Shown here: positions 1 to 64,000 of the stretch, in pieces
How positions within the stretch are numbered: position 1 is the stretch's first letter
Layout of the letters: every line of letters starts with the position of its first letter
Assembly (NCBI GenBank): GCA_023475025.1
Contig: JAMCWB010000030.1
Location: forward strand, 1,853-65,852
Length of the DNA stretch: 64,000 nucleotides
Direction: 5' to 3'
DNA from: Gammaproteobacteria bacterium
GTDB lineage: Bacteria; Pseudomonadota; Gammaproteobacteria; Pseudomonadales; Pseudomonadaceae
The notes under the pieces: generated by a model
What the model saw: the letters and a program-made list of their open reading frames with translations, nothing else
Databases searched by the model: none
What the model was told of the DNA's origin: nothing
Program-made: the position numbers and the translations under genes

Positions 1-2828
1 GTGAAATACGCCTGGCGTTGCAGGAGGGCATTGATCGTAAGACCCTGACCACACTGCGCAAGCGCTTCAGTCAGCTCAACCAGACCCGCCTGCGCCGTGT
101 CACCCAGGCGCTGGGCAACCGGCAGTATCTGGTACTGCAGCTGATCCCCCTGCTGTTTGATGTCAATCATCCGCTGCTGCCCGGCTATATTGCCGGGCAA
201 ACCCCTCACGGGTTGAGCGGCTATACACCGGATAACGACACCTTGCTGGCCGCGCAAAGCCTGACCCGCAGCTTTAGCTGGCGCAAACACCCGGCAGGCT
301 TCAACCCGCAGATTCACGGCCTGTACCTGATGGGCAGTGGCGGCACCATTGGGCAGTCGGACAAGAGCGACCTGGATATCTGGGTTTGCCATGATCCAGA
401 CTTGAACGAGGCCGAACGTCTGGAGCTGGCGAGCAAATGCCAGCTGATTACCGACTGGGCCGAGGCCCTCAATTGCGAGGCACATTTCTATCTGATCGAC
501 CCGGTGCGTTTCAGCCGGGGCGAACGTGATAGCGACCTGACCACGGAAGATTGCGGCAGCTCGCAGCATTATCTGTTGCTCGACGAGTTCTACCGCACTG
601 CCATTCAGCTCGCCGGGCGCTACCCGCTGTGGTGGATGGTGCCGGTTGAGGAAGAGCGCAATTATCCGGCCTTCACCGGCGAGTTACTCGGCAAGCGCTT
701 CCTGCGCGAGCGCGACACCCTGAATCTGGGTCACCTGGCTGAAATCCCCGCCGGTGAATATGTCGGTGCCGGGCTTTGGCAGCTGTACAAGGGCATCGAT
801 TCACCCTACAAATCCGTACTCAAACTATTGCTGACCGAGGTCTATGCCAACCATCACCCCGAGGTTGAATGCCTCAGCCTGACCTTCAAGCGCGCCGTGT
901 TTGCTGGTGAGCCGGATGCTGATGAGCTGGACCCTTACATCATGCTGTACCGCAAGGTTGAGGCTTATCTCAAAGCGCGTAATGACCCGGAGCGCCTGGA
1001 GCTGGTGCGCCGCTGCCTGTATTTGAAAGCGGATGTACGCCTGAGCCGGCGGGGCGGCATGCTGGACTGGAAGCGCCAGCTGATGGAGAAGCTGGTTGCC
1101 GAGTGGCAGTGGGATACCCGTCAATTGCAGCAGCTGGACAACCGTCGCCAATGGCGGGTGGAAGAAGTCAGCCGCGAACGCCGCCAACTGGTCAGTGAAC
1201 TGACCCACAGCTATCGCCTGCTGTCACACTTTGGCCGCAGCCATCAGGTGATCAATGCAATCAACAATCGCGACATGTCACTGCTTGGCCGCCGCTTGCA
1301 TGCAGCCTTTGAGCGCAAGGCAGGCAAGGTCGAGGTGATCAACCCCGGGATTGCCCCCGACCTGGCCGAACCCTTGCTGACACTGGCTACCGAGCAGGTC
1401 GACGATCAGACCAGCTGGAAGCTGCTGCGCGGCTCACTCAGCCTGCCGGAAGTGAACGACCACAAGCCCCTGAAACGCACCCGGCACATGATGGAATTGC
1501 TGGCCTGGGGCTATCGCAATGGTGTGATCGATGCCGCCAGCCGCTTTGTGCTGCATCCCGGTGACAGCGCCCTGAGTGAGTTTGAACTGAACAACCTGCT
1601 GGTGAGCTTACGCCAGACGTTCCCCTTGCCGCTGCCACTGCTGACCGAAACGGCCCTGTCCCGTGCCAGCCAGCCCTGCCAGGTGCTGCTGCTGGTCAAC
1701 GTCGGACTCGACCCGCTGCCTGCCAGCAGCCAACGCAACCTGCACCTGATCACCAGCCATACCGATGCGTTGGGCTACTCCGGCCTGCGTGACAACCTGA
1801 TCCTGAGTATCGACCAGATCACCCTGAACAGCTGGAATGAGTTACTGGTGAGTCGCTACGACGGTGAGCAGGCCTGCATACAGGCCTTGTGTGATTTTCT
1901 CAATCAGGGTCAGGCACACCAGCGCCTGCCCGAACTGCAAGTGGCCTGCTATTGCCGCAACCGTTCCAGCGCGATTGCCGAACGGGTAGAAAGCCTGTTC
2001 CGCGACGCTGCCGAGCGCTTGCTGGCAGAGCCGCCGCAGCAGTTTCTGTTGCAGGTACAGACCGGCTTTCGCCTGCTCGAACGGCGCAATGGCGTGATCG
2101 AGGTTACCGCACTGGAAGACCAGGAGGCACTGCAGCGCCATCTCGGCCGCAGCAAGCAACGGCATACCGGGCTCTATCTGGATAACTACGCACTGCAGGG
2201 CCAGGACCTGGCGCTGGTTCTGAGGCAGGACAAACCAGGACGCATTCAGGTGTTCTATCGCTTGCTCGGCAACCAGCAGGCTGAATTCTATGTGCTGGAT
2301 GAACGCGGCTCACTCTGGCGCCAACGGGCAGGCTATCAGGACGAGCAAACCCTGCTGCTGCCGTTGCTGCGCTTTTTGTACAGCGTGCGCCTGCGTCGTC
2401 AGATCAATCAGCCGCTGGATGCCCAGCGTAATCAGGATGAACTGCAGATTGGCGAGATACTGCCCGCCAGCGCCAATCACCCGACCCGTATCTTGCCGCG
2501 CCCGGTCCCGGAACTTAAGCTGGAAGCCGACTTCTACGCCGTTCAGGCGATTGCCGAACCCAGTGCCCAGCATAACAACTGGGTGGTGAGCATCTTTTGC
2601 GAGCATCGCGAGTTTTCTGCGCTCGAACATGGTGATCAATTGTTTGCCGCCGTCGCACGACATATCCTCGATCGCCGCCGCGAGCACTCCCGCTACCCCT
2701 GCTACATCACCGACCTTGACCTCTCGGCTGCCGACCCCGCCGGCAAGATGCAGACCATTCATTACCTGCGCTACCGCCAGCAGCTGGAGCAGGCACTGAA
2801 CCAGGCCATGGACAGCCTGCGCCAGTGA
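1..2828 (+). CDS. cyaA: Class I adenylate cyclase, N-terminus cut by window edge
   Basis: Track ORF 18..2828 (TTG) stays open back to base 3. It is 936 aa. The N-terminal EGIDRK..LIPLLFDVNHPLLPGY and the length are typical of class I CyaA. Synteny with lppL/lysA/dapF is Pseudomonas-like. Confidence 0.9.
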   Translation, partial: EIRLALQEGIDRKTLTTLRKRFSQLNQTRLRRVTQALGNRQYLVLQLIPLLFDVNHPLLPGYIAGQTPHGLSGYTPDNDTLLAAQSLTRSFSWRKHPAGFNPQIHGLYLMGSGGTIGQSDKSDLDIWVCHDPDLNEAERLELASKCQLITDWAEALNCEAHFYLIDPVRFSRGERDSDLTTEDCGSSQHYLLLDEFYRTAIQLAGRYPLWWMVPVEEERNYPAFTGELLGKRFLRERDTLNLGHLAEIPAGEYVGAGLWQLYKGIDSPYKSVLKLLLTEVYANHHPEVECLSLTFKRAVFAGEPDADELDPYIMLYRKVEAYLKARNDPERLELVRRCLYLKADVRLSRRGGMLDWKRQLMEKLVAEWQWDTRQLQQLDNRRQWRVEEVSRERRQLVSELTHSYRLLSHFGRSHQVINAINNRDMSLLGRRLHAAFERKAGKVEVINPGIAPDLAEPLLTLATEQVDDQTSWKLLRGSLSLPEVNDHKPLKRTRHMMELLAWGYRNGVIDAASRFVLHPGDSALSEFELNNLLVSLRQTFPLPLPLLTETALSRASQPCQVLLLVNVGLDPLPASSQRNLHLITSHTDALGYSGLRDNLILSIDQITLNSWNELLVSRYDGEQACIQALCDFLNQGQAHQRLPELQVACYCRNRSSAIAERVESLFRDAAERLLAEPPQQFLLQVQTGFRLLERRNGVIEVTALEDQEALQRHLGRSKQRHTGLYLDNYALQGQDLALVLRQDKPGRIQVFYRLLGNQQAEFYVLDERGSLWRQRAGYQDEQTLLLPLLRFLYSVRLRRQINQPLDAQRNQDELQIGEILPASANHPTRILPRPVPELKLEADFYAVQAIAEPSAQHNNWVVSIFCEHREFSALEHGDQLFAAVARHILDRRREHSRYPCYITDLDLSAADPAGKMQTIHYLRYRQQLEQALNQAMDSLRQ

Positions 2829-2883
2829 CCCTCAGGGCTGGTATACTGGCTGACAAGTTTACCGATTGCTCAAGGACGCCCCG

Positions 2884-3027
2884 ATGAAAATGCTCAGCGC
2901 TGCCTGCCTTCTCCTGCTCATGCTTGCCGGCTGCGGCCAGAAAGGCCCGCTGTACCAGCCCGAAGGTACCGCACAACCGACCAGCCAGGCCGAAGAAGAA
3001 GTCACCCAGCAACCTACGCAACGATGA
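2884..3027 (+). CDS. Small lipoprotein (LppL-like), 47 aa
   Basis: ATG at 2884 and TGA at 3025-3027. The signal peptide ends in a lipobox (MKMLSAACLLLLMLAGC). It is below the ORF-track size cut-off and lies directly upstream of lysA. Confidence 0.6.
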   Translation: MKMLSAACLLLLMLAGCGQKGPLYQPEGTAQPTSQAEEEVTQQPTQR

Positions 3028-3035
3028 GTGAGCGC

Positions 3036-4289
3036 ATGTCAGCTTTTGAATACCGTGATGGCGAACTCTTCGCCGACGATGTTGCCCTGCGCCAGGTCGC
3101 CCAGCAGTACGGCACACCCTGCTTTGTCTACTCACGCCAAGCCATTGAACAGGCCTGGCTGGCCTGGGATCAGGCCCTGAAAGACTGCTCGCGGCTGGTC
3201 TGTTTTGCCGTCAAGGCCAATTCCAATCTCGGCGTGCTGAATGTACTCGCTCGCCTTGGTGCCGGTTTCGATATCGTCTCTGGTGGTGAGCTGGAACGGG
3301 TACTGGCCGCTGGTGGCGATCCGGGCCGTGTGGTGTTCTCCGGCCTGGGTAAAACCGCCGAAGAAATGCGCCGTGCGCTGGAAGTAGGTATTTACTGCTT
3401 CAATGTGGAATCCACGGCCGAGCTGGAACGTCTGCAGCAGGTCGCCGCCGAACTCGGCGTCAAGGCGCCGGTCTCGCTGCGCGTCAATCCGGACGTGGAT
3501 GCGGGGACCCACCCCTATATCTCTACCGGCCTGAAAGAGAACAAGTTCGGTATCGATATTGCGGACGCCGGTGCGGTGTATCGCCATGCCGCCAGCCTGC
3601 CAAATATTGCCATTCACGGCGTTGACTGCCATATCGGCTCGCAACTGACCGAGGTCAGCCCCTTCCTTGATGCCTTGGATCGTTTACTGGTGCTGGTCGA
3701 CGAACTGGCTGCCGAAGACATCTGTATCCATCATCTGGATCTGGGTGGTGGCCTGGGCGTGACCTATGCCGACGAACAACCACCAAGCCCGGGCGATTAC
3801 CTGCAGCAGGTGCGCGAGCGCCTGGGTGAGCGCCAGCTGACCTTGCTGTTCGAGCCTGGGCGTTCGATCGTCGCCAATGCCGGCGTGCTGCTGACCCAGG
3901 TCAACCTGCTCAAGCCGACCGCGCACAAGAACTTTGCCATTATCGATGCGGCCATGAACGACCTGATCCGCCCGGCCCTGTACAGTGCCTGGATGGGTAT
4001 TGATCCGGTGCGCCCGCGTGACGATCAGCCAGCCCAGGTCTGGGATGTGGTTGGCCCGGTCTGCGAGACCGGTGATTTTCTCGGCAAGGACCGTGAACTT
4101 GCACTGGCCCCGGGCGATCTACTGGTGGTGCGTTCGGCCGGTGCCTATGGCTTTGTCATGAGTTCGAATTACAACACCCGACCGCGTGCCGCCGAGGTAC
4201 TGGTGGATGGCAGCCAGCACCATCTGGTGCGGCGACGCGAAACCGTTGCCGAACTTTTTGCCGGCGAAAGTCTGCTGCCCGAGGCCTGA
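3036..4289 (+). CDS. lysA: Diaminopimelate decarboxylase
   Basis: Track ORF 3024..4289. Met5 ([12 protein letters not shown]) was chosen because 3024 overlaps the lipoprotein stop. Motifs of the PLP-dependent decarboxylase family are present (FAVKAN, GGGLGV, CETGD). Confidence 0.93.
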
Positions 4290-4290
4290 C

Positions 4291-5121
4291 ATGCTGTTGC
4301 GATTCACCAAAATGCACGGGCTGGGCAACGACTTCATGGTCATCGATCTGGTCACCCAGCACGCCAGCCTCAACCCGAAACTGATCCGCCAGTGGAGTGA
4401 CCGGCGCTTTGGTATCGGCTTTGACCAGTTATTGCTGGTCGAGCCGCCAACCAACCCGGATATGGACTTTTGCTACCGCATTTTCAATGCCGACGGCAGT
4501 GAGGTGGAGCAGTGCGGCAATGGAGCACGCTGCTTTGCCCGCTTTGTGCAGGACAAGCGGCTGACCGCCAAAGACGAGATTCACGTGCAGACGGCCGGCG
4601 GCCCCATTGTGCTCAAGGTGCGACGTGACGGCCAGGTACGGGTCAATATGGGCGCGCCCCGGTTTGCACCCAGCGAAATCCCGTTCCAGGCTGACAGTGA
4701 AGCGCAAACCTACACGCTGGATGTTGGCGGGCAAAGACTGGATATCGCCACTGTCTCCATGGGCAACCCCCATTGCGTGACGCTGGTGGACAATCTGGAC
4801 ACCACCGAGGTTGAGCGACTTGGCCCGCTGATTGAAAGCCACCCGCGCTTTCCGCAACGGGTCAATGCCGGCTTTATGCAGCTACTGGATGCACACCATG
4901 TGCGCCTGCGGGTGTACGAGCGGGGTGCAGGTGAAACCCTGGCCTGTGGTACCGGAGCCTGCGCCGCGGCGGTAGCTGGCATTCGCCAGGGCCTGCTGCA
5001 ATCGCCGGTCAAGGTTGACCTGCCAGGCGGGCAACTCTTGATTGAATGGGCCGGAGCCGGTAAACCGGTCATGATGACCGGGCCAGCCACACGGGTATAC
5101 GAGGGGCAGATACGGGTATGA
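4291..5121 (+). CDS. dapF: Diaminopimelate epimerase
   Basis: ATG at 4291 gives [15 protein letters not shown]. Both catalytic Cys motifs are present (CGNGARC, ACGTGA). The gene immediately follows the lysA stop. Confidence 0.93.
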
Positions 5122-5834
5122 GCGACCAACGCGCCAAGGCCGATGAGCCATTGCCAAGTGCCGAGCAGGTAGCCAGCTACTTGCGCAAGCATCCGGCTTT
5201 TTTCGCCGAGTATGACGAACTGCTGCCGGAGCTGATTATCCCGCACGAGCGCGGGCATTCGATCTCGCTGGTTGAGCGCCAGGTAAAGTTACTGCGCGAA
5301 CGCAATATCGAGATGCGCAACCGCCTGAACCAGCTGATGGATGTAGCGCGGGACAACGACCGGCTGTTCGAGAAAAGCCGCCGTTTGATCCTTGACCTGC
5401 TCGAAGCAGAAAGCCAGGAACAGATCATCGCCCAGGTTGAAGACAGCCTGCGCAACGACTTTCAGGTGCCTTATGCCAGCCTGATCCTGTTCAGCGAAAC
5501 CGAACGTTTCAGCAACGCCCGTTGCGTCACCCATCAGGCAGCACGTGAGGCCATCGGCCACCTGCTCGACAGCGGCAAGACCCTGAGCGGCATCCTGCGC
5601 CCGGAGGAACTGGTGTTCCTGTTCGGCGACAGCGGCAAAGAAGTTGCCTCCTGCGCCGTATCACCTATTCAGTTCCAGGGCCTGCATGGCGTCCTCGCCC
5701 TGGGCAGCCGGGACTCCGGGCACTACAAACAGGCCAGCGGCACCCTATTCCTCGGCTTTATTGCCGATGCCCTGGGTCGCCTGCTGCTGCATCCGCCACA
5801 TATCCGCGACGAAGCACCGGCCAACGATGCCTGA
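5118..5834 (+). CDS. DUF484/YigA-like protein
   Basis: 238 aa with a 4-nt overlap on the dapF stop. It sits in the conserved dapF-yigA-xerC-yigB gene order. Confidence 0.75.
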
Positions 5835-6741
5835 GCAGCCAGCTCTGCTACCGATGCTTGATGCCTTCCTGCATCACTTGCAGGCAGAGCGTCAGGTATC
5901 AGCACAAACGGTAACCGCTTACCAGCGCGACCTGCAGGCGTTGGTCAGCGCCATGACCGAGCACGGCATGGACAGCTGGCAACAACTGGATCAAGCACAC
6001 TTACGGCCCTTGCTGGCGCGCCGGCACCAGCGCGGCCAGTCACCGCGCAGCCTGCAGCGCTGGCTGAGCGCAATCCGCAGTTTCTATCGCTACCTGCAGC
6101 GTGAAGGCCACTGCCAACATAACCCGGCGCTGGACCTGCGCGCACCCAAGGCTGGCCGCAAGCTACCCAAAACCCTGGATACCGACCGCGCCGCGCAACT
6201 GTTCAGCAACAGCACAGAGCCCGACTGGATTGCCCTGCGTGACACCGCCATGCTGGAGCTGTTCTATTCCTCCGGCTTGCGTCTGGCCGAACTGGCGGCG
6301 CTGAACACCCAGGATCTGGACCTGAGCCAGGGTGAAGTGCGGGTCACCGGCAAAGGCAACAAGACACGGATTCTGCCGGTCGGCCGTAAAGCCCGCGAAG
6401 CGCTTGACGTATGGCTGACAGCACACCCTCGATTGGAAGCCACCGGCAGTCCGCTGTTTGTCAGCCAGCGCGGCCAGCGTCTCGGCCATAGATCCATCCA
6501 GTTGCGGGTGCGCCAGGCTGGTCAACAGGCGCTCGGCCAGAACCTGCACCCGCATATGCTGCGACATTCCTTTGCCAGCCATATGCTGGAATCCTCCGGT
6601 GACCTGCGCGCAGTACAGGAACTGCTCGGGCACGCCGATATCAGCACGACGCAGGTCTATACCCATCTGGACTTTCAACACCTGGCGCAGGTGTATGATC
6701 GCGCCCACCCACGCGCCAAACGCAAAACGAGCGACTCATGA
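5827..6741 (+). CDS. xerC: Tyrosine recombinase XerC
   Basis: ATG at 5827 within track ORF 5644..6741, with an 8-nt overlap on the upstream stop. Recombinase motifs are present ([34 protein letters not shown]). Confidence 0.9.
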
Positions 6742-7445
6742 TCCAACTGTTGACCTTTGATCTGGACAATACCCTGTGGGAAACCGAATCCGTGGTGCAG
6801 GCTGCCGAAAAGATCCTGCTCAACTGGCTGGATCAACAAGCCCCTTTGTTTACCCGCAATCTGGACAGCGATGCGCGCCGCGCCTTGCGTCAGCAAGTGC
6901 TGGCCATGGACCCCGAGCTACGCCACCGGGTAACCGATTTGCGCATTGCCGTACTGCGCCACGGCTTGCTCCAGGCCGGCCATCCTGAAGCTGAAGCCGA
7001 GGCACTGGCCTTGCAGGGCTTTGCGGTATTTCTTGACGCGCGCCATGCCGTCGAGCTGTTTCCGCATGCCGAATCACTGCTGGCTGAGCTATCAAAACAC
7101 TATGCACTGGCGACCATTTCCAACGGCAATGCCGATGTGCGCCGGCTGGGCCTGGACAAGTATTTTCAGGCGATTGTTTCGGCGGACGAAGTCGGCATCA
7201 GCAAACCCGCACCAGAGCCCTTTATGGCTGCGCTTGAGCGCGTCGGCGTGGAACCGGGCAATGCCCTGCACATTGGCGACCACCCCTCCGATGACGTGCA
7301 TGGCGCCCGCAGCGTCGGCATGGCCAGCCTCTGGTTCAACCGCCTGAACGCGCCCTGGCCAGAGGAACTCTCGCCGGCGGATGGCGAAGTGAAATGCCTG
7401 AGTGAGATCCAGCCCTGGCTGAAGGCGAACGGCGGTAAGTCTTAG
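6738..7445 (+). CDS. HAD-superfamily hydrolase (YigB-like)
   Basis: N-terminal DxD motif (TFDLDNTLW) and C-terminal [12 protein letters not shown] overlap with the xerC stop. Confidence 0.8.
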
Positions 7446-7620
7446 GCTGGAAGCTGGGAGCTGGGAGCTGGGAGCTGGGAGCTGGGAGCTGGGAGCTGGA
7501 AGCTGGAAGCTGGAAGCTGGGAGCTGGGAGCTGGGAGCTGGGAGCTGGGAGCTGGAAGCTGGAAGCTGGAAGCTGGAAGCTGGAAGCTGGAAGCTGGAAG
7601 CTGGAAGCTGGAAGCTGGAA
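7446..7620. repeat. Perfect tandem heptanucleotide array (GCTGGRA) x25
   Basis: 175 nt starting one base after the HAD stop codon. Unit variants run as GCTGGAA x1, GCTGGGA x6, GCTGGAA x3, GCTGGGA x5, GCTGGAA x10, with no spacers. Confidence 0.95.
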
Positions 7621-7714
7621 GTATCAGGGTGTGGGTGGGTTGTTGGGCTGTCAAGCCTGGATCTGGCCCCGGCGCTTTTGATGCTCTGTGGATTGCTTAA
7701 AGCTCGATGAACAT

Positions 7715-7824
7715 GGATTGCCACGCCGCTGCGCGGCTCGCAATGACGCCCAGCAGGGGCGGCAGCACTGGGTGTGAGGTTACTGCACGCTGTCATTGCG
7801 AAGGCCGCAGGCCTGTGGCAATCC
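7715..7824. repeat. Pair of inverted REP-like palindromic units (33 nt each)
   Basis: GGATTGCCACGCCGCTGCGCGGCTCGCAATGAC (7715-7747) pairs with the inverted GTCATTGCGAAGGCCGCAGGCCTGTGGCAATCC (7792-7824). The termini GGATTGCCAC / CGCAATGAC are shared, and each unit is internally self-complementary. Confidence 0.6.
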
Positions 7825-7879
7825 ATCCGAACCCGCCACAAAAACCAACAATCGTCAGCCCGGCAACTCGGTCTTAAAC

Positions 7880-7907
7880 TTCCAGCTTCCAGCCTCTAGC
7901 TCCCAAA
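7880..7907. repeat. Short inverted copy of the heptamer array
   Basis: TTCCAGC TTCCAGC CTCTAGC TCCCAAA gives two perfect and two degenerate reverse-complement units of GCTGGAA. Confidence 0.55.
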
Positions 7908-7917
7908 CAATGAAGCC

Positions 7918-8229
7918 CTAGATCGGCCGGCTACCGTATTTGGACTCGGGTTTGCGCGGTGGGTCGTTCAAGACGTCGTCATTGACTTCCTGCACCTTGC
8001 CGCCACGGGCGAGGTACTCTTCGATCTGCTGGGCCAATAACTGACGCTCGCGCTCCTTGGCCGCCAGGGAGGCGCTTTCCAGCTCATCCTTGGAGCTGGC
8101 CGCCGTTTTCTTGCGCTTCTTGCTGACGGCGTCACTGTCGGCATCCTCCGTTTCCGGCAGATCGTCCAGTTCTTCGTCGTCTACCGCATCCATGTCATCA
8201 TCTAGATCATCAGCACTCACGGCAGCCAC
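7918..8229 (-). CDS. Small acidic protein, possibly a SutA-type RNAP-associated factor
   Basis: 103 aa with a D/E-rich N-terminal tail, a central helix (ERERQLLAQQIEEYLARGGKVQEV) and the C-terminal PPRKPESKYGSRPI. The resemblance to Pseudomonas SutA is from memory only. Confidence 0.5.
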   Translation of the reverse strand: MAAVSADDLDDDMDAVDDEELDDLPETEDADSDAVSKKRKKTAASSKDELESASLAAKERERQLLAQQIEEYLARGGKVQEVNDDVLNDPPRKPESKYGSRPI

Positions 8230-8320
8230 CCTTGTGGTTGGAAATCAGGCTATTTATAGCCCAACTGGAAATTTTAACCAGTCCTGACAACAACTTTTTT
8301 CGCAGGCCTGGACATTATCA

Positions 8321-8355
8321 CGCAGAAACGAAACAGGGCGCCCGAAGGCGCCCTG
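8321..8355 (-). terminator. Intrinsic terminator downstream of amtB
   Basis: Read on the minus strand: a 9-bp GC stem CAGGGCGCC / GGCGCCCTG with a 4-nt loop, followed by TTTCGTTTCTG. Confidence 0.6.
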
Positions 8356-8382
8356 TTGCTTGCTACAGCGTTCTACCCAGTA

Positions 8383-9624
8383 TTACTTCTGAGTGAACTC
8401 GGGGTAGGCTTCCATACCGCACTCGGCAATGTCCGCACCCTCATACTCTTCTTCTTCACTGATACGCAGACCGATAGTGGCTTTGATAATGCCCCAGACG
8501 ATCATGCTGGCAATGAACACCCAGGCGAAGATGGCAATCAGACCGACGACCTGCGGACCGAAGCTGGCATCAGCATTAGTCAACGGAACAGCCAGAACAC
8601 CCCAGATACCGGCAGTACCGTGCACCGAGATAGCACCCACCGGATCGTCCAGCTTCAGCTTGTCCAGTGCCAGGATCGAGAAGACCACGATCACGCCACC
8701 AACGGCACCGATCAGCATGGCCTGGAAGCCACCCGGAGCCAGCGGCTCGGCAGTGATCGAGACCAGACCGGCCAGTGCACCGTTGATCATCATAGTCAGG
8801 TCAGTCTTGCCGAACAGGATGCGTGACACGATCATCGCCGCAATCAGGCCACCAGCAGCAGACAGGTTGGTGTTGACCAGTACCTGAGCCACGTTGTTGG
8901 CTGACTCGATGTCCGACATTTTCAGCTCGGAACCACCGTTGAAGCCGAACCAGCCCATCCACAGGATGAACATACCCAGGGTAGCCAGCGGCAGGTTGGA
9001 GCCCGGAATGGCGTTGACCTGGCCATTGGCACCGTACTTGCCTTTACGCGCACCCAGCAGGATCACACCAGCCAGTGCACCGACGGCACCCGCCATGTGA
9101 ACGATACCCGAACCGGCATAGTCGGAGTAACCGATCTCGTCCAACCAGCCTTCGCCCCAGCTCCAGGCACCCTGGATCGGGTAGATGAAACCGGTCATGA
9201 CCACTGCGAAAGCCAGGAAGGCCCACAGCTTCATGCGCTCGGCAACAGCACCGGAGATGATCGACATACAGGCACCAGCAAACACCAGCTGGAAGAAGAA
9301 GTCGGAACGGTTGGAGTAGTAAGGCGCATCATCGCCGCCGGCCAGTACTTCTTCAACGGTGTTTTCCGCACCGATCAAAAAGCCCAGGCTGGGGAAGATG
9401 GAGCCAGCAGAGTCATACATGATGTAGTAACCGATGATGAGGTACATCACCGAGGCAATCGAGTACAGCGCAATGTTCTTGGCCAGAATCTCGGTTGTGC
9501 TTTTGGCGCGGACCAGGCCCGCTTCGAGCATGGCGAAACCAGCCGCCATCCACATGACCAGGATACCTGCTACCAGAAAGTAGAACGTATCAATGGCATA
9601 ACTAGTGTGAAGGATCTCTTCCAT
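8383..9624 (-). CDS. amtB: Ammonium transporter
   Basis: Track ORF 8383..9639, with the start placed at MEEILHTSY (9624). It is a polytopic membrane protein with Amt-family motifs and is paired with glnK. Confidence 0.93.
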   Translation of the reverse strand: MEEILHTSYAIDTFYFLVAGILVMWMAAGFAMLEAGLVRAKSTTEILAKNIALYSIASVMYLIIGYYIMYDSAGSIFPSLGFLIGAENTVEEVLAGGDDAPYYSNRSDFFFQLVFAGACMSIISGAVAERMKLWAFLAFAVVMTGFIYPIQGAWSWGEGWLDEIGYSDYAGSGIVHMAGAVGALAGVILLGARKGKYGANGQVNAIPGSNLPLATLGMFILWMGWFGFNGGSELKMSDIESANNVAQVLVNTNLSAAGGLIAAMIVSRILFGKTDLTMMINGALAGLVSITAEPLAPGGFQAMLIGAVGGVIVVFSILALDKLKLDDPVGAISVHGTAGIWGVLAVPLTNADASFGPQVVGLIAIFAWVFIASMIVWGIIKATIGLRISEEEEYEGADIAECGMEAYPEFTQK

Positions 9625-9675
9625 TGGTAAGCCCCCCATATAGGCTTAGATGCAATGTAGTTGGTTGAAACCGCC

Positions 9676-10029
<354 letters not shown>

Positions 10030-10176
10030 TTATTCAGACTTGCCCTGGGGGGACAGTGCAAGTCTATGCCGAGTTAGAGGCTTTTAGAAACGGACATTGG
10101 CTTTTCTCAAAGTCTCGCTGGTTTAAGTGGCATGCCCGGTGTTGGTCAGGCCAGCAAATCGCAGCTGACAAGGCCT

Positions 10177-10194
10177 TTGCACGTTCTTTGCCAG
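10177..10194 (-). promoter_or_regulatory. Candidate sigma-54 promoter for glnK-amtB
   Basis: The minus strand reads CTGGCAAAGAACGTGCAA, with correct GG-N10-GC spacing. It lies about 160 nt upstream of the glnK ATG and downstream of NtrC-like sites. Confidence 0.4.
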
Positions 10195-10257
10195 CTTTTG
10201 TTTTATTCATATATTTCATGCACTTATATCTTTTTAATGGCCCTCAGCCGGTATCAC

Positions 10258-10307
10258 GCACCCTTTTAGTGCGCATTTTTGGTGCATATCGCCTTTTCCC
10301 GGTGCAT
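10258..10307. promoter_or_regulatory. NtrC-like enhancer sites
   Basis: GCACCCTTTTAGTGC (GCAC-N7-GTGC dyad) plus two GGTGCAT half-sites. Their position relative to the -24/-12 candidate is appropriate. Confidence 0.35.
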
Positions 10308-10420
10308 CGTACTGATCGCGCCACCCAATACCAGCCAACGCTGGGCCTGAATCCAGCCACAGTGATACACTTGAACTTTCTGGCCGGATGCCCCGGCCAG
10401 CCCCGAACACTGGAAGCCCT

Positions 10421-10669
10421 ATGCTGCACAAGGTTCTGATAGGCGCGGTCAGCGGCCAGGCCGCCCGGCTATTAATGAGCGAAAAAGGCCTCTCACCGGC
10501 AGAAATGGAAAGTCGACTTAAAGTGCTGCTCAACAGCGCATTGAGTAAACTCGACGTCGTCAGCCGGGATGAATTCGAGACCCAGCAGGTGGTGCTGCAA
10601 CGCACCCGGGAAAAGCTGGAATCCCTGGAAAAGCGCGTCGCGCAACTGGAGCAGCAGCAGGAAGGCTGA
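10421..10669 (+). CDS. ubiK: UbiK/YqiC-family coiled-coil accessory factor
   Basis: ATG at 10421 within track ORF 10388..10669. It is 82 aa with a helical C-terminal LESLEKRVAQLEQQ. Its position between glnK and yifB matches Pseudomonas. Confidence 0.65.
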   Translation: MLHKVLIGAVSGQAARLLMSEKGLSPAEMESRLKVLLNSALSKLDVVSRDEFETQQVVLQRTREKLESLEKRVAQLEQQQEG

Positions 10670-10695
10670 GCTCTTATAACCTCAATGATCAAGGA

Positions 10696-12204
10696 GTGAT
10701 CATGTCTCTGGCTATCGTGCATAGCCGCGCCAAGCTGGGTATTCAGGCGCCGCTGGTCAGTGTTGAAGTCCATCTCGCCAATGGCATGCCAAGCATGACC
10801 CTGGTGGGGCTACCGGAAACCGCTGTGCGTGAGAGCAAGGACCGCGTACGCAGCGCCCTGAGCAATAGCCAGCTCGACTTCCCCGGCCTCAAGCGCATCA
10901 CCATCAATCTGGCACCGGCCGACCTGCCCAAGGAAGGCGGACGCTTTGATCTGGGCATCGCTCTGGGCCTGCTCTGTGCCAGCGGCCAGATTGATGCCAA
11001 GGTGCTGAACGCGCATGAATGTCTGGGTGAACTGGCCTTGTCTGGTGCCCTGCGCCCGGTGCAAGGCGTACTGCCTGCCGCTCTGGCCTGCCGTGAAGCA
11101 GGGCGCACCCTGGTGATCCCCAAGGACAACGCGCAGGAAGCAGCACTGGTTCGCGGCCTGACAGTGATTGCTGCCGACCACCTGCTGGACGTGGTTGCTC
11201 ACTTACGCGGCGAGACCTGCATTCCCCCTTTCAGCACCGACGCACCGCCACAGGCCGAGGCCTATCCGGATCTATCCGATGTGCAAGGTCAGGCCCAGGC
11301 CAAACGTGCCTTGCAGGTGGCCGCCAGCGGCGGGCATAACCTGCTGCTATTCGGCCCGCCCGGTACCGGCAAAACCCTGCTGGCCAGCCGCTTGCCCGGT
11401 ATCCTGCCGCCACTGAACGAGCAGCAGGCGCTGCAGGTGGCCGCCATCCAGTCCATTTGCGGGCAGGGCCCCTTGCAGCACTGGCCGCGCCGGCCCTTTC
11501 GTGCGCCCCATCATGGCGCATCCTCGGCGGCACTGGTCGGTGGCGGCAGTCATCCCCGTCCGGGCGAGGTCAGTCAGGCGCACCAGGGCGTCCTGTTTCT
11601 CGACGAGCTGCCCGAATTCGACCGCAAGGTGCTGGAAATGCTGCGCGAACCGCTGGAATCCGGCCAGATCCATATTGCCCGTGCGCGCGAGCAGCTGACC
11701 TTTCCAGCCCGCTTTCAATTGATCGCAGCGATGAACCCGTGCCCCTGCGGCTATCAGGGCGATCCTTCGGGCCGTTGCAGCTGCACGCCGGATCAGGTCA
11801 GCCGTTATCGCAGCAAGCTTTCAGGCCCCTTGCTGGACCGCATCGACCTGCATCTGCAAATGCATAATGAACCCGTCAGTCTGCGCCAGCAGACACCGGC
11901 CAAGCCAGACAGCGCGACGGCTGCTGCACTGGTCGCTGCTGCGCAGCAACGCCAGCTGCAGCGCCAGAGCTGTCTGAACGCACATCTGGACCTAGCTGGC
12001 CTGCGTGATCACTGCACCCTGAGTGATGCTGATGCCGGTTGGCTGGAGCAGGCCATTGAGCGGCTGGGACTATCCCACCGGGCCAGCCACCGGGTACTCA
12101 AGGTAGCGCGCACACTGGCCGACCTGGACGCAGAGCAAGGCATCAGTCGCAGCCATTTGGCCGAGGCCTTGCAGTATCGTCAACTGGATCGCCAACCGAA
12201 TTAG
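10696..12204 (+). CDS. yifB: YifB/ComM-family Mg-chelatase-like AAA+ ATPase
   Basis: Walker A LLLFGPPGTGKT, Walker B VLFLDELPEF, and a Cys-rich insert PCPCGY..CSC. Confidence 0.9.
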   Translation: MIMSLAIVHSRAKLGIQAPLVSVEVHLANGMPSMTLVGLPETAVRESKDRVRSALSNSQLDFPGLKRITINLAPADLPKEGGRFDLGIALGLLCASGQIDAKVLNAHECLGELALSGALRPVQGVLPAALACREAGRTLVIPKDNAQEAALVRGLTVIAADHLLDVVAHLRGETCIPPFSTDAPPQAEAYPDLSDVQGQAQAKRALQVAASGGHNLLLFGPPGTGKTLLASRLPGILPPLNEQQALQVAAIQSICGQGPLQHWPRRPFRAPHHGASSAALVGGGSHPRPGEVSQAHQGVLFLDELPEFDRKVLEMLREPLESGQIHIARAREQLTFPARFQLIAAMNPCPCGYQGDPSGRCSCTPDQVSRYRSKLSGPLLDRIDLHLQMHNEPVSLRQQTPAKPDSATAAALVAAAQQRQLQRQSCLNAHLDLAGLRDHCTLSDADAGWLEQAIERLGLSHRASHRVLKVARTLADLDAEQGISRSHLAEALQYRQLDRQPN

Positions 12205-12218
12205 AGAGAAATGAGCAC

Positions 12219-13901
12219 TCAGGCTTCGCCAATCAGGTCTTCACGGCACATCTGGTAGGCATCGAGGAAATAGCACAGCTCATCAAAGGCCAATGCCGGG
12301 CTGATGAAGTAGCCCTGAATCTGATCACAACCCATGCTGCGCAAGTGCTCCAGCTGGGCACGCTCCTCCACCCCTTCGGCCACCACTTCCAGCCCCAGGC
12401 TGTGCCCCATATCAACCATGGCCGACACCAGCTGGCGATCACTTTCCTGCAGATGGACACCCTTGACGAAGCTACGATCCAGCTTGAGCAGGTCAATCGG
12501 CAGGCTATGCAGGTGCACGAAAGAGGAAAAGCCGGTACCGAAATCATCCAACGAAAAACGTACGCCAAGCCCGACCATGCCCTCCATGGTCTGCAACACC
12601 TGCTCAGGGTGCTGCATCACCGCGGTTTCCGTCAGCTCGAACTCGAGAAAGCGCGGATCAACGCCGGTCTTTTCCAGCAGACGCTGCACGGTCGCCAGCA
12701 ACTGGCTGTCCTGAAACTGGCGGAAAGACATGTTCACTGCCACATGCACTGGCTGACGACGCCGCTGCAGACGGGCCAGGTCATGACAGGCGCGGGCAAT
12801 CACCCAATAGCCCATAGGTACGATCAGGCCGGTTTGCTCTGCCAGCGGAATAAATTCGTTGGGCCCAAGCAAGCCGCGCTCGGGGTGACGCCAGCGAATC
12901 AGGCCTTCCAGCCCGACAATACGGCCACTGGCCAGGTCAACCCGCGGCTGGTAATGCAACTCGAATTCGCCCCGGCGCAGCGCCTGGCGCAAGGAGGTCT
13001 CGAACTCGATCAGACTATTGGCCTGCAGGTTGAGGCGTTCATCATAGAAATGGAACTGACAGCCGCGCTGTTGTTTGGCTTGCTGCATGGCCATATTGGC
13101 ATGCAGCAACAGGGTATCCACGCTCTGACCCGCCTCCGGATAGGTGGCGATACCGATACTGCAGCCCAGTAGCAGGCCTTCAGAGCCCAGCAGAAATGGC
13201 TCAGCCAACTCACTCACCAGTTTCTGCGCAATCTGCAGCAAGTTGCTCGGCGAGCGGTAGTCTTCCAGCACCACGGCAAACTCATCGCTACCCATACGGC
13301 CGATAGTGTCGGTGTTACGCAATATGCTGCGCAGCCGCTGCACCACTTCCAGAATGATCTGATCGCCGGCCTCATGGCCAAGGGTATCGTTGACCCGGCG
13401 GAAGTTATCCAGATCAATAAAGAGCACAGCCAGGGGCTGATTGGCACGCAAGGCACGGTGCATGCCCTGGCGCAGCCGGTCCTGCAGCATCTGCCGGTTA
13501 CAGGTACCGGTCAGCGGGTCATAGCTGGCGGCATGGTCGAGGGCTGTTTGCAGGCTGTGGCGTTCAATGGCGTAGCGCAGACAACGCATGACTTCGCTGG
13601 CACTGGCCTGATCCCAGATGGTATCAGCAAGGGTAGCGGGCAGCTCGACCGGGTCCGGCTGGTCACTGAAGAAGATCAGCGGAACGCTGCACTCGGGCAT
13701 ATTTACCAGATACTTTTCCCGCACCAGCACGGCTGTGACCTCACCGGCGGCAATCAGCGCCTGCAGATCGGCCCAGGCGTCAAGACGCTCCAGACGATAA
13801 GGCTGACCGGGAATAGCAGCAAGACGACGGCACAATTGCACATAGGCACCGTGATCATCGTCCAGCAGTACTACATGCTGCACCTGGCTGTTAGCAGTCA
13901 A
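12219..13901 (-). CDS. Receiver-like / GGDEF / EAL c-di-GMP turnover protein
   Basis: A GGDEF-type domain with a degenerate GSDEF site, and an EAL-type domain (EFELTE, DDFGTGFSS, QGYF). Confidence 0.88.
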   Translation of the reverse strand: MTANSQVQHVVLLDDDHGAYVQLCRRLAAIPGQPYRLERLDAWADLQALIAAGEVTAVLVREKYLVNMPECSVPLIFFSDQPDPVELPATLADTIWDQASASEVMRCLRYAIERHSLQTALDHAASYDPLTGTCNRQMLQDRLRQGMHRALRANQPLAVLFIDLDNFRRVNDTLGHEAGDQIILEVVQRLRSILRNTDTIGRMGSDEFAVVLEDYRSPSNLLQIAQKLVSELAEPFLLGSEGLLLGCSIGIATYPEAGQSVDTLLLHANMAMQQAKQQRGCQFHFYDERLNLQANSLIEFETSLRQALRRGEFELHYQPRVDLASGRIVGLEGLIRWRHPERGLLGPNEFIPLAEQTGLIVPMGYWVIARACHDLARLQRRRQPVHVAVNMSFRQFQDSQLLATVQRLLEKTGVDPRFLEFELTETAVMQHPEQVLQTMEGMVGLGVRFSLDDFGTGFSSFVHLHSLPIDLLKLDRSFVKGVHLQESDRQLVSAMVDMGHSLGLEVVAEGVEERAQLEHLRSMGCDQIQGYFISPALAFDELCYFLDAYQMCREDLIGEA

Positions 13902-14064
13902 GAAATTTCCCCGATGGCCCTATAAAATTAATTAGATACAGTGTTTTTATAAAGTAGGTTATATCCAATTTTTTGCCACATACCAAGCCTAGCCTTTAGC
14001 CATCACTGCTGATTGTCAAGCGCAAGCTGATAGAATACTCGCTCAACTCAGGAGCCATGCCGCC

Positions 14065-16071
14065 GTGTCACGCCTCAACCCCCGCCAGCAGGAAGCCGTT
14101 CACTACATCAGTGGCCCGTTGCTGGTACTGGCCGGTGCCGGCAGTGGTAAAACCAGCGTCATTACCCGCAAGATCGCCTACCTGGTCCGTGAGTGCGGTA
14201 TCAAGGCCCGGCATATTGTTGCCGTGACCTTTACCAACAAGGCCGCTCGCGAGATGAAGGAGCGTGTCGGCCAACTGATCAAGGGCCCCGATGCGCGCGG
14301 GCTGACGGTTTCTACTTTTCATAACCTGGGCCTCAACATCATCCGCAAGGAACACCAGACACTGGGCTTCAAGCCCGGCTTTTCGATCTTCGACCAGCAG
14401 GATGCCCAGGCGCTGATTACCGATCTGATGCAGCGGGATTACGGCGCCGACGATGGTAGCGATGGCATTCAGCAGCAAATTTCCAGCTGGAAAAACGACC
14501 TTATCCTGCCGGATGAAGCCTTGGCTAATGCCCGCACACCCCAGGAGCAAACCGCCGCCAGCGTCTACATGCACTATCAGCGCACACTCAAGGCCTATAA
14601 TGCGGTCGATTTCGATGACCTGATTCTGATTCCGGTGATGCTGTTTCGCAATCACCCGGATGTGTTGGAAAAGTGGCAATTCCGCATCCGCTACATGCTG
14701 GTCGACGAATACCAGGACACCAACGCCAGCCAGTACCTGCTGGTGAAAATGCTGGTCGGCAATCAGGCGCGCTTTACCGTGGTCGGCGATGACGACCAGT
14801 CAATCTATGCCTGGCGCGGTGCGCGACCAGAAAATCTGGCGCTGTTGAAAGAGGATTTTCCCAGCCTCAAGGTAGTCATGCTCGAGCAGAACTACCGCTC
14901 GACCAGCCGTATTCTGCGCGCCGCCAACACCTTGATTGCCAATAATCCTCACGTATTTGAGAAGCAGTTGTGGAGCGAGCTGGGCTATGGCGATCCGATC
15001 CGGGTGATCCGTTGCCGCAACGAAGATGCCGAAGCCGAACGGGTCGCCACCGAGATCCAGACTGCGCATCTCAAGCATCGCCGGGCATGGAAGGACGTTG
15101 CCATTCTTTACCGCGGCAATCATCAGGCACGCTTGATGGAGCTCAAGTTGCAGCATCACCAGATTCCCTATCACTTGTCCGGCGGCACCAGCTTTTTCAG
15201 CCGCCAGGAAGTGAAGGACCTGATGTCTTACTTCCGTTTGCTGGTCAACCCGGATGACGACAACGCACTGCTACGGGTCATCAATGTACCGCGCCGCGAA
15301 ATCGGCCCGGCCACCCTGGAGAAACTGAGCAACTATGCCAACGGCCGCGAAATCAGCCTGTTTACTGCCTGCGGAGAAATGGGGCTGGCAGAACACCTCG
15401 ACGCCCGCTATCTCGAGCGCCTGCAACGCTTCCAGAGCTGGCTGGACGGCATTCGCCAGCGCTGCCAGCGGGAAGAACCCATAGGCGTGCTACGCGATAT
15501 GGTGCTGGATCTGGACTACGAGAACTGGCTGCGCCAGAACTGCTCCAGCGACGAGATTGCTGCCAAGCGCATGAGCAACGTCTGGTTTCTGCTCGACGCC
15601 CTGAAAAGCATTATCGAGCGGGATGAAGAGGGCAAAACCGATATTGAAGATGCGATCGCCAAACTGGTCCTGCGTGACATGCTCGATCGTCAGGAGGAGG
15701 AAGAAGACACCGACCGCGTCCAGCTGATGACTCTGCATGCCAGCAAGGGCCTGGAATACCCGCATGTATTCATTCTGGGGATGGAGGAAGAAATCCTGCC
15801 GCACCGCTCCAGCATTGAAGCCGACAGCGTGGAAGAAGAGCGCCGGCTGACCTATGTCGGCATTACCCGCGCCCGCCAGACATTGACCTTTACCTTCGCC
15901 GCCCGTCGACGCCAGTTTGGCGAAGTCATTGACTGCCTGCCCAGCCGATTCCTCGATGAATTACCCGACGATGACCTCGAATGGGAAGGCACCGACGACG
16001 CCCCACCAGAGCAAAAGCAGGCACGCGGAAACAACGCCCTGTCTGACATCCGCAGCCTGCTCGGCCGCTGA
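14065..16071 (+). CDS. rep: ATP-dependent DNA helicase Rep
   Basis: GTG start. SF1A motifs are present (AGAGSGKT, VDEYQDTN, TLHASKGLE), and the protein is 668 aa. Confidence 0.93.
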   Translation: MSRLNPRQQEAVHYISGPLLVLAGAGSGKTSVITRKIAYLVRECGIKARHIVAVTFTNKAAREMKERVGQLIKGPDARGLTVSTFHNLGLNIIRKEHQTLGFKPGFSIFDQQDAQALITDLMQRDYGADDGSDGIQQQISSWKNDLILPDEALANARTPQEQTAASVYMHYQRTLKAYNAVDFDDLILIPVMLFRNHPDVLEKWQFRIRYMLVDEYQDTNASQYLLVKMLVGNQARFTVVGDDDQSIYAWRGARPENLALLKEDFPSLKVVMLEQNYRSTSRILRAANTLIANNPHVFEKQLWSELGYGDPIRVIRCRNEDAEAERVATEIQTAHLKHRRAWKDVAILYRGNHQARLMELKLQHHQIPYHLSGGTSFFSRQEVKDLMSYFRLLVNPDDDNALLRVINVPRREIGPATLEKLSNYANGREISLFTACGEMGLAEHLDARYLERLQRFQSWLDGIRQRCQREEPIGVLRDMVLDLDYENWLRQNCSSDEIAAKRMSNVWFLLDALKSIIERDEEGKTDIEDAIAKLVLRDMLDRQEEEEDTDRVQLMTLHASKGLEYPHVFILGMEEEILPHRSSIEADSVEEERRLTYVGITRARQTLTFTFAARRRQFGEVIDCLPSRFLDELPDDDLEWEGTDDAPPEQKQARGNNALSDIRSLLGR

Positions 16072-16090
16072 TCAGCAGCGAGCATAAAAA

Positions 16091-16125
16091 ACCGCCGCAC
16101 CCGGCAGGGTAACGGCGGTTCTTTT
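16091..16125. terminator. Bidirectional terminator between rep and cytochrome c5
   Basis: Stem ACCGCCG...CGGCGGT flanked by an A-run upstream and TTCTTTT downstream. Confidence 0.55.
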
Positions 16126-16141
16126 CAAGCGATGTGCCGGA

Positions 16142-16585
16142 TCAGAGACCGGACATGTACTTGATAGACTCCATCAGCTCTTCATCGCTGCAGTTACCAC
16201 AAGTACCGCGCGGCGGCATGCCCGGCGGAATACCAGCGATGGCAGACTGCGTCAGCTCTTCCCAGCTATCGTTCCAGGCAGCCAGACGCTCGCCCCAGGC
16301 ATCAGCATCATTGGTAACCGGCGCACCCAACACGCCATTGGCGTGGCATGCGGTGCAGAACTGCTGATAAACCTGCTGGCCAGAACGCGCCTCAGCAACG
16401 TCACCACCGTTACCGGCAGGTGTTGCGGCAACTTCATCGGCGCAGGGGTCGCCCATCAGGCAAACATTGCCAACAGGCTTGATACGCTCAGCAATGGCCT
16501 GATCAACCGTTGAAGCGAAAGCACCGCCGGCAACCAGGGCAAGCATGGCTGCAGAGGCAGCCAGGAGTTTTTTCACAGTCGTCAC
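16142..16585 (-). CDS. cycB: Cytochrome c5
   Basis: Signal peptide plus a single haem site CTACH, 147 aa. Confidence 0.85.
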   Translation of the reverse strand: MTTVKKLLAASAAMLALVAGGAFASTVDQAIAERIKPVGNVCLMGDPCADEVAATPAGNGGDVAEARSGQQVYQQFCTACHANGVLGAPVTNDADAWGERLAAWNDSWEELTQSAIAGIPPGMPPRGTCGNCSDEELMESIKYMSGL

Positions 16586-16803
16586 CTTAACATCCTCATC
16601 GTAGCTTTAATTATGCGCTGGCAAACCGGCCACAAAACCGATTCACATAGCCAGTCAATGCCGCGAGTATACCGGTAAACCGCCTGCCGACAAAATAGCC
16701 AGAACACGCTTATCTGTAACCACCAGCATCAACCAGGATAAATTGCCCGGGCACAGCCGACGCTAGACGCAACAAGCCGCAATGCGTATCATTGCCGCCC
16801 TAC

Positions 16804-16880
16804 GCACCCGTAGCTCAGCTGGATAGAGTACCGCCCTCCGAAGGCGGGGGTCACAGGTTCGAATCCTGTCGGGTGCGCCA
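16804..16880 (+). tRNA. tRNA-Arg (anticodon CCG)
   Basis: Cloverleaf read by hand: acceptor GCACCCG/CGGGTGC, anticodon stem CCGCC/GGCGG with loop CTCCGAA, T-arm ACAGG-TTCGAAT-CCTGT, and an encoded CCA. Confidence 0.9.
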
Positions 16881-17035
16881 TCTCCCTTTAAAATCAACGA
16901 CTTACAACTACACGAACTCTCTTTTCTTGTGCCCAATTCGGCGGCTACAGAAAATAAGTACTCACTCGCCTTTTCAAAACACTTTGTCAGAATGACCCCT
17001 GCCCTCCAGCACTGAAAAAGCCTGAAAAAAGCTTT

Positions 17036-17064
17036 GTGCCCAGAATGTGCCCAAACCGTGCCCA
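17036..17064. repeat. Three direct GTGCCCA copies with exact 11-bp phasing
   Basis: Copies lie at 17036, 17047 and 17058, about 155 bp from the tRNA 3' end. Confidence 0.7.
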
Positions 17065-17288
17065 CTGATTTTTTTGCTTTTGGCAGCGACGGAGATTTTG
17101 AGTATAGCCCTCGTGCCCGTTTTCCATCGCTTGCAGGAATTTGGGTAGGTCAGTAGCGCTGTTTGTATGGTCAGGAAACTTCTTCCCCCAGATCACGCTA
17201 GCCCGTGCTGCTCGCTAAGCCCATTGACTAAACACATTGGGGCGTGGCCCGGGGAAGAGCGATTTACCCGCACTCAGAAGCTTGGAAA

Positions 17289-19082
17289 TTAACTTTCAAT
17301 ACTCAAAGCCCACCCCCTCCTGCCTAATGTCCGAAAGTCGCAACTCCCTGCAACCATTTGTTGATACTCGCGTGCGCCCTTAATTCCCCCGCGCAAGTAC
17401 CGATCGGATCCGCACTCAGCGCAATGAGCCTTGAATCCGGCTGGTTCCTGAAAAACAGGGCAAGCTGACCCACCGCATACAGGACAGACCTTCAATGCCC
17501 TGATCTCTTCGCTACGTTGTACCAGCTCATTCTCGAGCCGTATCGCATTGCCAGCCTTCAACACCTTATTCAGTTCGCCCAAGAGGTTTCCATCCAGCAC
17601 GTCCCTTACCTGGAGGGTTTTATTTTGTTGATCGACCCGCAGAGCAGAAGACCCCTTGGCCAGACTGAGAGCAGCAGTCGGGACTTTTATTAACGGTCGT
17701 CCATAGTTTTCCAACAGCAGTCCCTGCAAGACCCGATCAACCAATAAGCCAAATCGTTCCTCGCAGTACATATCCGAAGGGGAAAGCGGCACCCATTGCC
17801 CTTCAAAGGCGACCTGCGGCAGTTCTTGATCAAGTGCGGGCCAGGCGATGATCCGGTTGGTAGTAAGCTTCTGTTCAGAGGGGGCTTCCGCTGTCAGCCA
17901 AGGTACAACAGTCAGCAGTACCGCATCAGCGCTCACCAATTCCCACTCCAAGCCATTTTGTCGCAACGCCAGGGACCTGCCTGCCCAGTCCCCCTGGTCT
18001 TTCCCCCCTAGATACGGCTGCAGCGCTCGGCGTAAAACAAGGCCTGCGTAACGCGAATAAGCTTGAGCGAGATGCCGATTTCTTCTGAAACGCTCTTCAG
18101 CAGTTACTTTAGTTCCTGCCTGGCTGCGACCCAAAAGATCCCATAGAGCAGCCACATGCCGGTAGCTCGGATCATGGCTGAGGATATTCGTGCGATGCAA
18201 TCCGCTTTCAACCTGAGCGTTGCGGTCTACCAGCGTATACAGGCCACTTTGCTGCAACCCCCGGATTGCCTTTTGCAGGCTCTGCAGCGTGCTCAGTGAT
18301 TCATTCAAGAGCGCAGAGACTTTGCTGGTAGCACTCTGATCAAAGGTCCTACCCCATATATCACATACTGCATGGGCCAACCGATGATTGATATCGGCGG
18401 ACTCATAAAACTCCATAGCCTGGTCAAGTGTCGCCTGCAAACTACCAAGGGCCGATAGTCGATTACGCAGATGTCTGTCGATCTTGTCCAACAGCCTTGC
18501 GTATACACGGTTCTCGTAGATGCCGTAATCATCCTCACTGAAACGAGCCATTACCTTTCTTGGAATAACCCCGCTCAATGTTTGCCGCTGCCAATATTCG
18601 GAGTGGGACGCGAGGTGCACCAGCGCACCTTTTGACAACCTGCGTGCACGGGCTATATCTGTGACTTCATCCTCATAATGCATATCCAGTCGTGGTCGCT
18701 TGGAGATTCGGTGCAGATGCCCTTTGTTGAGCACCTCCCGCAACTTCTCTTCAAATGTCTGGAGATGTGCCTGATCATCTACAACTGCTGCTGGCATCAG
18801 AGGAGAAGGCAGCGTTTCCCCCTTCTGAATGTCAGCATCTATAGTGATAATTGCATTGAATAGCAGGTCGGCATTCGCAGTGTCGGCCTGTCCTGGAAGG
18901 ATGAAGGTTAGAATCTGCTTATCAAGCTGGCATCGCTGCCCACCGTCATCAACCAGTAGCCCCGAGAAGTCGGGCGTGTGACCATTCAAGGTGAGCCCTG
19001 TAGAGCCAGCCCAATAGCGCCCAGGCGCAACCTGCGGGGGCAGCGTCTTAAGCTGCGCCCCTGTCAGCCTATCCAACCACAT
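17289..19082 (-). CDS. McrC-like (DUF2357-type) partner protein with C-terminal zinc ribbon (CnuC-like)
   Basis: 597 aa with a 1-nt start/stop overlap on the McrB-like gene. DDYGIYENRVYARLL resembles the conserved ENR motif of McrC-family proteins. The C-terminal CPVCGG...CAECG is a zinc ribbon. No clear PD-(D/E)xK triad was seen by eye. Confidence 0.5.
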   Translation of the reverse strand: MWLDRLTGAQLKTLPPQVAPGRYWAGSTGLTLNGHTPDFSGLLVDDGGQRCQLDKQILTFILPGQADTANADLLFNAIITIDADIQKGETLPSPLMPAAVVDDQAHLQTFEEKLREVLNKGHLHRISKRPRLDMHYEDEVTDIARARRLSKGALVHLASHSEYWQRQTLSGVIPRKVMARFSEDDYGIYENRVYARLLDKIDRHLRNRLSALGSLQATLDQAMEFYESADINHRLAHAVCDIWGRTFDQSATSKVSALLNESLSTLQSLQKAIRGLQQSGLYTLVDRNAQVESGLHRTNILSHDPSYRHVAALWDLLGRSQAGTKVTAEERFRRNRHLAQAYSRYAGLVLRRALQPYLGGKDQGDWAGRSLALRQNGLEWELVSADAVLLTVVPWLTAEAPSEQKLTTNRIIAWPALDQELPQVAFEGQWVPLSPSDMYCEERFGLLVDRVLQGLLLENYGRPLIKVPTAALSLAKGSSALRVDQQNKTLQVRDVLDGNLLGELNKVLKAGNAIRLENELVQRSEEIRALKVCPVCGGSACPVFQEPAGFKAHCAECGSDRYLRGGIKGAREYQQMVAGSCDFRTLGRRGWALSIES

Positions 19083-21523
19083 TATCTGACATCCTCCAGA
19101 CGGCGAATATCAGCCTCCAGCAGCTGGTTGCAACTCGTTGGCTCACCGCCAAAGCCTGCATCAATCCAGAAAGTTTCCAGTGCATTCTGTACCGCTTTCA
19201 ATGCATCAAGGCTTACATCGTAACGACCGGTGACCTTGCCTTTTCGCATCACGCGCGTGGACAACAGGTGGTCCAGGGCTTCACCCTCGGACCCTCCCGC
19301 TGCCTTGATGACTGGGATGAAGCGCATTGCCTGCTTCTCAAAACGGTTCCCCCAACCCAAATCAAAATCCTTTTCCAGTAGTGTGGTCAAGGGGGCCTCG
19401 CTGAGCCATTTCAGCAAATCCCCGACCTCCTCCCCGTGCTTATTACATGCCTCATCAAAGGACTTGTTAAGTGAACTGTACGAAAAGCTTGTCGGATCGT
19501 AGCGCCTGACACCGAAGCGGTCGTCCTGCTTCGGCAGGGTCATCACATGAGCACGGTCATAGGTTTTATCGGCGAGCTCGTTAGTAGTTTCGTCATGGTT
19601 GGCAGTCCCGATAAACCAGACGTTACCCGGCACAAGTATTTTGCGCCCTTCGCGCAGCATCACCGGTGCATTAGGCATCGCCGTTTCCGCTAGACTGATC
19701 AACCTCTCGTCAGGGTTGTTCTTCTCAAGAGCGGACAAAAATTCAGCAAAATATTGCTCTGGCCGGGAGAGGTTCATCTCATCGAGCAGAATGACGTTAC
19801 AAGTATCCTTCCAGCGGGGCGTTTGAGCTTTATACAAGGCTTGCAGACAGTCCTTTTCATAAAAGCGCCGCTCGAAAGCGTTGTAATGGCCAAGCAAATC
19901 ATCACGGTCACGCCATCCTGCCTGCACAGCAATATCAGTACAGAACCCCCCCATTGCTTTAGCAAATGCTTTAGCCAGACTGGTTTTTCCTGTACCGCTG
20001 ATACCCTGAAAGACATGCAGCTGACTCATCGCCAGCCCACCGATCAGGGTACGAATATCTTCAAGACGATAAAACAGTTCAACGCTATCTTCTGCCTGGG
20101 CAATACGGTGCTGGAGCTCCTCAGCAAACTGCTCGAGCCCTGGCACAGGTTCATGCTCCATACTCGCGCGGTACTCCCGTTCCGTATCCATCAGCGACAT
20201 GGCCGGGAACGGCGTCTGGGTTTTCTGAGCGTTAGTCAGCTGATCAATACGGCTTTCAAGATCATCAATATGCACAGTCAGCGTGTTCTTGTGCTGTTCG
20301 AGTACACGTTTTTCGCGCGCTACAGCCTCAAGCTCAGTGGCAGCGACACGCCTCACGCTCAACTCACGTCTTAATTCGTCTCGCTCTGGCATAAGTGCCG
20401 CAAGATCCCGCTCAAGGTCAGCTTTACTACCACGCAGGTAATCGAGCTCTCGCTGTAGTTCGGCACTATCCGATTGTTCCAGCCGGCGTTTGAGAGAGTT
20501 ATTGTCCTGTCGCAAGTTATCGAGCTGCTCCAGAATGTCCGTCGCAGAGTGCTCACCAAGTGTCTGTTCCAACTCTCGCATACCCAAGAGTTGCTCCTTC
20601 AGCGCCTCGGTTTTCCCCCAAGCGCTGTCCAGCTGCCGCTCCAGCCTCGCCACAGCCTGCTCATGACTGGCGCGCTCCGCCTTCATTTCCAGGGTAACCC
20701 GCTGCTCCAGCTCTTGCTCTGCACCCTTGAGATCTGTCCATTCACGATCCAGCCTTCCACGGGCTCGATCCAGGTCCAGCTTGCTCTTACTTATTTCATG
20801 CTCGCGCTCATCTAGGAGCCTGACCCGCTTGGACTCCTCCTCTGAGCAGTTGAACTTGATCTCTGCCAGACGGCGCGCAGCCTCGCTCAGCTCGTCATCA
20901 AGCCTGCGCTTCTCATCTCTGAGCTCCTGCAGAATATCAGCCTGCTGTTTGAACAGCTCCTGCTGGCGCCGCTCAAGCTGACGCAGGGCCTGCTCATTCT
21001 GTTCCACAAAGCCAGCCTGGGCCTCGGCTTCACGCAGGCTCAGGGAGCGCCCAGTCTCCAAGAGTGCCGACTTCTGTTGCGCCAACTCAGCCTGTTCGGC
21101 AGACAGGGCGGCCCTTGCATCGTCATGGGTTTTTCTCTCCGCCTCGAGTGCGTCCCGCTCGATAACCAGCTTCTGCTCACGCTCCTCAATATCAGCAACC
21201 AGTCTGTTGGCTTCCTCCCAGCGACCGGAGTACTCATCCTTCAGTCGCTCCTTGAGTTTAACCAGCTCTTTACAGAATTCCGCGAAGCGCTCAATCCAAC
21301 GACCGAGCTCCGCATCCTCATCAGACTCGAATCTGTCCAGTACAACGCTCAGCCATTCCTGGTCGACAGGAATATCCATACTCATATCAAACGACTGGTA
21401 AACTTTGGAGGCACTCTCAAAAGACGCAGTCCACTTGTTATCCAACCCTGGGCGAGCCATTAAGACAGCGCCAGCCAACTGCTGGGCATTCTTGCTCGAA
21501 TTCTTCTTCGCCATTACATCCAT
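19082..21523 (-). CDS. Coiled-coil fused McrB-like AAA+ GTPase (CnuB-like)
   Basis: 813 aa. Residues about 80-440 are an E/R/L/Q-rich heptad-like coiled coil. The C-terminal AAA+ module has Walker A GISGTGKT, Walker B ILLDEMN and a McrB-type NxxD-like motif GTANHDET. Confidence 0.7.
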   Translation of the reverse strand: MDVMAKKNSSKNAQQLAGAVLMARPGLDNKWTASFESASKVYQSFDMSMDIPVDQEWLSVVLDRFESDEDAELGRWIERFAEFCKELVKLKERLKDEYSGRWEEANRLVADIEEREQKLVIERDALEAERKTHDDARAALSAEQAELAQQKSALLETGRSLSLREAEAQAGFVEQNEQALRQLERRQQELFKQQADILQELRDEKRRLDDELSEAARRLAEIKFNCSEEESKRVRLLDEREHEISKSKLDLDRARGRLDREWTDLKGAEQELEQRVTLEMKAERASHEQAVARLERQLDSAWGKTEALKEQLLGMRELEQTLGEHSATDILEQLDNLRQDNNSLKRRLEQSDSAELQRELDYLRGSKADLERDLAALMPERDELRRELSVRRVAATELEAVAREKRVLEQHKNTLTVHIDDLESRIDQLTNAQKTQTPFPAMSLMDTEREYRASMEHEPVPGLEQFAEELQHRIAQAEDSVELFYRLEDIRTLIGGLAMSQLHVFQGISGTGKTSLAKAFAKAMGGFCTDIAVQAGWRDRDDLLGHYNAFERRFYEKDCLQALYKAQTPRWKDTCNVILLDEMNLSRPEQYFAEFLSALEKNNPDERLISLAETAMPNAPVMLREGRKILVPGNVWFIGTANHDETTNELADKTYDRAHVMTLPKQDDRFGVRRYDPTSFSYSSLNKSFDEACNKHGEEVGDLLKWLSEAPLTTLLEKDFDLGWGNRFEKQAMRFIPVIKAAGGSEGEALDHLLSTRVMRKGKVTGRYDVSLDALKAVQNALETFWIDAGFGGEPTSCNQLLEADIRRLEDVR

Positions 21524-23001
21524 TCCTTAAAACATGCGGTAAAGCCCAGCGCGTACTGTATGCTGTCCAGCGCCATACGCGTCGTGAGTTGAATTGGTTC
21601 TTTCCCTGTGTATTCGCTCTGGGCGTGGCTGCTCTTGTTGCGCAGGTCGGCCACCTTCAGCAGCTTATCCAGTTGCAACTCGCTAGGACCTAGAGCCCTG
21701 AGCGGATGCCCCGGCTCATCGAGCGTACCCATTGCTGCAGCAAACAGCAGAGCCTTGAGCGAGGAAACTGGGCTGGAGCAAGCCCTGATCACCTGATCCA
21801 GACTCTGCCTTGAAAGCGCAACGCTTACCGGCCCGGTCAACGCAGGAACCGGCAGCGCAGAAAGGAGCTGTTGATTCAAACTGAAGTTGTTTTTTTTCAG
21901 CTTTGGCAACTGCCCCTCATTAGCTGGGTAAGTCCGGATCAGCCATTGCATGACCACTTCCAGCAGTTTCTGACTTTCCACCAGCGCGGCATCCAGCTCC
22001 TGCCCACTATGGTCATCCCTTAGTTTCTCGCGACGCACCAACAACGCGCCCAAATGGCGTTTGATATCTGGCTGCCGCTCTACCCAAGGATATTCAACCA
22101 GGATCTGAAACTCCGTTTGCTGTCGGAGTGCTTGCAACCACTGCTCCACGCTCTGCTCATCGGTACGTGGGATGCTTACGAGATTCTCAAGGTAAGTAAG
22201 GAGATGGGCGTTCTGCTCAACCAGCTGCAGAAATGCTTCGTTCAGCCACCAAGCGTTTTCACGCAGACCGAAGGGGTCCTTGACCGACCACAAATCCAGT
22301 CCGTCACTATCGCCAGTCACCCATACCAACACACGGGCGGATTGCGCAACATCATCCAACCGCTGCACACCCTGCAAACTGACCTGTTCAGGTAACCCGG
22401 TCCATTGGCCAAGCTGCTGGCTGGCGCTATAGTCTTCACGATAGTCACGATAAGCCCGCATCAAGGTGTCGTGGTCCAGCGCAGGCAACTCGGTGCGTGG
22501 CACTGAAAACTTGAAAGGCCTGTAGGTTTTACCTGTTCTTCGCTCCGTCAAGAACTCCGGAAAGTGGGCCAATGGGTCCACAGGCTCTATCTGGCTCAAC
22601 TGGACAACCAGCCGTGGCCAGAAGCGGCCATCTACTGCATCCTGCAGCAAATAACCGGATTTCATGTTGGTCTCAGCCACGTCCTCATCATCCAGCAAGC
22701 TCTCGCCTTTAGCTGTAAGCGCATCGGCGCTATCTACAAGCCATCCGTTGCTGACCCCTTGCGCAAGTATCAACTTGATCAGGTTAAGGTGGAGCCCGGT
22801 CAGAGCCGCCATATCTTCCGGGCGCGCGGTTCTTGCGCGCACCAGCCCCAGCACGGCGCGCTGTAACAGATTCAACTGCGACCGCTTTGGATCGGGATAC
22901 AGAACACGATGAACCAGTACGGGCCAGAGCAGCGACCGTTTCTTACCAAACGGTTTGGGGCCAAATGAGAGATACATACCAGACTCAGCGAAGACTGCCA
23001 T
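21514..23001 (-). CDS. wHTH-like / HEPN-motif protein (predicted RNase)
   Basis: Track ORF 21514..23085. The start was moved to ATG 23001, which is preceded by GGAGGTGAGC. The C-terminal ADLRNKSSHAQ is an Rx4H HEPN signature. The rest has no recognisable motif. Confidence 0.55.
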   Translation of the reverse strand: MAVFAESGMYLSFGPKPFGKKRSLLWPVLVHRVLYPDPKRSQLNLLQRAVLGLVRARTARPEDMAALTGLHLNLIKLILAQGVSNGWLVDSADALTAKGESLLDDEDVAETNMKSGYLLQDAVDGRFWPRLVVQLSQIEPVDPLAHFPEFLTERRTGKTYRPFKFSVPRTELPALDHDTLMRAYRDYREDYSASQQLGQWTGLPEQVSLQGVQRLDDVAQSARVLVWVTGDSDGLDLWSVKDPFGLRENAWWLNEAFLQLVEQNAHLLTYLENLVSIPRTDEQSVEQWLQALRQQTEFQILVEYPWVERQPDIKRHLGALLVRREKLRDDHSGQELDAALVESQKLLEVVMQWLIRTYPANEGQLPKLKKNNFSLNQQLLSALPVPALTGPVSVALSRQSLDQVIRACSSPVSSLKALLFAAAMGTLDEPGHPLRALGPSELQLDKLLKVADLRNKSSHAQSEYTGKEPIQLTTRMALDSIQYALGFTACFKEWM

Positions 23002-26000
23002 GCTCACCTCCACACATCTGGTGGAACGCAGCCAGAGCGGGTACCGCCTCTTGTGCCTCCGGGGCGGTAGCCAGCGCTGAGTCACCGACGCAGATCAACA
23101 TTTGCCTCTGACGGCTCATGGCAACGTTCATACGGTTGGGCAGCCTCAAGAACCCAAATTGCCGGTTGAGCTGCTTTTCCCGCTCGGCATCCCCCTCACT
23201 TCCCTGCCCCGGTGTTACAGGTTTATAGGTTCGAACACATGACAACAGCACAACATCAAACTCCTTGCCCTGGAACGCGTCGACAGAGCCAACCCGTAGC
23301 CGCTCTTCAGAGTTGACGGAGCCGTCCCCGCGCACCTTTCTTGTCCATTTGAAGATCTCATGGGGTTCGTAAGCTCCGTTGCGCAGCACCATCAGCGGTA
23401 CGCCATCGATGCGCTGCTCAGAGAGCTTCTCCATGATCAACTCGCGCTGTGCTGCATAGAAGGTTATGACACCCACCGATAGACTATCGCCACCAGCCTG
23501 CAGCAACCTCACTACCTCCTCGGCAATGCGCAGCGCCTCTACCTCCCTCACGCGACTTGTGCCTGAGCGCATCTCCTTACCCTGCCCCGCAGGCACATCT
23601 ATCCACTGGCAGACGCGGTCACGATAATGGCTAGCCAAAGGGCCAAGTCCGGCAAGGAAAGTCTCAGAAAAAACAAAATCCGCGGCGTCACGACCAGAAC
23701 GAATTCGCCCCAGCCCTTGGGATTCGTAAAATTGAGTACTTATAAAGTCACCAAGTAATGGGTGCATCCGGAACTGGGTGTCCAACATAACCACGCGACG
23801 GATATTGTCCTGCCTTTCAAGATCTTGCAGCTTGATACGCATTCGCTCGAACAGGCTCGAGCGAAAGGCCGCCAACTGCAGCTCGGTAAGCTGGTGCTCC
23901 GCCTGCAGCTGGCCCTCGATATCTGGCTCCAGCATGTGTGGTAACTGTCTGTCATCCCCGACCAAGACTATTCGGCGCTTTGCCATGGCCATAGGCACAA
24001 ACAGATCCAACGGGTTGGCACGGGCAGCCTCATCAATAACCACGGTATCAAATTCGATATCCGTGCTATCCAGATTCGATACTGATTTGAGGTTTGCCAT
24101 CTGCCTTCCTGCTGCCTGCTGGCAGGTAGCACCAACCACCATTGAATACTCATGCACGACCGCCTGTGCGGCGGCCCGGTCAATCGCCAGGCTATCCGCC
24201 AGCTGCTCCAGCACCCCGGCTACCCCCTGCTTACGCTGGCGCAGCCGGGTCTCCAGGTGTCGTTCAATCTCATCCAGCAGTGCCACCCCCTCTGGATCTG
24301 CCTGCTGCCTCAAGCTCACTGGTCGATAATCTGGCATATAAAGATCAAGTAACCGAGGCTTCCAGGCAGCCAGGTTTTGCAGCGTGGAGTCTTGAGTCTC
24401 TGTGCTATCCGCCGCCTCTTCCAGCACAGCAAACAGATCCGGATTGGTGTCTATGCCTTGACGCTTCAACCAACTGAGCAGGTCCCATGCGCGGTCCGGG
24501 CCATCGTCGTTAAATGAGGTCTCATCGACGCGAAGCGCTCTAACCCTTCTCAGAACCTGAACATTATGACCATCAACCGAAGTAGTAGGCGCCTGCCTTT
24601 GCAGTTGCTCGATGTACTCCTCGACCTGACTTTCAAGCCGCGGTGGCATTACCAAGCCACTTACCTCCAGCTCGCGCAACCCGTTCAAAATGCTCACGAA
24701 GCTCTCAGCCTGACTCCCGGGCGAAGCACCGGCAATTCTTGCCAAAGCCAGTTGGGTCGACAGATTCCGGACAAGCTCCAGTTCAGGATATTTGCCGTAC
24801 TGCTCGATCACCTTACCCTGCAGATGCTCGACCTGACGATCCAGCCATGGATCAATCAGGGAATCTTCTTCCTGCGCTCCCCGCTTACCACCCACTCGAG
24901 CCCCGGGCAGGCCAAACACATCGCTACGATCCAACGCGTTATCGACGGCGTCATGCTGGAAACTGCTGATCAGCACTTGCGCAGCAATATTATTCTCTTC
25001 AGCCTCTTCCGCGAGGCGGCGCTGCAGGGCTGCTATGACCTGAGTCTTACCGGTTCCTGGGGGGCCAATTATGATGGCCATATCAGGCGTGTTCAGTGCC
25101 GTATCCAACGCCAGGATCTGCTTCTCAGTGGGCTTGCCTCCCTTGAAGGTTTCCAATGCATACGGCGTCAGCCCCTTGATTGGACGGCGCCTGGAAGCGG
25201 GCACAGCCACACCTTCCAGCAACCACTTCAACTGGGGTAGTCGTTTCCCGGAATCAATCGACTGTTTTGCTGCCAGACGACGTTTACCCACCGTCCGCTG
25301 GCCGGCCAGCGACAGATAGATCCAGCCCTCAGGCTTTCTAGGGCGAATACTGCGGCGATTTGAAACTGGCTTGAAAACAACGCAGTTCTGCTCAAAGCGA
25401 ATTGTGCCCCGCGGATTATCCTGCTCAGCCTTCACTTCATCCGTAGTCAGTTCCTCAGCCCAGTCAGGGCGATCAACGCTGAGATCGACCTGCGTGCCTG
25501 CAGCAAGGTCCAGGTTGCGCCAACGTGAACGAAACTCTCTGTAATCGTCCAATGAGGCTGGCGTCAGTCGCCAGACGTTTTCGCGGCCCTCTTCATGCCC
25601 TTCCCATTCCACAAAGCGCAGGGCACGCAAGGTTTCAGCCTGAGTCAGCGCGGTTTGCCACTCCCTATCGTTGTAGAGATTCCATAGCTCCAGATAACTG
25701 GCACTGTCGCGCAACGCTGCATCAAGCGCCGCCCGATAACCAGGGCTGGCAAGAACAGCGGCAACCGACGCATCACGAAACGCAAACTGACCCAGGAGCA
25801 ATGAAAAGGCACCATCCCGGCGCGTATGACGGGTAATTCGCTTGATCAGTAACCCTTGATCCGCGCCCTGTTGCACATCTGCCCGCCAGCCCTTGCCCAC
25901 CAGCTGGAAAGCGCCACGGGATGTGCTGTTACTGAATCGTGCCACTGTGAGCCAGTCGCCCTCAGCTTGGTCGCGCACAAGAAAAGTCTCAGCCAACCAA

Positions 26001-26374
26001 TCGCAGGCCAGCTCAATACGCTGGTCGGGGATTTCCTGCTTGCTGTAGAGGTCTTCCACTATCAGCTCATCAACTCCGAGCTCAAGCTCCATGGCAGAAA
26101 TCTCAACTGGCGCACAGTACTGCACCAAAAGCTTGTCAGCCTGTTTGCTAGTGAGCAGCCAGCGTGTCTGATCCCTTAGAACCAAGCGGCTGAACAGGCC
26201 ATGATCAGCCCTCGCACAACTGACTCGAATCCGTTCATCTTTCTGCACAGCCAGCCATTCATCTTGATAGGCCTGCAGAAGCATCGCCTGCCCCACTTGA
26301 AAGCCGTCTGTTGATTCATCTGAGCTGAGAACCAGGACATCCTCGGACAGCAGGGGAAAGTGTTTAAAGTCCAT
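22985..26374 (-). CDS. Upf1/DNA2-like SF1B helicase with about 430-aa unknown N-terminal region (CnuH-like)
   Basis: 1129 aa. Helicase motifs are IIGPPGTGKT, VVIDEAARA, VLVGDDRQLP, VDAFQGKEFDVVLLS and NVAMSRQRQMLICVGD. Confidence 0.8.
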   Translation of the reverse strand: MDFKHFPLLSEDVLVLSSDESTDGFQVGQAMLLQAYQDEWLAVQKDERIRVSCARADHGLFSRLVLRDQTRWLLTSKQADKLLVQYCAPVEISAMELELGVDELIVEDLYSKQEIPDQRIELACDWLAETFLVRDQAEGDWLTVARFSNSTSRGAFQLVGKGWRADVQQGADQGLLIKRITRHTRRDGAFSLLLGQFAFRDASVAAVLASPGYRAALDAALRDSASYLELWNLYNDREWQTALTQAETLRALRFVEWEGHEEGRENVWRLTPASLDDYREFRSRWRNLDLAAGTQVDLSVDRPDWAEELTTDEVKAEQDNPRGTIRFEQNCVVFKPVSNRRSIRPRKPEGWIYLSLAGQRTVGKRRLAAKQSIDSGKRLPQLKWLLEGVAVPASRRRPIKGLTPYALETFKGGKPTEKQILALDTALNTPDMAIIIGPPGTGKTQVIAALQRRLAEEAEENNIAAQVLISSFQHDAVDNALDRSDVFGLPGARVGGKRGAQEEDSLIDPWLDRQVEHLQGKVIEQYGKYPELELVRNLSTQLALARIAGASPGSQAESFVSILNGLRELEVSGLVMPPRLESQVEEYIEQLQRQAPTTSVDGHNVQVLRRVRALRVDETSFNDDGPDRAWDLLSWLKRQGIDTNPDLFAVLEEAADSTETQDSTLQNLAAWKPRLLDLYMPDYRPVSLRQQADPEGVALLDEIERHLETRLRQRKQGVAGVLEQLADSLAIDRAAAQAVVHEYSMVVGATCQQAAGRQMANLKSVSNLDSTDIEFDTVVIDEAARANPLDLFVPMAMAKRRIVLVGDDRQLPHMLEPDIEGQLQAEHQLTELQLAAFRSSLFERMRIKLQDLERQDNIRRVVMLDTQFRMHPLLGDFISTQFYESQGLGRIRSGRDAADFVFSETFLAGLGPLASHYRDRVCQWIDVPAGQGKEMRSGTSRVREVEALRIAEEVVRLLQAGGDSLSVGVITFYAAQRELIMEKLSEQRIDGVPLMVLRNGAYEPHEIFKWTRKVRGDGSVNSEERLRVGSVDAFQGKEFDVVLLSCVRTYKPVTPGQGSEGDAEREKQLNRQFGFLRLPNRMNVAMSRQRQMLICVGDSALATAPEAQEAVPALAAFHQMCGGEHGSLR

Positions 26375-26380
26375 ATGCCA

Positions 26381-27790
26381 TCACCACCTGAACTGCCAGA
26401 AGATGTGCGAAGCGTCTAGATCGCCCACGTGAACCCGATAAGGTTCCGCATGCTGGCCACGCAAACTGTGTTTCAGTCCTTGATAGACCTCGAGGGCCTT
26501 TTTGGTCTGCCCGCGCTGGAGAGTCAGCCGACCTTCCAGCAGAGGGTAAATACCCAACCCTTTTTCTGTGAACTCAACACGGATATGGTCGGCGGGCCAA
26601 CGGTCGTAACTGAAGGTTGGCATCAACCGCTTCAGCTCCAGATCTGCCCCAAGTTGCAACCAGACCTTGCGGCCAGTTGCCATTTCAACGTCGTCTGCCG
26701 CTTCCTGGCTGTCTTCATCTTTTAGCTGAACGACAAACTCCTCGAACAACACCGCAGTGCTGTCGAGGGGGGTATCGCAAAAGAAGCAGCACTGGTCATC
26801 GAGCGAGTTAATTTCCTGCGGCACCAGGGTGCTGCCGCCACACCCATTGCAGGCAATCAGGCGCTCATCGATTTCGCTGAGCGCTTCCAGCCACTCAGCC
26901 ATACCCGGCCGCTCCGCCGGGTTATCTCGCCCTTGCTCAAAACAACGAGCAAAAAGCGCAGGCAGTTTGCTGTGCTCGATGAGCTGGATTGGCAGATTTA
27001 TAAAGCAGGCATTGGCATCATCGTGCGGGTCATGGATCCATGGTCGCTCGCCACGCAGTGCCGCATCTTCTTCCTCTGGCTCGCAATCACTGATCAAGTC
27101 ACCCTTGAACGGGTGATTGTGGGTCAGCAACTGATAGGCGATAACAGCAAAGCTCCAGGCATCGGTGAGACTGGACAAAAGGGAGTCACCGCGAACGACC
27201 TCGGGCGCTCCATAATCTACGGTGTGCAATGACAGGCCACTATGAGACTCCAGACTGATATTGTCGCAATCGATCAGCCATGTTTCGGCGTGGGCTGAAT
27301 CGTCTGATACAAATATATTGCTGGGTGACAGGTCGCCATACAGCATGCCTCGGGCGTGCAGTTGATTAAGCGTTCTGGCCAACTGACAGAGAATGCGCAC
27401 ACGACGACGAAGCCCACCCTGGCGCAGGTAATCAGCAGATGCTTCTTCGCCTGCCTCTACATAGCTCTCGAGCAATCGTTGCAAAGGCTCCAACCCATCC
27501 ATCAACTCCATAACATAACCACAGCGCGGCTCTGCAAGTGGCGATAGCGGACGAGCCAGTTTCAGACCGGCAAGATCCTGACGAATCAGCCACGCAATGT
27601 GTTTCTGCCAGCGCCGGCGAGCCTGAGGGTCTTTATTTGTGAACCCCTTGATAAGAACCTGTGGGTACTGGGTGTGGTAGACAATACCTTGACCACCACG
27701 GCTGAGCTCTTCGCACAGCTCGTAGATTGAACCCTTGGTGTCTTGCACCATGCGCTTGGGTCGCGCGCTTGTCTTTGCGGTCATCTGCAT
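26381..27790 (-). CDS. Ser/Thr protein kinase with C-terminal zinc ribbon (TerY-P kinase)
   Basis: Gly-rich loop GGQGIVY, catalytic loop YGDLSPSN, DCD in place of DFG, and YGAPE. A CNGCGG...CCFFC motif follows. TGATG coupling to the PP2C gene. Confidence 0.85.
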   Translation of the reverse strand: MQMTAKTSARPKRMVQDTKGSIYELCEELSRGGQGIVYHTQYPQVLIKGFTNKDPQARRRWQKHIAWLIRQDLAGLKLARPLSPLAEPRCGYVMELMDGLEPLQRLLESYVEAGEEASADYLRQGGLRRRVRILCQLARTLNQLHARGMLYGDLSPSNIFVSDDSAHAETWLIDCDNISLESHSGLSLHTVDYGAPEVVRGDSLLSSLTDAWSFAVIAYQLLTHNHPFKGDLISDCEPEEEDAALRGERPWIHDPHDDANACFINLPIQLIEHSKLPALFARCFEQGRDNPAERPGMAEWLEALSEIDERLIACNGCGGSTLVPQEINSLDDQCCFFCDTPLDSTAVLFEEFVVQLKDEDSQEAADDVEMATGRKVWLQLGADLELKRLMPTFSYDRWPADHIRVEFTEKGLGIYPLLEGRLTLQRGQTKKALEVYQGLKHSLRGQHAEPYRVHVGDLDASHIFWQFRW

Positions 27791-28482
27791 CAGTCCATTC
27801 TGAAAATGCCGGCTATGGTCTTGTCATCACCGTGTCGGGGTGTCGACCATCCGTTCAGTTCACGCGTCAGCCATTGACGCATCTGGCGTTTACTTGAGCG
27901 CCGCTGGCGCTGGTAAATCGCCTCGAAAAAAGACTCAAGATGCTCAGGAATAAGATCGTCGGAAATACCATCCGTCATCAGCAGCACACCATCGCCCGGG
28001 CGACCGAGTTCGATGTCAGTACTGTTGATCGTCTGGAGATCAGCCTGAGCCAGCGTTAGTGTCTGATTGCCGAACCCCTGGCGCTGCTCGGTGATTACGC
28101 GGAACTCACCATGACTTCTTACCAGGAGCAAACCGTCACCTATCTGCCCAGCTACGCCCTTTCCACAAGCATCGACCAGAGCCCAGATACAGGTCGCCTC
28201 ATACGCGCTGTGCCTGGCCCCGAAACGGTTCAGCCAGGCATCCCGCAGAGCGCAACCGACCTTATCATGCTTCAGGTCTGACCCCTGCCGAGCCAACTGT
28301 CTGAACAGCCGAACAGCTCTAGCTGAACCATAATGGCTTAGCGGCCGACTACCCAGCCCATCGGCTACGGCGATACACCAGCCACCTTTCAATCCGCGGA
28401 TACAGAGCGCATCCTGATTCGGAGCACCCTCCTGCACATGTGCAGGCCCGCGAACCGAGGAGCCTCCTGCTGAAAGTCGCAT
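27790..28482 (-). CDS. PP2C-family protein phosphatase (TerY-P phosphatase)
   Basis: NQDAL..., VADGLGS and LLMTDGISDDL metal-binding motifs. TGATG coupling on both sides. Confidence 0.85.
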   Translation of the reverse strand: MRLSAGGSSVRGPAHVQEGAPNQDALCIRGLKGGWCIAVADGLGSRPLSHYGSARAVRLFRQLARQGSDLKHDKVGCALRDAWLNRFGARHSAYEATCIWALVDACGKGVAGQIGDGLLLVRSHGEFRVITEQRQGFGNQTLTLAQADLQTINSTDIELGRPGDGVLLMTDGISDDLIPEHLESFFEAIYQRQRRSSKRQMRQWLTRELNGWSTPRHGDDKTIAGIFRMD

Positions 28483-29168
28483 CAGAACTCCCAGTCTTGA
28501 TCATCACCTTTTTGAATCTGCAGGGGTGTGGACTGATTGGGTGTAGCTGACTGACTGCGAGCGCTGACGCTCATGGTCACCGCACGGAAGAAGCGATGAA
28601 TGTCTGCGGCATTTTCTGCGCGAAACAGCGGAGCTTCGGGGTCATTGGCAAAGGTGCTGAGCATGTCCTCATCCGCATCGGCACCGATCGCCATGGCAAA
28701 GCGGGTTGCCTTGGCGCTCCGTTCACCCTTGGCCAGACGCTGAAACGGCCCCTGCCACTCATCGTTCGGGTAGCCATCAGAGACCAGTACAACAACCGGT
28801 CTATAGGCGCGAGAGGGAACGCTGTCCTTGTCTTCAATCATGTCGCTCAGCAGCGTCAGTGCGCCACCCAACGGAGTCATACCTTCAGCGGTCAGTGGCG
28901 TGAAACCGCTCAACTGATGCGCTGGCGTCAGGGGCAAGCTGACGGAAGCTTGATTGCCACCAAAAGTAATCACGCTGACCTGAATCTCGGCGCGCAAACG
29001 ACTTTCACCAGCAAAACTTTGGATCATGTCCTTGAGCCCCTTGTTAAGGGCTTCGATCTTGCCATCGACGGACATGCTGCCACTGGTATCGGCCAACACG
29101 ATGATCGGCAGAGGTCGGGCGGTTTGAACCTGGAATTTCTTCAACTCAGACATCAATGTCTTCCTCAA
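28482..29168 (-). CDS. TerY-like von Willebrand factor A protein
   Basis: MIDAS DTSGS, downstream GMTPLG and VLVSDGYPND, 228 aa. Confidence 0.85.
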   Translation of the reverse strand: MRKTLMSELKKFQVQTARPLPIIVLADTSGSMSVDGKIEALNKGLKDMIQSFAGESRLRAEIQVSVITFGGNQASVSLPLTPAHQLSGFTPLTAEGMTPLGGALTLLSDMIEDKDSVPSRAYRPVVVLVSDGYPNDEWQGPFQRLAKGERSAKATRFAMAIGADADEDMLSTFANDPEAPLFRAENAADIHRFFRAVTMSVSARSQSATPNQSTPLQIQKGDDQDWEF

Positions 29169-29252
29169 TAGTTACTCGGCACATGCGATAGTTGCCGAAA
29201 AATACAACCGGGGATCTTGATACTTTTACTTTCGAATTGACCAAAACGATGC

Positions 29253-30149
29253 TTAGCGCATTACCTTGTTCCAGTCGATGCCATAGCCAGCGGCGTCCAG
29301 CTCACGAGCAAGCGCTTGTTTCCAGCCGCCACTTTTATCCATGTTTTCCCACACCACTCCGGCAAAATCGCTCGGAATCTCAAGCTCCCCACTTTTCAGT
29401 GCACAGACCCGCTCCCGCCCCAGTCGACCTATGAAATAGCCCAACTCCAGCAATACGTTCTGTCTTGCTCTGAGTTCCGGGGTACCACCCTTTACGCACC
29501 CTTCGTCATCCGGCGTTAGCAACACAACAGCGAACCCGACATCACTGTGGGCGACCACCTTTTCGATGATGGTGCGCCCCTGGTTGGCTTGTTCATGCAG
29601 GATGATGGCTTCCAGGCCCATGCGCTCAAGGAACCGCGCAACCGACTCGCGTGCACCATCATCGTGGCCGTGGACGATAAAAACCTTGCTTGAAAAGGGG
29701 AGCTTAAGCGTAGTACCCGTATCGCCACGAGAATTCACATAGCTCTTATAGTCGCGCACAAAAGGAATAATAAGCTGGCCAGTGAGGGTATGAATTCCAG
29801 CTATGACCTTGTTCCCGGAATGAAAATAATGGAGGCAAAAATTGATCGCATAATCAGGATCTGCAGCCAGCTTTTGTATTAAAAGCAGCGTCAAACCTAA
29901 TGATGCTTTATGATCATCCGGCCAAGCCAGCTTGGCGCTTCCCATCATGCCAGTTGCGGCTTTTCCACTTTCCTCAAGGAAAGCCTCCAAATCGACGCCA
30001 GCAGTAAGCTCGTCATTAAAAGGCGCAAGATCAGAATGCTTAAGCAGCTGGGCCAGCTTGCGCAAGGGACGCTCGAAAGTCTGCATCTGAGAATTTTGCA
30101 GATCCAGTACGGCATGGTTGATTTCAGTAAAAAGATCCTGACCCATCAC
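29253..30149 (-). CDS. Two-domain protein with C-terminal bacterial TIR-like nucleotide-binding domain
   Basis: The C-terminal half reads KVFIVHGHDDGARESVARFLE..VVLLTPDDEG..RARQNVLLELGYFIGRLGRERVC..PSDFAGVV. This matches the TIR-like family seen in Cap12/PycTIR effectors. The N-terminal 150 aa are unrecognised. Confidence 0.7.
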   Translation of the reverse strand: MMGQDLFTEINHAVLDLQNSQMQTFERPLRKLAQLLKHSDLAPFNDELTAGVDLEAFLEESGKAATGMMGSAKLAWPDDHKASLGLTLLLIQKLAADPDYAINFCLHYFHSGNKVIAGIHTLTGQLIIPFVRDYKSYVNSRGDTGTTLKLPFSSKVFIVHGHDDGARESVARFLERMGLEAIILHEQANQGRTIIEKVVAHSDVGFAVVLLTPDDEGCVKGGTPELRARQNVLLELGYFIGRLGRERVCALKSGELEIPSDFAGVVWENMDKSGGWKQALARELDAAGYGIDWNKVMR

Positions 30150-30430
30150 TGACCTCCTTCTGATTGCAATCTGGCTTCTGCTGCTTTTTGCAGGATCTGC
30201 TCCCGATATTTTTCCTTCATCTGAATAACTAACGGCCCGACAATCGAATTGGACGCATATTCCGTAACCCGTAGATCAATAGTCTGGCTAATCTGATTGA
30301 TCGCTGACTCAATACTGGAAGGGTCATAAGGGTTAAATTTTACAACCCCAAGTTCACCATCCAACTCGGAGAGAGCACGCTGAGCGTCCTCGAGCTGTTT
30401 TTGCAGCTTATCAAAACCTTTGATTTTCAT
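30146..30430 (-). CDS. Small helical protein, unknown function
   Basis: Track ORF 30146..30448 (TTG). ATG 30430 is preferred because of AGGAGG 6 nt upstream. The stop overlaps the TIR-like start by 4 nt. Confidence 0.6.
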   Translation of the reverse strand: MKIKGFDKLQKQLEDAQRALSELDGELGVVKFNPYDPSSIESAINQISQTIDLRVTEYASNSIVGPLVIQMKEKYREQILQKAAEARLQSEGGQ

Positions 30431-30503
30431 TGAATGCCTCCTGGCCAATTGATGTTCGACTCACTTCTCACCTTCCTAAGTAAAGGCGAGACACTGAGTT
30501 CTA

Positions 30504-30520
30504 AGCGAACATCGTGCCAA
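30504..30520 (-). promoter_or_regulatory. Sigma-54 (-24/-12) promoter P2
   Basis: The minus strand reads TTGGCACGATGTTCGCT, with correct GG-N10-GC spacing. It is about 60 nt upstream of the small-protein ATG and matches P1 at 16 of 17 positions. Confidence 0.65.
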
Positions 30521-30590
30521 AATATAAAACCCAATAAAAACAGCGCGTTGCGCAAGCGACGCATAGCTCTCCGCTTCACACATAACAACA

Positions 30591-30612
30591 AATATTACAT
30601 TTTGGTAATATT
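30591..30612. promoter_or_regulatory. AT-rich inverted repeat about 85 bp upstream of P2 (candidate enhancer/UAS)
   Basis: AATATTAC-N6-GTAATATT, followed by a third TATTAC. Confidence 0.35.
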
Positions 30613-30646
30613 TATTACCGCCACACAGTTGCCTTGGGAGGCGGCG

Positions 30647-31561
30647 CTACTCCTCAAAATAATCCGAGTCCAACCGTTTCACCTCGTAGGTCGCTATCGT
30701 GGAGACTCCAACCCCGGTGTCGATCATCAGGCTCACCAGCTTCTCGCCGTCAATCAGCACGATACGGGTATCAATGAGCGAGGCATACTCTATCGCTTCT
30801 GAGCTGAAGCTGGATGTAGTCAGGAAAACCCCTTTCTTGGCTCTCTGGCCCTGGAGCGCGCCGGCGAATTTCTGTATTTCGGGGCGGCCTACGGTACCTT
30901 CCCAACGCTTGGCCTGCAGGTAGATGACATCCAGGCCGAGCCGATCTTCCTTGATAACGCCATCAATACCGCCGTCGCCGGAGCGGCCGAGCGTCTGTCC
31001 TGCGTCCTTGCGCGAGCCGCCATAGCCGAGCCTTACCAGCAGCTCGACGACCAGGCGCTCGAAGAATGCTGGGGACGCAGCCTTGATTCTGGTTATGAGT
31101 TCTTCCTTTAGCTCCTCACGGACGGTCTGATAACCAAACTCCATATGTTCCGATGGTGTCAGTGTGTCCGTTTCGATGGAGCCCACCGGGGTGGCTGCTG
31201 CAGGCTTTTCGGGTTTGCTCCCCGACTGGAACGCTGTGTACTCATCAAACTGGCGCAGGTAGGACATATTTATTGGAGCTGCATCCTGCGCCAGCGCCTC
31301 CAGCCCTCGCTGGGTTATCCGATAGCGGGCTCGGCTGGGCGATTCAATCAGGCCGGCACCTTTGAGATGGGTTTTTGCCCAGCCTATGCGGTTATCAAAC
31401 AGCCGTGCGTAGCCACTGGGCAGCATTTCGGCCAGCTCGTCCTCGGTCAGCTGAAAATACCCGGCAAGATACTCGTTGGTTTCACGATTAGTCCGCACCG
31501 CTCCGTCAGCGAGGTGCTCCAGCAGAGGGCGCATGATTGTCTGGAAGTCGGGTATTGCCAT
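30647..31561 (-). CDS. mrr: Mrr-family type IV restriction endonuclease
   Basis: N-terminal Mrr_N-like wHTH and C-terminal catalytic core GDGGIDGVI...LQAKRW. Confidence 0.85.
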   Translation of the reverse strand: MAIPDFQTIMRPLLEHLADGAVRTNRETNEYLAGYFQLTEDELAEMLPSGYARLFDNRIGWAKTHLKGAGLIESPSRARYRITQRGLEALAQDAAPINMSYLRQFDEYTAFQSGSKPEKPAAATPVGSIETDTLTPSEHMEFGYQTVREELKEELITRIKAASPAFFERLVVELLVRLGYGGSRKDAGQTLGRSGDGGIDGVIKEDRLGLDVIYLQAKRWEGTVGRPEIQKFAGALQGQRAKKGVFLTTSSFSSEAIEYASLIDTRIVLIDGEKLVSLMIDTGVGVSTIATYEVKRLDSDYFEE

Positions 31562-31616
31562 GTTGTCGGTGTTCCTTTCCTGGATGGCCTTAGTTGGCTT
31601 ATTGACCGAAGTTAGT

Positions 31617-32777
31617 CTACAGCTGGCCGGAGAAGGCTTGTTGGCTCAACGAGCTGGCTAATCTCTCCTGTGCTGCGAGAGCATCCAGAAGACGACCTCG
31701 GTGCGACTCAAAAGCTTTATAACGATCAAGGAAAGCTATTTGCTGCGCGTGCGGGGGCAAGGCCACTGGTGTTTTTGCAATCAACCCAACATTCAATGTG
31801 GGCTGGGCTACTGCACGAGTTTCCCGCTTGAAATAGCCTTGAACTACCGGACTCTGTAGGTAGCGATAAACATACTCGCGGTTTACGCCTTCACGAATAG
31901 GTATCCGCGTGACTGCTCGCGCAATATTCCATCCAATCATTGCATCGCTGGCCCAACCGACACGACCAATAGTGCCTACGCAAGCGATCAGAATTTCATT
32001 TCCTTTCAGCTTTGATTTCCTATGCTTCGAATCAATGCTTGCCGACACTCGCCTTAGCTGGGCGACGTCAGGAGTAACATCAGAAAGATCTCCAGACCTT
32101 ACCAATGGAACACCGTCCTCTTCGTGATCACCCGGCTGAACAACGCCGTAGTTCAATTTGTCATTGGGATCAATGAGCGTAGAAAGCTCAACGACATTCC
32201 ACCCCTTCGGATTCGTCACCGGATCACCAAACATCTCCAGAAACACGGCGCGGAGGAAGTCGTCGGCGAGCTGGATGGCTTGCTGGCGTTTGCGGCGAAT
32301 GGCGTCGGCCTTGTCGAGGATGGCGGCGATGCGCTTTTGTTCGGGCAGGGGTGGGAGGGGGATTTCTACTGCTTCAAGCTTGCCTTTAGTAATGTGCTTA
32401 AGGCCAACCCCGCCATGAGCCTGATCAATAATCAGGTCCAGCTTAGAATTTATTGCATATCGAAGATAATTTTTATCGATATGACGCTCATCAATATCAA
32501 CCCTAAAAATATGTTGATTTAGAAAGCCCTTGCCCCGATTCCAGAAGAATGCACCAAAGGAAGTCCCTGGAGTGCCAGACCAAGAGAAAAGCAAGTCCCC
32601 CGGATCCACGTGGAATCTTTTTTCCACCTCAAAATCGCAATAATTGAAAGGTTTAGTTTCATCATTGAGATTTTGGATTCGAACAATAGGAGTGCCCGAG
32701 GCCGACCACTCCTCCGGCTTAAATGCTCTCCCGTTCTGAAGGCTGCATACACTTCCAAAGGGAACGAGATTCATCAC
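31617..32777 (-). CDS. hsdS: Type I R-M specificity subunit
   Basis: 386 aa in a two-TRD layout with conserved LPPLPEQKRIAAILD and LPPHAQQIAFLD spacer helices. 4-nt overlap with hsdM. Confidence 0.88.
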   Translation of the reverse strand: MMNLVPFGSVCSLQNGRAFKPEEWSASGTPIVRIQNLNDETKPFNYCDFEVEKRFHVDPGDLLFSWSGTPGTSFGAFFWNRGKGFLNQHIFRVDIDERHIDKNYLRYAINSKLDLIIDQAHGGVGLKHITKGKLEAVEIPLPPLPEQKRIAAILDKADAIRRKRQQAIQLADDFLRAVFLEMFGDPVTNPKGWNVVELSTLIDPNDKLNYGVVQPGDHEEDGVPLVRSGDLSDVTPDVAQLRRVSASIDSKHRKSKLKGNEILIACVGTIGRVGWASDAMIGWNIARAVTRIPIREGVNREYVYRYLQSPVVQGYFKRETRAVAQPTLNVGLIAKTPVALPPHAQQIAFLDRYKAFESHRGRLLDALAAQERLASSLSQQAFSGQL

Positions 32778-34378
32778 AACATTCCCTCCAACTCATCCAG
32801 ATCCGCCATGATCTCCCGCTCCAGCGCCTTCAACCGCTGCAGTATCACCTTCGGGTCTTCGTATACTTCTTCCTCGTACACCACTTCCTTGTAGCGGTTG
32901 ATGGACAGATCGTACTTGTTGGCGGCGATATCGGCGGCGGGGACGACGAAGGCTTTCCGGGTCTTGTCACCAAAGATGGTGTCGATGCTGGAGGCCTTGA
33001 GGTTGCTTTCGACCATCTGCCGGTACTTGTGCCACTGGCCGATGGCATCGGGCAGGTCGTTGCTGCCCTCGCCTTTCAGCTCGGCGCGCTTGTCATCCAG
33101 CGAGTAGCCGTCGGCCTGCAGGTCATAAAACCACACACGCTCGGTGCTGCCGCCCTTGGTGAAGATGAGGATGGCGGTGCTGACGCCGGCGTAGGGTTTG
33201 AACACGCCGCTAGGCAGGCTGACGATGCCTTCGAGCTGGTTGTTGTCGAGCAGCTCCTGACGCAGTTGCTGGTGGGCCTTGGATGAGCCGAACAGCACAC
33301 CGTCCGGCACGATCACGGCGGCGCGACCACCGAGTTTGAGCGAGCGCAGGATGTGGGCGACAAACAGCAGCTCGGTCTTCTTGGTTTTCACCAGACCGAG
33401 CACGTCGGGGTTGGTGTTGCTTTCATCCAGGCTGCCTTTGAATGGCGGGTTGGCCAGCACCACATCGAAAAAGTTTTCTTCCTGCTCGGGGTAGTGCTCC
33501 TTGATCGATTTGCTCAGGGAGTCCTGGTACAGGATGTTGGCGCCATGCACGCCGTGCAGCATCATGTTCATGCTGGAGACGCGCAGCATGGTGGTATCGA
33601 AGTCGAAGCCCCAGAACATGCTGCGGTTGATGTGCTCACGGTAAGGCTCCAGCAGGTCGCCGGTGTAATGTTTGTTGCCGTCTTCATCGGTAAAGATGCC
33701 GGCTTCGCTGGAGTGCTCGCGGTTAAGGTATTCCATGGTGCGGGCGAGGAAGCCGGCGGTACCGCAGGACGGATCGCAGATAACATCGGTAGGCTGCGGG
33801 GCAACCAACTCGATCATGGCGTCGATGATGTGGCGAGGCGTGCGGAACTGACCGTTGATGCCGGCGGTGGTCAGTTTGCTCAGCAGGTATTCGTAGATAT
33901 CGCCCTTTACATCACTCTGGTTCAGCGGCAGGTCGTTGACCATTTCCACGGCGGAGGTCAGCACCGATTCGTTCTTGATCTCCAGATCGGCGTCCTGCAT
34001 GTATTCGCCGATATGCCCCAGCCCCTCCAGTGCACTGCCTTCATCACCCAGGCCATCGGCGTTGTCAGACTGCTTGCCCAATTTGGCAAAGTAGGGGTAA
34101 ACCTTGTGCCGGAGGTGGCTGTGCAGCTCCTTGCCGCTCATGTTGCGGAAGTTTTTCCAGCGCAGCAGCTGGCCTTCCGGGGTATTGGGAAACAGCCGGT
34201 CAAAGACCTTGCCGGTGCGATTGGCCTTGCGCTCGGCGACGTCTTCCTGCATGTCGAGCATGCGGGCGAACATCAGGTAGCTGATCTGTTCGATCACTGT
34301 CAGCGGGTTGGTGATGCCGCCGGTCCAGAATTTTTCCCAGAGTTTGTCTATGTCGTTACGGATTTTGCCAGTGAGCAT
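32774..34378 (-). CDS. hsdM: Type I R-M N6-adenine DNA methyltransferase
   Basis: Motif [11 protein letters not shown] and motif IV NPPFKGS, with an HsdM N-terminal domain. Confidence 0.92.
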
Positions 34379-34385
34379 GGGTGTT

Positions 34386-35450
34386 TCAATTGTCCTGTTG
34401 TGGTGTATCTGATTGGTATCGGGCGGCTGCTTCCTTCAGGCGCAGCACTCTTTCCCGTTCGCGCTCCAGTTCCCGTGCCAGTTCCTCTTCAGTGGGCAGG
34501 GCTGTGAGGTATTTGGAGGCGAACAATTGCTTGCTTTCGCTGAGCACGGAGTATTTGGCGACGGTGTTATTGCGCTCGCTGCACAGAATCAGCCCGATGG
34601 TCGGGTTGTCGTCGGGGCGGCGTTTGTGTTCTTCATACATGCGCACATACATGTCCATCTGGCCCACGTCCTGGTGGGTGAGCTTGTGCATTTTCAGGTC
34701 GATCAGCAGAAAGCATTTGAGATGAAAGTTGTAGAACACCAGATCGATGAAGTAGTCGCCGTCATCGGTGCGGATGCGTTGCTGGCGTTCGACGAAGGCA
34801 AAGCCCTTGCCCAGCTCCAACAGGAACTGCTGCAGGTTGGAGATGATGCCCTGTTCGAGGTCGCTTTCCTGCCAGGTTTTATCCGGCAGGTTGAGAAAGT
34901 CGAGGATGTAGGGGTCGCGCAGGTAATGTTTGGGATCATCCTGCAGCGGCTCGGTTTTCTCCTGTGCTTCCTGCTCGACAGTGGACTTGTCCTTGCTGGC
35001 GAGCAGGCGCTCGTAATACAGCGTGCCGATCTGGCGCTCCAGTGCGCGGACGCTCCAGTTCTCATCCGCCGCCTCATCCGCATACCACTGCCTGGCAGCA
35101 GGGTTCTCAATACGCATCAGGGTTCGATAGTGGCTCCAGCTCAAAACACTACGCAGTGTGTAGTGTTTTGGGAAAGTCAGGTAGAACTGCCGCATATTGC
35201 GCAGGTTGCCCACATCAAACCCTTTGCCAAACTCGGCCTGCAGGCGCTCTGACAACTGTTTGAGCTGCTGCTTGCCGTACTCTGCCCGCTGCTGCCCTTG
35301 CTGCTCCTGCTCTACAATCAAGCGGCCGATATGCCAGTAGGCCTGAACCATGTGCTGGTTGACCGCCTGCCTGACCTGCTGGCGGGCCTGGGCAATGACT
35401 TCTGCTATGGCCTGATAAAGCGTGCCCGGCACCAGATCCTTACTGGCCAT
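34386..35450 (-). CDS. YhcG/DUF1016-type PD-(D/E)xK nuclease-like protein
   Basis: Start placed at ATG 35450 (AGGAGG 7 nt upstream) within track ORF 34386..35489. The core reads [20 protein letters not shown]. The gene is inserted between hsdR and hsdM. Confidence 0.8.
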
Positions 35451-38400
35451 GCTGAGCCTCCTGCTTGATGAATGGTTCAAGCACTGCAATCAGATCGCCG
35501 ACGTCATCCGGCGTGAACACACCGTCGATGCCCTCATGGGAAATGCTGTCGAAGGGAGGCTCATAGAGTTTGTCGACAACGATGCTGCCGTGTTGGGCTA
35601 TATAGTTTTTCAGCAGGTTCATAAAGCGCACCTGCTGGGCGGTCAGCGTCGGGTGGTTGTGCAGGAAGCGCTTGAAGTGCTCCTCGATGGCCTGCGGGTC
35701 AAGCCCGATAATCTCGCGCACGGTCAGGTGCAGCTGATCGGCAGTGCGCCCGTAGAACTCATTGAGCACCTCCAGGCTGACGCCGGGGTGGCTGGTGAGG
35801 ATGGTCGAGGTCAGGGTTTTCAGCTCCGGCTCGGCAATCGGCTCACCCTGGCGGATTTTCTGCAGGGTCGGGTTAGCAGCCAGCATGGCGTCAAGGATGT
35901 CCTTAAGCCGACGGCGGTAGATCATGGCTTCGTTGGCGCCAGCGATATACACCTGACGCTCATTGTTCTGGATGTTGCCATCACGGGTGCGCGTGCTGCC
36001 GATGTCGTAGCCGGGGCCCGTGCCGCTCTGGCGGTATTTCATGATGCTGCGCAACTCCTTGCGGGCATGCTCCAGCTTGGCAATGCTCGGCTGCTGCCAG
36101 AACGCAGCACTGCGTACTTCGGCAATCACTGCATCCTTCTGGCGCACGGCATTGATGTTCACTGCGAGCCTATCCAGCTCGGCCAGCAGTTCGGTCTTTC
36201 CGTCCTCGAAGCAACTGGCCTGCACTACCAGACAGCACTGAATACCGGCGATCAGCTTGTCGAAGGCCGTCGCGTGCTTGTCACGCAACACCCGGGCGGA
36301 CATCAGCGGGGCAATGGTGTTGCTCAACAGGTGTTGGGTTTTGCTGTCGAGTGTCTTGAGCATCGGAGTTTGTTGCAGCTGGTGCACCACCCGCAGCTCA
36401 CGCTTAACCGCCACACTGGTGTCCGGCAGATCATTGATGTCTGCCTGCAGCAACTCGACGGCCACATCAAAGGCGTCAGCGTGGTTGGCCTTGAGCGCGG
36501 CCTGCGCCAGTTGCAGGCGCGCTTCGAAGGTGGTCTGCAGCAGCGACTTGCTGCCGGTGTCCTCCGGCTCCAGGTATTCCTGCTCGAAGAAATCGAAGTT
36601 GCCGTAGTGATCGAAAATGAGGAATTCGCTCTTGTGCTTGCCCGGCCCAAACAGATTGGGACGCAGGCGGGTGCCGCGGCCGATCATCTGCCAGAATTTG
36701 ACCCAGCTCTTCACTGGTTTGGCAAAGACCAGATTGACTACCTCGGGTACGTCGATGCCGGTGTCGAGCATGTCCACCGAGATGGCGATACGGAAGTCGT
36801 TGTCCGGTTTCTTGAATTCCTTGATCAGTGTTTCCACATGCGGAATGGCGTTGTGGATCACCTTGCAGACCTTGCTGCCATATTGCGGATACAGCTTGCA
36901 GAACAGTTTTTCCAGGTGCTCGGCATGATCCTGACGCTGGGCGAAGACGATGGTCTTGCCCACCAGTGAGCCAGTGTCATCCTGGATGCCATTATTGATC
37001 AGGTTCTCGAGGATGATGCGGTCGGTGTCTTCACTGAAGATCTTGCGGCCGATGTCCTTGCCGGCGATGGTGGTCTGCCGGGCTTCTTCCTCTCCCAGGT
37101 CCTCTTCCAGCTGACGTTGCTGTGCTTCGCTGAGCTGGCTGTAATGGATGCCGTCACGCAGAAAATCGGTGGTCAGGTCCTTGACCCGGAAGGGCACCAG
37201 ATAGGGTGGCTCGTTGTTGATGGCCGCATCCAGCCCGAATTCAAAGGTCGGGTCGGTGGTTTCACAGTCGAACAGGTCGAAGGTATTGCGACTGATGAAT
37301 TTAACCGGTGTCGCGGTCAGCCCGACCTGCATGGCATCGAAGTAATCAAACAGGTCGCGGTACTTGTTGTAGATGCTGCGATGGCTTTCGTCGGCGATGA
37401 TCAGGTCGAAAAAGCCAACATCCAGCTGGGCAAAGCGGTTCATCATGCCCGGATAGGTGGCAATGAAGATGCGAGCGGTCTGATCCACCTTGCTGGTTTC
37501 ACCAATGACGCAACGCGGCTCACTGGGGAGATTCTGCTTGAAGGCATCATCGGCTTGCACGCGCAGTTCCTTGCGATCACAGAGAAACAGCACGCGCTTG
37601 GCCCAGCCGGTACGCAGCAGTAATTCCGCTAGGGCGATGGCAACACGGGTCTTGCCCGTGCCAGTGGCCTGAATGATCAGCGCCTTGCGCCGCTGGCTCT
37701 GGAAGTGCGCGGCGACAGTCTTGATTGCTTCGATCTGGTAGGGCCGATCGGCAATGCTCAACTGCGGGTTGTGCTTTTCCAGCGCCTGGACCCGATATTG
37801 GCGCTGGTAAATCAGGTATTCCAGGCTGTCCTTGCTGTAGAGGCCGTACACCGGGCGATAGGTGTTGTACTGGGCATCGTCCCAGATGAAGGTTTCATAG
37901 CCGTTGCTATAGAAAATTACTGGCCGCTGCATGCCCATGCGTTCAAAACCATCGGCATACATACGCGCTTGTTCACGTCCAGCTTGCAGGCTGACGTTGC
38001 CAGACTTCTTCGCCTCGATCACGGCGAGTGGCTGGCCGTTGTCGCCCCACAGCACATAGTCAGCACGACCTTTACCGGACGGGTTATCCGGGAAATCCAC
38101 CTCGACTTCATGCCCTACCTGCGCAGGGTTAGCCACATCCCAGCCGGCCTGCAGCAGCATCGCATCAATCAATAGGGTTCGGGTCTTGGCTTCATTCCAC
38201 TGCAGGCTGTCGGCTACCTGCTGGCTCTCGCGTTGGCGTTTCTGTTGATCGGGGCGGGCCGGCGGCTCAAGCTTCTCAATATTGCGGGTGCGCTGCTGTT
38301 CCAGCTCGGCAATCACCTGCTGCAAGGCTTCCTGCTTCTGGGACAGCTCTTTTTCGTAATTGGATACCGACTGCTGCAACCCCTTGATGGCCGCCGTGGG

Positions 38401-38835
38401 GTCGGCAACCTCAACAAACTCGGGAATGGTGTCGTGCTGCACACCGTAGTATTTGACGGCCATATACATGGCCAGCTGGTGCGATGTCTTCAATGCCAAC
38501 TGGGCATTGCGCAGGTCGCCTTCCGCACCATGGGCGGCGTCATTGCCCTGGATACGCAAAAAATTGATCTGATGGATCAGCGATTTGCTCACGCAGTCGG
38601 CAAATACCGGGTTTTTCACCAGATCGTAAAAGCTGGCCTGGGGCAGACGTGGAAGCGTCTCTTCCTTGTAGATGGTTTTGGTCAGCTCTTCGGCAAAGCT
38701 GCGCAACCGGGTCAACGCGCTGCCGGGGTCGACATGCAGTACCGCTTCGGCCAGCCCGCCAAGATTGGCCAGCACTTCATTGCCGGGGCGCAGAAATTCA
38801 AAATTCACTGATGTCATAAAGGCTATTGTGTCCAT
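35440..38835 (-). CDS. hsdR: Type I restriction enzyme R subunit with N-terminal DUF4145-like module
   Basis: Nuclease GRADYVLW...VIEAKKS, helicase QATGTGKT and ADESHRS, and an EcoEI-R-type C-terminal domain. The N-terminal 110 aa carry RIQGNDAAHG. The start is uncertain (38835 or Met7 at 38817). Confidence 0.9.
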   Translation of the reverse strand: MDTIAFMTSVNFEFLRPGNEVLANLGGLAEAVLHVDPGSALTRLRSFAEELTKTIYKEETLPRLPQASFYDLVKNPVFADCVSKSLIHQINFLRIQGNDAAHGAEGDLRNAQLALKTSHQLAMYMAVKYYGVQHDTIPEFVEVADPTAAIKGLQQSVSNYEKELSQKQEALQQVIAELEQQRTRNIEKLEPPARPDQQKRQRESQQVADSLQWNEAKTRTLLIDAMLLQAGWDVANPAQVGHEVEVDFPDNPSGKGRADYVLWGDNGQPLAVIEAKKSGNVSLQAGREQARMYADGFERMGMQRPVIFYSNGYETFIWDDAQYNTYRPVYGLYSKDSLEYLIYQRQYRVQALEKHNPQLSIADRPYQIEAIKTVAAHFQSQRRKALIIQATGTGKTRVAIALAELLLRTGWAKRVLFLCDRKELRVQADDAFKQNLPSEPRCVIGETSKVDQTARIFIATYPGMMNRFAQLDVGFFDLIIADESHRSIYNKYRDLFDYFDAMQVGLTATPVKFISRNTFDLFDCETTDPTFEFGLDAAINNEPPYLVPFRVKDLTTDFLRDGIHYSQLSEAQQRQLEEDLGEEEARQTTIAGKDIGRKIFSEDTDRIILENLINNGIQDDTGSLVGKTIVFAQRQDHAEHLEKLFCKLYPQYGSKVCKVIHNAIPHVETLIKEFKKPDNDFRIAISVDMLDTGIDVPEVVNLVFAKPVKSWVKFWQMIGRGTRLRPNLFGPGKHKSEFLIFDHYGNFDFFEQEYLEPEDTGSKSLLQTTFEARLQLAQAALKANHADAFDVAVELLQADINDLPDTSVAVKRELRVVHQLQQTPMLKTLDSKTQHLLSNTIAPLMSARVLRDKHATAFDKLIAGIQCCLVVQASCFEDGKTELLAELDRLAVNINAVRQKDAVIAEVRSAAFWQQPSIAKLEHARKELRSIMKYRQSGTGPGYDIGSTRTRDGNIQNNERQVYIAGANEAMIYRRRLKDILDAMLAANPTLQKIRQGEPIAEPELKTLTSTILTSHPGVSLEVLNEFYGRTADQLHLTVREIIGLDPQAIEEHFKRFLHNHPTLTAQQVRFMNLLKNYIAQHGSIVVDKLYEPPFDSISHEGIDGVFTPDDVGDLIAVLEPFIKQEAQHGQ

Positions 38836-38846
38836 GCTGGTTGAAT

Positions 38847-38863
38847 AGCGAAGATCGTGCCAA
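38847..38863 (-). promoter_or_regulatory. Sigma-54 (-24/-12) promoter P1
   Basis: The minus strand reads TTGGCACGATCTTCGCT, with GG-N10-GC spacing. It begins 3 nt after the activator's stop codon and ends 12 nt before the hsdR ATG. Confidence 0.65.
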
Positions 38864-38865
38864 CA

Positions 38866-40350
38866 CTATTCAATGCCGTACTTCTCCATCCAGTTAGTCA
38901 GCGTTTGCTGGCTTTTCAGACCCAGTAATTTGGCTGCTCGGGTCTTGTTACCTGCTGTCTGCTGCAGTGCCTGCTCTAGGTAAGGGCGCACAAATTCGCC
39001 AAGTAGCGCTTGTATATCAATGCCTTGAGAGACATCGAGCCCAGTTGACTTGTCCATCTTAGCAGGCATATCAAACAACGCACCGGCCATATCCTGTTGT
39101 TCGATAGTATCACCTTGGCACCAAAGTGCAGCCCGCACTAGTGTCGCTTGCAGTTCACGAACATTTCCTGGCCACGCATGCTGAAGTACAAGTTTTTTTC
39201 CTTCAGCAGAAATTTTCTTACCGGCCAGAGCGGTATCCTGCCTGCCGATTACCGCCAGCAGCGCTTCGCACAGCAGCAACAAATCACCCTCCCGCTCCCG
39301 CAAAGGCGGCAGATGCAGTACGCCCACTGCAACCCGGTAAAATAGATCTTCACGAAAGCAACCCGCTGCAACATCCGCCATCAGATTGCGGTGGGTCGCA
39401 GCAACCAGCCGGACATCCACACGTTGCTCTACTGACCCGCCCACTGGCGTACACACCCCTTCCTGCAACACTCTCAGTAGACGGACCTGAACGTCGGCCG
39501 CCAGCTCACCAAACTCGTCAAGGAAAAGGGTGCCACCGTCAGCCTGCTGGAAAACCCCAAGCCGGTCAGCAATGGCACCGGTAAAAGCCCCCTTTTTGTG
39601 ACCAAACAATGTTGAGTCGATCAACTCGGAAGGAATGGCGCCACAGTTCACCGCTACAAAGGGCTTGGCTGCTCGCGGCCCAGCATTATGGATCGCCCTG
39701 GCAAACAGCTCTTTGCCGGTACCGGTTTCACCATAGATCAGCACAGGTACCAGCTTTTGCGCTAGCACCTCTGCCTGCTGCTTAAGCAACAGCATGGTTT
39801 TATTTCGCGTGATGATATTGTCGAAGGCCGCATTAACCGGTGCCGCCTGCATGAGCATGTTGTTCAAACTGGCGGCACTGATTTCTGCGGCAGCCGGCAC
39901 ATACTCCGCAGCGATCTCAAAGGGTATGTCGATCTGCTGAACGCCCTGCTCCAGCGAGGATTGGTAATAGAGGGCGGGATAGCGCGTCTTGCCCAGCAGA
40001 ATCCATACTGCCTGCATCGCAGGCGTACCCGGACTGAGCAAAATGGCCAGAGGCTCACCGCTGCTCTGCAGCCTGCGCAAATGACGCTCTGCAGCCTGAT
40101 AAATCTCGGCAAAGTTGACCGGTGAGCTCAGGGGCTCGTGGTAAACATTCAGCGGCGTTTCGGTATTCTCCGCCAGCCAGGCGCGGTAGCTCTCCAGCTG
40201 CTCTGGCGGATAGGAACAAAGCAGTTCAGCCCTGGCAAAGCTGCCAGCATGCAATGTAGAAAGCACAGGGCCCGGCAGACCGCCAGCCGGCGCTTTGAGA
40301 TCATTCCCGCCAATCCAGCTCACCAGAATCGGCAACTGCTTTTTCACCAT
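38866..40350 (-). CDS. RtcR-like sigma-54-dependent activator (CARF - AAA+ - Fis HTH)
   Basis: The N-terminal CARF-type signature LLSPGTPAMQAVWILLGKTRYPALYYQSS parallels E. coli RtcR HITTGTHVAQICWFLL. The AAA+ module has GETGTGKE and GAFTGA. The C-terminal HTH reads NKTRAAKLLGLKSQQTL. ATG 40350 is preferred over TTG 40362. Confidence 0.8.
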   Translation of the reverse strand: MVKKQLPILVSWIGGNDLKAPAGGLPGPVLSTLHAGSFARAELLCSYPPEQLESYRAWLAENTETPLNVYHEPLSSPVNFAEIYQAAERHLRRLQSSGEPLAILLSPGTPAMQAVWILLGKTRYPALYYQSSLEQGVQQIDIPFEIAAEYVPAAAEISAASLNNMLMQAAPVNAAFDNIITRNKTMLLLKQQAEVLAQKLVPVLIYGETGTGKELFARAIHNAGPRAAKPFVAVNCGAIPSELIDSTLFGHKKGAFTGAIADRLGVFQQADGGTLFLDEFGELAADVQVRLLRVLQEGVCTPVGGSVEQRVDVRLVAATHRNLMADVAAGCFREDLFYRVAVGVLHLPPLREREGDLLLLCEALLAVIGRQDTALAGKKISAEGKKLVLQHAWPGNVRELQATLVRAALWCQGDTIEQQDMAGALFDMPAKMDKSTGLDVSQGIDIQALLGEFVRPYLEQALQQTAGNKTRAAKLLGLKSQQTLTNWMEKYGIE

Positions 40351-40464
40351 CCATGCCCCCAAACAGCCATTCTTGTCTGTCCACTACACAAGCCAACAGA
40401 ACTGCTTAGTGCTCAGCTCACTACAACCTGAAAAGCTCAGCCATCACAACGCAGTTTATGCCAT

Positions 40465-40725
40465 TCAATTGCTACGGCCTTGGTCATCAAGGTCACTGAC
40501 TCGCTCGCTAGGAACGTATTCAACCAAGTCTTCTATCTTGCAATCAAAGTAACGGCACAGCCCATCAATATGCTCAGTACTGGTGCTGAATCCCCGCCGA
40601 TTGATCATCTTCGACAAGGTTACCCGGTGGATGCCGGCACCCTCCGCCACTTCCGCGATGGTAATGCGGCGCCCCTCCTCAAACTCCCTGCGGGCGATCA
40701 TTTCTTTGATCTTGAAACGAAGCAT
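40465..40725 (-). CDS. XRE-family HTH regulator
   Basis: 86 aa with the HTH ITIAEVAEGAGIHRVTLSKMINRR. It is divergent from the xis/int genes. Confidence 0.8.
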   Translation of the reverse strand: MLRFKIKEMIARREFEEGRRITIAEVAEGAGIHRVTLSKMINRRGFSTSTEHIDGLCRYFDCKIEDLVEYVPSERVSDLDDQGRSN

Positions 40726-40835
40726 ATTGGCTACATCCGTTACTTATATTTTTCAAATGTTAGCAATTGGCTGCAAAAAAAGCTTGCCTAACGAACCCGT
40801 CGAAGCTATACATATACACATGTAGCCAATTAGCT
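40726..40835. promoter_or_regulatory. Divergent promoter/operator region with ATTGGCT repeats
   Basis: A 10-bp perfect inverted repeat TTGGCTACAT (40727-36) / ATGTAGCCAA (40820-29), plus a third ATTGGCTGC at 40766-74. Confidence 0.5.
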
Positions 40836-40860
40836 ACATATGAAGCCCAAGGAGAACGTT

Positions 40861-41094
40861 ATGACTACTCAATACCTAACCACCGACGAGCTTGCAGCTC
40901 GCATCAAATATGACGCCAGAACAATTCGCGACCGACTCAAGGATAGCGTTTTGCTTGAGGGCGTTCACTACATCCGACCCTTTGGTGGACGCAAAATTCT
41001 TTATATCTGGGAAGCCATTGAGCGAGACATGGGCGGCACATCCAACAGCCCTCTTGCCATCCCCATGGCCAACGGAGGTGTCATGCATGGCTAG
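40861..41094 (+). CDS. AlpA/excisionase-family small DNA-binding protein
   Basis: ATG 40861 after AAGGAG. The sequence LTTDELAARIKYDARTIRDRLKD..GVHYIRPFGGRKILY is typical of Xis/AlpA HTH proteins. It overlaps the int start by 8 nt. Confidence 0.75.
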   Translation: MTTQYLTTDELAARIKYDARTIRDRLKDSVLLEGVHYIRPFGGRKILYIWEAIERDMGGTSNSPLAIPMANGGVMHG

Positions 41095-42292
41095 TATCCG
41101 TGTACGAGAACAGACAGGAAAACTGTTCTTCGACTTCCGTTACCGTAACAAACGATGCCGTGAGCAAACGGCCCTGGATGACACACCTACCAACCGGCGC
41201 AAGCTGGAAGGGATTTTGAAAAAGGTCGAGGCCGAAATCACTCTGGGGACGTTCGAGTATGCTCGGTATTTTCCGGGCAGCAAAAATGCCCAAAAGTTTG
41301 GCGAGGCCGCGACAGCTCAGGCGCAACTCAAGCACCACGCAACGCCACTTTTTAGTGACTTTGCCGATACCTGGTTTGCCGAAATGCAGGCTCAGTGGCG
41401 ACGCTCGCACATTGATACGGTGGCAGGCACTTTGCGCGCCTACTTGAAGCCAGAATTTGGTGAGAAAGAGGTCGGCTCCATCACCAAGGCAGAGATTTTA
41501 TCTTTCCGTTCCCAGCTCGCCAAAGTCAGAAACGGTAAAGACAAACCGCTGTCAGCAGAGAGAATCAACCACATCATGACGCCTTTGCGCATGATCCTTA
41601 ACGAAGCAGCCGACCGGTACGAGTTTACCTCACCCTATCAGGGCATCAAATCGCTAAAGGTACCGCGGACTGATGTAGAGCCGTTTACCGTCGACGAGGT
41701 CAAGCTGATCCTGCAAACGGTGAGGGCCGATTTTAAAAACTATTACACCGTGCGCTTTCTGACCGGAATGCGCACCGGTGAAATTGATGGGCTGCAGTGG
41801 CAATTTGTCGACTTTGAACGCCGACAAATTTTGGTGCGCCAGGCTCTGGTCAGAGACGAGCTGGTTTACACCAAAAATGATGGATCATTCCGCACCATTG
41901 ATATGTCCGGTCCAGTCTATGACGCACTGCAGGAGCAGCATAAAGCGACCGGTCAATTCGACTACGTGTTCTGCACGCGCAACGGCAAGCCTATCGCCCA
42001 CCGCAATATCACCCAACGGGTGTGGTACCCCTTGTTGCGGCACCTGGGACTACGTAAACGGCGGCCCTATCAAACCCGCCATACCGCAGCAACGCTTTGG
42101 CTGGCAGCAGGCGAATCGCCGGAATGGATTGCCCGCCAAATGGGCCATACCACCACCGAAATGCTGTTCCGCGTTTATTCCCGCTATGTGCCCAACCTCA
42201 CACGCCGTGACGGCTCTGCCATGGAACGTTTGCTGGTCAGTGAATTCAACCAAGCCAGCCATTCCGATGCTCAGGAGAAAGAACATGCTTAA
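41087..42292 (+). CDS. int: Tyrosine integrase with N-terminal arm-binding (DUF3596-type) domain
   Basis: ATG 41087 after GGAGG, within track ORF 40892..42292. The N-terminus reads IRVREQTGKLFFDFRYRNKRCRE. Catalytic motifs are GMRTGEI, TRHTAATLW and VYSRY. Confidence 0.88.
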   Translation: MASIRVREQTGKLFFDFRYRNKRCREQTALDDTPTNRRKLEGILKKVEAEITLGTFEYARYFPGSKNAQKFGEAATAQAQLKHHATPLFSDFADTWFAEMQAQWRRSHIDTVAGTLRAYLKPEFGEKEVGSITKAEILSFRSQLAKVRNGKDKPLSAERINHIMTPLRMILNEAADRYEFTSPYQGIKSLKVPRTDVEPFTVDEVKLILQTVRADFKNYYTVRFLTGMRTGEIDGLQWQFVDFERRQILVRQALVRDELVYTKNDGSFRTIDMSGPVYDALQEQHKATGQFDYVFCTRNGKPIAHRNITQRVWYPLLRHLGLRKRRPYQTRHTAATLWLAAGESPEWIARQMGHTTTEMLFRVYSRYVPNLTRRDGSAMERLLVSEFNQASHSDAQEKEHA

Positions 42293-42530
42293 GATATCCG
42301 CTCACACCTGCCGCCGCCTTGCTAGAGCCATCCAGGTTGCATTGCGAATCCCCGAGGGAGATGCGCTGGTCTTTTTGATTGGACGCGGCCACGAAGCATC
42401 CAATCTGGATGCGCTGGAGACCTGGGTGACTGAAACATTGCCACAACTGGAAGAAGAGTGTGGCAAGGCGGTGCTGCCCTATTTGCTTGATCGCCTGGAA
42501 AGCACTCTGGACCAGTGGGGGGCAGCCTGA
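42285..42530 (+). CDS. Small hypothetical protein (81 aa)
   Basis: ATG 42285 in the frame of track ORF 41778..42530. It overlaps the int stop by 8 nt and the next gene by 1 nt. Confidence 0.45.
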   Translation: MLKISAHTCRRLARAIQVALRIPEGDALVFLIGRGHEASNLDALETWVTETLPQLEEECGKAVLPYLLDRLESTLDQWGAA

Positions 42531-43468
42531 TGAACAGCTCACTGCCATCCACCTTTTCAAATAACGATGCAGATGCCTTTTGGTTGACTGGCTGCCTGGA
42601 AACCCAACAGGCCTATCAGGTATCGCCTCTGAAATCCTGTATTTTCCTCGTTTTGGAAAATCTTGCAGGGCGCCATGAGGTTCTAGCAGCCCTGGATAAC
42701 CATCCGGGGTCATGGCCAACCAATGGAGTAGTCGCCGTCTCAATGCACGTCACGGCCCATGGGGGCTTTTTGACCGTTGACGATCAGAAGCTATTAACAA
42801 CCCATGCTTTTCAGTCACTCAGCCATCTACCCGCCAGCAAAGTGGGCTCAGTCACGACCGTAATGGACGTTGAGCGGTGGATAGACAGCTGCCCATACCC
42901 AACACTGCAACGCTTCGCCTATCAGGTACTTGGAGAGCCCAATATTGGCTGTCGATTTTTTAGCTACCCAGCAAGCGCTAACCACCACCACTGCTATCCG
43001 GGTGGGTTGGCTGAGCACAGTCTGGAGGTGGCTCAGTCAGTCTATGCCGTAAGCAGCAGCTTCTCTGAGCATGAGCGCTGGCTAGCCGCGCTCGCTGGCC
43101 TGCTCCATGACCTCGGTAAGGTACGAAGCATGCAGCCAGATGGGCGACGAACAGAAACTGGATATTTGGTGAGTCACGAGCTGCTGGGATATGAGCTAGC
43201 TATTCCGGCCCTCAACACGCTGGAAAAAGAATGGCCAGACGGCGCCAATGGGCTTCGATACCTGTTTGAGTGGCTGATCAAGCCAAAGCAGCAACGACCA
43301 GTATTGCCCGTTGCCCTGGCCATCAAGCAGGCAGACATCATGAGTGCTGCCGCCAATAACCGGCAAAAAGTCTTCAGTGATAAGCCTGTCTGGCAGACCT
43401 TTGCCCGATGCGATGGACCTGGCCCTGAAAGTACCTTCTGGCTGCCAAGGCCGCCGCACGCTGACTAA
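42530..43468 (+). CDS. HD-domain protein of the TraI_2 / MOBH-relaxase-like type
   Basis: HHHCYPGGLAEHSLEV...LLHDLGKV is an HD signature as found in the N-terminal part of MOBH relaxases. At 312 aa it lacks a helicase part. Confidence 0.55.
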   Translation: MNSSLPSTFSNNDADAFWLTGCLETQQAYQVSPLKSCIFLVLENLAGRHEVLAALDNHPGSWPTNGVVAVSMHVTAHGGFLTVDDQKLLTTHAFQSLSHLPASKVGSVTTVMDVERWIDSCPYPTLQRFAYQVLGEPNIGCRFFSYPASANHHHCYPGGLAEHSLEVAQSVYAVSSSFSEHERWLAALAGLLHDLGKVRSMQPDGRRTETGYLVSHELLGYELAIPALNTLEKEWPDGANGLRYLFEWLIKPKQQRPVLPVALAIKQADIMSAAANNRQKVFSDKPVWQTFARCDGPGPESTFWLPRPPHAD

Positions 43469-43613
43469 GGGAGGTCAGTGCTGCCATGGTTGTACGTCAG
43501 CCGCAAGCTTGACTTGGGCGAAAGCCATGCCAGTATAAATACTGATTATCCATACAGCTTTATGGCGAAAGGTAAGCCTTTAGCCCGCTATCAGTTTCCT
43601 ATCGGAGCTTAAT

Positions 43614-44012
43614 ATGCCCACTCTCAATGAAATGACTAACCTGCTGTTCGGCGATGGAGAGCCAATGCAGGGCGCCACCTTCTCGCTGGAAGAGGCGATT
43701 GAACAAGCCAAGTCCTATGCCACGCACAAGCCCTTCAGGATTGTCCGTGACTGGATATGGGCTGATCTGGATGTGGGCGAGAAAATCGCCCTGGATCTGG
43801 AGTCACGAGGTATCAACCCGGTGATGGTCTATGCGCATGAGGTCATGTACGACAGCACTTCGCGCTTCGAACCCGGCAATTGGGTAAGGACCACACCTCT
43901 TATACGGTTTACTCCACCTGGCTTTTTTGAAACCCGAAACACGGTCTATGTCTTGATAGGTGAAGGCAAACGTAAAACAACATCGCTGGACGCCATTATG
44001 AGCATTCACTGA
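43614..44012 (+). CDS. Hypothetical protein
   Basis: 132-aa ORF with a plausible RBS context and no recognisable motif. Confidence 0.4.
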   Translation: MPTLNEMTNLLFGDGEPMQGATFSLEEAIEQAKSYATHKPFRIVRDWIWADLDVGEKIALDLESRGINPVMVYAHEVMYDSTSRFEPGNWVRTTPLIRFTPPGFFETRNTVYVLIGEGKRKTTSLDAIMSIH

Positions 44013-44145
44013 CCCAGCCAACGGCATGCGTTTGGAGGGTGCAGACATTGAGGCGGGTAGTGACAGCTGATGGAAGGCTGCCCTGCCCGCTGTACTGAGC
44101 CCCCCATTCTTACCCACTTGGGCCTATCAGTAAGGAGCCAGAACC

Positions 44146-44457
44146 ATGGAAATTCGTGATGGATTGTCGGCATCCATTCAAGCAGATTTTGAAAAGTCGC
44201 TTGGTGAGGTGCCCCGTCTGCTGGAAAGCCTTGATGACCCATCTAGCAAAGATCTACTGGCAGACATTGCCGCCACAGAAGCTCTTGCACTTAGCCTGCT
44301 GGTGTTTGGCAGTACGGCAAAAGCAAAGCACTACCTGCAAAAATCCAACACTCGTCTTGCTGGCATGACCCCACTGCACGGCATCCAAACCGGCGCCAAT
44401 GCGCGAGATCGTGTCATCGCTGATCTGATCAGGCTGATAGAAGGCTATGTTTTCTGA
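44146..44457 (+). CDS. DUF2384 (MbcA/ParS/Xre antitoxin toxin-binding domain) protein
   Basis: 103 aa after AAGGAG. The C-terminal AKHYLQKSNTRLAGMTPLHGIQTGANARDRVIADLIRLIEG fits the DUF2384 pattern. Confidence 0.6.
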   Translation: MEIRDGLSASIQADFEKSLGEVPRLLESLDDPSSKDLLADIAATEALALSLLVFGSTAKAKHYLQKSNTRLAGMTPLHGIQTGANARDRVIADLIRLIEGYVF

Positions 44458-44914
44458 GCAGGCGCGGAGTATTACGGTCTGTATTCAAATAACTCACATA
44501 AAGAGCAGCATGCAGATGGTTACGCAAGAAAATGACCTGCCGGGCGAGAACGAGAGCCACATGATTGGCTTGCGTGCGGCCATTACAATCCTCAAGGGTT
44601 GGAAAGCCAGCCGAAGCCAGATTCAGAAAATATTGGGCATTTCCAGCTACGCTCTGGACCGAGTCACCGCCGGAAATGCTCCATCCAAGCTGGATGGCGA
44701 GCAGGCTGAGCGCATCAGCATGGTGCTGAACATCCACGCCGCCATGCGCACGCTTTTTGAAAATCCAGCAAACGTATACGGTTTTATGAGACGCCCCAAC
44801 GACAATGATTTTTTTAACGGCCGCGCACCGCTCGATGTTATTGCTGAGGGCCGCCTGCAGGACCTTGTCGAAACGCATCGGCGCATCGAAAGCCTTAGCA
44901 ATGGCACTTGGTGA
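44447..44914 (+). CDS. Xre-like HTH + DUF2384 antitoxin-like protein
   Basis: KILGISSYALDRV plus FMRRPNDNDFFNGRAPLDVIAEGRLQDLVETHRRIE. The start is ambiguous (44447 or 44510). Confidence 0.6.
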   Translation: MFSEQARSITVCIQITHIKSSMQMVTQENDLPGENESHMIGLRAAITILKGWKASRSQIQKILGISSYALDRVTAGNAPSKLDGEQAERISMVLNIHAAMRTLFENPANVYGFMRRPNDNDFFNGRAPLDVIAEGRLQDLVETHRRIESLSNGTW

Positions 44915-45247
44915 GGTGTCCATGACAACGGCACCGCAGCTTGCTGCACGACAAGTACGTGAATGCGATAAGTCGCGAGCCCCAATAACAAGGGCAAGAG
45001 CACTGCCATTGCAGCTCCGAGGCTGGTCGGTTCCATTAGCAGCATAAACGCAATACCCGCGGCTGCTGTGAGAAAAGCCGCATAGTTGAAAGTTTTCTCA
45101 AGGGTGCGGCAGTCCATGTTCACTGAAGGTCCCTTGATCCGTGAACTGATTTATTTGAAGCCAAACCTCAAATACGCGCTGGCTCGCCAAAGGCAGCAGC
45201 CTGCCATGAGCATCATTGCTGACAACGTAACGCACAGGAGAGACCCC

Positions 45248-45556
45248 ATGAAAATCCGCGAGACAAAAAACGTTCTGGTCACTACCGATGTGCTCTGTGA
45301 TGTATGCGGCACATCCACCACAAAACCCGGCACCCCTGCGCAGTATGGCGTGCTGTCAGCCCACTGGGGCTATGGTTCGCAGCATGATGGTGAACGGTAT
45401 GAGGTGCACCTGTGTGAGGGCTGCTTTTTCAGCACCCTGACAGGACTGCGACGTCAGCGGATGGTTGAGCATTTGTTCGACGAAGTATCCGATCAGGCGA
45501 TAAAACCTGACGCACCGTTCGGTCTGGTTGAACGTGATAACTATTTCAAGGACTGA
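45248..45556 (+). CDS. Small Cys-pair (zinc-ribbon-like) protein
   Basis: ATG 45248 after AGGAGA, within track ORF 45086..45556. It carries CDVCG...CEGC. Confidence 0.45.
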   Translation: MKIRETKNVLVTTDVLCDVCGTSTTKPGTPAQYGVLSAHWGYGSQHDGERYEVHLCEGCFFSTLTGLRRQRMVEHLFDEVSDQAIKPDAPFGLVERDNYFKD

Positions 45557-45605
45557 GTAATACCGCGCCTCAGTAACCCTCAGCCATACGGAGAACCGTC
45601 CGGAC

Positions 45606-46094
45606 TCAACAGCCGTGCAAAAGCCGCTCTCGCAGCCGTTGTACTGTCTGTTCGCAGGACAAACCCAACGCGGGATCAGCATGAATCAGTTGAGGCAGCT
45701 TCTCGTCGGGCCAGCCTCGGGCATCATCATCAATGGCCAGCCAGTCGCAGGGTGAGTTCATTCGAGCCAGATAGGCCTGAATCTGCTCGTAGCGTGTCTG
45801 TAGGTCCCAAAACGTTGCTGCTCCAGATTCGCCGATTTTCATTTTTGAGTGCCAGGTGGCGCCAACCACCAAAGCTCTTAAGCATTCCGGTAACGCATTG
45901 CAGGCACGCCTGAATCCGAGATGACGTGCCCAACTCGTTGACAGGACAATCCTCACATCAGCGCCCTCAATCGCTGACAGTAGCTGTGGTACCCACATGA
46001 AAAGCTCACCCGGTCCACGCAGCACCGGGCGCCCGCGCTTCAGGTAGACCTCGTCAGGGTGCAGCACCCCGTCATAGTCCAGGAACAACAGCAT
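45606..46094 (-). CDS. HAD-like phosphatase of the RNA-repair associated (HAD_SAK-like) type
   Basis: Start at ATG 46094 (AGGAGG 5 nt upstream) gives MLLFLDYDGVLHPDEV, placing the DxD nucleophile motif at the N-terminus. The C-terminal WLAIDDD is also present. Confidence 0.55.
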   Translation of the reverse strand: MLLFLDYDGVLHPDEVYLKRGRPVLRGPGELFMWVPQLLSAIEGADVRIVLSTSWARHLGFRRACNALPECLRALVVGATWHSKMKIGESGAATFWDLQTRYEQIQAYLARMNSPCDWLAIDDDARGWPDEKLPQLIHADPALGLSCEQTVQRLRERLLHGC

Positions 46095-46244
46095 GAGTCC
46101 TCCTGCCATAAATGCTTCGTCCGAGCTGTGAATGTCATGCACACCATTGCCACGCTCCGCTGATGGGCTTGTCTGAACGGAAAGCCCTTTCTCCGGCAAC
46201 CAGCATTGATTAGCCGCAGAGCCGTCGGAACCACTACCGTGAGC

Positions 46245-46889
46245 CTAGATACGACTTGCCAGATCCAGCACTATCGACGGGTTAATGGGCTGGTATTGCT
46301 CGTTACAGGTGCAGGCATTAATCAGGGTGAGCGGTCCGCGCCGATAGGTGCCGTACCCTTCATGAATATGCCCAAAGATATGAGCTTTGAGGGACAGCCT
46401 GTCAATGCGCTGCAACAGCTCAATACACCCAACATGCCTGAGCCCCAGCGCTAGCTCAACCTCATCTCCGATCCCCCTCGGCGGGCCGTGGGTGATCAGC
46501 ACATCCGTTTTGTCAGGGATGCGCGACCAGGCATCGTACAGCGGTGGACCCGGGTCCAGCATGAATGCCCAATTCATAAATGTGGGTGTCCAGGGCGAGC
46601 CCCAGAAACGAATGCCTTCAATTTCAACGCCACTGTCCTCAAGGTAAATCGCGTGACTGAGCGCCTCGCGTGCCTGCTCCGGGCTGTCCTGGAATGCCCA
46701 GTCATGGTTACCGGCGATCACGACCTTGTACCTGTGAGGCAGTGTACCCTGCCAGTCATTCAGCTCCTCAACATTGTCCAGCGTGCCCTGCCCCAGGCTA
46801 TGACCGGCGTGGATCAGCACATCGCCATCTGGAATGTCCTGGATGCTGCGATGCATGCTATGTGTGTCGGAGATACAAACGAGTTTCAT
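46245..46889 (-). CDS. Calcineurin-like metallophosphoesterase
   Basis: Motifs ISDTH, GDVLIHAG, GNHD, THGPP and GHIHEG. Confidence 0.85.
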   Translation of the reverse strand: MKLVCISDTHSMHRSIQDIPDGDVLIHAGHSLGQGTLDNVEELNDWQGTLPHRYKVVIAGNHDWAFQDSPEQAREALSHAIYLEDSGVEIEGIRFWGSPWTPTFMNWAFMLDPGPPLYDAWSRIPDKTDVLITHGPPRGIGDEVELALGLRHVGCIELLQRIDRLSLKAHIFGHIHEGYGTYRRGPLTLINACTCNEQYQPINPSIVLDLASRI

Positions 46890-47527
46890 CGGCTTGTCTG
46901 TGGTGGGCTGTGAGTTGCAGTATCGGTCGGCTGGCTGAGCAGTTCATCCAGTAGCGACCAGTCCAGAAATGGCAGTAAGCGTGCGATATTCCTGGCGTCA
47001 TCAACCCCGCGGTGGGGCTGGCCGTCAAATTCCAGCTCATGATGAGCCAGTGCATGGGCAAGGCTGGTTTTCTTGTGCTGCCTGGTGGTACGTCGCCAGA
47101 GCTTCTTCAAGTTCAGGTGCGGCAGGCTTAGCAGTTGTGAATCGGCACTGTCGAGGGCGCATTGTGCTGTCAGCTGGCTCAGATCGTAGTTGCCCCAGCT
47201 GCACCAGAGTGCATCCGCTGCGACGTCGTTCAGCCAAGCGTTCATCTGGACAACAGCATCTGCAAGCGGTGGTGCGTTATCAACCATGGCTTGCGTGATA
47301 TGCGTCAGTTCAATGCAGAACTCACTGAGCACGGGTTGGCGTTGGGGTCGCACCATGAAGGAGCGCGTATCCAGCACAGTGCCATGCTGGTTGCTCAGCG
47401 CGCAGCCAATCTCGATAATTTCCATCGTGTGAATGCTTTGCGCCGTACCCTCTGGCGTGCTGGCGTCCCAGCACGTGGCTTCAAGGTCAACCACGAGAAT
47501 TGGCGAATTATTTTCCTGCATTGGCAT
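46886..47527 (-). CDS. DEDDh 3'-5' exonuclease (ERI-1/KapD-like)
   Basis: Motifs LVVDLEATCW, EIIEIGC and HRGVDDARN. 4-nt overlap with the phosphoesterase gene. Confidence 0.8.
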   Translation of the reverse strand: MPMQENNSPILVVDLEATCWDASTPEGTAQSIHTMEIIEIGCALSNQHGTVLDTRSFMVRPQRQPVLSEFCIELTHITQAMVDNAPPLADAVVQMNAWLNDVAADALWCSWGNYDLSQLTAQCALDSADSQLLSLPHLNLKKLWRRTTRQHKKTSLAHALAHHELEFDGQPHRGVDDARNIARLLPFLDWSLLDELLSQPTDTATHSPPQTSR

Positions 47528-48011
47528 TAGCCTTGCCTTTAGTCAGATAGCCAATAAACATACATTCAAGAAGACCGCTTTGCCTAAAAATTGAGCCGTC
47601 AATGAGGCTTGGCGCAAGCCACCACAAGACCCGCAGCCTCACAGAACACCCCTATCATGTGATCCTGCAGTTGAAGGTCCAGTGTGGCAGCTTTCGGCCA
47701 GAAGCAGTCGCTCGTCAATAGCTTCTCTCCACCCATGACAACCATTCATTAGGGAACCTGTTGCTCTGCTGAAGCTTTTGTCACGTTTTTATATGGGCAG
47801 CGTCGTATAAGAAAGACTTCACCAGCCGAGTATGGCCTGGATCCAGAAAGCCACAAATGCGCAACATATTGTGATGGTGTGCCTCGCGATATCTACATAT
47901 TGATATTCTCGACAGGTGAAAGTAGTCTATGGTTACTGGCCACAGACTAAAGAGGAAGCGGAGCCGGCTCATATGCAGCGTGCGTTGATATGAGCAGGGT
48001 AGCGCCAAGAG

Positions 48012-49211
48012 GTGAACTTATGGCAGTACTGCTGGACGCACTCTATGACTAAATCTAAAACTGCCACTGGGCGCTTCGACACCGACGACGTGACGAAACG
48101 TGTCGTATGGACTCAGGCTGCAGGCCACTGTGAGCTGTGTGGCACCGACCTCATGTACGACTACCGGGCAGGTAAGCCCATGAACTGGGGAGAGGTTGCT
48201 CACATCCTGCCAGCGAGTCCAAAGGGCCCCCGGGGTCGGTCTGACCATGACGAAGCAAAGGCTGCGTCGCTTACCAACGACACAGCCAATCTCATGCTTC
48301 TCTGCCCTGGCTGCCATGACAAAATTGATCGGGATGCTGATGGATATCCAGAAAGCGATCTTAGCGGCCTGCACCAAGCGTACCTGGAGCGAGTCCGGCT
48401 AGCGGCAACCACTCCTGACGGTGGAAGAGCGATTCCAGTTATTGTCCAAAGTCAGCATTTCGCAACGAACAACGACATCCCCGTTCGTGATCTGTTGGTG
48501 GCAATGTCCTCTGAGGGACTGACGGCATTCGATCATCCCATCAAGATCACTTTTCCAGCCCCAAGCCATCGTGGCCGGGATGACCACTACTGGCAGAGCA
48601 TCAAGGACAGCATTCAGCACGAATTAGAGCAGCAGTTAAAACGCCGCGGAGGAGCATGTGGTGACGCTCCTGCGCTTGCCGTAGTGGGCGTGGCAGACAT
48701 CCCAGCGTTGATCATGCTGGGACAGTCCTTAGGTGATCGATCCAAGCGCCTGCTTTTCTCGTTCAACCGTGAGCACCAACTACGTTGGCCTGACCAGTCA
48801 GCCGAACCTCCCGAGTTTGTGTTCACCCCGCCCTCGGATGGAGAAGGCCCACTGGCTCTGGTATTGTCTATCTCCGCGCAAGTCCCAGCTCGCGATGTCG
48901 AAGAGGCACTACCTGGTGCGCGTATCGCTGGGCTGAGCATCCCAGTGCCCAGCTATGCGATGGTTCAGAACCGTCGCGTGATACACGCGTTTCGCGACGC
49001 TCTACAAAAGCACTTGAGCCGGCTTGAGGCCATGACTGCAGACACAGTCCATGTGTTTGCGGCGATTCCCGCTGCTTTGGCTATTGAGTTCGGGGCCTTG
49101 CTTACTACGCAACATCAACACGCTTACCTGATCTTCGATCGAGATAAAGACAACCAAAACAGGTTCACGCCAACACTACAGTTGGGCCACCAAGCCCAGG
49201 AGGTTCGTTGA
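48012..49211 (+). CDS. cap5: CBASS effector Cap5-like: HNH endonuclease fused to SAVED domain
   Basis: HNH motifs CELCG...EVAHILP...LLCPGCHDKID followed by about 270 aa of SAVED-like C-terminus. GTG start at 48012 (alternative ATG at 48045). 4-nt overlap with the CD-NTase gene. Confidence 0.75.
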   Translation: MNLWQYCWTHSMTKSKTATGRFDTDDVTKRVVWTQAAGHCELCGTDLMYDYRAGKPMNWGEVAHILPASPKGPRGRSDHDEAKAASLTNDTANLMLLCPGCHDKIDRDADGYPESDLSGLHQAYLERVRLAATTPDGGRAIPVIVQSQHFATNNDIPVRDLLVAMSSEGLTAFDHPIKITFPAPSHRGRDDHYWQSIKDSIQHELEQQLKRRGGACGDAPALAVVGVADIPALIMLGQSLGDRSKRLLFSFNREHQLRWPDQSAEPPEFVFTPPSDGEGPLALVLSISAQVPARDVEEALPGARIAGLSIPVPSYAMVQNRRVIHAFRDALQKHLSRLEAMTADTVHVFAAIPAALAIEFGALLTTQHQHAYLIFDRDKDNQNRFTPTLQLGHQAQEVR

Positions 49212-50464
49212 TGTCCATGAGCAATGAACAGACCAAGCGCGGAAGCTGGGAGCACTTTCTGCTCCGCGCCGCGAAGGAGATCTCACTGTCCGAATCACAG
49301 TACGAGAAGATCAACGACCGATACTCCCAGCTTGAGAAGATTCTCAACGCTTCCGACAATCCACTTCTGGCGGAGGCGCACATTTTTGTCCAAGGCTCCA
49401 TGCGCCTGAAGACAACGATCAAACCCGTTTCTGGCGCCCCAGAGGATCTGGACACCATCGACGCGGACGCCATTATTTGGCTCCCTCATGCACAGGGTGC
49501 TAGAGCTAGAGAGGTTCTGGATGCAATTGAGGAACGCTTCAAGGCTGGCAGCCGTGTCCAGGAGGAAATCAAGCAACTACGCCGAGGCATCCGGATCATC
49601 TATGCTGACGAAAACCCTGGATTCCACATTGATGTCACGCCCGCGCGAGCCATCAATGGGAATTCTCAAGGCAATGGCGAAGGCAAGCTGGAAGTACCGG
49701 ATCGAGAGACTGGGTGGAAGGCGAGTAGCCCGATCCCCTACTCAAAGTGGTTGCAGGTCGCGTCAACGCAACCCATCTCCTTGGCGGAACATATGGCTGT
49801 CGCGAAAAGCCAGCGCGCTTTTGATGCCGCCACTCAGGATCCGCTGCCGCAGTATCAGGACTATCTCGATCAAGACCCACTTCGGGCAACGATCAAGCTG
49901 CTGAAGCGTCATCGGGATGAGTGGGCCATCCGCACCAAAAATACGGATCATCGTCCGATTTCGGCAGTCATCACCACTCTCGCTACCCACGCCTACGTTG
50001 ATGTGGCGAAAGAGTCCCAGTCGACGCCGCTAAGGCCGCTAGATGCCATCCTCGAAATCGTCCGAAGGATGCCGGATCACATTAAGTACCGGGGCAACGA
50101 ATGCCAGGTTTGCAACCCGGCAGATAGCGGCGAAAACTTCGCTGAAAAATGGAATAGGCCGCTCGATGGACATCGCTACCGCCGGGCATTCCAGGAATGG
50201 CACGAGAATGCCAGCGTATCGGTCTCGCTGGGACTTGAAAGCTACGAGTCCGCAGAAGCGTTTGCCAAGGCCGTGAACGAAAACTTCGGCATTGGTCCTA
50301 CCCTCATTTCGGCAGTTAATAGCGAAATTCCGCCCAACTGGACGATGCCTGGCCGGCCTGATGGCACCACCCGAAACGCCACATTAATGGGCACTATGTT
50401 TGGAGGCGTGAGCGGGACTGCGAGCTCTCAGGAGGATGTGAGGCCAGTTGGGCGTCTTGGTTGA
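49208..50464 (+). CDS. CD-NTase (cGAS/DncV-like nucleotidyltransferase)
   Basis: Motifs QGSMRLKT, DIDADAI and HIDVTPA fit the GS...DxD...D pattern. The protein ends in ...VGRLG with a terminal Gly. Confidence 0.75.
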   Translation: MMSMSNEQTKRGSWEHFLLRAAKEISLSESQYEKINDRYSQLEKILNASDNPLLAEAHIFVQGSMRLKTTIKPVSGAPEDLDTIDADAIIWLPHAQGARAREVLDAIEERFKAGSRVQEEIKQLRRGIRIIYADENPGFHIDVTPARAINGNSQGNGEGKLEVPDRETGWKASSPIPYSKWLQVASTQPISLAEHMAVAKSQRAFDAATQDPLPQYQDYLDQDPLRATIKLLKRHRDEWAIRTKNTDHRPISAVITTLATHAYVDVAKESQSTPLRPLDAILEIVRRMPDHIKYRGNECQVCNPADSGENFAEKWNRPLDGHRYRRAFQEWHENASVSVSLGLESYESAEAFAKAVNENFGIGPTLISAVNSEIPPNWTMPGRPDGTTRNATLMGTMFGGVSGTASSQEDVRPVGRLG

Positions 50465-52232
50465 TCAGACGGATACGTCTCTGCAGCGTGGTATAGCCGC
50501 GCTGCGAGGTGCTCTTGGCGAAGATGCCGCACAGGCACTGCTTCAGCCTGCGGTCGCTCGGACCGGTGAAGCTGCGAGCTACTACTTTCCTCTGCCAGTT
50601 GACTATACGGGCACGGAGCGGCGGCTACGCATCAGCTTTCCCAAGAATTTCCCCCGCAGTGGATTGAGGCTTACAGTCGAGCCCTCGCCATGGCTTGTAT
50701 GGCCTCACGCGATGGAAGTCGGGCTCTGCCTGCATGGTTTCCAGGAGCGCCCAGTGATGGGCACCCCTGAATACGTGGTGTCGGATAGCCTGGCGCGGTT
50801 AGGCAAGATCGTAAATTTGTCCCGGATGGGTTCATGTGCGGCTGACCGAGATGCCGAATTTCGTCGCGAAATCACATCGTACTGGTCTAGGCAGCAAGGG
50901 CTATCTCTACAGAACCTTATCCTTTTGGATCGCCCTCAAGTTGCCTCGAAGCTGTATGCCCTTAGCGATCCTCGACAGACGTTACCATCTGGCCAAGAAA
51001 CAGTCTGGCTCGCCACGGATTTGGCATCCCTGAAAAGACACTGCCGGCGGACGATTGGCCGATCTCCAAGGATGCGAGCACCGGAGGCCCCAGGATTCTA
51101 CGCAAAGCTTCGGAGCTATCCGGACCTGCGCCTTCCCGCTCCTGAGCTACTGCTCACATGGCTCTTGCCGCATCTCGCTCCTAATGACAGAACGCAGCTG
51201 GTGGCTTGGTTCAATGAGCGTAGCTCACTGCCCAACCGCTGGATCGCTTTGGAGCTCCCTGGGGATGCCAGCGCCCCAATCTACTGCCTGAACGTTCGCG
51301 CATACGGCCCACAGCTGGATCGAGGATCGAGGTTTTACCTGCGATCAGCGCGGCGCCGGCCTGCAGTTGCAGTCAATCATCCCCCAGTTCTGATCCGAGC
51401 AACGGCGCTGGATGTGCTGGATCGAACAGAGATTTTATCCCGTGACCTCAGTGGCGTGGCGCAGAAACTAGAAGGGGCTCGCGTCGTTTGCGTTGGGGTA
51501 GGTTCGTTGGGTAGCACCGTTGCCCTACAGTTGGCGCGTTCGGGTGTTGGCCATCTGACACTCATTGACCCAGACCACTTGGTCTCGGCAAATCTTGGCA
51601 GACATGTGCTCGGTGCCGATGATCTCGGTCTCCCCAAGGCAGAAGCGCTTCAGGAGAAAATTCGCAAAGACCTGCCCACTACGGAAGTCGCGGCGTTTGC
51701 CACCTTCGCCGAAGTGGTGATGTACAAGAATCCCGAGGTTTTTGATAAAGCGGATCTGGTAGTGGTTACTACCGCTGACTGGCAGTCGGAGGTGGCGTTG
51801 TGGGGGGCCAAGTCGAATGGCACCTCTTGGGGTTTACTCCAGGCCTGGAGTGAGCCTCATACACAGGTGGGGCATGTGCTCCTTGCACCACCTGGTGCAT
51901 TTGATGCTCGGGGCCTATTCACAGACAACGGTGATTTTAAGCACAAGTTCACCGAGTGGCCGGAAGGTGGGGTCGTCGCCCTTCCCGCCTGCGGGGAGAG
52001 TTTCATCCCAGGAGGTTCTCTTGGGATGGCGAACATTGCTTCGATGGTTTCTCAAGCTGCATTACGAGTGTTGAGTGGCATCATCGACAGCCCGAGCTGG
52101 GTCAGCAGCATTAATAGACCTGATGACGTGGTTAGGCTGGGAGGTAACTACCTCGGGCCTGAGCTACCTGCCGGAATGCAGCAGGCCCAGCTGGAGCGCG
52201 ATTGGCCGAAAGCATCGGAGAAAAGTAAATGA
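50448..52232 (+). CDS. cap2: Cap2 (E2-like + E1/ThiF-like fusion)
   Basis: Rossmann motif CVGVGSLGSTVALQLARSGVGHLTLIDPD..NLGRH and an N-terminal E2-like region. TTG start after GGAGGA. Confidence 0.8.
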   Translation: MGVLVDQTDTSLQRGIAALRGALGEDAAQALLQPAVARTGEAASYYFPLPVDYTGTERRLRISFPKNFPRSGLRLTVEPSPWLVWPHAMEVGLCLHGFQERPVMGTPEYVVSDSLARLGKIVNLSRMGSCAADRDAEFRREITSYWSRQQGLSLQNLILLDRPQVASKLYALSDPRQTLPSGQETVWLATDLASLKRHCRRTIGRSPRMRAPEAPGFYAKLRSYPDLRLPAPELLLTWLLPHLAPNDRTQLVAWFNERSSLPNRWIALELPGDASAPIYCLNVRAYGPQLDRGSRFYLRSARRRPAVAVNHPPVLIRATALDVLDRTEILSRDLSGVAQKLEGARVVCVGVGSLGSTVALQLARSGVGHLTLIDPDHLVSANLGRHVLGADDLGLPKAEALQEKIRKDLPTTEVAAFATFAEVVMYKNPEVFDKADLVVVTTADWQSEVALWGAKSNGTSWGLLQAWSEPHTQVGHVLLAPPGAFDARGLFTDNGDFKHKFTEWPEGGVVALPACGESFIPGGSLGMANIASMVSQAALRVLSGIIDSPSWVSSINRPDDVVRLGGNYLGPELPAGMQQAQLERDWPKASEKSK

Positions 52233-52720
52233 CGGCGATCGCGTGGCAATGGACCTGGCCCGGGCTAAACACTCCTCTGTTGGTATCGCAGGAGGTTGCG
52301 AGCCTGCTGGAGAGCTACAGGCAGAAGCACTTTGATGTAGAGCGTGGGGGGCAGCTATTCGTCGACCCTTCAAGCGTGGCCGGACTGGTACTGGCATTGG
52401 CTACTCCCCCTCATAACGATGATCGGGCTGGTAGGACCTGGCTGGATTTGAATGCTCGTCGCTGTCGAAAGGAAATTGAGCAGGCTAATGCCGCAGGTCT
52501 CCGCCTGGTAGGCTACTGGCATACCCACCCGCAAAGCATTCCTATGATCTCCCCCACGGATATCGGGAGCTTTTCCAGGTTCGCCGCGCACTACACCCAA
52601 GAGCTGCCGCACCCGCTGGCAATCATCGTGGGCAACTCCAGCAGCCACGAAGGCATAAAGGCTTGGTCTTTCAGGGATGGGCGCTATGTTGAAGCTGTTT
52701 GGGGCAGTTGGCCAGGTTAG
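52229..52720 (+). CDS. cap3: Cap3 (JAB/JAMM isopeptidase)
   Basis: ERGGQLF and the JAMM motif GYWHTHPQSIPMISPTD. 4-nt overlap with cap2. Confidence 0.8.
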   Translation: MTAIAWQWTWPGLNTPLLVSQEVASLLESYRQKHFDVERGGQLFVDPSSVAGLVLALATPPHNDDRAGRTWLDLNARRCRKEIEQANAAGLRLVGYWHTHPQSIPMISPTDIGSFSRFAAHYTQELPHPLAIIVGNSSSHEGIKAWSFRDGRYVEAVWGSWPG

Positions 52721-53277
52721 TGGTTACATGCCTCCTCCAGCATGAGAGCGAAAAGCTCCCCCTGGAATCGTGCGTCGTCCAACGCGTTATGGTTGGGTGC
52801 GCTTTGGGGGTTGAAACGAGCGGTCATTTGGGAGGATTTAGTTTCCCTCCAGCGGCATCCGGTAACCCCCATGTAATACGCCTTCATGTCGAGCGCGGTG
52901 AACCCAAAGGGGTTCGTCCCAGAATACTTGTGGAAGTAGTAGTTGACGAACGACCAGTCAAACGGGGCATTCAGCCCCACGAAAACGATTTTCTGATCTG
53001 CCGAACATACCTGGTTCAACCATTGCTCCAGCTCGAGCATCGCCACCTGGGGGGGAAGCCCTTCTCTTTCAAGCTTACAGAGATCGAGACCAGTTACGGC
53101 GACTGCCTCCGGATCATGTTTTACGCCGTCCGGTTGGAGCTCAAGATAGATCGATTGAGTAGGCTCTGAAACGAGGCACGCCCCAATAGAGAGCAGACTA
53201 TAAATGCCCGGTACGGGGCCGGAAGTCTCGACATCGACAGAAACATAAAGCTCATCGTTCATTATCGTGCTCCTCAT
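52717..53277 (-). CDS. DnaQ-like DEDD 3'-5' exonuclease
   Basis: Motifs VSVDVETSG, GLNAPFDWSF and HNALDDAR. It is convergent with cap3, and their 3' ends overlap by 4 nt. Confidence 0.75.
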   Translation of the reverse strand: MRSTIMNDELYVSVDVETSGPVPGIYSLLSIGACLVSEPTQSIYLELQPDGVKHDPEAVAVTGLDLCKLEREGLPPQVAMLELEQWLNQVCSADQKIVFVGLNAPFDWSFVNYYFHKYSGTNPFGFTALDMKAYYMGVTGCRWRETKSSQMTARFNPQSAPNHNALDDARFQGELFALMLEEACNH

Positions 53278-53363
53278 ATTTCAGACAGCATGCTGGAGGT
53301 CATAAGTCTCTACAAGCTTTGTAGCTATCCAATGACTGCTTCTGGCCGACAACTGCCCGCCAA

Positions 53364-53406
53364 GCGGCTTTTTGAGCCGCAACGAAAAAAGCCACCCGAA
53401 GGTGGC
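53364..53406 (-). terminator. Twin hairpins; the second is an intrinsic terminator on the minus strand
   Basis: GCGGCT-TTTTG-AGCCGC and GCCACC-CGAA-GGTGGC. On the minus strand the second is followed by TTTTTT. Confidence 0.5.
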
Positions 53407-53419
53407 TTTAATCTGAATC

Positions 53420-53444
53420 TGGAGCGGGAAACGGATATCGAATC
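53420..53444 (-). other. tRNA-Gly 3'-end fragment (possible att remnant)
   Basis: The minus strand reads GATTCGATATCCGTTTCCCGCTCCA. The last 13-14 nt equal the acceptor 3' strand plus CCA of Pseudomonas tRNA-Gly(GCC) as I remember it. The T-stem cannot pair and no tRNA body follows. Confidence 0.45.
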
Positions 53445-53957
53445 AAAGCCCTAACGTATTGATTCAAAATAAAAAGCACCGATCCCAAAAATCAGGACAG
53501 ACTAAATTCTGGACTAACCTCAACGTAGCGTCAACATCAATTGACTACCCAGATCCAAGCATGTCCACTGACATCCGCTTCTGCTAACAGATGTCCTCTC
53601 TTACCAAGGCAGCTAGCAAGTACGTCGCCCGCCAACACTGCACACACTTACAATGAGGCTCCACGAAAGATCGCCGGTAGGGGCTCTCATCTACCCACTG
53701 CCATACCGTCCGCTGCAGCCCCCAAGTAGATCAGCAGCAATTGACAGGCCTGCCCCGGAGAGATCGCAAATATCCTCCCAGCGGACAGATGACAATGCAG
53801 CAGGAAACGGCAGTTTCTGAATACGGTCGAAGAGCAAGGCACGCCTTGGCAATGAATGATATTTGACAAAATACAAAAATGTTCAAATATTGTCATCCAG
53901 TACTATTAGAGAAAACATAATCTCTACCAACCCATTCATATAAAAGGGAGATGGCAA

Positions 53958-54794
53958 GTGGCAAGAACATGGCTGATTACCGGAGCCAGCCGAGGGCTGG
54001 GTTTTCATATCGCGCAGTCGGCTCTTGCCGTCGGCGACAACGTCATTGCAACCGGCAGGAGTTCGCTCGCTGTCGCTGAAGCCTTTGGCGATTGCGGAGA
54101 CCAGCTGCTTGCCTTACCCCTTGATGTAACCCGCCAAGAGCAGGTGCAGCAGGTTGTGAATAAAGCCATCGAGCATTTCGCCTGCATCGATGTGCTGGTC
54201 AATAATGCGGGCTTTGGGCAACTGGGCCCTTTTGAGGAAAATACTCCGGCAGCGGCGCATGAACAGTTCGCAACCAATGTATTCGGGCTGTTCGATATGT
54301 GTCGGGCGGTCTTGCCGATAATGCGTGAGCGAAAACAAGGCCACGTTTTCAACATCGCCTCCATAGCCGGCCTGGCGGGCATGGGCGGTGCGGCGTTGTA
54401 CTGCTCGTCGAAATTCGCTGTGGCAGGCTTTTCTGAGGCATTGGCCCAGGAAGTGGCCGGATTTGGCATCAAGGTCACCAGCGTGGCACCAGGTGCGTTT
54501 CGCACGGATTTTCTCGACGCCAGCTCAGCGCGTTTTGGCAACAATCAACTGACTGACTATGCCGAGTTTTCCGCCAAGGTCAAAGCCTCATCGGCAAACG
54601 GCAATCATGCTCAGCCGGGGGATCCGGCAAAACTTGGTGCGGCGATTGTGCAACTGGCCCTCGACCCACAGGCACCTGTTCACTTCATAGTTGGCTCCGA
54701 TGCTCTGAAGATGGCCTCCAACCGGCTGACGACACTGCAACAGGAAATTGAAAAGTGGCATCAGCTATCAGCTTCCACTGATGGGGCACCCTGA
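53958..54794 (+). CDS. Short-chain dehydrogenase/reductase
   Basis: GTG start. Motifs TGASRGLG, NNAG and YCSSK. Confidence 0.88.
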   Translation: MARTWLITGASRGLGFHIAQSALAVGDNVIATGRSSLAVAEAFGDCGDQLLALPLDVTRQEQVQQVVNKAIEHFACIDVLVNNAGFGQLGPFEENTPAAAHEQFATNVFGLFDMCRAVLPIMRERKQGHVFNIASIAGLAGMGGAALYCSSKFAVAGFSEALAQEVAGFGIKVTSVAPGAFRTDFLDASSARFGNNQLTDYAEFSAKVKASSANGNHAQPGDPAKLGAAIVQLALDPQAPVHFIVGSDALKMASNRLTTLQQEIEKWHQLSASTDGAP

Positions 54795-54869
54795 GGCACA
54801 CGCCAAGGATGGCGCCCCATCAATGGAAGCTGATAGCCAACTGTTTCGCCGGCATAACCCCGGCACACT

Positions 54870-55733
54870 CTATTCAGCTTTCACGTAGAAGCCTACCGCA
54901 ACGATGTAGTCTCCGGTCTTTTCGAACAGAGTGACCTTGGGCTCGCTCCTTCTGGTTACCGGGTTGGGCCAGAGATAGTTTATACGACCCTTGTCATGTG
55001 CCTCGACGGCCTCCAGGATCTGTTGGCCAATGGGTTGCTGATCGGCAGAACGAATTTTCCGGAAATCACTGTTTATCAGCCTCAGGTTGTAGCCGTGGGC
55101 AACGAAACGCTCGGTTTTCCGGTCGACAACGAAGGCATATAGATCATCCCTGAGGAATTGCGCATCCAGCGCGTTGATGCGTTCGAACGTATCAACCGGG
55201 TCCTCAGTGACAGCTTTCAGTACATGATCCAGCAGTACCAGAGTTTCCTCCTCCGTGGAGCGTGGAATGTAGTAACCAACCGCAAATATCTTGTCGTCCA
55301 CCCGCTGGAAGAACACTCGCTTGCGTTCGAAACGACCTTCCTGCCAGTTCATCCAGCGGTAATCGGCATGGTGGATGTCATCTGCCTCGGGTAGTGCCAG
55401 AGCGCGCTGGAATCGCTCCCTGAGCTCCTCATTCAGCGCCTGGCTGACATCACGACCCACCAGGTTGACCGAAGGCCCGCCGCTGGCCAGCATGACGCCA
55501 GCGGTATCGATGACATACACATACAGCTCGTCGTCGACGAACTCGCCCTGGCGACTGAAAGCCGCCATAGCGCTATCACCTTTTTCCCGATAGTGGGCAA
55601 TCGCCTTGGTCAGCAGGGTGGTTGCGCGATCGGCCTCTTGCACCAGGCTGCCTTGCGGAATGCCCTGGGCGAAGACGCCCACACAGGCCAGAATTCCCAG
55701 CATCAAAATGATATGTCGACAGATCAGCAACAT
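54870..55733 (-). CDS. Secreted/periplasmic double Cache-like domain protein
   Basis: The start at 55733 gives a signal peptide MLLICRHIILMLGILACVGVFAQG. Two repeated Cache-like halves are present (YVYVIDTAG.., YAFVVDRKT..). Confidence 0.55.
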   Translation of the reverse strand: MLLICRHIILMLGILACVGVFAQGIPQGSLVQEADRATTLLTKAIAHYREKGDSAMAAFSRQGEFVDDELYVYVIDTAGVMLASGGPSVNLVGRDVSQALNEELRERFQRALALPEADDIHHADYRWMNWQEGRFERKRVFFQRVDDKIFAVGYYIPRSTEEETLVLLDHVLKAVTEDPVDTFERINALDAQFLRDDLYAFVVDRKTERFVAHGYNLRLINSDFRKIRSADQQPIGQQILEAVEAHDKGRINYLWPNPVTRRSEPKVTLFEKTGDYIVAVGFYVKAE

Positions 55734-55786
55734 GATATTGTCTCCCGTTCGATTTTCCGCACCCTCGGCAAAAGCGCTGGGCCCCA

Positions 55787-56911
55787 TCAAAGGTTGCGGC
55801 TGATGATTTCCTTCATGATTTCCGAGGTACCGCCGTAAATCCGGGCAACTCTGGCATCCACCCAGGCACGACCAATCTTGTACTCGCTCATGAAACCGTA
55901 GCCACCGTGCAATTGCAGCAGTTCATCGAGCAGTTTGCCCTGAAGTTCGGACCCCATGAGCTTGGCCATGGCCGCCACATCCGCCGGCAGATCACTACGC
56001 ATGACCCGCTCCAGGCAACTGTCCACAAAGGCCCTGAGCATGGTTGCCTGGGCCTTGACTTCGGCCAGTTTGAAGCGGGTATTCTGAAAATCGAAAACCG
56101 GCTTGCCGAATACCTTGCGCTCACGGGTATATTCGATGGTTTCCTCAAGCAGCGTCTCGATCGACTGGGCTGCCCGCAGGGCGATGATAAGGCGCTCCCA
56201 GGCCAACTGGTGGGTCAGGTACTTGAATCCCAGATTCTCCTCGCCCAGACGATTGCTGACCGGCACCCGCACTTCATCAAAGAACAACTCTGCGGTGTCC
56301 TGCCCCTTCAGGCCAATTTTCTCCAGCAAACGACCCCTGGAAAAACCTTGGCGATCGGTTTCCACGCAGACCAGGGTCAGTTCCTTACTGGTGGGGTCCA
56401 GCTTGGTTGCGGTGACGACCAGATCCGCGTTGCCGCCGTTGGTAATGAAGGTCTTTTGGCCGGAGACAACATACTCATCGCCATCGCGCCGTACCTGGGT
56501 ACGCATGGAGCGCAGGTCACTGCCAATGCCCGGTTCACTCATGGCAATAACGCCGATTGTTTCGCCACTGACCATTTTCGGCAGCCACTTGAGCTTTTGC
56601 TCTTCAGAACCATAGGCGACGATATAGGGCGCGACAATCTCGGAATGGGTGGTAAAGCCTACCGCCGTCGCATTGACTCTGGCCAACTCTTCGATCATTA
56701 CCGCCGAGTGGCCAAAATCACCGCCCGACCCGCCATACTCTTCCGGCACTGTCGAGCACAACAGCCCCATCTCGCCGGCTTTCAGCCAGATGTCCTTCGG
56801 GACGATGCCCTGCTTTTCCCACTCCGGCAAATACGGCGCTATTTCACGCTCGATAAAGCGGCGCGCCTGGTCTCTGAACATATTGTGGTCTTCACGAAAT
56901 ACGCTACGCAT
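55787..56911 (-). CDS. Acyl-CoA dehydrogenase
   Basis: 374 aa with ACAD N, middle and C domains, including MSEPGIGSD and the catalytic-region YGGTSEI. Confidence 0.9.
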   Translation of the reverse strand: MRSVFREDHNMFRDQARRFIEREIAPYLPEWEKQGIVPKDIWLKAGEMGLLCSTVPEEYGGSGGDFGHSAVMIEELARVNATAVGFTTHSEIVAPYIVAYGSEEQKLKWLPKMVSGETIGVIAMSEPGIGSDLRSMRTQVRRDGDEYVVSGQKTFITNGGNADLVVTATKLDPTSKELTLVCVETDRQGFSRGRLLEKIGLKGQDTAELFFDEVRVPVSNRLGEENLGFKYLTHQLAWERLIIALRAAQSIETLLEETIEYTRERKVFGKPVFDFQNTRFKLAEVKAQATMLRAFVDSCLERVMRSDLPADVAAMAKLMGSELQGKLLDELLQLHGGYGFMSEYKIGRAWVDARVARIYGGTSEIMKEIISRNL

Positions 56912-56938
56912 CGTGATAGTCTCCTTTGAGCAGGCTTG

Positions 56939-57739
56939 TCATTGATCTTTGTAGTCCGGTTTGCGCTTTTCCACGAAGGCACTCACCGCTTCCCGATGAT
57001 CGTCCGTGTGATGCGCCAGCGCCTGATAAGCTGCTGACAGCTCCAGCAGTGAGTCGAGACGCATATGTTGCCCCTCGCGCAACAGGCGTTTGCACAGGCG
57101 CAGCGCATGCCCGGGATTGCTGGCAATGCGCCCGGCCAGAGCCAGGGCCTCGGATTCGAGCTCCTCCGGTGTGCAAACCTGCTCGACAAGTCCCCACTCC
57201 AGTGCCTTGACGGCATCGATGGTGTCACCGGTGAACGCCATCAGGCTGGCTTTCGGGATACCGATAATCCGCGGCAACAGCCAGGCGCCCCCATCACCGG
57301 GCACGATACCCAGCTTGACGAAGCTTTCAGCGAACAGCGCCGTGCTACTGGCAATCCGGATATCACACATGCAGGCCAAGTCCAGCCCGGCGCCAATGGC
57401 CGGACCATTGACCGCGGCGATCACCGGAATATCCAGTTCATACAGCGCCAGCGGAATGGTCTGGATGCCATTGCGATAGGTATCGCGCAGCTCATAGGGC
57501 GAACCGGCAAAGATGCCCTCGCGGTTTTGCATGTCCTTGATGTTGCCACCGGCACAAAAGGCCTTGCCGTTGCCGGTCAATACCATGACCCTTGCGCTGC
57601 GATCACGCTTCAGCTCGGCACAAAGGTCGACGAATTCCTGCATCTGGGCGGGTTCGGAAAGCGCATTGCGACTTTCCGGGCGATTCATGCGCACCACCAC
57701 CACACCGGCGTTACGCTCTACCTGCAAAAATTGACTCAT
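56939..57739 (-). CDS. Enoyl-CoA hydratase/isomerase
   Basis: Start at 57739 (ATGA overlap with the upstream stop). Crotonase motifs are FCAGGNIKDM and AAVNGPAIGAGLDLA. Confidence 0.88.
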   Translation of the reverse strand: MSQFLQVERNAGVVVVRMNRPESRNALSEPAQMQEFVDLCAELKRDRSARVMVLTGNGKAFCAGGNIKDMQNREGIFAGSPYELRDTYRNGIQTIPLALYELDIPVIAAVNGPAIGAGLDLACMCDIRIASSTALFAESFVKLGIVPGDGGAWLLPRIIGIPKASLMAFTGDTIDAVKALEWGLVEQVCTPEELESEALALAGRIASNPGHALRLCKRLLREGQHMRLDSLLELSAAYQALAHHTDDHREAVSAFVEKRKPDYKDQ

Positions 57740-58809
57740 GGGTGTAGTCCTTGTGGAACGGCCAGTTCTTGTTGTTGAGGATGAGTTACAAGGGGCCAAA
57801 AGCCCCGGTCACCGGCGGCACAGGCATATTCACCCAGCAACCGGCTCCAGAATGTCGAAGAGCCGAACTCACTGCGCCACGCCCACAGGCGGCGGGTCAG
57901 CAACTGCAATGAATATTCCTGGGTAAAGCCGATCGCGCCATGCACCGAGTGGCCAATGCTCGCCCCTTGACTGGCAGCATCCGAGGTACTGATTTTCGCC
58001 ACCGCAATACACAATGCGGCCAGGCGGCTGTCCGACTCAGCGAAAGCCGCTTCAGCAGCCACACTCGCCGCCGCCGTCTGCTCGGCCAGCACCGCCAGTT
58101 GCTGCTGGATAGCCTGGAATGCAGCAATCGGGCGCCCAAACTGCTTGCGTTCAGCGGCATACCCCGAGGTCAGCTCCATCAAGGCCGCCAACGCACCGGC
58201 GATCTGCGCCGAACGCAGCATTGCCCCGCCAGTCAGCAGTACCGAGGCTGGCAGATCTTCAGGCAAGGCCGCCGAAGCCATCAGTGGTGCGGAAGAAAAC
58301 CGCAAGGTATCGCGAGGCTCACCGGCAATATTAGTACCCGGAACAACCGCTTCGGCCGTCGCCGGCTCAAGCAACACGACCCGATAGCCGGTTTTTTCAT
58401 TGCCTGTCAGTGCCACGACCAGCTCCGCATGGCGACCCCACGGGACTTGTCGCAACTCGCCGGAAACCCGGTCGCCAGTCCATTCCAGGGAGGAATCCAC
58501 GGCGATGGTCAGAATGCCGCTGCGAGCTCCAATACCTGAACGCTCGAGCAGCCAGTTGCCCAGCAGCATCTCTACCAGCGGAACCGGCGCGGCATGGCGT
58601 CCGGCGGCGCGAGCAATCACGAACAGATCGGGCCAACTGGCCTCGGCGCCTCCAGCCTGCTCCGGCGCACCGGCCAGCAGGATGCCATTGTCTTCCAAGG
58701 CCCGCCAAAGATCCGTAGACCAGTTGCCAGACTCGGCAGCCCGGACATACTCGGGTGTCGCGATATCAGCTAGCAGGCGCTCTATGGTCGACTCAAAAAG
58801 TTCTCGCAT
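57736..58809 (-). CDS. Acyl-CoA dehydrogenase-family protein (probable non-catalytic or beta subunit)
   Basis: 357 aa with an ACAD fold. The gene is translationally coupled to the preceding ACAD gene. Confidence 0.75.
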   Translation of the reverse strand: MRELFESTIERLLADIATPEYVRAAESGNWSTDLWRALEDNGILLAGAPEQAGGAEASWPDLFVIARAAGRHAAPVPLVEMLLGNWLLERSGIGARSGILTIAVDSSLEWTGDRVSGELRQVPWGRHAELVVALTGNEKTGYRVVLLEPATAEAVVPGTNIAGEPRDTLRFSSAPLMASAALPEDLPASVLLTGGAMLRSAQIAGALAALMELTSGYAAERKQFGRPIAAFQAIQQQLAVLAEQTAAASVAAEAAFAESDSRLAALCIAVAKISTSDAASQGASIGHSVHGAIGFTQEYSLQLLTRRLWAWRSEFGSSTFWSRLLGEYACAAGDRGFWPLVTHPQQQELAVPQGLHP

Positions 58810-59960
58810 TATCGAAGCCCCAGTCCGCGCGCAATGATTCCACGAAGGATTTCACGAGTACCGCCGCGCAATGAAAAGGAAGGTGCCATCTGGGTCAGAT
58901 AGGCCAGCACCTGGGCATGCTCGGAGCCACCGCCCACCTGGGGCTGCTCCTCTATGAGCAGTTGCAATATCTCCGGCAGATCCTGCTCGAAGACGTTGCC
59001 AAGATCCTTGACGCATGAAGCGGCCCAGGCCGGGTTCTGCCCGTCACTCAGTTGCCTGGTCACTGCCAGCGACATATTGCGCAGCGTTACTAGGCGAGCG
59101 GTGATGCGGCCAAAATCGCGGGCCTGTAAAGCGTCGGGTTTCGAGCCGATAGCCTTGATGGCAGTGTGTATCAGAGCAATGCTGCTCAAAAAACGTTCCG
59201 GTCCACTGCGCTCGAAGGCCAGCTCGGCGGTGACCTGCTGCCAGCCTTTCCCCTCCTCCCCGATCAGGGCGTCGGCGTCGAGGCGCACATCGTCGAAAAA
59301 CACTTCATTGAAGTGCTCTCCCCCCGCCAGATCCGCAATCGGCCGAATGGTGATGCCAGGCAAGTTCAAGTCGATGATGAATTGCGACATGCCGCCGTGC
59401 CGACCACTTTCTTCCTTGTCTCCGGTACGAACCAAGGCGATCATGTAATGCGAGTGCTGCGCATTGGTGGTCCAGACTTTCTGCCCGTTGAGCAGCCAGC
59501 CACCCTCGATGCGTTTGGCATTGGACTTGATCGATGCCAGATCGGACCCGGAGTTCGGCTCGCTCATGCCAATGCAGAAGTAGCTTTCACCACGGCAAAT
59601 GGGCGGCAGATAGTGCTCTTTCTGGCTTTCTGTGCCGAAGCGCAGAATCAGCGGCGCGCTTTGCCGGTCGGCAATCCAGTGCGCCGATACTGGCGCTCCA
59701 GCGGCCAGCAGCTCTTCGATAATGACATAACGCGCAAATGGCGAGGCTTCAGCGCCACCATAGCGTTTCGGCAGCGCCATGCCCAGCCAGCCCTTTTGTC
59801 CGAGCAGGCGACTGAATTGGGCGTCGAACCCCATCCACGAATAGGCACGCTTCACCGCTGGATAATCCTGCAGGGCATCATCGACGAACGACCTGACGTC
59901 TAGCCGAAGCGCTTCCGCCTCGGCCGGTATGCTGCTGTAACTAAACTGGGAAATACTCAT
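58809..59960 (-). CDS. Acyl-CoA dehydrogenase (probable alpha subunit)
   Basis: Start at 59960 (MSISQF) within track ORF 58809..60014. Motifs GMSEPNSGSD and RGGTREI. Confidence 0.85.
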   Translation of the reverse strand: MSISQFSYSSIPAEAEALRLDVRSFVDDALQDYPAVKRAYSWMGFDAQFSRLLGQKGWLGMALPKRYGGAEASPFARYVIIEELLAAGAPVSAHWIADRQSAPLILRFGTESQKEHYLPPICRGESYFCIGMSEPNSGSDLASIKSNAKRIEGGWLLNGQKVWTTNAQHSHYMIALVRTGDKEESGRHGGMSQFIIDLNLPGITIRPIADLAGGEHFNEVFFDDVRLDADALIGEEGKGWQQVTAELAFERSGPERFLSSIALIHTAIKAIGSKPDALQARDFGRITARLVTLRNMSLAVTRQLSDGQNPAWAASCVKDLGNVFEQDLPEILQLLIEEQPQVGGGSEHAQVLAYLTQMAPSFSLRGGTREILRGIIARGLGLR

Positions 59961-60072
59961 CAACAAGACACCTTCGATTACGCGACGCAACCCGGAAAGC
60001 AAGTTTGTCGGCAAACCCCTGCCCGGCTTCCGGCAAAAACCGGATAGCCAGGCAAGGCGCTAGGCCACTGGC

Positions 60073-61383
60073 TCAAATAGCGGTTTTTGCATCCGCCTGG
60101 GCAAACATCGAATTGATGTCACCTGAGGTTACCGGCTTGCCATCCTTGCGGGTGACTTCCGCGCCGCCCAATCCCAGAGCAGGCTCGGTGCTCACATGAG
60201 TAGCCAGAGCCCGCAGCGCGCCAACGGTGCAGTTTTCACGGCCCAGAATGGAGAACGGGTCGTAGGAAAACTCGCGCATGGCGTTGAGATGGGTGACCTT
60301 GTCGATCTGTTGCCGGGTCAGATGCTTGAGACCAGCCCAAGTGGTTTCCGGCGATTCTGGCCAGGTGCAATCCGAGTGCGGGTAATCGCTTTCCCAGGTC
60401 ACCATGTCCTCGTTCATGAACTGCAGGTTCTGCAAGCCGAAGTTGTCTTCGATAAAGCAGGTAATGAAGTGTTTGAAAAACACATCGCTGGGCATTTTTC
60501 CGTCGAAATCGGCGTTGGTCCAAGCATGATGATGGCGATGGGTGAAGTCAGCCCGTTCCAGCAGATAGGGAACCCAGCCAATACTGCCTTCAGACAATGC
60601 CATGCGCAGGGTCGGGAATTTTTTCCACATTGGCGCCCAGATCCAGTCCGCTGCCGCGTTCGCAATGGAAATTGGCATGGTGGTAATCCAGGCGTCGATC
60701 GGCGACAGATCCGAGGCATGCTCTGCTTTGCCGCCGGAACCGATATGGCAGCAGATGACGACGTTGTTGTCGGCACAGGCCTTCCACAGTGGATCCCAGT
60801 AATCGTCATGGATGGACGGATAGCCCAGTCTCGCGGGGTTGTCCGAGAATGACAGCGCATGCACGCCCTGGGCGGACAGGCGCTTCACTTCGGCGACTGC
60901 TGCATTCATGTCCCAGAAGGGTACCAGCATCAGGGGAATGAAGCGGCCCGGTACGGCGTTGCACCAGTCATACAGATGCCAGTCGTTGTAGGCCCGGATC
61001 GCAGCCAGGGCAATTTCCCTGTTCGAATGAGCCTGAAAGCGCTGGCCGGCAAAACCGGGAAAGGTAGGGAAACACAAGGAACCCAGCACGCCATTGGCGT
61101 TCATGTCATCGACACGGGCCTTGACGTCCCAGGTGCCACGCCGCATCTGGTCATAGCCAAGCGGTTCCATTCCGTACTCTTCCTTGGGACGCCCAACCAC
61201 CGAGTTGAGCCCCATATAGCCGGTTGCTTCGTCTTCGAATATCCATACATCACGCTCACCGCGCTTTTCGACGTGCGGCTCACGGCCTTTGAACTTTTCC
61301 GGCATGTGGTGTTTGAAAGCATCCGGTGGCTCGATGGCATGATCGTCCACACTGACGAGGATAAGGTCTTCGAGTTTCATCAT
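60073..61383 (-). CDS. Amidohydrolase-2 family metal-dependent hydrolase
   Basis: 436 aa with N-terminal VSVDDHAIEP (HxH-type region) and an ACMSD-like overall pattern. Confidence 0.7.
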   Translation of the reverse strand: MMKLEDLILVSVDDHAIEPPDAFKHHMPEKFKGREPHVEKRGERDVWIFEDEATGYMGLNSVVGRPKEEYGMEPLGYDQMRRGTWDVKARVDDMNANGVLGSLCFPTFPGFAGQRFQAHSNREIALAAIRAYNDWHLYDWCNAVPGRFIPLMLVPFWDMNAAVAEVKRLSAQGVHALSFSDNPARLGYPSIHDDYWDPLWKACADNNVVICCHIGSGGKAEHASDLSPIDAWITTMPISIANAAADWIWAPMWKKFPTLRMALSEGSIGWVPYLLERADFTHRHHHAWTNADFDGKMPSDVFFKHFITCFIEDNFGLQNLQFMNEDMVTWESDYPHSDCTWPESPETTWAGLKHLTRQQIDKVTHLNAMREFSYDPFSILGRENCTVGALRALATHVSTEPALGLGGAEVTRKDGKPVTSGDINSMFAQADAKTAI

Positions 61384-61568
61384 GTTCCCCTTCGCTTTTC
61401 GCGGATTGTGATTGTTGGATGATCATAGATCACATGAGGGTAGATTTAAACACAATTTTGATTTTTGTTTAATTGTTTTTTGTTTGCCCACACACTACCA
61501 CCACGGCTAACGCCGCAAAGCCGTCCAGACAGGTCTCTGAACGGCTCGCTCACAGCATCCCGGCCTGC

Positions 61569-62843
61569 TCAGTCCCAGATCACATGCAGATAATGCGGGC
61601 CTCGTAGTTGCGCACCGGTAATCTCGGGAGCCGGCTTCGCCGGATCGAGCCTGATGTTAGGCAACATGTCCAGCACGGCATTGAGCGCGCAGTTGATTTC
61701 CGTCTTGGCCACGAACTGCCCAATACACATATGCGGCCCGAAACCGAAGCCGAATGAGGGGCGCTGGCGACGATCAATGTCGAAGGTGTCGGCATTCTCG
61801 AAAAACTCTTCATCGCGGTTGGCCGAGCTGACGATGCAGGAAACCATCGCTCCTTTGGGAATCTTGACGCCACGAATCTCGGTATCTTCCGAGGCTTGGC
61901 GAACCTTGAAGGTCGCCACCGGCTCATAGCGAATCGATTCGTCAATTGCCTTGTTGACCAGGCTGCGATCATTGCGCACGCGCTCGAGCAGTTCTGGATT
62001 CTCCAGCAGCAACGTCATCAGGGTGCCGAAGGTGCGGGTGGTGGTTTCTCCCGCCGCAGGCAGGAGCGAGCGCACAAAGGTGGTTATCTCGTGATCATCG
62101 AGCGAACGGCCTTCGTACTCGGCTCGAATCAGACGACTGATGAGATCGTCTCCTTCACCCCCCGCTGCGCGACGCTCCGCAACCACGACCTTGATAGCAT
62201 CGTAAAGCGCCACCACCGCTTCCATTGCCGCTTTCTTGGCTGCCTGAGCCTTGGCGGGATCGACCTGCGGCCCTGCCAGAATGGCTAGCGCCCAGGCGGC
62301 ATATTGCTTGATCTTCTCGGGCTGGTCATTGGGGAAACCAATCAGTGAATAAATCACCCTGATCGGAAAATACAGCGCAAAATCCATCAGATCCGCGCCT
62401 TTTTGCGGAACCATGGGCGTCAGGAATTCCTCGCGGATAACCTTGTCTATGCGGTCTTCTTTCCAGCGGTTGACCGTATCCGGCATAAATACCGGTTGCA
62501 GCAGGTTACGCATGTTCTTGTGTTGATCACCATCCATGGCCGTCAGGATCAGGCCATCGAAAAACGCGCCCAGACCTTCGGCGATGAAGCCGCTGGTAAA
62601 TTTGCTGGCATCGCGCATGACGTGCATCACATCGTCATATTTGAACAATGTGTAGCATGGACGATTCGGATCGACCCCGGCGATCGAGGGAACGCCCAGT
62701 CGCTCCATGAAGTTCCCCTCAAGCACGGGGCTCTGCTCGCGCATGTCGGCATAAGCCGCATGCAGGTCTATGTCGCTGCCCTGGTAATTGCTTGCCACAT
62801 CGGTAAATACCTTTTCCAGTTCGCTTTTTGCCTGGTCAGACAT
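61569..62843 (-). CDS. Cytochrome P450
   Basis: Haem-binding loop FGFGPHMCIGQ, an ExxR motif, and I-helix AAGETT. Confidence 0.92.
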   Translation of the reverse strand: MSDQAKSELEKVFTDVASNYQGSDIDLHAAYADMREQSPVLEGNFMERLGVPSIAGVDPNRPCYTLFKYDDVMHVMRDASKFTSGFIAEGLGAFFDGLILTAMDGDQHKNMRNLLQPVFMPDTVNRWKEDRIDKVIREEFLTPMVPQKGADLMDFALYFPIRVIYSLIGFPNDQPEKIKQYAAWALAILAGPQVDPAKAQAAKKAAMEAVVALYDAIKVVVAERRAAGGEGDDLISRLIRAEYEGRSLDDHEITTFVRSLLPAAGETTTRTFGTLMTLLLENPELLERVRNDRSLVNKAIDESIRYEPVATFKVRQASEDTEIRGVKIPKGAMVSCIVSSANRDEEFFENADTFDIDRRQRPSFGFGFGPHMCIGQFVAKTEINCALNAVLDMLPNIRLDPAKPAPEITGAQLRGPHYLHVIWD

Positions 62844-63029
62844 GACGATCTCCTCTTGTTGTTCTTGATATTCAGGCTGCTATCGGGCCACGGAAGCCCG
62901 GCAGTTCTTCCGAGCTTATACCTGATACCGATGAATTTGAACCTTTTTAAATATTTTGATCAACAAATCACTTTTCTTTGACCGGTAACTCATCCAGCAC
63001 GGCTAAAAACACATGGATGCCCAGCAGCT

Positions 63030-63545
63030 TTATTGTTCATCCTCATAGGCCTGCTGAACGTAGGTCATACGGCCACCAGCCAACATCAAGGCGCAATACA
63101 TGTTCAGTTCGGTAATCTGGGCCTGGCTGAAACACCGTGACAGCGCAACGTAATGTCGGTCATCCAGCATCATGTAGTCACCGGCAAACAACTCGGCAAA
63201 TTGCAGCGCCGCCTGCTCGGCTTCGGTGAAGCGATCACTGTCGGTCGCCAGGCAGGCAACATCCTCCTCACTCACCTCGCCCGATTTCCGCGCCAGCTGA
63301 CAAGCTTTGCAGGTCGTAACGCTGGCAATTTTCAGGCGGACCAGTTCCTTGAGCCGTTCGCCCAGCAGACTATGGGAGTGAAACTGCTCAAGCAGCGCCA
63401 GCCAAGCCTCCGCCAGGGGCGGACGATGGGCCCAGACCTGCACAGGTACACTGGAGCTGAGCATTCCCGAGCGCAATCCGCGCTCCAGAGCGCTTGCCAG
63501 CGAATCCGGTAAGGCCGGCAACGGAACAGGTGAAATCCTCGACAT
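63030..63545 (-). CDS. Carboxymuconolactone decarboxylase/AhpD-like protein
   Basis: Start at 63545 within track ORF 63030..63590. It carries a CKACQ motif and is helical. Confidence 0.6.
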   Translation of the reverse strand: MSRISPVPLPALPDSLASALERGLRSGMLSSSVPVQVWAHRPPLAEAWLALLEQFHSHSLLGERLKELVRLKIASVTTCKACQLARKSGEVSEEDVACLATDSDRFTEAEQAALQFAELFAGDYMMLDDRHYVALSRCFSQAQITELNMYCALMLAGGRMTYVQQAYEDEQ

Positions 63546-63582
63546 ACGAGCTACCTTGCACCGCTCTCGCGGTGCGGTTGTA

Positions 63583-64000
63583 TTAGGCAATACGCTCGAT
63601 CAGCGTCGCCGTACCCAGACCACCGGCGCAGCAGATCGCCTGCATCGCATAGCGACCCTTGCGACGTTCGAGTTCATTCAGCATCGAGGTCATGATCCGT
63701 GCACCGCTGGCGCCGAGCGGATGACCAAGGGCAATGGCGCCGCCATTGACATTCAGCCGTTCAGCCGGCGCACCGGTCTCCCTCAGCCAGGCAAGCGGCA
63801 CCGAGGCGAAAGCCTCGTTGACTTCAAACAGATCCACTTCATCAATGCGCAAACCCGCCTTGGCCAGAATCTTCTGCGTGGCGGCAATCGGACCTGTCAG
63901 CATCAGCGTCGGGTCCGCGCCTACCGTGGTAATGGCCTTGATCCGCGCCCGAGCTTTCAGGCCGAGCCGAGCCGCTGTCTCGGCGGACATCAGCAACAGC
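63583..64000 (-). CDS. Thiolase (acetyl-CoA acyltransferase), C-terminal part only; gene continues beyond the window
   Basis: C-terminal thiolase motifs NEAFA, NVNGGAIALGHPLGASG and CAGGLG. The frame is open to base 64000. Confidence 0.88.
   Translation of the reverse strand, partial: LLLMSAETAARLGLKARARIKAITTVGADPTLMLTGPIAATQKILAKAGLRIDEVDLFEVNEAFASVPLAWLRETGAPAERLNVNGGAIALGHPLGASGARIMTSMLNELERRKGRYAMQAICCAGGLGTATLIERIA

Follow-up and report, generated by a model that had tools for sequence, protein, structure and literature searches.

In E. coli and Salmonella, the sigma-54 activator RtcR has a CARF domain of divergent sequence, and rtcR is transcribed divergently from rtcBA. The usual description of Type I restriction enzymes is one of constitutive transcription and post-translational control. 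Classical sigma-54 promoters precede an untranslated leader that bears a Shine-Dalgarno (SD) sequence, and their enhancers are intergenic, at approximately −100 to −150. A dedicated regulator heading the defence locus is shared by C-protein Type II restriction-modification (R-M) systems, WYL/BrxR BREX systems, Shield and the locus described here; the common proposal for regulated defence systems is that the regulator times or restrains a toxic nuclease. The C-protein and WYL/BrxR regulators are repressors or activators of the sigma-70 type, whereas the activator described here is of the ATP-dependent enhancer-binding kind, with an all-or-none sigma-54 promoter. Leaderless mRNAs have a 5′-terminal AUG and are translated without an SD (review by Beck and Moll, 2018, as cited in PMC12754779). 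One case comes near, pexR of Myxococcus, which is leaderless from a sigma-A promoter; in the literature searched on leaderless mRNA and sigma-54, no case from a sigma-54 promoter is described. The closest loci are the superoperons reported by Bell, Sahakyan, Makarova, Wolf, and Koonin (eLife, 2024; PMC11090510), in which Type I R-M is almost always directly 3′ of RtcR-like CARF activators. RtcR-like induction of the superoperons was proposed, and a UAS-dependent promoter was expected together with “internal RtcR-independent promoters” (Bell et al., 2024); in the searched passages of that paper the word “promoter” occurs once and promoter mapping was not found. Literature searches on sigma-54 and hsdR, bEBP and R-M, leaderless mRNA and sigma-54, Shield, and CoCoNuT and RtcR likewise returned no promoter mapping, and sigma-54 goes unmentioned in the Shield paper.

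The window analyzed herein is a 64-kb stretch of DNA, the features of which are listed in Table 1. On the basis of its domains and motifs, the island in the window unites Type I R-M with a Type II CoCoNuT in a superoperon like those reported by Bell et al. (2024), and it follows the same order: the CARF-ATPase-HTH activator, Type I R-M, the TerY-P triad, and CnuH/E/B/C last. By Pfam domains, the Type I R-M gene set is complete, comprising HsdR (nuclease and SF2 motor), HsdM (N6-MTase), and HsdS (two TRDs). The hsdR/hsdM/hsdS trio is kept in approximately 55 loci, and the insert between hsdR and hsdM differs from locus to locus. Carriers of the module include Halopseudomonas yangmingensis DSM 24213, and RtcR is listed for the island of P. 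aeruginosa PAK. Relative to the searched passages of Bell et al. (2024), the present analysis adds a conserved sigma-54 promoter abutting the activator stop codon, its constant distance of 12 nt from an ATG devoid of an SD, and, heading the CoCoNuT genes, another promoter of this type.

Table 1. Positions of the features discussed, numbered along the window.
Feature	Position	Strand	Basis or remark
CARF-AAA+(GAFTGA)-HTH_8 sigma-54 activator gene, RtcR-like bEBP	38866..40350	-	Pfam, translation, structure
Embedded element CAAGGCATTGATATACAA in activator CDS, candidate enhancer	39010..39027	-	frozen synonymous sites
P1, predicted sigma-54 -24/-12 promoter TGGCACGATCTTCGC	38848..38862	-	GG 38861/38860, GC 38849/38848
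P1 predicted transcription start	38835..38836	-	12-13 nt past C of -12 GC
hsdR, 1131 aa (DUF4145, HSDR_N, ResIII, EcoEI_R_C)	35440..38835	-	Pfam
YhcG/DUF1016 PD-(D/E)xK nuclease gene, between hsdR and hsdM	34386..35450	-	Pfam YhcG_C 4e-57
hsdM (N6_Mtase, HsdM_N)	32774..34378	-	Pfam; starts 7 nt past YhcG stop
hsdS, two Methylase_S target-recognition domains	31617..32777	-	Pfam; 4-nt overlap with hsdM
Mrr-type restriction endonuclease gene	30647..31561	-	Pfam Mrr_N, Mrr_cat
Inverted repeat TTACCAAAATGTAA, candidate enhancer (UAS) for activator	30595..30608	.	centred -108 from P2
Terminator-like GC-rich stem then UGUUUUUAUU, between Mrr and P2	30533..30570	-	ViennaRNA fold
P2, second predicted sigma-54 promoter TGGCACGATGTTCGC	30505..30519	-	14/15 identical to P1
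P2-headed TIR/TerY-P/CoCoNuT module	17289..30430	-	Pfam

The product of the gene adjoining P1 is a cognate enhancer-binding protein and has a GAFTGA loop. The GAFTGA and Walker A motifs were seen in its translation, and Pfam assigned Sigma54_activat (2.4e-64) and HTH_8. The N-terminal, Rossmann-like CARF sensor occupies approximately 39900–40350 (AF2 pLDDT 83), and the top 20 Foldseek matches of the sensor are all CARF proteins (among them Csm6, Can1, Card1, Cad1, Can2, and Cam1; E down to 6e-5). The order of CARF, sigma-54 AAA+, and HTH domains and a sigma-54 promoter as the target recall the RtcR/rtcBA system of E. coli and Salmonella, although the window activator would target defence genes rather than rtcBA, and P1 is co-directional, at the 3′ end of the activator gene itself. 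Neither rtcA nor rtcB is next to the activator gene, downstream of which are hsdR, hsdM, hsdS, and defence genes. The activator is RtcR-like, yet it is not an RtcR orthologue; it has no match to the Pfam RtcR N-terminal model PF06956 at E ≤ 0.01, and among 64 homologue fragments, two have a precomputed PF06956 match.

P1 is probably an RpoN promoter belonging to the regulon of the adjoining activator and giving rise to a leaderless hsdR mRNA. On the minus strand, the activator stop codon TAG (38868–38866) is followed by TGT, by TGGCACGATCTTCGC, by T and a further 11 nt, and by the hsdR ATG (38835–38833), and P1 fills all 30 nt from the activator stop codon to hsdR. The first-pass annotation had read the strand as TAG-TGT-TGGCACGATCTTCGCT-12 nt-ATG, with GG and GC separated by 10 nt, as in classical sigma-54 promoters, and with the next in-frame ATG at 38817, and each element of this anatomy was confirmed. 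P1 differs from TGGCAC-N5-TTGC at one position (TCGC for TTGC) and fits the extended consensus TGGCACG-N4-T(T/C)GCT. Classical sigma-54 promoters, of which glnAp2 is one, have TGGCAC at −24 and TTGCA at −12; like P1, glnAp2 has TCGC at −12. Scoring with a sigma-54 PWM, a check proposed in that annotation, gave 28.6 bits for P1 when the matrix was built from the family. A third match to the family PWM (43515–43534, 14.7 bits), antisense into an HD-domain gene, was set aside as a promoter because it is near the chance level and antisense.

A functionless chance match would agree with the motif count in the window: TGGCAC-N5-TTGC with at most one mismatch occurs eight times against 8.9 expected, the motif is hence not enriched, and enrichment in the window is uninformative for this reason. 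P1 is considered more than a chance occurrence because of the near-identical copy at 30519–30505 and because of its positional conservation. Among species-representative genomes, 315 related loci were found, in a widespread gammaproteobacterial lineage; the comparison covered 73 related loci with a complete activator gene, and 44 distinct orthologous intergenic sequences were aligned. The layout is kept in dozens of bacterial species. The −24/−12 motif lies 0–25 nt past the activator stop codon in 67 of the 73 loci, at 3–5 nt in 48. GGC and GC are the only invariant intergenic columns of the 44 distinct sequences, in which the spacer varies, comparative evidence that strongly supports the sigma-54 promoter previously predicted at this site. 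Position, the GGC and GC columns, and spacing are kept over these 67 loci, in many genera, whereas synonymous sites neighbouring the motif have diverged. These conservation data effectively refute a chance match, to which we assign next to no probability.

The start site of P1 was derived from the −24/−12 nomenclature: with C38848 taken as −12, +1 is at 38836, and the A of the first hsdR ATG (ATG1, 38835) is predicted to be +2 (+1 in the event of a one-base shift of the start). A gap of precisely 12 nt separates the −12 GC from the ATG in 48 of the 67 loci, the A of ATG1 thus being 13 nt past the C, and the base directly 5′ of ATG1 is always C or T in the family alignment. As the first-pass annotation had stated, neither ATG1 nor the next in-frame ATG (ATG2, Met7) has an SD: anti-SD duplex energies are +1.9 and −3.0 kcal/mol, respectively, compared with −8.4 to −10.3 kcal/mol for four neighbouring genes, and the family mean at ATG1 is −2.3 kcal/mol versus −2.1 at random positions. 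SDs are confined to hsdR variants with long leaders (24–36 nt in L052, L063, and L065; −8.0 to −10.3 kcal/mol, before ATG1 rather than ATG2) and to operon-internal hsdR copies (−5.3 to −8.8 kcal/mol), which are devoid of the N-terminal extension. This distribution and the 12-nt gap are consistent with the leaderless or near-leaderless hsdR mRNA that had been predicted. Window hsdR combines an AUG start with the absence of an SD, and it resembles leaderless mRNAs in that the AUG is ≤1–2 nt from the predicted 5′ end and the start codon is strictly ATG; we therefore propose leaderless translation of its mRNA on account of the 5′-terminal AUG and the missing SD. Unlike classical sigma-54 promoters, P1 has the start codon at its predicted start site, and the 1.5 kb upstream is the coding sequence of the activator. 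As far as the searched literature shows, no family of leaderless mRNAs arising from sigma-54 promoters would have been described before this one.

Alternatively, P1 may be genuine and translation may begin at ATG2 (38817), behind an A/U-rich, SD-less leader of 19–20 nt, in which case the mRNA would not be truly leaderless. ATG2 is conserved in 41 of the 44 sequences at a fixed distance of 18 nt; HsdR homologues outside this layout begin just before the SNFxFL motif; PGAP annotates ATG2 as the hsdR start in P. luteola; and L046, in which the ATG 12 nt past the GC is immediately followed by a stop codon, must use ATG2. However, such a start leaves the fixed 12-nt spacing between GC and ATG1 unexplained, ATG2 likewise lacks an SD (−3.0 kcal/mol), the SDs of the three long-leader variants precede ATG1, and one locus (L050) does not have ATG2 and must therefore start at ATG1. 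The six-codon extension from ATG1 to ATG2 furthermore has a coding-type substitution pattern: codons 2–6 wobble synonymously at third positions (Ile ATC/ATA/ATT, Asp GAC/GAT), and a 3-nt deletion in L042 and L043 is in-frame, with the frame kept. We consider initiation at ATG2 unlikely.

The sequences show the anatomy of P1, its conservation and spacing, the SD contrast, and the domain identities; RpoN dependence, the exact 5′ end, initiation at ATG1, the signal, and how far the transcript reaches are inferred from them. Sigma-54 RNA polymerase would sit at GG(−24)/GC(−12) of P1, waiting as a closed complex; a ligand sensed by the CARF domain would cause the activator to hydrolyse ATP, and P1 would be opened. 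Transcription would begin at the A of ATG1 or at the base immediately 5′ of it, the hsdR mRNA with its 5′-terminal AUG and no SD would undergo leaderless translation, and the transcript probably extends across YhcG, hsdM, hsdS, and Mrr. The layout suggests that the cell restricts DNA only once a signal has arrived. The nuclease subunit appears to be under an all-or-none, signal-dependent sigma-54 promoter fused to its start codon. The first-pass annotation had called such control of an R-M gene unusual, a judgement that should be moderated; the association of RtcR-like CARF activators with R-M and the proposal of induction were already reported (Bell et al., 2024; PMC11090510), while the promoter is unmapped in the searched passages of that article. 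The published induction hypothesis can now be approached at the molecular level, through defined promoter bases, the hsdR start codon, and a candidate enhancer. Inducible restriction also raises the question of how a cell would protect its own DNA from cleavage.

Neither a terminator nor spare DNA separates hsdR from the activator stop codon, and read-through transcripts must also exist because the junction has no terminator. This compactness would be expected if hsdR expression depended chiefly on read-through started at the activator's own promoter, with the conserved sigma-54 site acting for the most part as a closed-complex block or insulator or firing weakly. Such a role would also fit the failure to find an enhancer of P1, either by the TTAC-N6-GTAA search or by aligning the upstream DNA of the two promoters, and a covarying hairpin over the −12 element in approximately 30 of the 44 family members, which would exist solely in read-through RNA. 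The hairpin is absent from the window copy (−1.8 kcal/mol) and is accordingly not counted as part of the window locus. By contrast, read-through RNA would allow little translation from an internal, SD-less AUG, and the exact spacing from ATG to −12 has no role under a pure roadblock. In L045, where hsdR is 469 nt from the activator gene, the promoter and the 12-nt gap remain with hsdR, and P2 and other such promoters are genuinely intergenic and are followed by leaders that bear SDs. Besides P2, sites of this type occur in L005/L007, L073, and L075. Expression of hsdR mainly by read-through is hence regarded as improbable, and P1-driven transcription is the preferred reading.

The two kinds of transcript could nonetheless be combined in a gate, which we put forward with considerable reserve: HsdM and HsdS would be made from a constitutive read-through mRNA from which HsdR is not, and HsdR would be made from the P1-started mRNA with a 5′ AUG. 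It is conceivable, if doubtful, that the internal SD-less hsdR AUG is silent while the downstream genes bear SDs or are translationally coupled; equally tentatively, the hairpin across −12, which also precedes the hsdR AUG in those family members that have it, might belong to such a gate. If the gate were true, the cell would always be methylated and the nuclease armed only once the CARF sensor fires; leaderless translation might, moreover, persist if infection compromises canonical initiation. The idea that hsdM and hsdS might escape P1 through a promoter of their own found no support: across the loci, no conserved promoter region accompanies hsdM, the gap to the preceding gene is mostly approximately 7–50 nt, and L059 has a sigma-54 site directly 5′ of hsdM. 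A sigma-70 scan gave four matches, below the 6.5 in shuffles, and the lone match near hsdM overlaps the hsdM start codon. An independent hsdM/hsdS promoter was rejected on these grounds.

Regarding enhancers, the embedded element CAAGGCATTGATATACAA, at approximately −191 from the P1 start, is the sole candidate for P1. Third-position entropy at activator codons 439–447 is 0.14–0.35, compared with approximately 0.95 typical of two-fold codons. The element does not resemble the sequence 5′ of P2, and local alignment of the P1 and P2 upstream sequences scored 17 against 16.6 ± 2.0 for shuffles, revealing no shared enhancer. The inverted repeat TTACCAAAATGTAA is the only TTAC-N6-GTAA in the window and is absent upstream of P1 at the corresponding position; in related loci the repeat recurs at −107 in L005/L007 and, with one mismatch, at −97 before the second promoter of L073.

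P2 scored 18.8 bits with the family PWM, and its leader of approximately 63 nt carries a strong SD (−10.3 kcal/mol) before the ATG at 30430. A simple terminator scan of the window gave 12 matches versus 11.9 expected, with nothing meaningful between genes, and missed the stem preceding P2; no known RNA elements (Rfam) were found in the island. With its enhancer-like repeat at −108, P2 would drive the TIR/TerY-P/CoCoNuT module, from a predicted start approximately 12 nt past its GC, near 30493. The module starts with an sORF, a CAP12/Pycsar-type TIR protein, and the TerY-P triad (vWA, PP2C, and Ser/Thr kinase), and ends with CnuH-like helicase, CnuE-like, CnuB-like (NxD GTPase), and CnuC-like (DUF2357) proteins; the domains identified include an AAA_11/AAA_12 helicase, DUF2357, and a weak wHTH. 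The McrB-like GTPase has the motif TANHDE (NxD, not NxxD) and a long charged coiled-coil region, and the NxD motif is common to the island and the Type II CoCoNuTs of Bell et al. (2024).

On the minus strand, the stop codon of the activator gene (TAG, 38868-38866) is followed by TGT, the promoter element P1 (TGGCACGATCTTCGC, 38862-38848), T and 11 further nucleotides, and the first ATG of hsdR (ATG1, 38835). In P1, 10 nt separate GG (38861/38860) from GC (38849/38848), and when C38848 is taken as -12, +1 falls at 38836, one base 5′ of the A of ATG1; the first-pass annotation had correctly read this sequence, the spacing, the approximate start and the next in-frame ATG (ATG2, Met7, 38817). The motif on its own means little within the window, and TGGCAC-N5-TTGC with at most one mismatch is not enriched there (8 occurrences vs 8.9 expected). 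Scoring P1 with a weight matrix, as had been suggested, gave 28.6 bits on a family-derived matrix. The motif search of the window also turned up P2, which lies on the same strand, is nearly identical to P1 (14/15 positions) and scored 18.8 bits on that matrix.

Species-representative genomes were scanned for the CARF domain of the activator, yielding 315 loci, of which 80 were fetched and 73 contained a complete activator gene. A GGC-N9-GC motif lies 0-25 nt past the activator stop in 67 of these 73 loci, almost always as TGGCA(C/T)-N5-T(C/T)GC, and the distance from the stop is 3-5 nt in 48 loci. When 44 distinct sequences were aligned without gaps, invariant intergenic columns were limited to G6, G7, C8, G18, and C19, and the five-base spacer was free to vary; the ATG was also invariant, but was required for selection of those sequences. 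Judged by sequence conservation, invariant -24/-12 columns with a variable spacer are the signature of a sigma-54 promoter. Fixed GGC/GC with a variable spacer fits neither a conserved protein-coding remnant nor a palindromic operator. The sigma-54 promoter proposed between the activator stop and hsdR is supported by this comparison, and P1 is very probably functional within the regulon of the CARF activator. Genera with related loci include Pseudomonas, Stutzerimonas, Halopseudomonas, Marinobacter, Microbulbifer, Marinomonas, Alteromonas, Thalassolituus, Pectobacterium, Xenorhabdus, Vibrio, and Methylotenera, and an Azotobacter plasmid carries the same architecture.

The activator gene is truncated in four loci (L036, L066, L067, L074), apparently by frameshift in L036 and L074, which nevertheless still carry hsdR with its sigma-54 site. 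If activation is essential, such strains would have a silent restriction system. In loci without an R-M module after the activator, the promoter lies directly 5′ of other cargo: a likely vWA/TerY-type gene, judged from the N-terminal sequence alone (MSxLKKFQ..ARPLP; L005/L007, L057, L070), or a small, apparently hydrophobic protein (MKKMCS...; L073, L075). Because the promoter heads such varied cargo, activator and promoter appear to act together as a portable regulatory cassette.

In 48 of the 67 loci, the first ATG lies exactly 12 nt from the C of the -12 GC, and several more loci show a gap of 12-13 nt when incidental ATGs are discounted. Transcription usually prefers a pyrimidine at -1 and a purine at +1, and the base 5′ of ATG1, C or T in every case, fits the A of the ATG as the predicted +1. 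The anti-Shine-Dalgarno (SD) duplex energy 5′ of ATG1 is +1.9 kcal/mol in the window and averages -2.3 kcal/mol across 47 loci with the 12-nt gap and ATG2 18 nt downstream, indistinguishable from random positions (-2.1); values for other genes of the window are listed in the table. Several variants serve as natural controls. Loci of three lineages (L052, L063, L065) have leaders of 24-36 nt and a strong SD (-8.0 to -10.3) before ATG1, not ATG2; operon-internal hsdR genes lacking the promoter (L047, L068, L059) carry AAGGA-type SDs (-5.3 to -8.8) and encode a different, shorter N-terminus; in L045, hsdR lies 469 nt beyond the activator, with promoter and 12-nt gap still joined to it; L050 has no second ATG, so that use of ATG1 is obligatory there; and a 3-nt deletion in L042 and L043 keeps the frame. 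These variants agree with the prediction of a leaderless mRNA. The six-codon hsdR extension evolves in the manner of coding sequence: the Ile codons are ATC (16), ATA (13), and ATT (8), the Asp codons are GAC (19) and GAT (10), and third positions hold 71 non-consensus letters vs 36 at first and 45 at second positions.

Against a start at ATG1, ATG2 is kept in 41 of 44 sequences, one locus (L046) must use it, and PGAP starts the hsdR of P. luteola there, at 10531 (L082, plasmid NZ_CP044084.1, region 10482-10531). The earlier ATG of L082, which keeps the conserved 12-nt gap and lies at about 10513 (counted from the sequence of locus L016), is unannotated. Public start-codon calls for this hsdR family are thus inconsistent with the comparative evidence. 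With the fixed gap, the missing SD and the natural controls on one side and conservation of ATG2 on the other, the leaderless or near-leaderless hsdR mRNA envisaged earlier is favored; the P1 transcript probably starts at ATG1 or within 1-2 nt of it and is translated from ATG1. The sensing step of the CARF activator, how far the P1 transcript extends and the enhancer are inferred.

About 55 of the 80 loci share one gene order: activator, hsdR, a variable insert (0-3.5 kb), hsdM, hsdS. The first-pass annotation had suggested that hsdM/S might be expressed separately from hsdR. DNA 5′ of hsdM is the 3′ end of whatever gene precedes it, with gaps mostly of about 7-50 nt and no conserved promoter region, and in L059, ordered M-S-R, the sigma-54 site lies directly 5′ of hsdM; an independent hsdM/S promoter is therefore unsupported, although promoters within coding regions may serve these genes. 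On RNA reading through from the activator gene, the hsdR AUG would be internal and may be untranslatable. The -12 element of related loci is flanked by the two arms of a covarying inverted repeat, in which the promoter spacer pairs with positions -8 to -3 (alignment columns 10-15 with 24-29, e.g., L015:9589-9643; arms GGTCC/GGACC, GCCTT/AAGGC, GGCTCT/AGAGCC), with 77% of cells paired vs 20-48% when the arms are slid, and with double changes numbering 30 vs 12.7 in shuffles. About 30 of the 44 sequences fold with a minimum free energy of -7 to -13 kcal/mol, and in these the hairpin may additionally mask the internal AUG on read-through RNA; the window's copy (38836-38862) lacks the hairpin (-1.8 kcal/mol). 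The 3′ arm holds an AGGA-like sequence in several loci. In that case, the nuclease would be made from sigma-54-initiated RNA only, and modification may be maintained from read-through RNA.

The N-terminal domain of the activator belongs to a tight family (motifs LVSWIGGNDL and LLSPGTPAMQAVWILLGKTRY), and its AlphaFold2 model is confident and Rossmann-like (pLDDT 83). All of its best 20 PDB matches are CARF proteins (E down to 6e-5), including Csm6, Can1, Card1, Cad1, Can2, Cam1, and ring nucleases, from which the modeled activator is assigned as a CARF-AAA+-HTH enhancer-binding protein of the RtcR type. The Pfam RtcR model gives no match to it, and no rtcBA genes lie near it. Bell et al. (eLife 2024, PMC11090510) report "superoperons" headed at their 5′ end by RtcR-homologue genes; within them, Type I R-M "almost always directly follow[s] CARF genes," and a Type II CoCoNuT takes the last place. 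The window matches these superoperons, including in the defining NxD(E) GTPase motif (TANHDE), the coiled coil of the McrB-like protein and the TerY-P triad. The claim that sigma-54 control of a Type I R-M system is unusual is tempered by that article, which in the passages searched contains no promoter mapping and the word "promoter" once. Neither a P1-type promoter nor a sigma-54-driven leaderless mRNA is described in the Shield paper, in a 2025 sigma-54 regulon survey, in a 2025 preprint that lists a similar P. aeruginosa PAK island, or in the literature searched for leaderless mRNAs together with sigma-54; subscription journals were thinly covered, and absence is not proof.

P2 sits in a true intergenic region. 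Between Mrr and P2, a terminator-like GC-rich stem followed by a U-tract, missed by a simple terminator scanner, would end the R-M transcript and leave the CoCoNuT module dependent on P2. The inverted repeat TTAC-N6-GTAA occurs only once in the 64-kb window (TTACCAAAATGTAA, 30595-30608), centered at -108 from P2; it recurs before the L005/L007 promoter (at -107) and before the second promoter of L073 (at -97, with one mismatch), and is a credible candidate enhancer for the CARF activator at the intergenic promoters of the regulon. P1-type promoters lack the repeat in that position; P1 itself lacks it because DNA around -100 codes for the HTH of the activator. Candidates for a P1 enhancer are limited to patches within the activator gene whose synonymous sites are frozen. 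Of these, CAAGGCATTGATATACAA (39027-39010, about -191, codons 439-447) is the strongest, and it has no counterpart upstream of P2. Two other patches lie at 39190-39216 (codons 379-387) and about 38876-38915 (codons 479-491), and all three have A/T-ending codons even in GC-rich hosts. The frozen sites suggest overlapping DNA- or RNA-level elements.

Features of the island and its borders, with Pfam annotation of minus-strand genes
Feature	Position	Strand	Annotation	Anti-SD duplex energy (kcal/mol)
Tyrosine integrase gene	40892-42292		past activator end
XRE-type (Cro/C1-like) small HTH gene	40725-40465	minus	translation inspected, outside Pfam scan
Sigma-54 activator (bEBP)	40350-38866	minus	Sigma54_activat 2.4e-64, GAFTGA, HTH_8; N-terminal 180 residues unannotated	-8.4
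hsdR	38835-35440	minus	Pfam
YhcG/DUF1016 nuclease gene	next after hsdR	minus	Pfam	-10.3
hsdM	after YhcG/DUF1016 gene	minus	Pfam
hsdS	after hsdM	minus	Pfam	-9.8
Mrr	after hsdS	minus	Pfam	-5.6
Terminator-like stem, then UGUUUUUAUU	30533-30570	minus
P2 promoter-like site, TGGCACGATGTTCGC	30519-30505, after Mrr	minus
94-aa ORF	after P2	minus	strong SD	-10.3
CAP12/Pycsar-type TIR protein gene	after 94-aa ORF	minus	Pfam
vWA, PP2C, Ser/Thr kinase genes	after TIR protein gene	minus	Pfam
UPF1-like helicase, 523-aa protein, McrB-like AAA_5, McrC-like DUF2357 genes	last in island order	minus	Pfam
tRNA-Arg(CCG)	16804-16880		adjoins CoCoNuT end

The island has a G+C content of 0.52-0.58, below that of the flanking DNA (about 0.60). 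The integrase gene lies about 24 kb from the tRNA gene, and low G+C extends to about 58 kb, so that several adjacent islands may be present. A third, weaker family-type site (ACTGGCATGGCTTTCGCCCA, 43515-43534, minus strand; 14.7 bits) falls between two plus-strand genes, pointing antisense into an HD-domain gene; its score is near chance level, as shuffled sequence gives 0-2 matches of at least 14 bits per 400 kb. A perfect TGGCAC-N5-TTGC (9027-9041, plus strand) lies antisense within an amtB-like gene (8383-9639, minus), adjoining a glnK-like gene (9676-10014); it probably arose by chance or is an intragenic sigma-54 site, with no connection to the island. Finally, the translated ORF at 7092-7841 contains a repeated SSFQLPA heptapeptide, which points to a tandem DNA repeat of roughly 21 nt outside the island.

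Follow-up and report, generated by a model that had tools for sequence, protein, structure and literature searches.

The 64-kb window (the whole stretch of DNA analysed here) carries a gene for a CARF-containing enhancer-binding protein of the RtcR_PspF2 family, which is probably a paralogue of the RNA-repair regulator RtcR recruited to the control of anti-phage defence. According to the explanation that we favour as a whole and consider probable, this regulator drives a restriction operon and a Type II CoCoNuT operon located downstream of its own gene via two sigma-54 promoters, P1 and P2. The positions of all features are listed in Table 1.

Table 1. Features of the regulator gene and of the genes and sites in its neighbourhood
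Feature	Position	Strand	Basis
XRE-type HTH gene, immediately upstream of the regulator and in the same orientation	40465..40725	-	
RtcR-like enhancer-binding protein (CARF, sigma-54 AAA+, Fis HTH), PADLOC family RtcR_PspF2, 494 aa	38866..40350	-	Pfam, BLASTP, hhalign, PADLOC
CARF sensor domain, approx. residues 1-150, conserved SPGTPAMQ motif at 106-113	39901..40350	-	AF2 model, Foldseek, hhalign
Sigma-54 interaction AAA+ domain and lid, residues 179-432	39055..39816	-	Pfam, motifs
Fis-type HTH_8 DNA-binding domain, residues 455-491	38878..38988	-	Pfam
P1, candidate sigma-54 promoter core TGGCACGATCTTCGCT, in the 30-nt gap between regulator stop and hsdR ATG	38847..38862	-	matrix, conservation
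hsdR, Type I restriction subunit, EcoAI/EcoEI-like, N-terminal DUF4145; ResIII, HSDR_N, EcoEI_R_C	35440..38835	-	Pfam
YhcG/DUF1016 PD-(D/E)xK nuclease-like gene, insert between hsdR and hsdM	34386..35489	-	Pfam
hsdM, methylase	32774..34378	-	Pfam
hsdS, specificity subunit	31617..32777	-	Pfam
mrr, Type IV restriction endonuclease, final gene of the first operon	30647..31561	-	Pfam
Candidate enhancer (UAS), perfect dyad GGTAATAAATATTACC, 100 nt upstream of P2	30604..30619	.	dyad search
P2, candidate sigma-54 promoter core TGGCACGATGTTCGCT, 127 nt past mrr	30504..30519	-	matrix, equivalents upstream of vWA elsewhere
yuaX-like small gene	30146..30430	-	
TIR effector gene, CAP12/Pycsar type	29253..30149	-	PADLOC PDC-S35
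vWA gene of TerY-P triad	28482..29168	-	Pfam VWA
PP2C phosphatase gene of TerY-P triad	27790..28482	-	Pfam PP2C_2
Ser/Thr kinase gene of TerY-P triad	26381..27790	-	Pfam Pkinase
Type II CoCoNuT core, four genes CnuH, CnuE, CnuB, CnuC	17289..26374	-	domains, motifs
CnuH, UPF1-like helicase, 1129 aa	22985..26374	-	AAA_11/AAA_12, IGHMBP2 family
CnuE, 523 aa, RNKSSH HEPN motif near C-terminus	21514..23085	-	motif
CnuB, coiled-coil McrB-like AAA protein	19082..21523	-	AAA_5 and SMC-like coiled-coil matches
CnuC, McrC-like	17289..19082	-	DUF2357
tRNA-Arg	16804..16880		

The regulator and its family

The open reading frame of the regulator spans positions 38866 to 40362 of the minus strand, as given in an earlier note on this DNA, and translation probably begins at the ATG at 40350, preceded by GGGGG. 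The resulting length of 494 aa is also the one called for the identical protein found, in the same context, on 14 metagenome contigs. The domain order proposed in the earlier note, a CARF-like N-terminus followed by a sigma-54 AAA+ domain with a GAFTGA loop and a Fis-type HTH, was borne out by Pfam, by the sequence motifs and by the CARF model described below. Pfam recognised Sigma54_activat at residues 179–343 (E 2e-64) together with AAA_lid_14, and the protein contains the three elements that characterise the AAA+ domains of bacterial enhancer-binding proteins, namely Walker A (GETGTGK at 207), the GAFTGA loop (at 254) and Walker B (LFLDE at 275). The best solved relatives of this domain are NifA, ZraR, FleQ and NtrC.

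The PADLOC model PDLC01995 (RtcR_PspF2, CARF_AAA_HTH) aligned to residues 8–494 of the regulator over positions 3–481 of its 481 positions and yielded 677.9 bits (E 2.5e-204), compared to 192 bits for the PADLOC model of RtcR. Among the NCBIfam models, the best match was RtcR with 318.5 bits, aligned to residues 65–484 only. This score falls far below the curated cut-off of 650 bits of the RtcR equivalog NF038308. As judged from these scores, the regulator is a homologue of RtcR, yet not RtcR itself.

The sensor domain

Residues 1–178 of the regulator gave no match in Pfam even at E 10, including the Pfam RtcR domain. Beginning at residue 74, BLASTP aligned the regulator with RtcR of E. coli K-12 at 34% identity (E 4e-49), over a stretch that takes in LSPGTPAMQAVWILLGKTRYPA of the regulator and ITTGTHVAQICWFLLAEARYLPA of E. 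coli RtcR, and a profile of the N-domain aligned with residues 1–194 of E. coli RtcR by hhalign with a probability of 95.7% (E 8.6e-9). An AlphaFold2 model of the N-domain (pLDDT 85.4) was used for a Foldseek search, and the top 50 matches in the PDB were all CARF proteins (best E 1e-5, TM 0.65), among them Csm6, Cam1, Can2, Card1, Cad1, ring nucleases and VC1899. The modelled domain accordingly shows the Rossmann-like fold of the CARF superfamily. The motif [DN]x[ST]xxx[RK] that follows strand 4 in this superfamily was not present in its usual form; the regulator has SPGTPAMQ at this position, in which S106, G108 and T109 are invariant in the N-domain alignment and Gln113 takes the place of the basic residue. 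The same Gln occurs in RtcR (TTGTHVAQ), and the missing basic residue is typical of the RtcR branch (PMC4012209). On the basis of RtcR homology and the predicted structure, the N-terminus is an RtcR-type CARF domain, and its identification in the earlier note thus passed both the fold modelling and the alignment to the CARF domain of RtcR. By analogy with RtcR, the input signal would be either RNA with a 2′,3′-cyclic-phosphate end or a cyclic nucleotide. Because a Gln stands where cOA-binding CARF domains have Lys or Arg, the sequence evidence on the ligand leans towards the RtcR type.

Genes downstream of the regulator and related loci

Between 40350 and 17289, all genes lie on the minus strand. 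The ATG of hsdR at 38835 follows exactly 30 nt past the stop codon of the regulator gene, and the ResIII, HSDR_N and EcoEI_R_C domains of its product agree with the gene having been called hsdR in the earlier note, which had given the same distance. A tblastn search of the 64-kb window with RtcA and RtcB of E. coli returned nothing better than E 0.18; the absence of rtcA and rtcB from the window claimed in the earlier note was thereby upheld, and the linkage to rtcBA that is expected of RtcR proper is not seen within these 64 kb. The CoCoNuT genes were assigned by domains and motifs against the published description, using one RxxxxH HEPN motif for CnuE (PMC11090510). All hallmarks of the superoperons described by Bell et al. 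(2024) are present, with an RtcR homologue at the 5′ end, a TerY-P triad as defined in the same work (PMC11090510) and the genes for CnuH, CnuE, CnuB and CnuC.

Scanning a species-level genome set with the N-domain identified 336 relatives, of which the best 80 loci were kept. The counts given here refer to 76 or about 77 of these best 80 loci, which extend for approximately 9 kb downstream of the regulator. Among the related genomes scanned, the nearest is that of Halopseudomonas yangmingensis, whose N-domain is 92% identical. In about 60 of 77 loci, hsdR-hsdM-hsdS come next after the regulator, frequently along with a variable insert, and in 5 of 77 it is vWA-PP2C-STK-CnuH-CnuE-CnuB that directly succeeds it. 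In metagenomes, it is located directly upstream of many TerY-P/CoCoNuT loci, and the order and sizes of the CoCoNuT core genes are the same in the window, in three related loci (L015, L059 and L092) and in more than 70 metagenome loci. None of the 77 related loci contains TIR, yuaX or mrr adjoining the regulator within the approximately 9 kb covered, and the XRE-type gene is an occasional partner, present upstream of the regulator in 6 of about 77.

Two candidate sigma-54 promoters

The predicted start sites of P1 and P2 are located at approximately 38836 and 30493, respectively. Both candidate promoters are intergenic and lie on the gene strand, and they differ from each other in only one of 16 bases. 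A sigma-54 position matrix trained on other loci, with the window left out, gave scores of 27.0 for P1 and 21.8 for P2 against a background maximum of 16.3. Because the pattern TGGCAC-N5-TTGCW with up to two mismatches is not enriched in the window alone (42 matches vs. 53.6 expected), the case for the two promoters is built on their position, mutual identity and conservation. A third sigma-54-like site at approximately 43516–43533 of the minus strand scored 15.3, which is inside the background, and was discarded.

In 60 of 76 related loci, the strict sigma-54 motif was found 1–26 nt past the stop codon of the regulator. A slightly stricter version of the motif had 64 matches downstream of the regulator stop on the gene strand, nearly all within about 30 nt, compared to three matches downstream on the other strand and one per strand upstream, each of the compared regions comprising about 0.6 Mb. 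Promoters equivalent to P2 are present upstream of vWA in other loci, and one locus (L059) has retained P1 and the first hsdR codons, followed by a deletion and then by a P2-type promoter and vWA. In a more distantly related beta-proteobacterial group, to which a Rhodoferax plasmid and numerous metagenome contigs belong, a promoter (TGGCACGGATGGTGC) overlaps the last codons or the stop codon of the regulator gene. The proposal in the earlier note that the regulator controls restriction and abortive-infection genes is supported in silico by these near-identical candidate promoters at the head of both operons and by the conservation of P1 in about 60 of 76 loci. In this reading, P1 and P2 would depend on RpoN and on the regulator.

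A scan for sigma-70 promoters stayed at chance level, and no constitutive promoter for hsdMS was identified by it. The only match, a sigma-70-like site at 34389–34362, runs into the hsdM open reading frame and was rejected as an hsdM promoter.

A conserved dyad upstream of P2

The dyad 100 nt upstream of P2 is the sole perfect GGTAA-N6-TTACC in the window. A conserved dyad of the form GGTAA-N6-TTAC was found 78–101 nt upstream of P2-type promoters in many loci, namely in the window, in the related loci L015/16, L024/L091 and L082, and in nine metagenome loci (L093, L108, L112, L113 and L115–L119). The dyad is also present upstream of the P2-type promoters of four metagenome loci (L100, L105, L109 and L114). 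Because only about 16 independent dyads of the GGTAA type occur in 1.5 Mb, this placement is far from chance. The upstream region of rtcBA in E. coli contains TTAC-N4-GTAA 69 nt before the promoter, which is a weak lead towards a common half-site. The dyad took the place of the 9-mer AATATTACC, which had been considered as a motif and was not enriched overall (11 matches vs. 10.3 expected).

No GGTAA-N6-TTACC dyad was found near P1. Over its final 150 nt, the regulator gene is conserved only as coding sequence, with no signal of a P1 enhancer, and a k-mer comparison of the 300 nt upstream of the regulator revealed nothing in common outside a single Pseudomonas cluster. The absence of a visible enhancer site for P1 is the main gap of the model.

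The start of hsdR

At 47 of 57 P1 sites, the first hsdR ATG lies 12 nt from the GC of the -12 element, and at another five the spacing is 13 nt. The hsdR ATG of the window is devoid of a Shine-Dalgarno sequence. Because the ATG would be located at about +2, HsdR is probably made from a leaderless transcript which is present only when P1 fires. The six codons before the second hsdR ATG (M-D/N-R/K-I/V-x-F/Y) vary mostly at third positions, their reading frame is maintained, even where L052 and L054 have lost 3 nt, and in two further loci (L077 and L065) a leader with a Shine-Dalgarno sequence precedes the same first ATG. This suggests that hsdR truly begins with the first ATG, and its translation would then be leaderless.

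A more far-reaching version of this reading would have HsdR made exclusively from the leaderless P1 transcript, with read-through from the promoter of the regulator gene itself providing the methylase without the nuclease, so that restriction is switched on only upon an RNA-damage or infection signal; we regard this version as doubtful. In this version, read-through transcripts would carry the hsdR ATG internally, without a ribosome-binding site and, in many relatives, near a hairpin. If true, it would represent a new way of obtaining an inducible Type I restriction-modification system without self-restriction, in which modification is constitutive.

Proposed mechanism and alternative explanations

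By analogy with RtcR, the CARF domain would restrain the AAA+ ATPase as long as no ligand is present. This ligand would most probably be an RNA fragment with a 2′,3′-cyclic-phosphate end, which may be generated during infection or by the CoCoNuT's own HEPN RNases. The active hexamer would then remodel sigma-54 RNA polymerase at P1 and P2 on the same strand. From the 30-nt gap past the stop codon of the regulator's own gene, P1 would drive hsdR-yhcG-hsdM-hsdS-mrr, and P2, served by the dyad 100 bp upstream, would drive yuaX-TIR, the TerY-P triad and the Type II CoCoNuT. The domains and the CARF fold of the model, the homology to RtcR, the promoter sequences with their conservation and the dyad are observed, whereas the repression of the ATPase by the CARF domain and the identity of the ligand are carried over from RtcR. 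E. coli RtcR is activated only when its CARF domain has bound RtcA and RtcB (PMC9650030); since the window lacks both partners, the analogy may break down at the level of the input. It also counts against the model that hsdM and hsdS, if transcribed from a silent sigma-54 promoter alone, would leave the host unmethylated at induction.

If the protein were an ordinary RtcR whose rtcBA target is located elsewhere in the genome, its position next to hsdR would be incidental. RtcR is its best NCBIfam match, and the two proteins share 34% identity, but the 318.5 bits are far under the cut-off of 650, the RtcR_PspF2 model of PADLOC fits much better than that of RtcR (678 vs. 192 bits), about 60 of 76 genomes, from many genera, have a sigma-54 promoter and hsdR after the gene, and the window contains neither rtcA nor rtcB, all of which renders this explanation very improbable. 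A different view of the input would be that the CARF domain responds not to damaged RNA but to a nucleotide second messenger such as a cyclic oligonucleotide, with the TIR protein or the Type II CBASS of the island as candidate sources. The solved folds closest to the modelled domain are indeed those of the cOA-binding CARF domains of Csm6, Cam1, Can2 and Card1. SPGTPAMQ, however, has the Gln of the RtcR motif TTGTHVAQ instead of the Lys or Arg typical of cOA binders (PMC4012209). Moreover, the CBASS lies beyond an integrase gene on the other strand, TIR, yuaX and mrr are found beside the regulator in none of the 77 related loci over the approximately 9 kb downstream, and its recurrent partners are restriction-modification and TerY-P/CoCoNuT genes. 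We therefore consider sensing of a second messenger unlikely.

The regulator might also serve chiefly for establishment or dosage control of the restriction subunit, in the manner of the C-proteins of Type II restriction-modification systems, preventing HsdR production as long as the host DNA is unmethylated, without any response to infection. The location of P1 directly on hsdR and the lack of a Shine-Dalgarno sequence before its ATG would fit such a role, and because there is no terminator between the regulator and hsdR, low-level production of hsdMS by read-through would be possible while HsdR stays untranslated. However, the hsdM ribosome-binding site is weak, consisting of AGGA 16 nt upstream, and a simple timing circuit needs no ligand-sensing CARF domain. 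In addition, the same type of promoter with its own enhancer would drive the TerY-P/CoCoNuT modules, which are free of a methylase, and in many loci the regulator heads a CoCoNuT without any restriction-modification genes. Establishment control is thus quite unlikely, and we retain the explanation of an RtcR_PspF2 regulator responding to damaged RNA as the preferred one.

Comparison with known systems

The regulator shares with RtcR of E. coli and Salmonella, the activator of the RNA-repair operon rtcBA, the order of the CARF, sigma-54 AAA+ (with GAFTGA) and HTH domains, a motif of the type G-T-x-x-x-Q after strand 4 of the CARF domain, and a sigma-54 promoter adjoining the gene. It differs from RtcR in its apparent targets, which are restriction and abortive-infection genes instead of rtcBA, and in the orientation of the promoter, which is co-directional and abuts the stop codon here but is divergent in E. 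coli. The subthreshold NCBIfam score, the missing match to the Pfam RtcR domain and the absence of RtcA and RtcB from the window set it further apart.

The family is not new in kind, because both it and its architecture have been described (Makarova et al. 2014; Bell et al. 2024; PADLOC RtcR_PspF2). Makarova et al. (2014) reported a family of RtcR-like proteins with CARF, NtrC AAA+ and HTH domains that is linked to restriction-modification rather than to Rtc, and predicted that these proteins activate downstream genes via sigma-54 in response to 2′,3′-cyclic-phosphate RNA or a phage nucleotide (PMC4012209). Bell et al. (2024) found that Type II CoCoNuTs often have an RtcR homologue at their head, with Type I restriction-modification and other systems in between, in co-directional superoperons that are especially common in Pseudomonas (PMC11090510). 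They proposed the same signal and added a feedback loop through HEPN cleavage products (PMC11090510). The locus in the window corresponds to these systems in its 5′ regulator with a full-length RtcR_PspF2 match, in the co-directional Type I restriction-modification genes, in the TerY-P triad and CnuH/E/B/C, and in its occurrence in Pseudomonas and relatives. It differs from them by the additional mrr, yhcG and yuaX-TIR inserts. Both studies based the regulation solely on the order of the genes, and neither placed any promoters (PMC11090510, PMC4012209); the word 'promoter' appears once in the CoCoNuT paper (PMC11090510). A P. aeruginosa island with the same genes is described in a 2025 preprint, which bears on gene content, not on regulation, and no experimental work on a regulator of the RtcR_PspF2 type was found in the searchable literature. 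The new aspects of the present analysis are the positions and conservation of the candidate sigma-54 promoters, the second, internal promoter with its conserved candidate enhancer dyad, and the fusion of a promoter to the hsdR start codon, which likely results in a leaderless hsdR transcript. The hypothesis on regulation has been in print since 2014 and 2024, and the placed promoters, the dyad and the hsdR start now make the locus directly testable.

Anti-phage systems are usually regarded as constitutive. In this widespread family, with 336 relatives in the species-level genome set, a damage-sensing CARF activator appears to turn on both DNA restriction and RNA-targeting abortive infection, and control via sigma-54 would make their expression all-or-none. 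The CARF-HTH protein Csa3 of CRISPR loci and the regulators with WYL domains likewise couple a sensor domain for small molecules or nucleic acids to the transcription of defence operons, but act as repressors or activators of the sigma-70 type. Because the regulator in the window combines sigma-54 with an ATPase, unlike those proteins, its promoters should be fully silent without activation.

Surroundings of the superoperon

A search for direct repeats of the tRNA-Arg gene as borders of the island found none. The DNA to the left of this gene is of housekeeping type, extending from cyaA to a uvrD/rep-like helicase gene. Beyond the regulator and the XRE-type gene, the window continues with an integrase gene, more accessory genes and the Type II CBASS (48012–52720), which is located past the integrase gene on the opposite strand.

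Predicted start of the hsdR transcript

The predicted sigma-54 promoter P1, which lies between the stop codon of the RtcR-like regulator gene and the ATG of hsdR, was compared with the P1 sites of the related loci L011-L090. The distance from the GC of the -12 element to the hsdR ATG is 12 nt in 47 of 57 loci and 13 nt in five others. Because the ATG follows the -12 GC so closely and no Shine-Dalgarno sequence precedes it, either in the window (38835-38862, minus strand) or at these P1 sites, the sequences imply that the hsdR mRNA made from P1 would be leaderless or carry a leader of 1 nt. The exceptions are two loci (L065 and L077) which carry an ordinary leader ahead of the same ATG.

In the P1 regions of related loci, the -12 element is flanked by an inverted repeat, e.g., GGTCCT...AGGACC, whose arms correspond to columns 13-18 and 25-30 of the alignment of these regions (A2); it is absent from the window's own P1. 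The arms show compensatory changes between genera, with 80% of the cells paired vs. 28-54% with the partner slid, and 28 double changes vs. 8-14. The repeat may form a hairpin in read-through RNA.

Promoter arrangements in related loci

In Marinospirillum insulare (L059:11464-11800), a remnant consisting of P1 and the first ca. 20 codons of hsdR is followed by a promoter of the P2 type, i.e., like that preceding yuaX-TIR, the TerY-P triad and the Type II CoCoNuT in the window, and then by the vWA gene. The restriction-modification cassette of this locus appears to have been lost by deletion between the two promoters. In a distant branch of the regulator (ca. 48% identity), a predicted sigma-54 promoter, TGGCACGGATGGTGC(A/T)TAA, is formed by the 3' end of the regulator gene itself, within its final codons and stop codon. 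Many TerY-P/CoCoNuT loci additionally contain a small conserved ORF starting with MGFAKYQEDIVSRYV between promoter and vWA gene. In the window, this position is occupied by TIR and another small gene, the yuaX-like one.

The rtcB-rtcR intergenic region of E. coli (L001:5080-5268) contains TTAC-GGAC-GTAA 69 nt and GGTAA ca. 100 nt upstream of the sigma-54 promoter of rtcBA. Judged by sequence, both seem to resemble half-sites of the dyad GGTAA-N6-TTACC, the candidate enhancer upstream of P2.

Other genes in the window

Of ca. 77 related loci, only 6 have a homologue of the XRE-type gene directly upstream of the regulator. The three adjacent genes at 45606-47527 may constitute a set for RNA end healing; rtcA and rtcB are otherwise lacking from this island. 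The Type II CBASS belongs to an adjoining element, past the integrase.

Features of the window and of related loci
Feature	Position	Strand	Remarks
XRE-type HTH gene	40465-40725	-	86 aa; immediately upstream of regulator, co-directional
HsdR N-terminal DUF4145 domain	residues 29-105; gene 35440-38835	-	precedes usual HSDR_N/ResIII/EcoEI_R_C parts
RNase T-like exonuclease, calcineurin-like phosphoesterase, "Swiss Army Knife" RNA-repair HAD-domain protein	45606-47527	-	three adjacent genes
Type II CBASS, complete	48012-52720	+	HNH-SAVED effector, CD-NTase (SMODS), E1/E2-like ThiF protein, JAB protease
Predicted promoter within regulator 3' end	L092:21500-21520		also L140, L145, L147, L153, L156, L172
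Small ORF upstream of vWA	L092:21553-21700		also L135-L137, L139, L140, L142, L143, L145, L147, L153, L156, L160, L172

What the first reader, a model, noticed from the sequence alone, without database searches (positions are those of the whole stretch)
45606..47527. Exonuclease / metallophosphoesterase / HAD-phosphatase trio divergent from the CBASS operon
The minus-strand set comprises an ERI-1/KapD-like DEDDh exonuclease and a calcineurin-like phosphoesterase with all five metal motifs. These two overlap by 4 nt. A small HAD enzyme follows 150 nt later. Its DxD nucleophile is at residues 6-8 once the RBS-supported start (46094) is used. That form is associated in the literature with RNA-repair 'Swiss army knife' proteins. 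All three chemistries act on nucleic-acid or nucleotide phosphoester ends. The set shares a 484-bp divergent intergenic region with CBASS and lies in the same island as a CARF sensor of RNA ends. It could trim or heal RNA termini, or degrade cyclic oligonucleotide signals as an immune off-switch. I know of no named system with this composition.
Basis: inference. Interest (0 to 1): 0.65.

Follow-up and report, generated by a model that had tools for sequence, protein, structure and literature searches.

The report
Mobile-island exonuclease and phosphoesterase cassette
Three small genes, for a nuclease that trims 3' ends and two phosphate-removing enzymes, form a conserved core cassette of a family of mobile genomic islands that carry different anti-phage systems; they sit next to CBASS here because of how the island is laid out, not because they serve CBASS, and their substrate is untested.

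Summary
They are an ERI1/KapD-like DEDDh exonuclease (46886-47527), an MPPED2-like metallophosphodiesterase (46245-46889, 4-nt overlap; PADLOC candidate PDC-S10) and a 162-aa stand-alone HAD_SAK_2 phosphatase (45606-46094).

One correction: this copy of the phosphodiesterase has His where all 18 aligned homologues have the motif-II Asp. The allele is genuine; contigs from four metagenome studies carry it.

The trio is co-conserved. It recurs as a tight EXO-HAD-MPE operon in at least six other Pseudomonas/Halopseudomonas-type loci, and in the window's own order in one metagenome contig.

The exonuclease is the constant part. Elsewhere it pairs with the phosphodiesterase alone (23 of 34 Marinobacter-type loci), with HAD phosphatases on nine plasmids, or is fused to Tpt1 or to an antitoxin domain.

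The cassette lies in the conserved backbone of a P4-type-integrase island. The adjacent cargo differs between relatives: CBASS here, Mokosh, Gabija or MksBEF elsewhere. The CBASS link is therefore positional.

The most likely role is processing of phosphate-blocked nucleic-acid 3' ends. This is inferred, not shown. Interest is moderate.

The parts
46886..47527 (-). EXO: 213-aa ERI1/3'hExo/KapD-like DEDDh 3'-5' exonuclease. It is the one constant member of the cassette across mobile elements.
   Evidence: Pfam RNase_T 1.6e-20. Best PDB match is human ERI1, 5e-18. E16, D115, H172 and D177 are invariant, and D14 is conserved in at least 90% of the 17 aligned homologues, the exception being one N-terminally truncated sequence.
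46886..46889 (-). ATGA overlap of the EXO stop and the MPE start (translational coupling).
   Evidence: Sequence read. The same 4-nt overlap occurs in L081 and L276.
46245..46889 (-). MPE: 214-aa MPPED1/2 (239FB)-like class III metallophosphodiesterase, matching PADLOC candidate PDC-S10.
   Evidence: PDC-S10 7.7e-92. MPPED2 structures 3rl3/3rl4/3rl5 at profile E 1e-65 to 4e-68. More than 7,800 homologues found.
46800..46802 (-). MPE codon 30, CAT (His), at the motif II position (GD to GH). This Asp bridges the two metals in the calcineurin-like fold (my own knowledge).
   Evidence: Alignment A1 has Asp in all 18 homologues. The nearest relatives, L094, P0001 and P0002, have Asp. The codon was read. 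Contigs of runs from four studies cover the site with no differences.
46095..46244 (-). 150-nt spacer between MPE and HAD. No promoter-like, terminator-like or Rfam feature was found in it.
46099..46104 (-). AGGAGG ribosome-binding site, 4 nt upstream of the HAD ATG.
   Evidence: Sequence read.
45606..46094 (-). HAD: 162-aa stand-alone capless HAD_SAK_2 phosphatase. An optional third member of the cassette.
   Evidence: PF18143 1.3e-25. D6, D8, S52-T53-S54 and D122-D123 are invariant in 19 sequences. AF2 model pLDDT 83.6, with weak fold matches to capless HADs: MDP-1, KDO8P phosphatase, SCP/FCP1 and T4 Pnkp.
45248..45556 (+). 102-aa CxxC...CxxC protein (inside the 156-aa ORF), convergent on HAD. 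A recurrent backbone neighbour with no family match.
   Evidence: Homologues lie next to the cassette or to HAD in L081-L088, L090, L092 and L094. No Pfam hit.
44146..44914 (+). Two overlapping Xre/DUF2384 (Xre_MbcA_ParS_C) antitoxin-like genes, 44146-44457 and 44447-44914. Recurrent neighbours of EXO.
   Evidence: Pfam. Relatives lie adjacent to the cassette in L081, L092, L093, L094, L300, L301 and L304. P0346 is an EXO-DUF2384 fusion. Xre-like genes lie within 5 kb in 6 of 23 loci with EXO against 0 of 57 without, Fisher p 3e-4, not corrected for phylogeny.
40840..44012 (+). Island backbone upstream of the cassette: an 84-aa ORF immediately upstream of the integrase (excisionase-like by position only, no family match; 40840-41094), P4-type integrase (41087-42292), an 81-aa ORF (42285-42530), an HD/TraI_2-like protein (42515-43468) and DUF6957 (43614-44012).
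   Evidence: Pfam. The same order occurs in L092, L301, L302 and L304, and in L300 without DUF6957. Nucleotide identity to L092 is 73-77%.
48012..53277 (.). Neighbouring cargo, not part of the cassette: type II CBASS (HNH-SAVED 48012-49211, CD-NTase 49208-50464, E1/E2 50448-52232, JAB 52229-52720, all on the plus strand) and a separate CBASS-type DEDDh exonuclease (52717-53277, minus strand).
   Evidence: PADLOC E-values from 1e-87 to 4e-294. The CBASS-type exonuclease shows no detectable similarity to EXO (BLASTP E 0.055).

Best explanation
The three genes form a conserved accessory cassette in the backbone of a family of P4-type-integrase genomic islands found in Pseudomonas, Halopseudomonas and Marinobacter-like bacteria. 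Simpler versions occur on plasmids.

The fixed component is the ERI1/KapD-family 3'-5' exonuclease. It is joined by one or two interchangeable phosphoesterases: here an MPPED2-type metallophosphodiesterase and a capless HAD_SAK_2 phosphatase.

Proposed mechanism (inferred). The phosphoesterases remove 2',3'-cyclic-phosphate or 3'-phosphate groups that block a nucleic-acid 3' end, most probably RNA. Alternatively, or in addition, they dephosphorylate the released nucleotides. The exonuclease, which needs a 3'-OH, then trims or degrades the strand.

The cassette sits at the inner edge of a slot into which different defence systems have been inserted. Its position next to CBASS is therefore positional, not functional. 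In this window the phosphodiesterase carries a substitution of the motif-II Asp (D30H), so that step may be weakened or lost.
For: Shown:
1. The trio recurs as a tight operon. The order EXO-HAD-MPE, with overlapping or abutting ORFs, occurs in L092, L093, L301, L302, L303 and L304, plus 5 similar places not displayed. The order EXO-MPE-HAD occurs in the window and in L094.
2. EXO is the hub of the cassette.
   - EXO lies within about 2 kb of MPE, in most cases directly upstream, in 23 of 34 genome loci whose MPE is at least 64% identical, and in 0 of 45 loci of the more distant clade.
   - It lies next to MPE on 2 Marinobacter plasmids.
   - All nine beta-/gammaproteobacterial plasmids with EXO at 41-44% identity have a HAD-IA hydrolase within about 1.9 kb upstream, adjacent or overlapping in most; three also carry HAD_SAK_2.
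   - HAD(-HAD)-EXO operons occur in L112, L125 and L126.
   - EXO is fused to the RNA 2'-phosphotransferase Tpt1/KptA in L275.
   - EXO stands alone at the island end in L300.
3. The backbone is conserved while the cargo varies: CBASS (window), Mokosh MkoA (L094), Gabija (L092) and MksBEF+DUF7281 (L093, L304).
4. All three genes are under purifying selection.
5. The catalytic residues of EXO and HAD are intact.

From established knowledge:
- DEDDh exonucleases need a 3'-OH (my own knowledge).
- KapD is a 3'-exoribonuclease (PMC11736430).
- A metallophosphoesterase (Clostridium thermocellum Pnkp, PMC2190708) and a HAD domain (T4 Pnkp, my own knowledge) both serve as 3' end-healing enzymes. This parallels the interchangeable partners seen here.
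Against: - No enzymology or phenotype exists for any member.
- No ligase or kinase accompanies the cassette, so it is not a complete repair system.
- The HAD-IA partners on plasmids have cap domains, which are typical of small-molecule phosphatases. That fits nucleotide dephosphorylation better than end healing.
- MPPED-family enzymes are known as cAMP/cGMP and bis-pNPP diesterases (PMC10547211), not as end-healing enzymes.
- HAD and MPE each occur mostly without the other two. Only 5 of 80 HAD-anchored metagenome loci hold EXO, although many of those contigs are short. The MPE family gave 472 matches on viral contigs, and none of the 80 loci examined has EXO or HAD beside it.
- The choice between RNA and DNA as substrate is not resolved.
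Confidence: 0.45

Rival explanations
1. The cassette quenches nucleotide signals. The MPPED2-like diesterase opens cyclic mono- or oligonucleotide alarm signals (CBASS, Pycsar or type III CRISPR products). The exonuclease and HAD then degrade the linear products. The result is either an off-switch for the island's own systems or a counter-defence that helps the island establish in a new host.
For: - MPPED-family enzymes hydrolyse cAMP and cGMP (PMC10547211).
- The MPE family is abundant in phage genomes: 472 IMG/VR matches and 94 GenBank phage records, as counter-defence enzymes often are.
- A different metallophosphatase, SMPDL3A, degrades cGAMP, and SMPDL3A-like bacterial proteins act in defence (PMC13092281).
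- The only copy found beside a CBASS carries D30H. That could reflect incompatibility between an active diesterase and CBASS, but it is a single observation.
Against: - No CD-NTase or SAVED homologue lies beside the cassette in about 270 related loci.
- The cargo in the closest relatives (Mokosh, Gabija, MksBEF) is not known to use nucleotide signals (my own knowledge).
- The conserved hub is the exonuclease, which cannot attack a closed ring, and EXO is rare on viral contigs (21 weak matches).
- An off-switch role would be lost in this window if D30H inactivates the enzyme.
Confidence: 0.15
2. The cassette is itself a defence or toxin-antitoxin-like module. The exonuclease, helped by the phosphoesterases, is an effector that destroys RNA or DNA 3' ends on infection. 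It is held in check or regulated by the neighbouring Xre/DUF2384 antitoxin-like proteins.
For: - MPE matches PADLOC candidate PDC-S10 at 7.7e-92. PDC families were chosen because they are embedded in RM, BREX or DISARM loci.
- A non-homologous two-gene MPE+HAD system, DS-9, protects E. coli from phage.
- Xre/DUF2384 genes flank the cassette in seven of the related islands examined (L081, L092, L093, L094, L300, L301, L304). One EXO homologue, P0346, is fused to the DUF2384 toxin-binding domain.
- On plasmids the EXO operon abuts RelB/YafQ.
Against: - PDC-S10 is untested.
- DS-9 proteins share no detectable similarity with these.
- The Xre genes are convergent or divergent to the cassette, not co-directional partners as in classical type II pairs.
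- EXO stands alone in L300, and the cassette shows erosion without loss of the island: HAD deleted in L081, and D30H here.
- The cassette lies in the conserved backbone, not in the variable cargo slot.
Confidence: 0.2
3. The cassette processes DNA ends for the island's own life cycle. It would trim or clean DNA ends during excision, replication or mobilisation, working with the adjacent integrase and the HD/TraI_2-like protein.
For: - The cassette occupies a fixed place in the conserved backbone, directly after integrase, the 81-aa ORF, the HD/TraI_2-like protein and DUF6957.
- The plasmid versions sit beside the replication and partition genes.
- The ERI1 family also cuts single-stranded DNA (my own knowledge).
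Against: - The similarity of the HD protein to MobH/TraI_2 relaxases is weak and partial.
- Marinobacter EXO-MPE pairs occur in many different contexts without this backbone.
- The closest characterised relatives of EXO (ERI1, KapD) are RNases (PMC11736430).
Confidence: 0.1
4. There is no functional link. The three are independent cargo genes that happen to travel together.
For: Each family is found far more often without the other two.
Against: - Start and stop codons overlap repeatedly.
- The genes stay together in two different gene orders.
- EXO has paired independently with phosphoesterases from three unrelated families on different replicons.
Confidence: 0.05

Closest known systems
ERI1/3'hExo (eukaryotes) and KapD (Bacillus) DEDDh 3'-5' exoribonucleases
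   Same: Same fold and the same DEDDh catalytic residues. Best solved match is ERI1 at 5e-18, covering residues 10-185. The top NCBIfam hit is KapD.
   Different: - No SAP domain.
- The KapD equivalog cutoff is not reached (58.6 bits against 169).
- Encoded on mobile elements and translationally coupled to phosphoesterases.
MPPED1/MPPED2 (239FB) class III metallophosphodiesterases
   Same: Strong full-length homology (profile E 3.9e-68 to PDB 3rl4). Motifs I, III, IV and V are conserved.
   Different: - A bacterial, mobile-element-borne protein of 214 aa that lacks the N-terminal extension and an internal segment of about 25 residues (chain 127-151) of the 296-aa mammalian chains.
- This copy has His instead of the motif II Asp.
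- Coupled to an exonuclease.
PADLOC phage-defence candidate PDC-S10
   Same: MPE matches the PDC-S10 model over its whole length at 7.7e-92.
   Different: PDC-S10 is a single-gene, untested candidate derived by 'guilt by embedding'. Here the gene is one part of a two- or three-gene operon whose constant member is the exonuclease.
DS-9 (DefensePredictor): a validated two-gene metallophosphatase + HAD anti-phage system of E. coli
   Same: The same pair of enzyme superfamilies in one operon. The substrate is unknown there too.
   Different: - DS-9A is a 549-aa ACP5-like metallophosphatase with an N-terminal domain. DS-9B is a 278-aa capped HAD-IA.
- No detectable sequence similarity to the window proteins.
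- DS-9 has no exonuclease.
RNA 3' end-healing enzymes (the HAD domain of T4 Pnkp; the metallophosphoesterase domain of Clostridium thermocellum Pnkp) and the 'Swiss army knife' RNA-repair proteins that gave HAD_SAK_2 its name
   Same: - A HAD and a metallophosphoesterase both have precedent as removers of 2',3'-cyclic or 3'-phosphate from RNA ends (PMC2190708; the T4 case is my own knowledge).
- The HAD belongs to Pfam HAD_SAK_2.
   Different: - No kinase or ligase is present.
- The HAD is a stand-alone protein, not a domain of a multidomain repair enzyme.
- The partner is a degradative exonuclease, which suggests trimming or clearance rather than resealing.
The CBASS-associated DEDDh exonuclease (PADLOC model PDLC00753), present in this window at 52717-53277
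   Same: Same superfamily, and it also lies beside the CBASS operon.
   Different: It is a different family (BLASTP E 0.055 against EXO). It is the exonuclease that actually matches a CBASS-specific model, at 1.3e-88. The cassette's EXO does not.

Membership tests
ERI1/3'hExo-KapD DEDDh exonucleases | DEDDh catalytic pentad in three Exo motifs | tested here: met
   D14, E16, D115, H172 and D177 are present. E16, D115, H172 and D177 are invariant and D14 is at least 90% conserved in 17 homologues.
ERI1/3'hExo-KapD DEDDh exonucleases | Closest sequence relatives are ERI1-type enzymes | tested here: met
   PDB ERI1, ERI2 and ERI3 at 5e-18 to 7e-15. The next match, PolC exonuclease, is at only 3e-3.
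KapD (NCBIfam NF005838 equivalog) | Score above the curated cutoff (169 bits) | tested here: not met
   58.6 bits. KapD-like, not a KapD orthologue.
ERI1/3'hExo-KapD DEDDh exonucleases | 3'-5' exoribonuclease activity | not testable with these tools
   Needs enzyme assays.
MPPED1/2-type class III metallophosphodiesterases | Full-length homology to MPPED2 | tested here: met
   Profile E 3.9e-68, in two stretches covering profile positions 2-68 and 71-210.
MPPED1/2-type class III metallophosphodiesterases | All five metal-binding motifs (DxH, GD, GNH[D/E], H, GHxH) | tested here: not met
   Motif II is G29-H30 in the window copy. Asp is present in all 18 aligned homologues. The other motifs are present: D8-x-H10, G60-N61-H62-D63, H134 and G173-H174-x-H176.
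PADLOC PDC-S10 | Match to the PDC-S10 HMM | tested here: met
   7.7e-92, residues 1-211 against model positions 10-217 of 223.
PADLOC PDC-S10 | Anti-phage activity | not testable with these tools
   The PDC families are described as untested candidates.
HAD_SAK_2 (PF18143) | Pfam score above the gathering threshold, plus the HAD motifs I-IV | tested here: met
   90.8 bits against 27.5. D6-x-D8, S52-T53-S54 and D122-D123 are invariant.
'Swiss army knife' RNA-repair proteins | Multidomain protein combining the HAD with other repair domains (kinase, ligase and so on) | tested here: not met
   A stand-alone 162-aa protein. Homologues are mostly 160-200 aa, up to about 250 aa, and all but one of the 120 listed carry only PF18143. 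The defining paper could not be read.
CBASS accessory (Cap) genes | Conserved association with CD-NTase operons | tested here: not met
   No CD-NTase or SAVED hit beside EXO, MPE or HAD in 268 related loci. The relatives' cargo is Mokosh, Gabija or MksBEF. Caveat: tblastn with this window's CBASS proteins would miss very distant CD-NTases.
DS-9 (metallophosphatase + HAD defence system) | Homology to DS-9A and DS-9B | tested here: not met
   BLASTP E 36 for the HADs. hhalign probability 1.6% for the phosphatases, tested against the first 399 residues of DS-9A, which was all that was available.
Complete RNA repair systems (RtcAB, Pnkp/Hen1, Pnkp/Rnl) | An RNA ligase, and usually a 5' kinase, in the operon | tested here: not met
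   No such domain appears in the ORFs from 40 to 54 kb or in the related islands.
Type II toxin-antitoxin pairs with an Xre/DUF2384 antitoxin (RES-Xre, ParST, MbcTA) | A RES-, ParT- or MbcT-type toxin encoded next to the DUF2384 antitoxin | tested here: not met
   The Xre genes at 44146-44914 are followed by a 102-aa CxxC protein with no family match. No RES-type domain is seen in the related loci.
RtcR (CARF-sigma54 activator), for the gene at 38866-40362 | NCBIfam equivalog cutoff, and a CARF N-terminal domain | tested here: inconclusive
   318.5 bits against a cutoff of 650, with the alignment starting at residue 69. Pfam finds only the sigma54 AAA+, lid and HTH_8 domains.

The most novel reading that the evidence does not exclude
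The cassette is an RNA 3'-end 'clean-up' module carried by the mobile element. It removes 2',3'-cyclic-phosphate-ended RNA fragments, or related nucleotide alarm signals, made by RNase-type toxins and abortive-infection systems. That would reset sensors such as the island's RtcR-like regulator and let an island loaded with suicidal defence systems establish and be tolerated in a new host. It would amount to a general damper on immune signalling, encoded in the island backbone rather than by each defence system.
Probability: 0.15. Interest if true: 0.75.

Novelty: new variant of a known kind. Interest (0 to 1): 0.45.

Why it matters
Defence islands are usually read as lists of independent immune systems. 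Here a small enzyme cassette sits in the conserved backbone of the island, next to a slot where CBASS, Mokosh, Gabija or MksBEF are swapped in and out.

If the cassette processes damaged RNA ends or nucleotide signals, it would be a shared housekeeping or damping function that the island provides for whatever cargo it carries. It could equally be a counter-defence that helps the island move between hosts.

The work also gives an operon context, with the exonuclease as the real hub, to the untested PADLOC candidate PDC-S10. It gives a testable biochemical hypothesis to bacterial and phage relatives of the poorly understood animal MPPED1/2 enzymes.

If the cassette turns out to be ordinary nucleotide salvage, the practical lesson still holds: lying next to CBASS is not evidence of a CBASS function.

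Tried and rejected
1. **Sigma54 promoter in front of the cassette.** A scan for TGGCAC-N5-TTGC gave 90 matches with up to 2 mismatches, against 102 expected by chance. No site lies upstream of EXO on the minus strand. One 1-mismatch site at 47522-47536 faces CBASS on the plus strand and is not above chance.
2. **Sigma70-like promoters and terminators, 45-48.2 kb.** No promoter-like site, and only one weak terminator-like site, outside the cassette.
3. **Rfam scan, 44.9-48.1 kb.** Only a chance-level snoRNA match, E 0.61.
4. **Island ends.** No repeat of the 3' end of tRNA-Arg and no convincing direct repeats between 16 and 54.5 kb, so the att sites were not located.
5. **Homology to DS-9.** None.
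6. **The cassette in phages.** The MPE family is common on viral contigs, but without EXO or HAD beside it. EXO and HAD are rare there.
7. **HAD function from structure.** The AF2 model is confident, but Foldseek matches are weak (best E 9e-3, TM 0.55). They say only 'capless HAD'. The sequence search of the PDB found nothing.
8. **Literature.** The Burroughs and Aravind paper that defines the HAD_SAK domains is not held in the library. The PdeM and mycobacteriophage gp48 papers were opened in outline only; their abstracts showed nothing bearing on this cassette and homology was not tested.
9. **EXO as a duplicate of the CBASS-type exonuclease at 52717-53277.** Rejected: no detectable similarity.


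Full report
**The observation**

The region holds three minus-strand ORFs at the stated coordinates.
- EXO (46886-47527, 213 aa) matches Pfam RNase_T at 1.6e-20. Its best solved relatives are human ERI1, ERI2 and ERI3, at 5e-18 to 7e-15. D14, E16, D115, H172 and D177 are all present; E16, D115, H172 and D177 are invariant and D14 is conserved in at least 90% of an alignment of 17 homologues.
- MPE (46245-46889, 214 aa) overlaps the EXO stop codon by ATGA.
- HAD is best read from the ATG at 46094. AGGAGG lies 4 nt upstream, and homologues are mostly 160-175 aa. That gives a 162-aa protein with D6-x-D8. The serine/threonine and DD motifs are invariant across 19 sequences.
- The MPE-HAD spacer is 150 nt. 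The gap from EXO to the GTG start of the HNH-SAVED gene is 484 nt.
- The neighbour is a complete type II CBASS, with PADLOC E-values from 1e-87 to 4e-294.

First, MPE does not have all five metal motifs. Codon 30 is CAT (His) at 46800-46802, minus strand. All 18 aligned homologues have the motif II Asp, including copies that are 88-91% identical. Contigs from runs of four separate metagenome studies cover the site without a difference, so the allele is real.

Second, the 'CARF sensor' at 38866-40362 is only RtcR-like. It scores 318 bits against the NCBIfam cutoff of 650, and Pfam finds no CARF domain.

**What the proteins are**

MPE is a close bacterial relative of animal MPPED1/2 (profile E 3.9e-68 to PDB 3rl4). 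Members of that family hydrolyse cAMP, cGMP and artificial diesters (PMC10547211). It also matches the PADLOC candidate PDC-S10 over its full length at 7.7e-92. PDC families are untested candidates, chosen because they are embedded in RM, BREX or DISARM loci.

The MPE family is very large: more than 7,800 hits. It is common in phages: 472 IMG/VR matches, many on contigs of 100-400 kb, and 94 GenBank phage records.

HAD belongs to Pfam HAD_SAK_2. It has no solved relative detectable by sequence. A confident AF2 model (pLDDT 83.6) resembles capless HADs only weakly: MDP-1, KDO8P phosphatase, SCP/FCP1 and T4 Pnkp.

*Anchored on MPE (80 genome loci).* EXO, whole or as a remnant, lies within about 2 kb of MPE, in most cases directly upstream, in 23 of the 34 informative loci whose MPE is at least 64% identical. 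It is absent from all 45 loci of the more distant clade. HAD is in none of the 80. In Marinobacter the pair is usually followed by a 79-aa gene and a Pol-beta-type nucleotidyltransferase.

*Anchored on HAD (80 metagenome loci).* Most loci lack both partners, though many contigs are short. The exceptions:
- L094 has the window's exact arrangement, at 93% nucleotide identity.
- L098 holds EXO.
- L112, L125 and L126 are overlapping HAD(-HAD)-EXO operons.

*Looking up individual homologues.* The full trio appears as a tight EXO-HAD-MPE operon in:
- L092 (a MAG);
- L093 (Pseudomonas saliphila);
- L301 (Pseudomonas sp. NyZ704);
- L302 and L303 (metagenomes, with five more similar places not shown);
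- L304 (a P. profundi MAG).

*Signs of erosion.* Halopseudomonas yangmingensis (L081) has EXO-MPE, and the last 57 nt of HAD remain as the scar of a deletion. In L300, EXO stands alone at the island end.

*Plasmids.*
- All nine beta-/gammaproteobacterial plasmids with EXO at 41-44% identity carry a HAD-IA hydrolase within about 1.9 kb upstream, adjacent or overlapping in most. Three of them also carry HAD_SAK_2.
- Two of three Marinobacter plasmids carry EXO-MPE.
- In a Photobacterium megaplasmid, EXO is fused to the RNA 2'-phosphotransferase Tpt1/KptA.

*Selection.* All three genes are under purifying selection (dN/dS 0.05-0.27).

*Conclusion.* The genes are functionally linked. The exonuclease is the constant hub and the phosphoesterases are interchangeable partners.

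**Context**

The cassette lies in the conserved backbone of a P4-type-integrase island. The order is: HTH_26, a small ORF just upstream of the integrase (excisionase-like by position only, no family match), the integrase, an 81-aa ORF, an HD/TraI_2-like protein, DUF6957, one or two small genes that are Xre-like in several relatives, the cassette, further Xre/DUF2384 genes in some islands, and then cargo. The same order occurs in L092, L301, L302 and L304, and in reduced form in L300. L092 is 73-77% identical to the window at the nucleotide level.

The cargo next to the cassette differs between relatives:
- type II CBASS here;
- Mokosh MkoA in L094 (PADLOC E = 0);
- Gabija GajA/GajB in L092;
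- MksBEF + DUF7281 in L093 and L304.

The other arm of the island also varies: type I RM with the sigma54 activator here, BREX with GmrSD in L301.

No CD-NTase or SAVED homologue lies next to EXO, MPE or HAD in 268 related loci. The CBASS in this window has its own DEDDh exonuclease, of a different family, at 52717-53277 (PADLOC 1.3e-88; no similarity to EXO). The position next to CBASS therefore reflects island layout, not function.

**Mechanism: what is shown and what is inferred**

Shown:
- the family assignments;
- intact catalytic residues in EXO and HAD, and an altered motif II in MPE;
- translational coupling;
- recurrent pairing of EXO with phosphoesterases of three unrelated families, and with Tpt1;
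- the backbone position and the variable cargo.

Inferred: DEDDh exonucleases need a 3'-OH, and ERI1 and KapD are 3' exoribonucleases (PMC11736430). A metallophosphoesterase (Clostridium thermocellum Pnkp, PMC2190708) and a HAD domain (T4 Pnkp, my own knowledge) both have precedent as removers of 2',3'-cyclic or 3'-phosphate from RNA ends. The simplest unifying reading is therefore that the phosphoesterases unblock 3' ends, or dephosphorylate the released nucleotides, and EXO trims. I give this about 0.45.

It is weakened by four points:
- there is no ligase or kinase;
- the plasmid HAD-IA partners are capped, which points to small-molecule substrates;
- the known diesterase preference of MPPED enzymes is for cyclic nucleotides;
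- no experiment exists for any member.

**Rivals**

*Signal quenching (0.15).* MPE opens cyclic nucleotides and EXO and HAD finish the job.
- For: MPPED chemistry, the abundance of the MPE family in phages, and the fact that the one copy beside a CBASS carries D30H.
- Against: the varied, non-signalling cargo in relatives, and the exonuclease being the hub.

*A defence or toxin-antitoxin-like module (0.2).*
- For: PDC-S10, and the validated but non-homologous MPE+HAD system DS-9.
- For: Xre/DUF2384 genes are regular neighbours, within 5 kb in 6 of 23 loci with EXO against 0 of 57 without, p 3e-4, uncorrected for phylogeny.
- For: an EXO-DUF2384 fusion exists (P0346), and the plasmid operons abut RelB/YafQ.
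- Against: the backbone position, the convergent gene orientation, and the erosion of the cassette.

*Island DNA-end processing (0.1)* and *no functional link (0.05)* complete the list.

**Comparison with what is known, and novelty**

Each protein is a member of a known enzyme family, and MPE is already listed as an untested defence candidate. What I could not find described is the operon itself: an ERI1-like exonuclease with swappable phosphoesterase partners, in the backbone of defence-carrying islands and on plasmids. Full-text searches for PDC-S10 and for combinations of these families gave nothing relevant. I rate it a new variant of a known kind. Interest is moderate, about 0.45. It is a clear and testable comparative-genomic pattern, but made of ordinary chemistries and with no phenotype yet.

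Noticed in passing
window 17289-30149 (minus strand), 31617-38835 and 38866-40362: The left arm of the island looks like a CoCoNuT-type (McrBC-derived) supersystem. It has a DUF2357/McrC-like gene, an AAA_5 McrB-like gene, a 523-aa protein with a C-terminal RNKSSH (RxxxxH, HEPN-type) motif, an Upf1-like helicase, a TerY-P triad (kinase, PP2C, VWA) and a CAP12/Pycsar-type TIR protein. These are followed by Mrr, a type I RM with a YhcG nuclease, and the RtcR-like sigma54 activator. The CoCoNuT paper reports this same association with TerY-P triads, type I RM and RtcR-like CARF regulators (PMC11090510). The 'CARF sensor' therefore probably belongs to that block, not to the trio.
   Followed up: partly
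window 30505-30519 (-) and 38848-38862 (-): Two nearly identical sigma54-type -24/-12 boxes (TGGCACGATGTTCGC and TGGCACGATCTTCGC). One lies about 356 nt upstream of the TIR gene that heads the long minus-strand operon. The other lies just upstream of hsdR and just downstream of the RtcR-like activator gene. Matches to the consensus across the whole window are not above chance, but the similarity of these two boxes to each other and their positions are suggestive.
   Followed up: no
window 46800-46802 (-): The MPE D30H allele (motif II GD to GH) is carried by contigs from runs of four metagenome studies, two of them labelled hot spring and mine tailings. It is a fixed variant of this lineage, not a sequencing error.
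   Followed up: yes
window 46901-47508, in runs X1, X4, X7 and X9: The same metagenomes hold a second variant. It shares the middle of EXO but diverges at 46901 into sequence that would encode IVLDLTSRLF, which resembles the C-terminal tail of MPE (SIVLDLASRI). This looks like a sister element in which most of MPE has been deleted. Only 30 nt of the divergent flank could be seen.
   Followed up: partly
L081 8679-8708 against window 45606-46212: Halopseudomonas yangmingensis keeps EXO-MPE and the convergent 102-aa gene. Of HAD, only the last 57 nt remain, the scar of a deletion of about 550 nt. Taken with EXO standing alone in L300 and D30H here, this suggests the phosphoesterase partners are repeatedly lost.
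   Followed up: yes
P0346; L275 4668-6110: EXO homologues occur fused to the Xre_MbcA_ParS_C (DUF2384) toxin-binding domain (275 aa, Pfam 7e-12) and to a Tpt1/KptA RNA 2'-phosphotransferase (480 aa). Two other homologues, P0318 and P0347, carry C-terminal tails. Scanned on its own, the tail of P0318 has a weak, sub-threshold resemblance to the RelB C-terminus (E 0.033).
   Followed up: partly
window 45248-45556 (+) and 43614-44012 (+): A 102-aa CxxC...CxxC protein with no family match and a DUF6957 protein travel with HAD and/or the cassette in many islands (L084-L092, L094, L098, L301-L304). They are further conserved backbone genes of unknown function.
   Followed up: partly
L002-L028 (Marinobacter loci): Around EXO-MPE, Marinobacter islands repeatedly carry two further metallophosphoesterases (one of them lambda-phosphatase-like), a Pol-beta nucleotidyltransferase, HipA-like genes and Xre-like genes. 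Several genomes hold two or three copies of the MPE family on different contigs.
   Followed up: partly
L187 6001-8157 (IMG/VR contig): One viral contig carries an MPPED2-like MPE (47% identity) about 1 kb from a homologue of the CBASS-type exonuclease (37% identity to the window gene at 52717-53277). It is the only one of the 95 viral loci examined (80 MPE-anchored, 15 HAD-anchored) with such a pairing.
   Followed up: no
window 47522-47536 (+): A 1-mismatch sigma54-type box (TGGCATTAGCCTTGC) overlaps the EXO start codon and points toward the CBASS operon, about 476 nt upstream of its first gene. It is within chance expectation.
   Followed up: no
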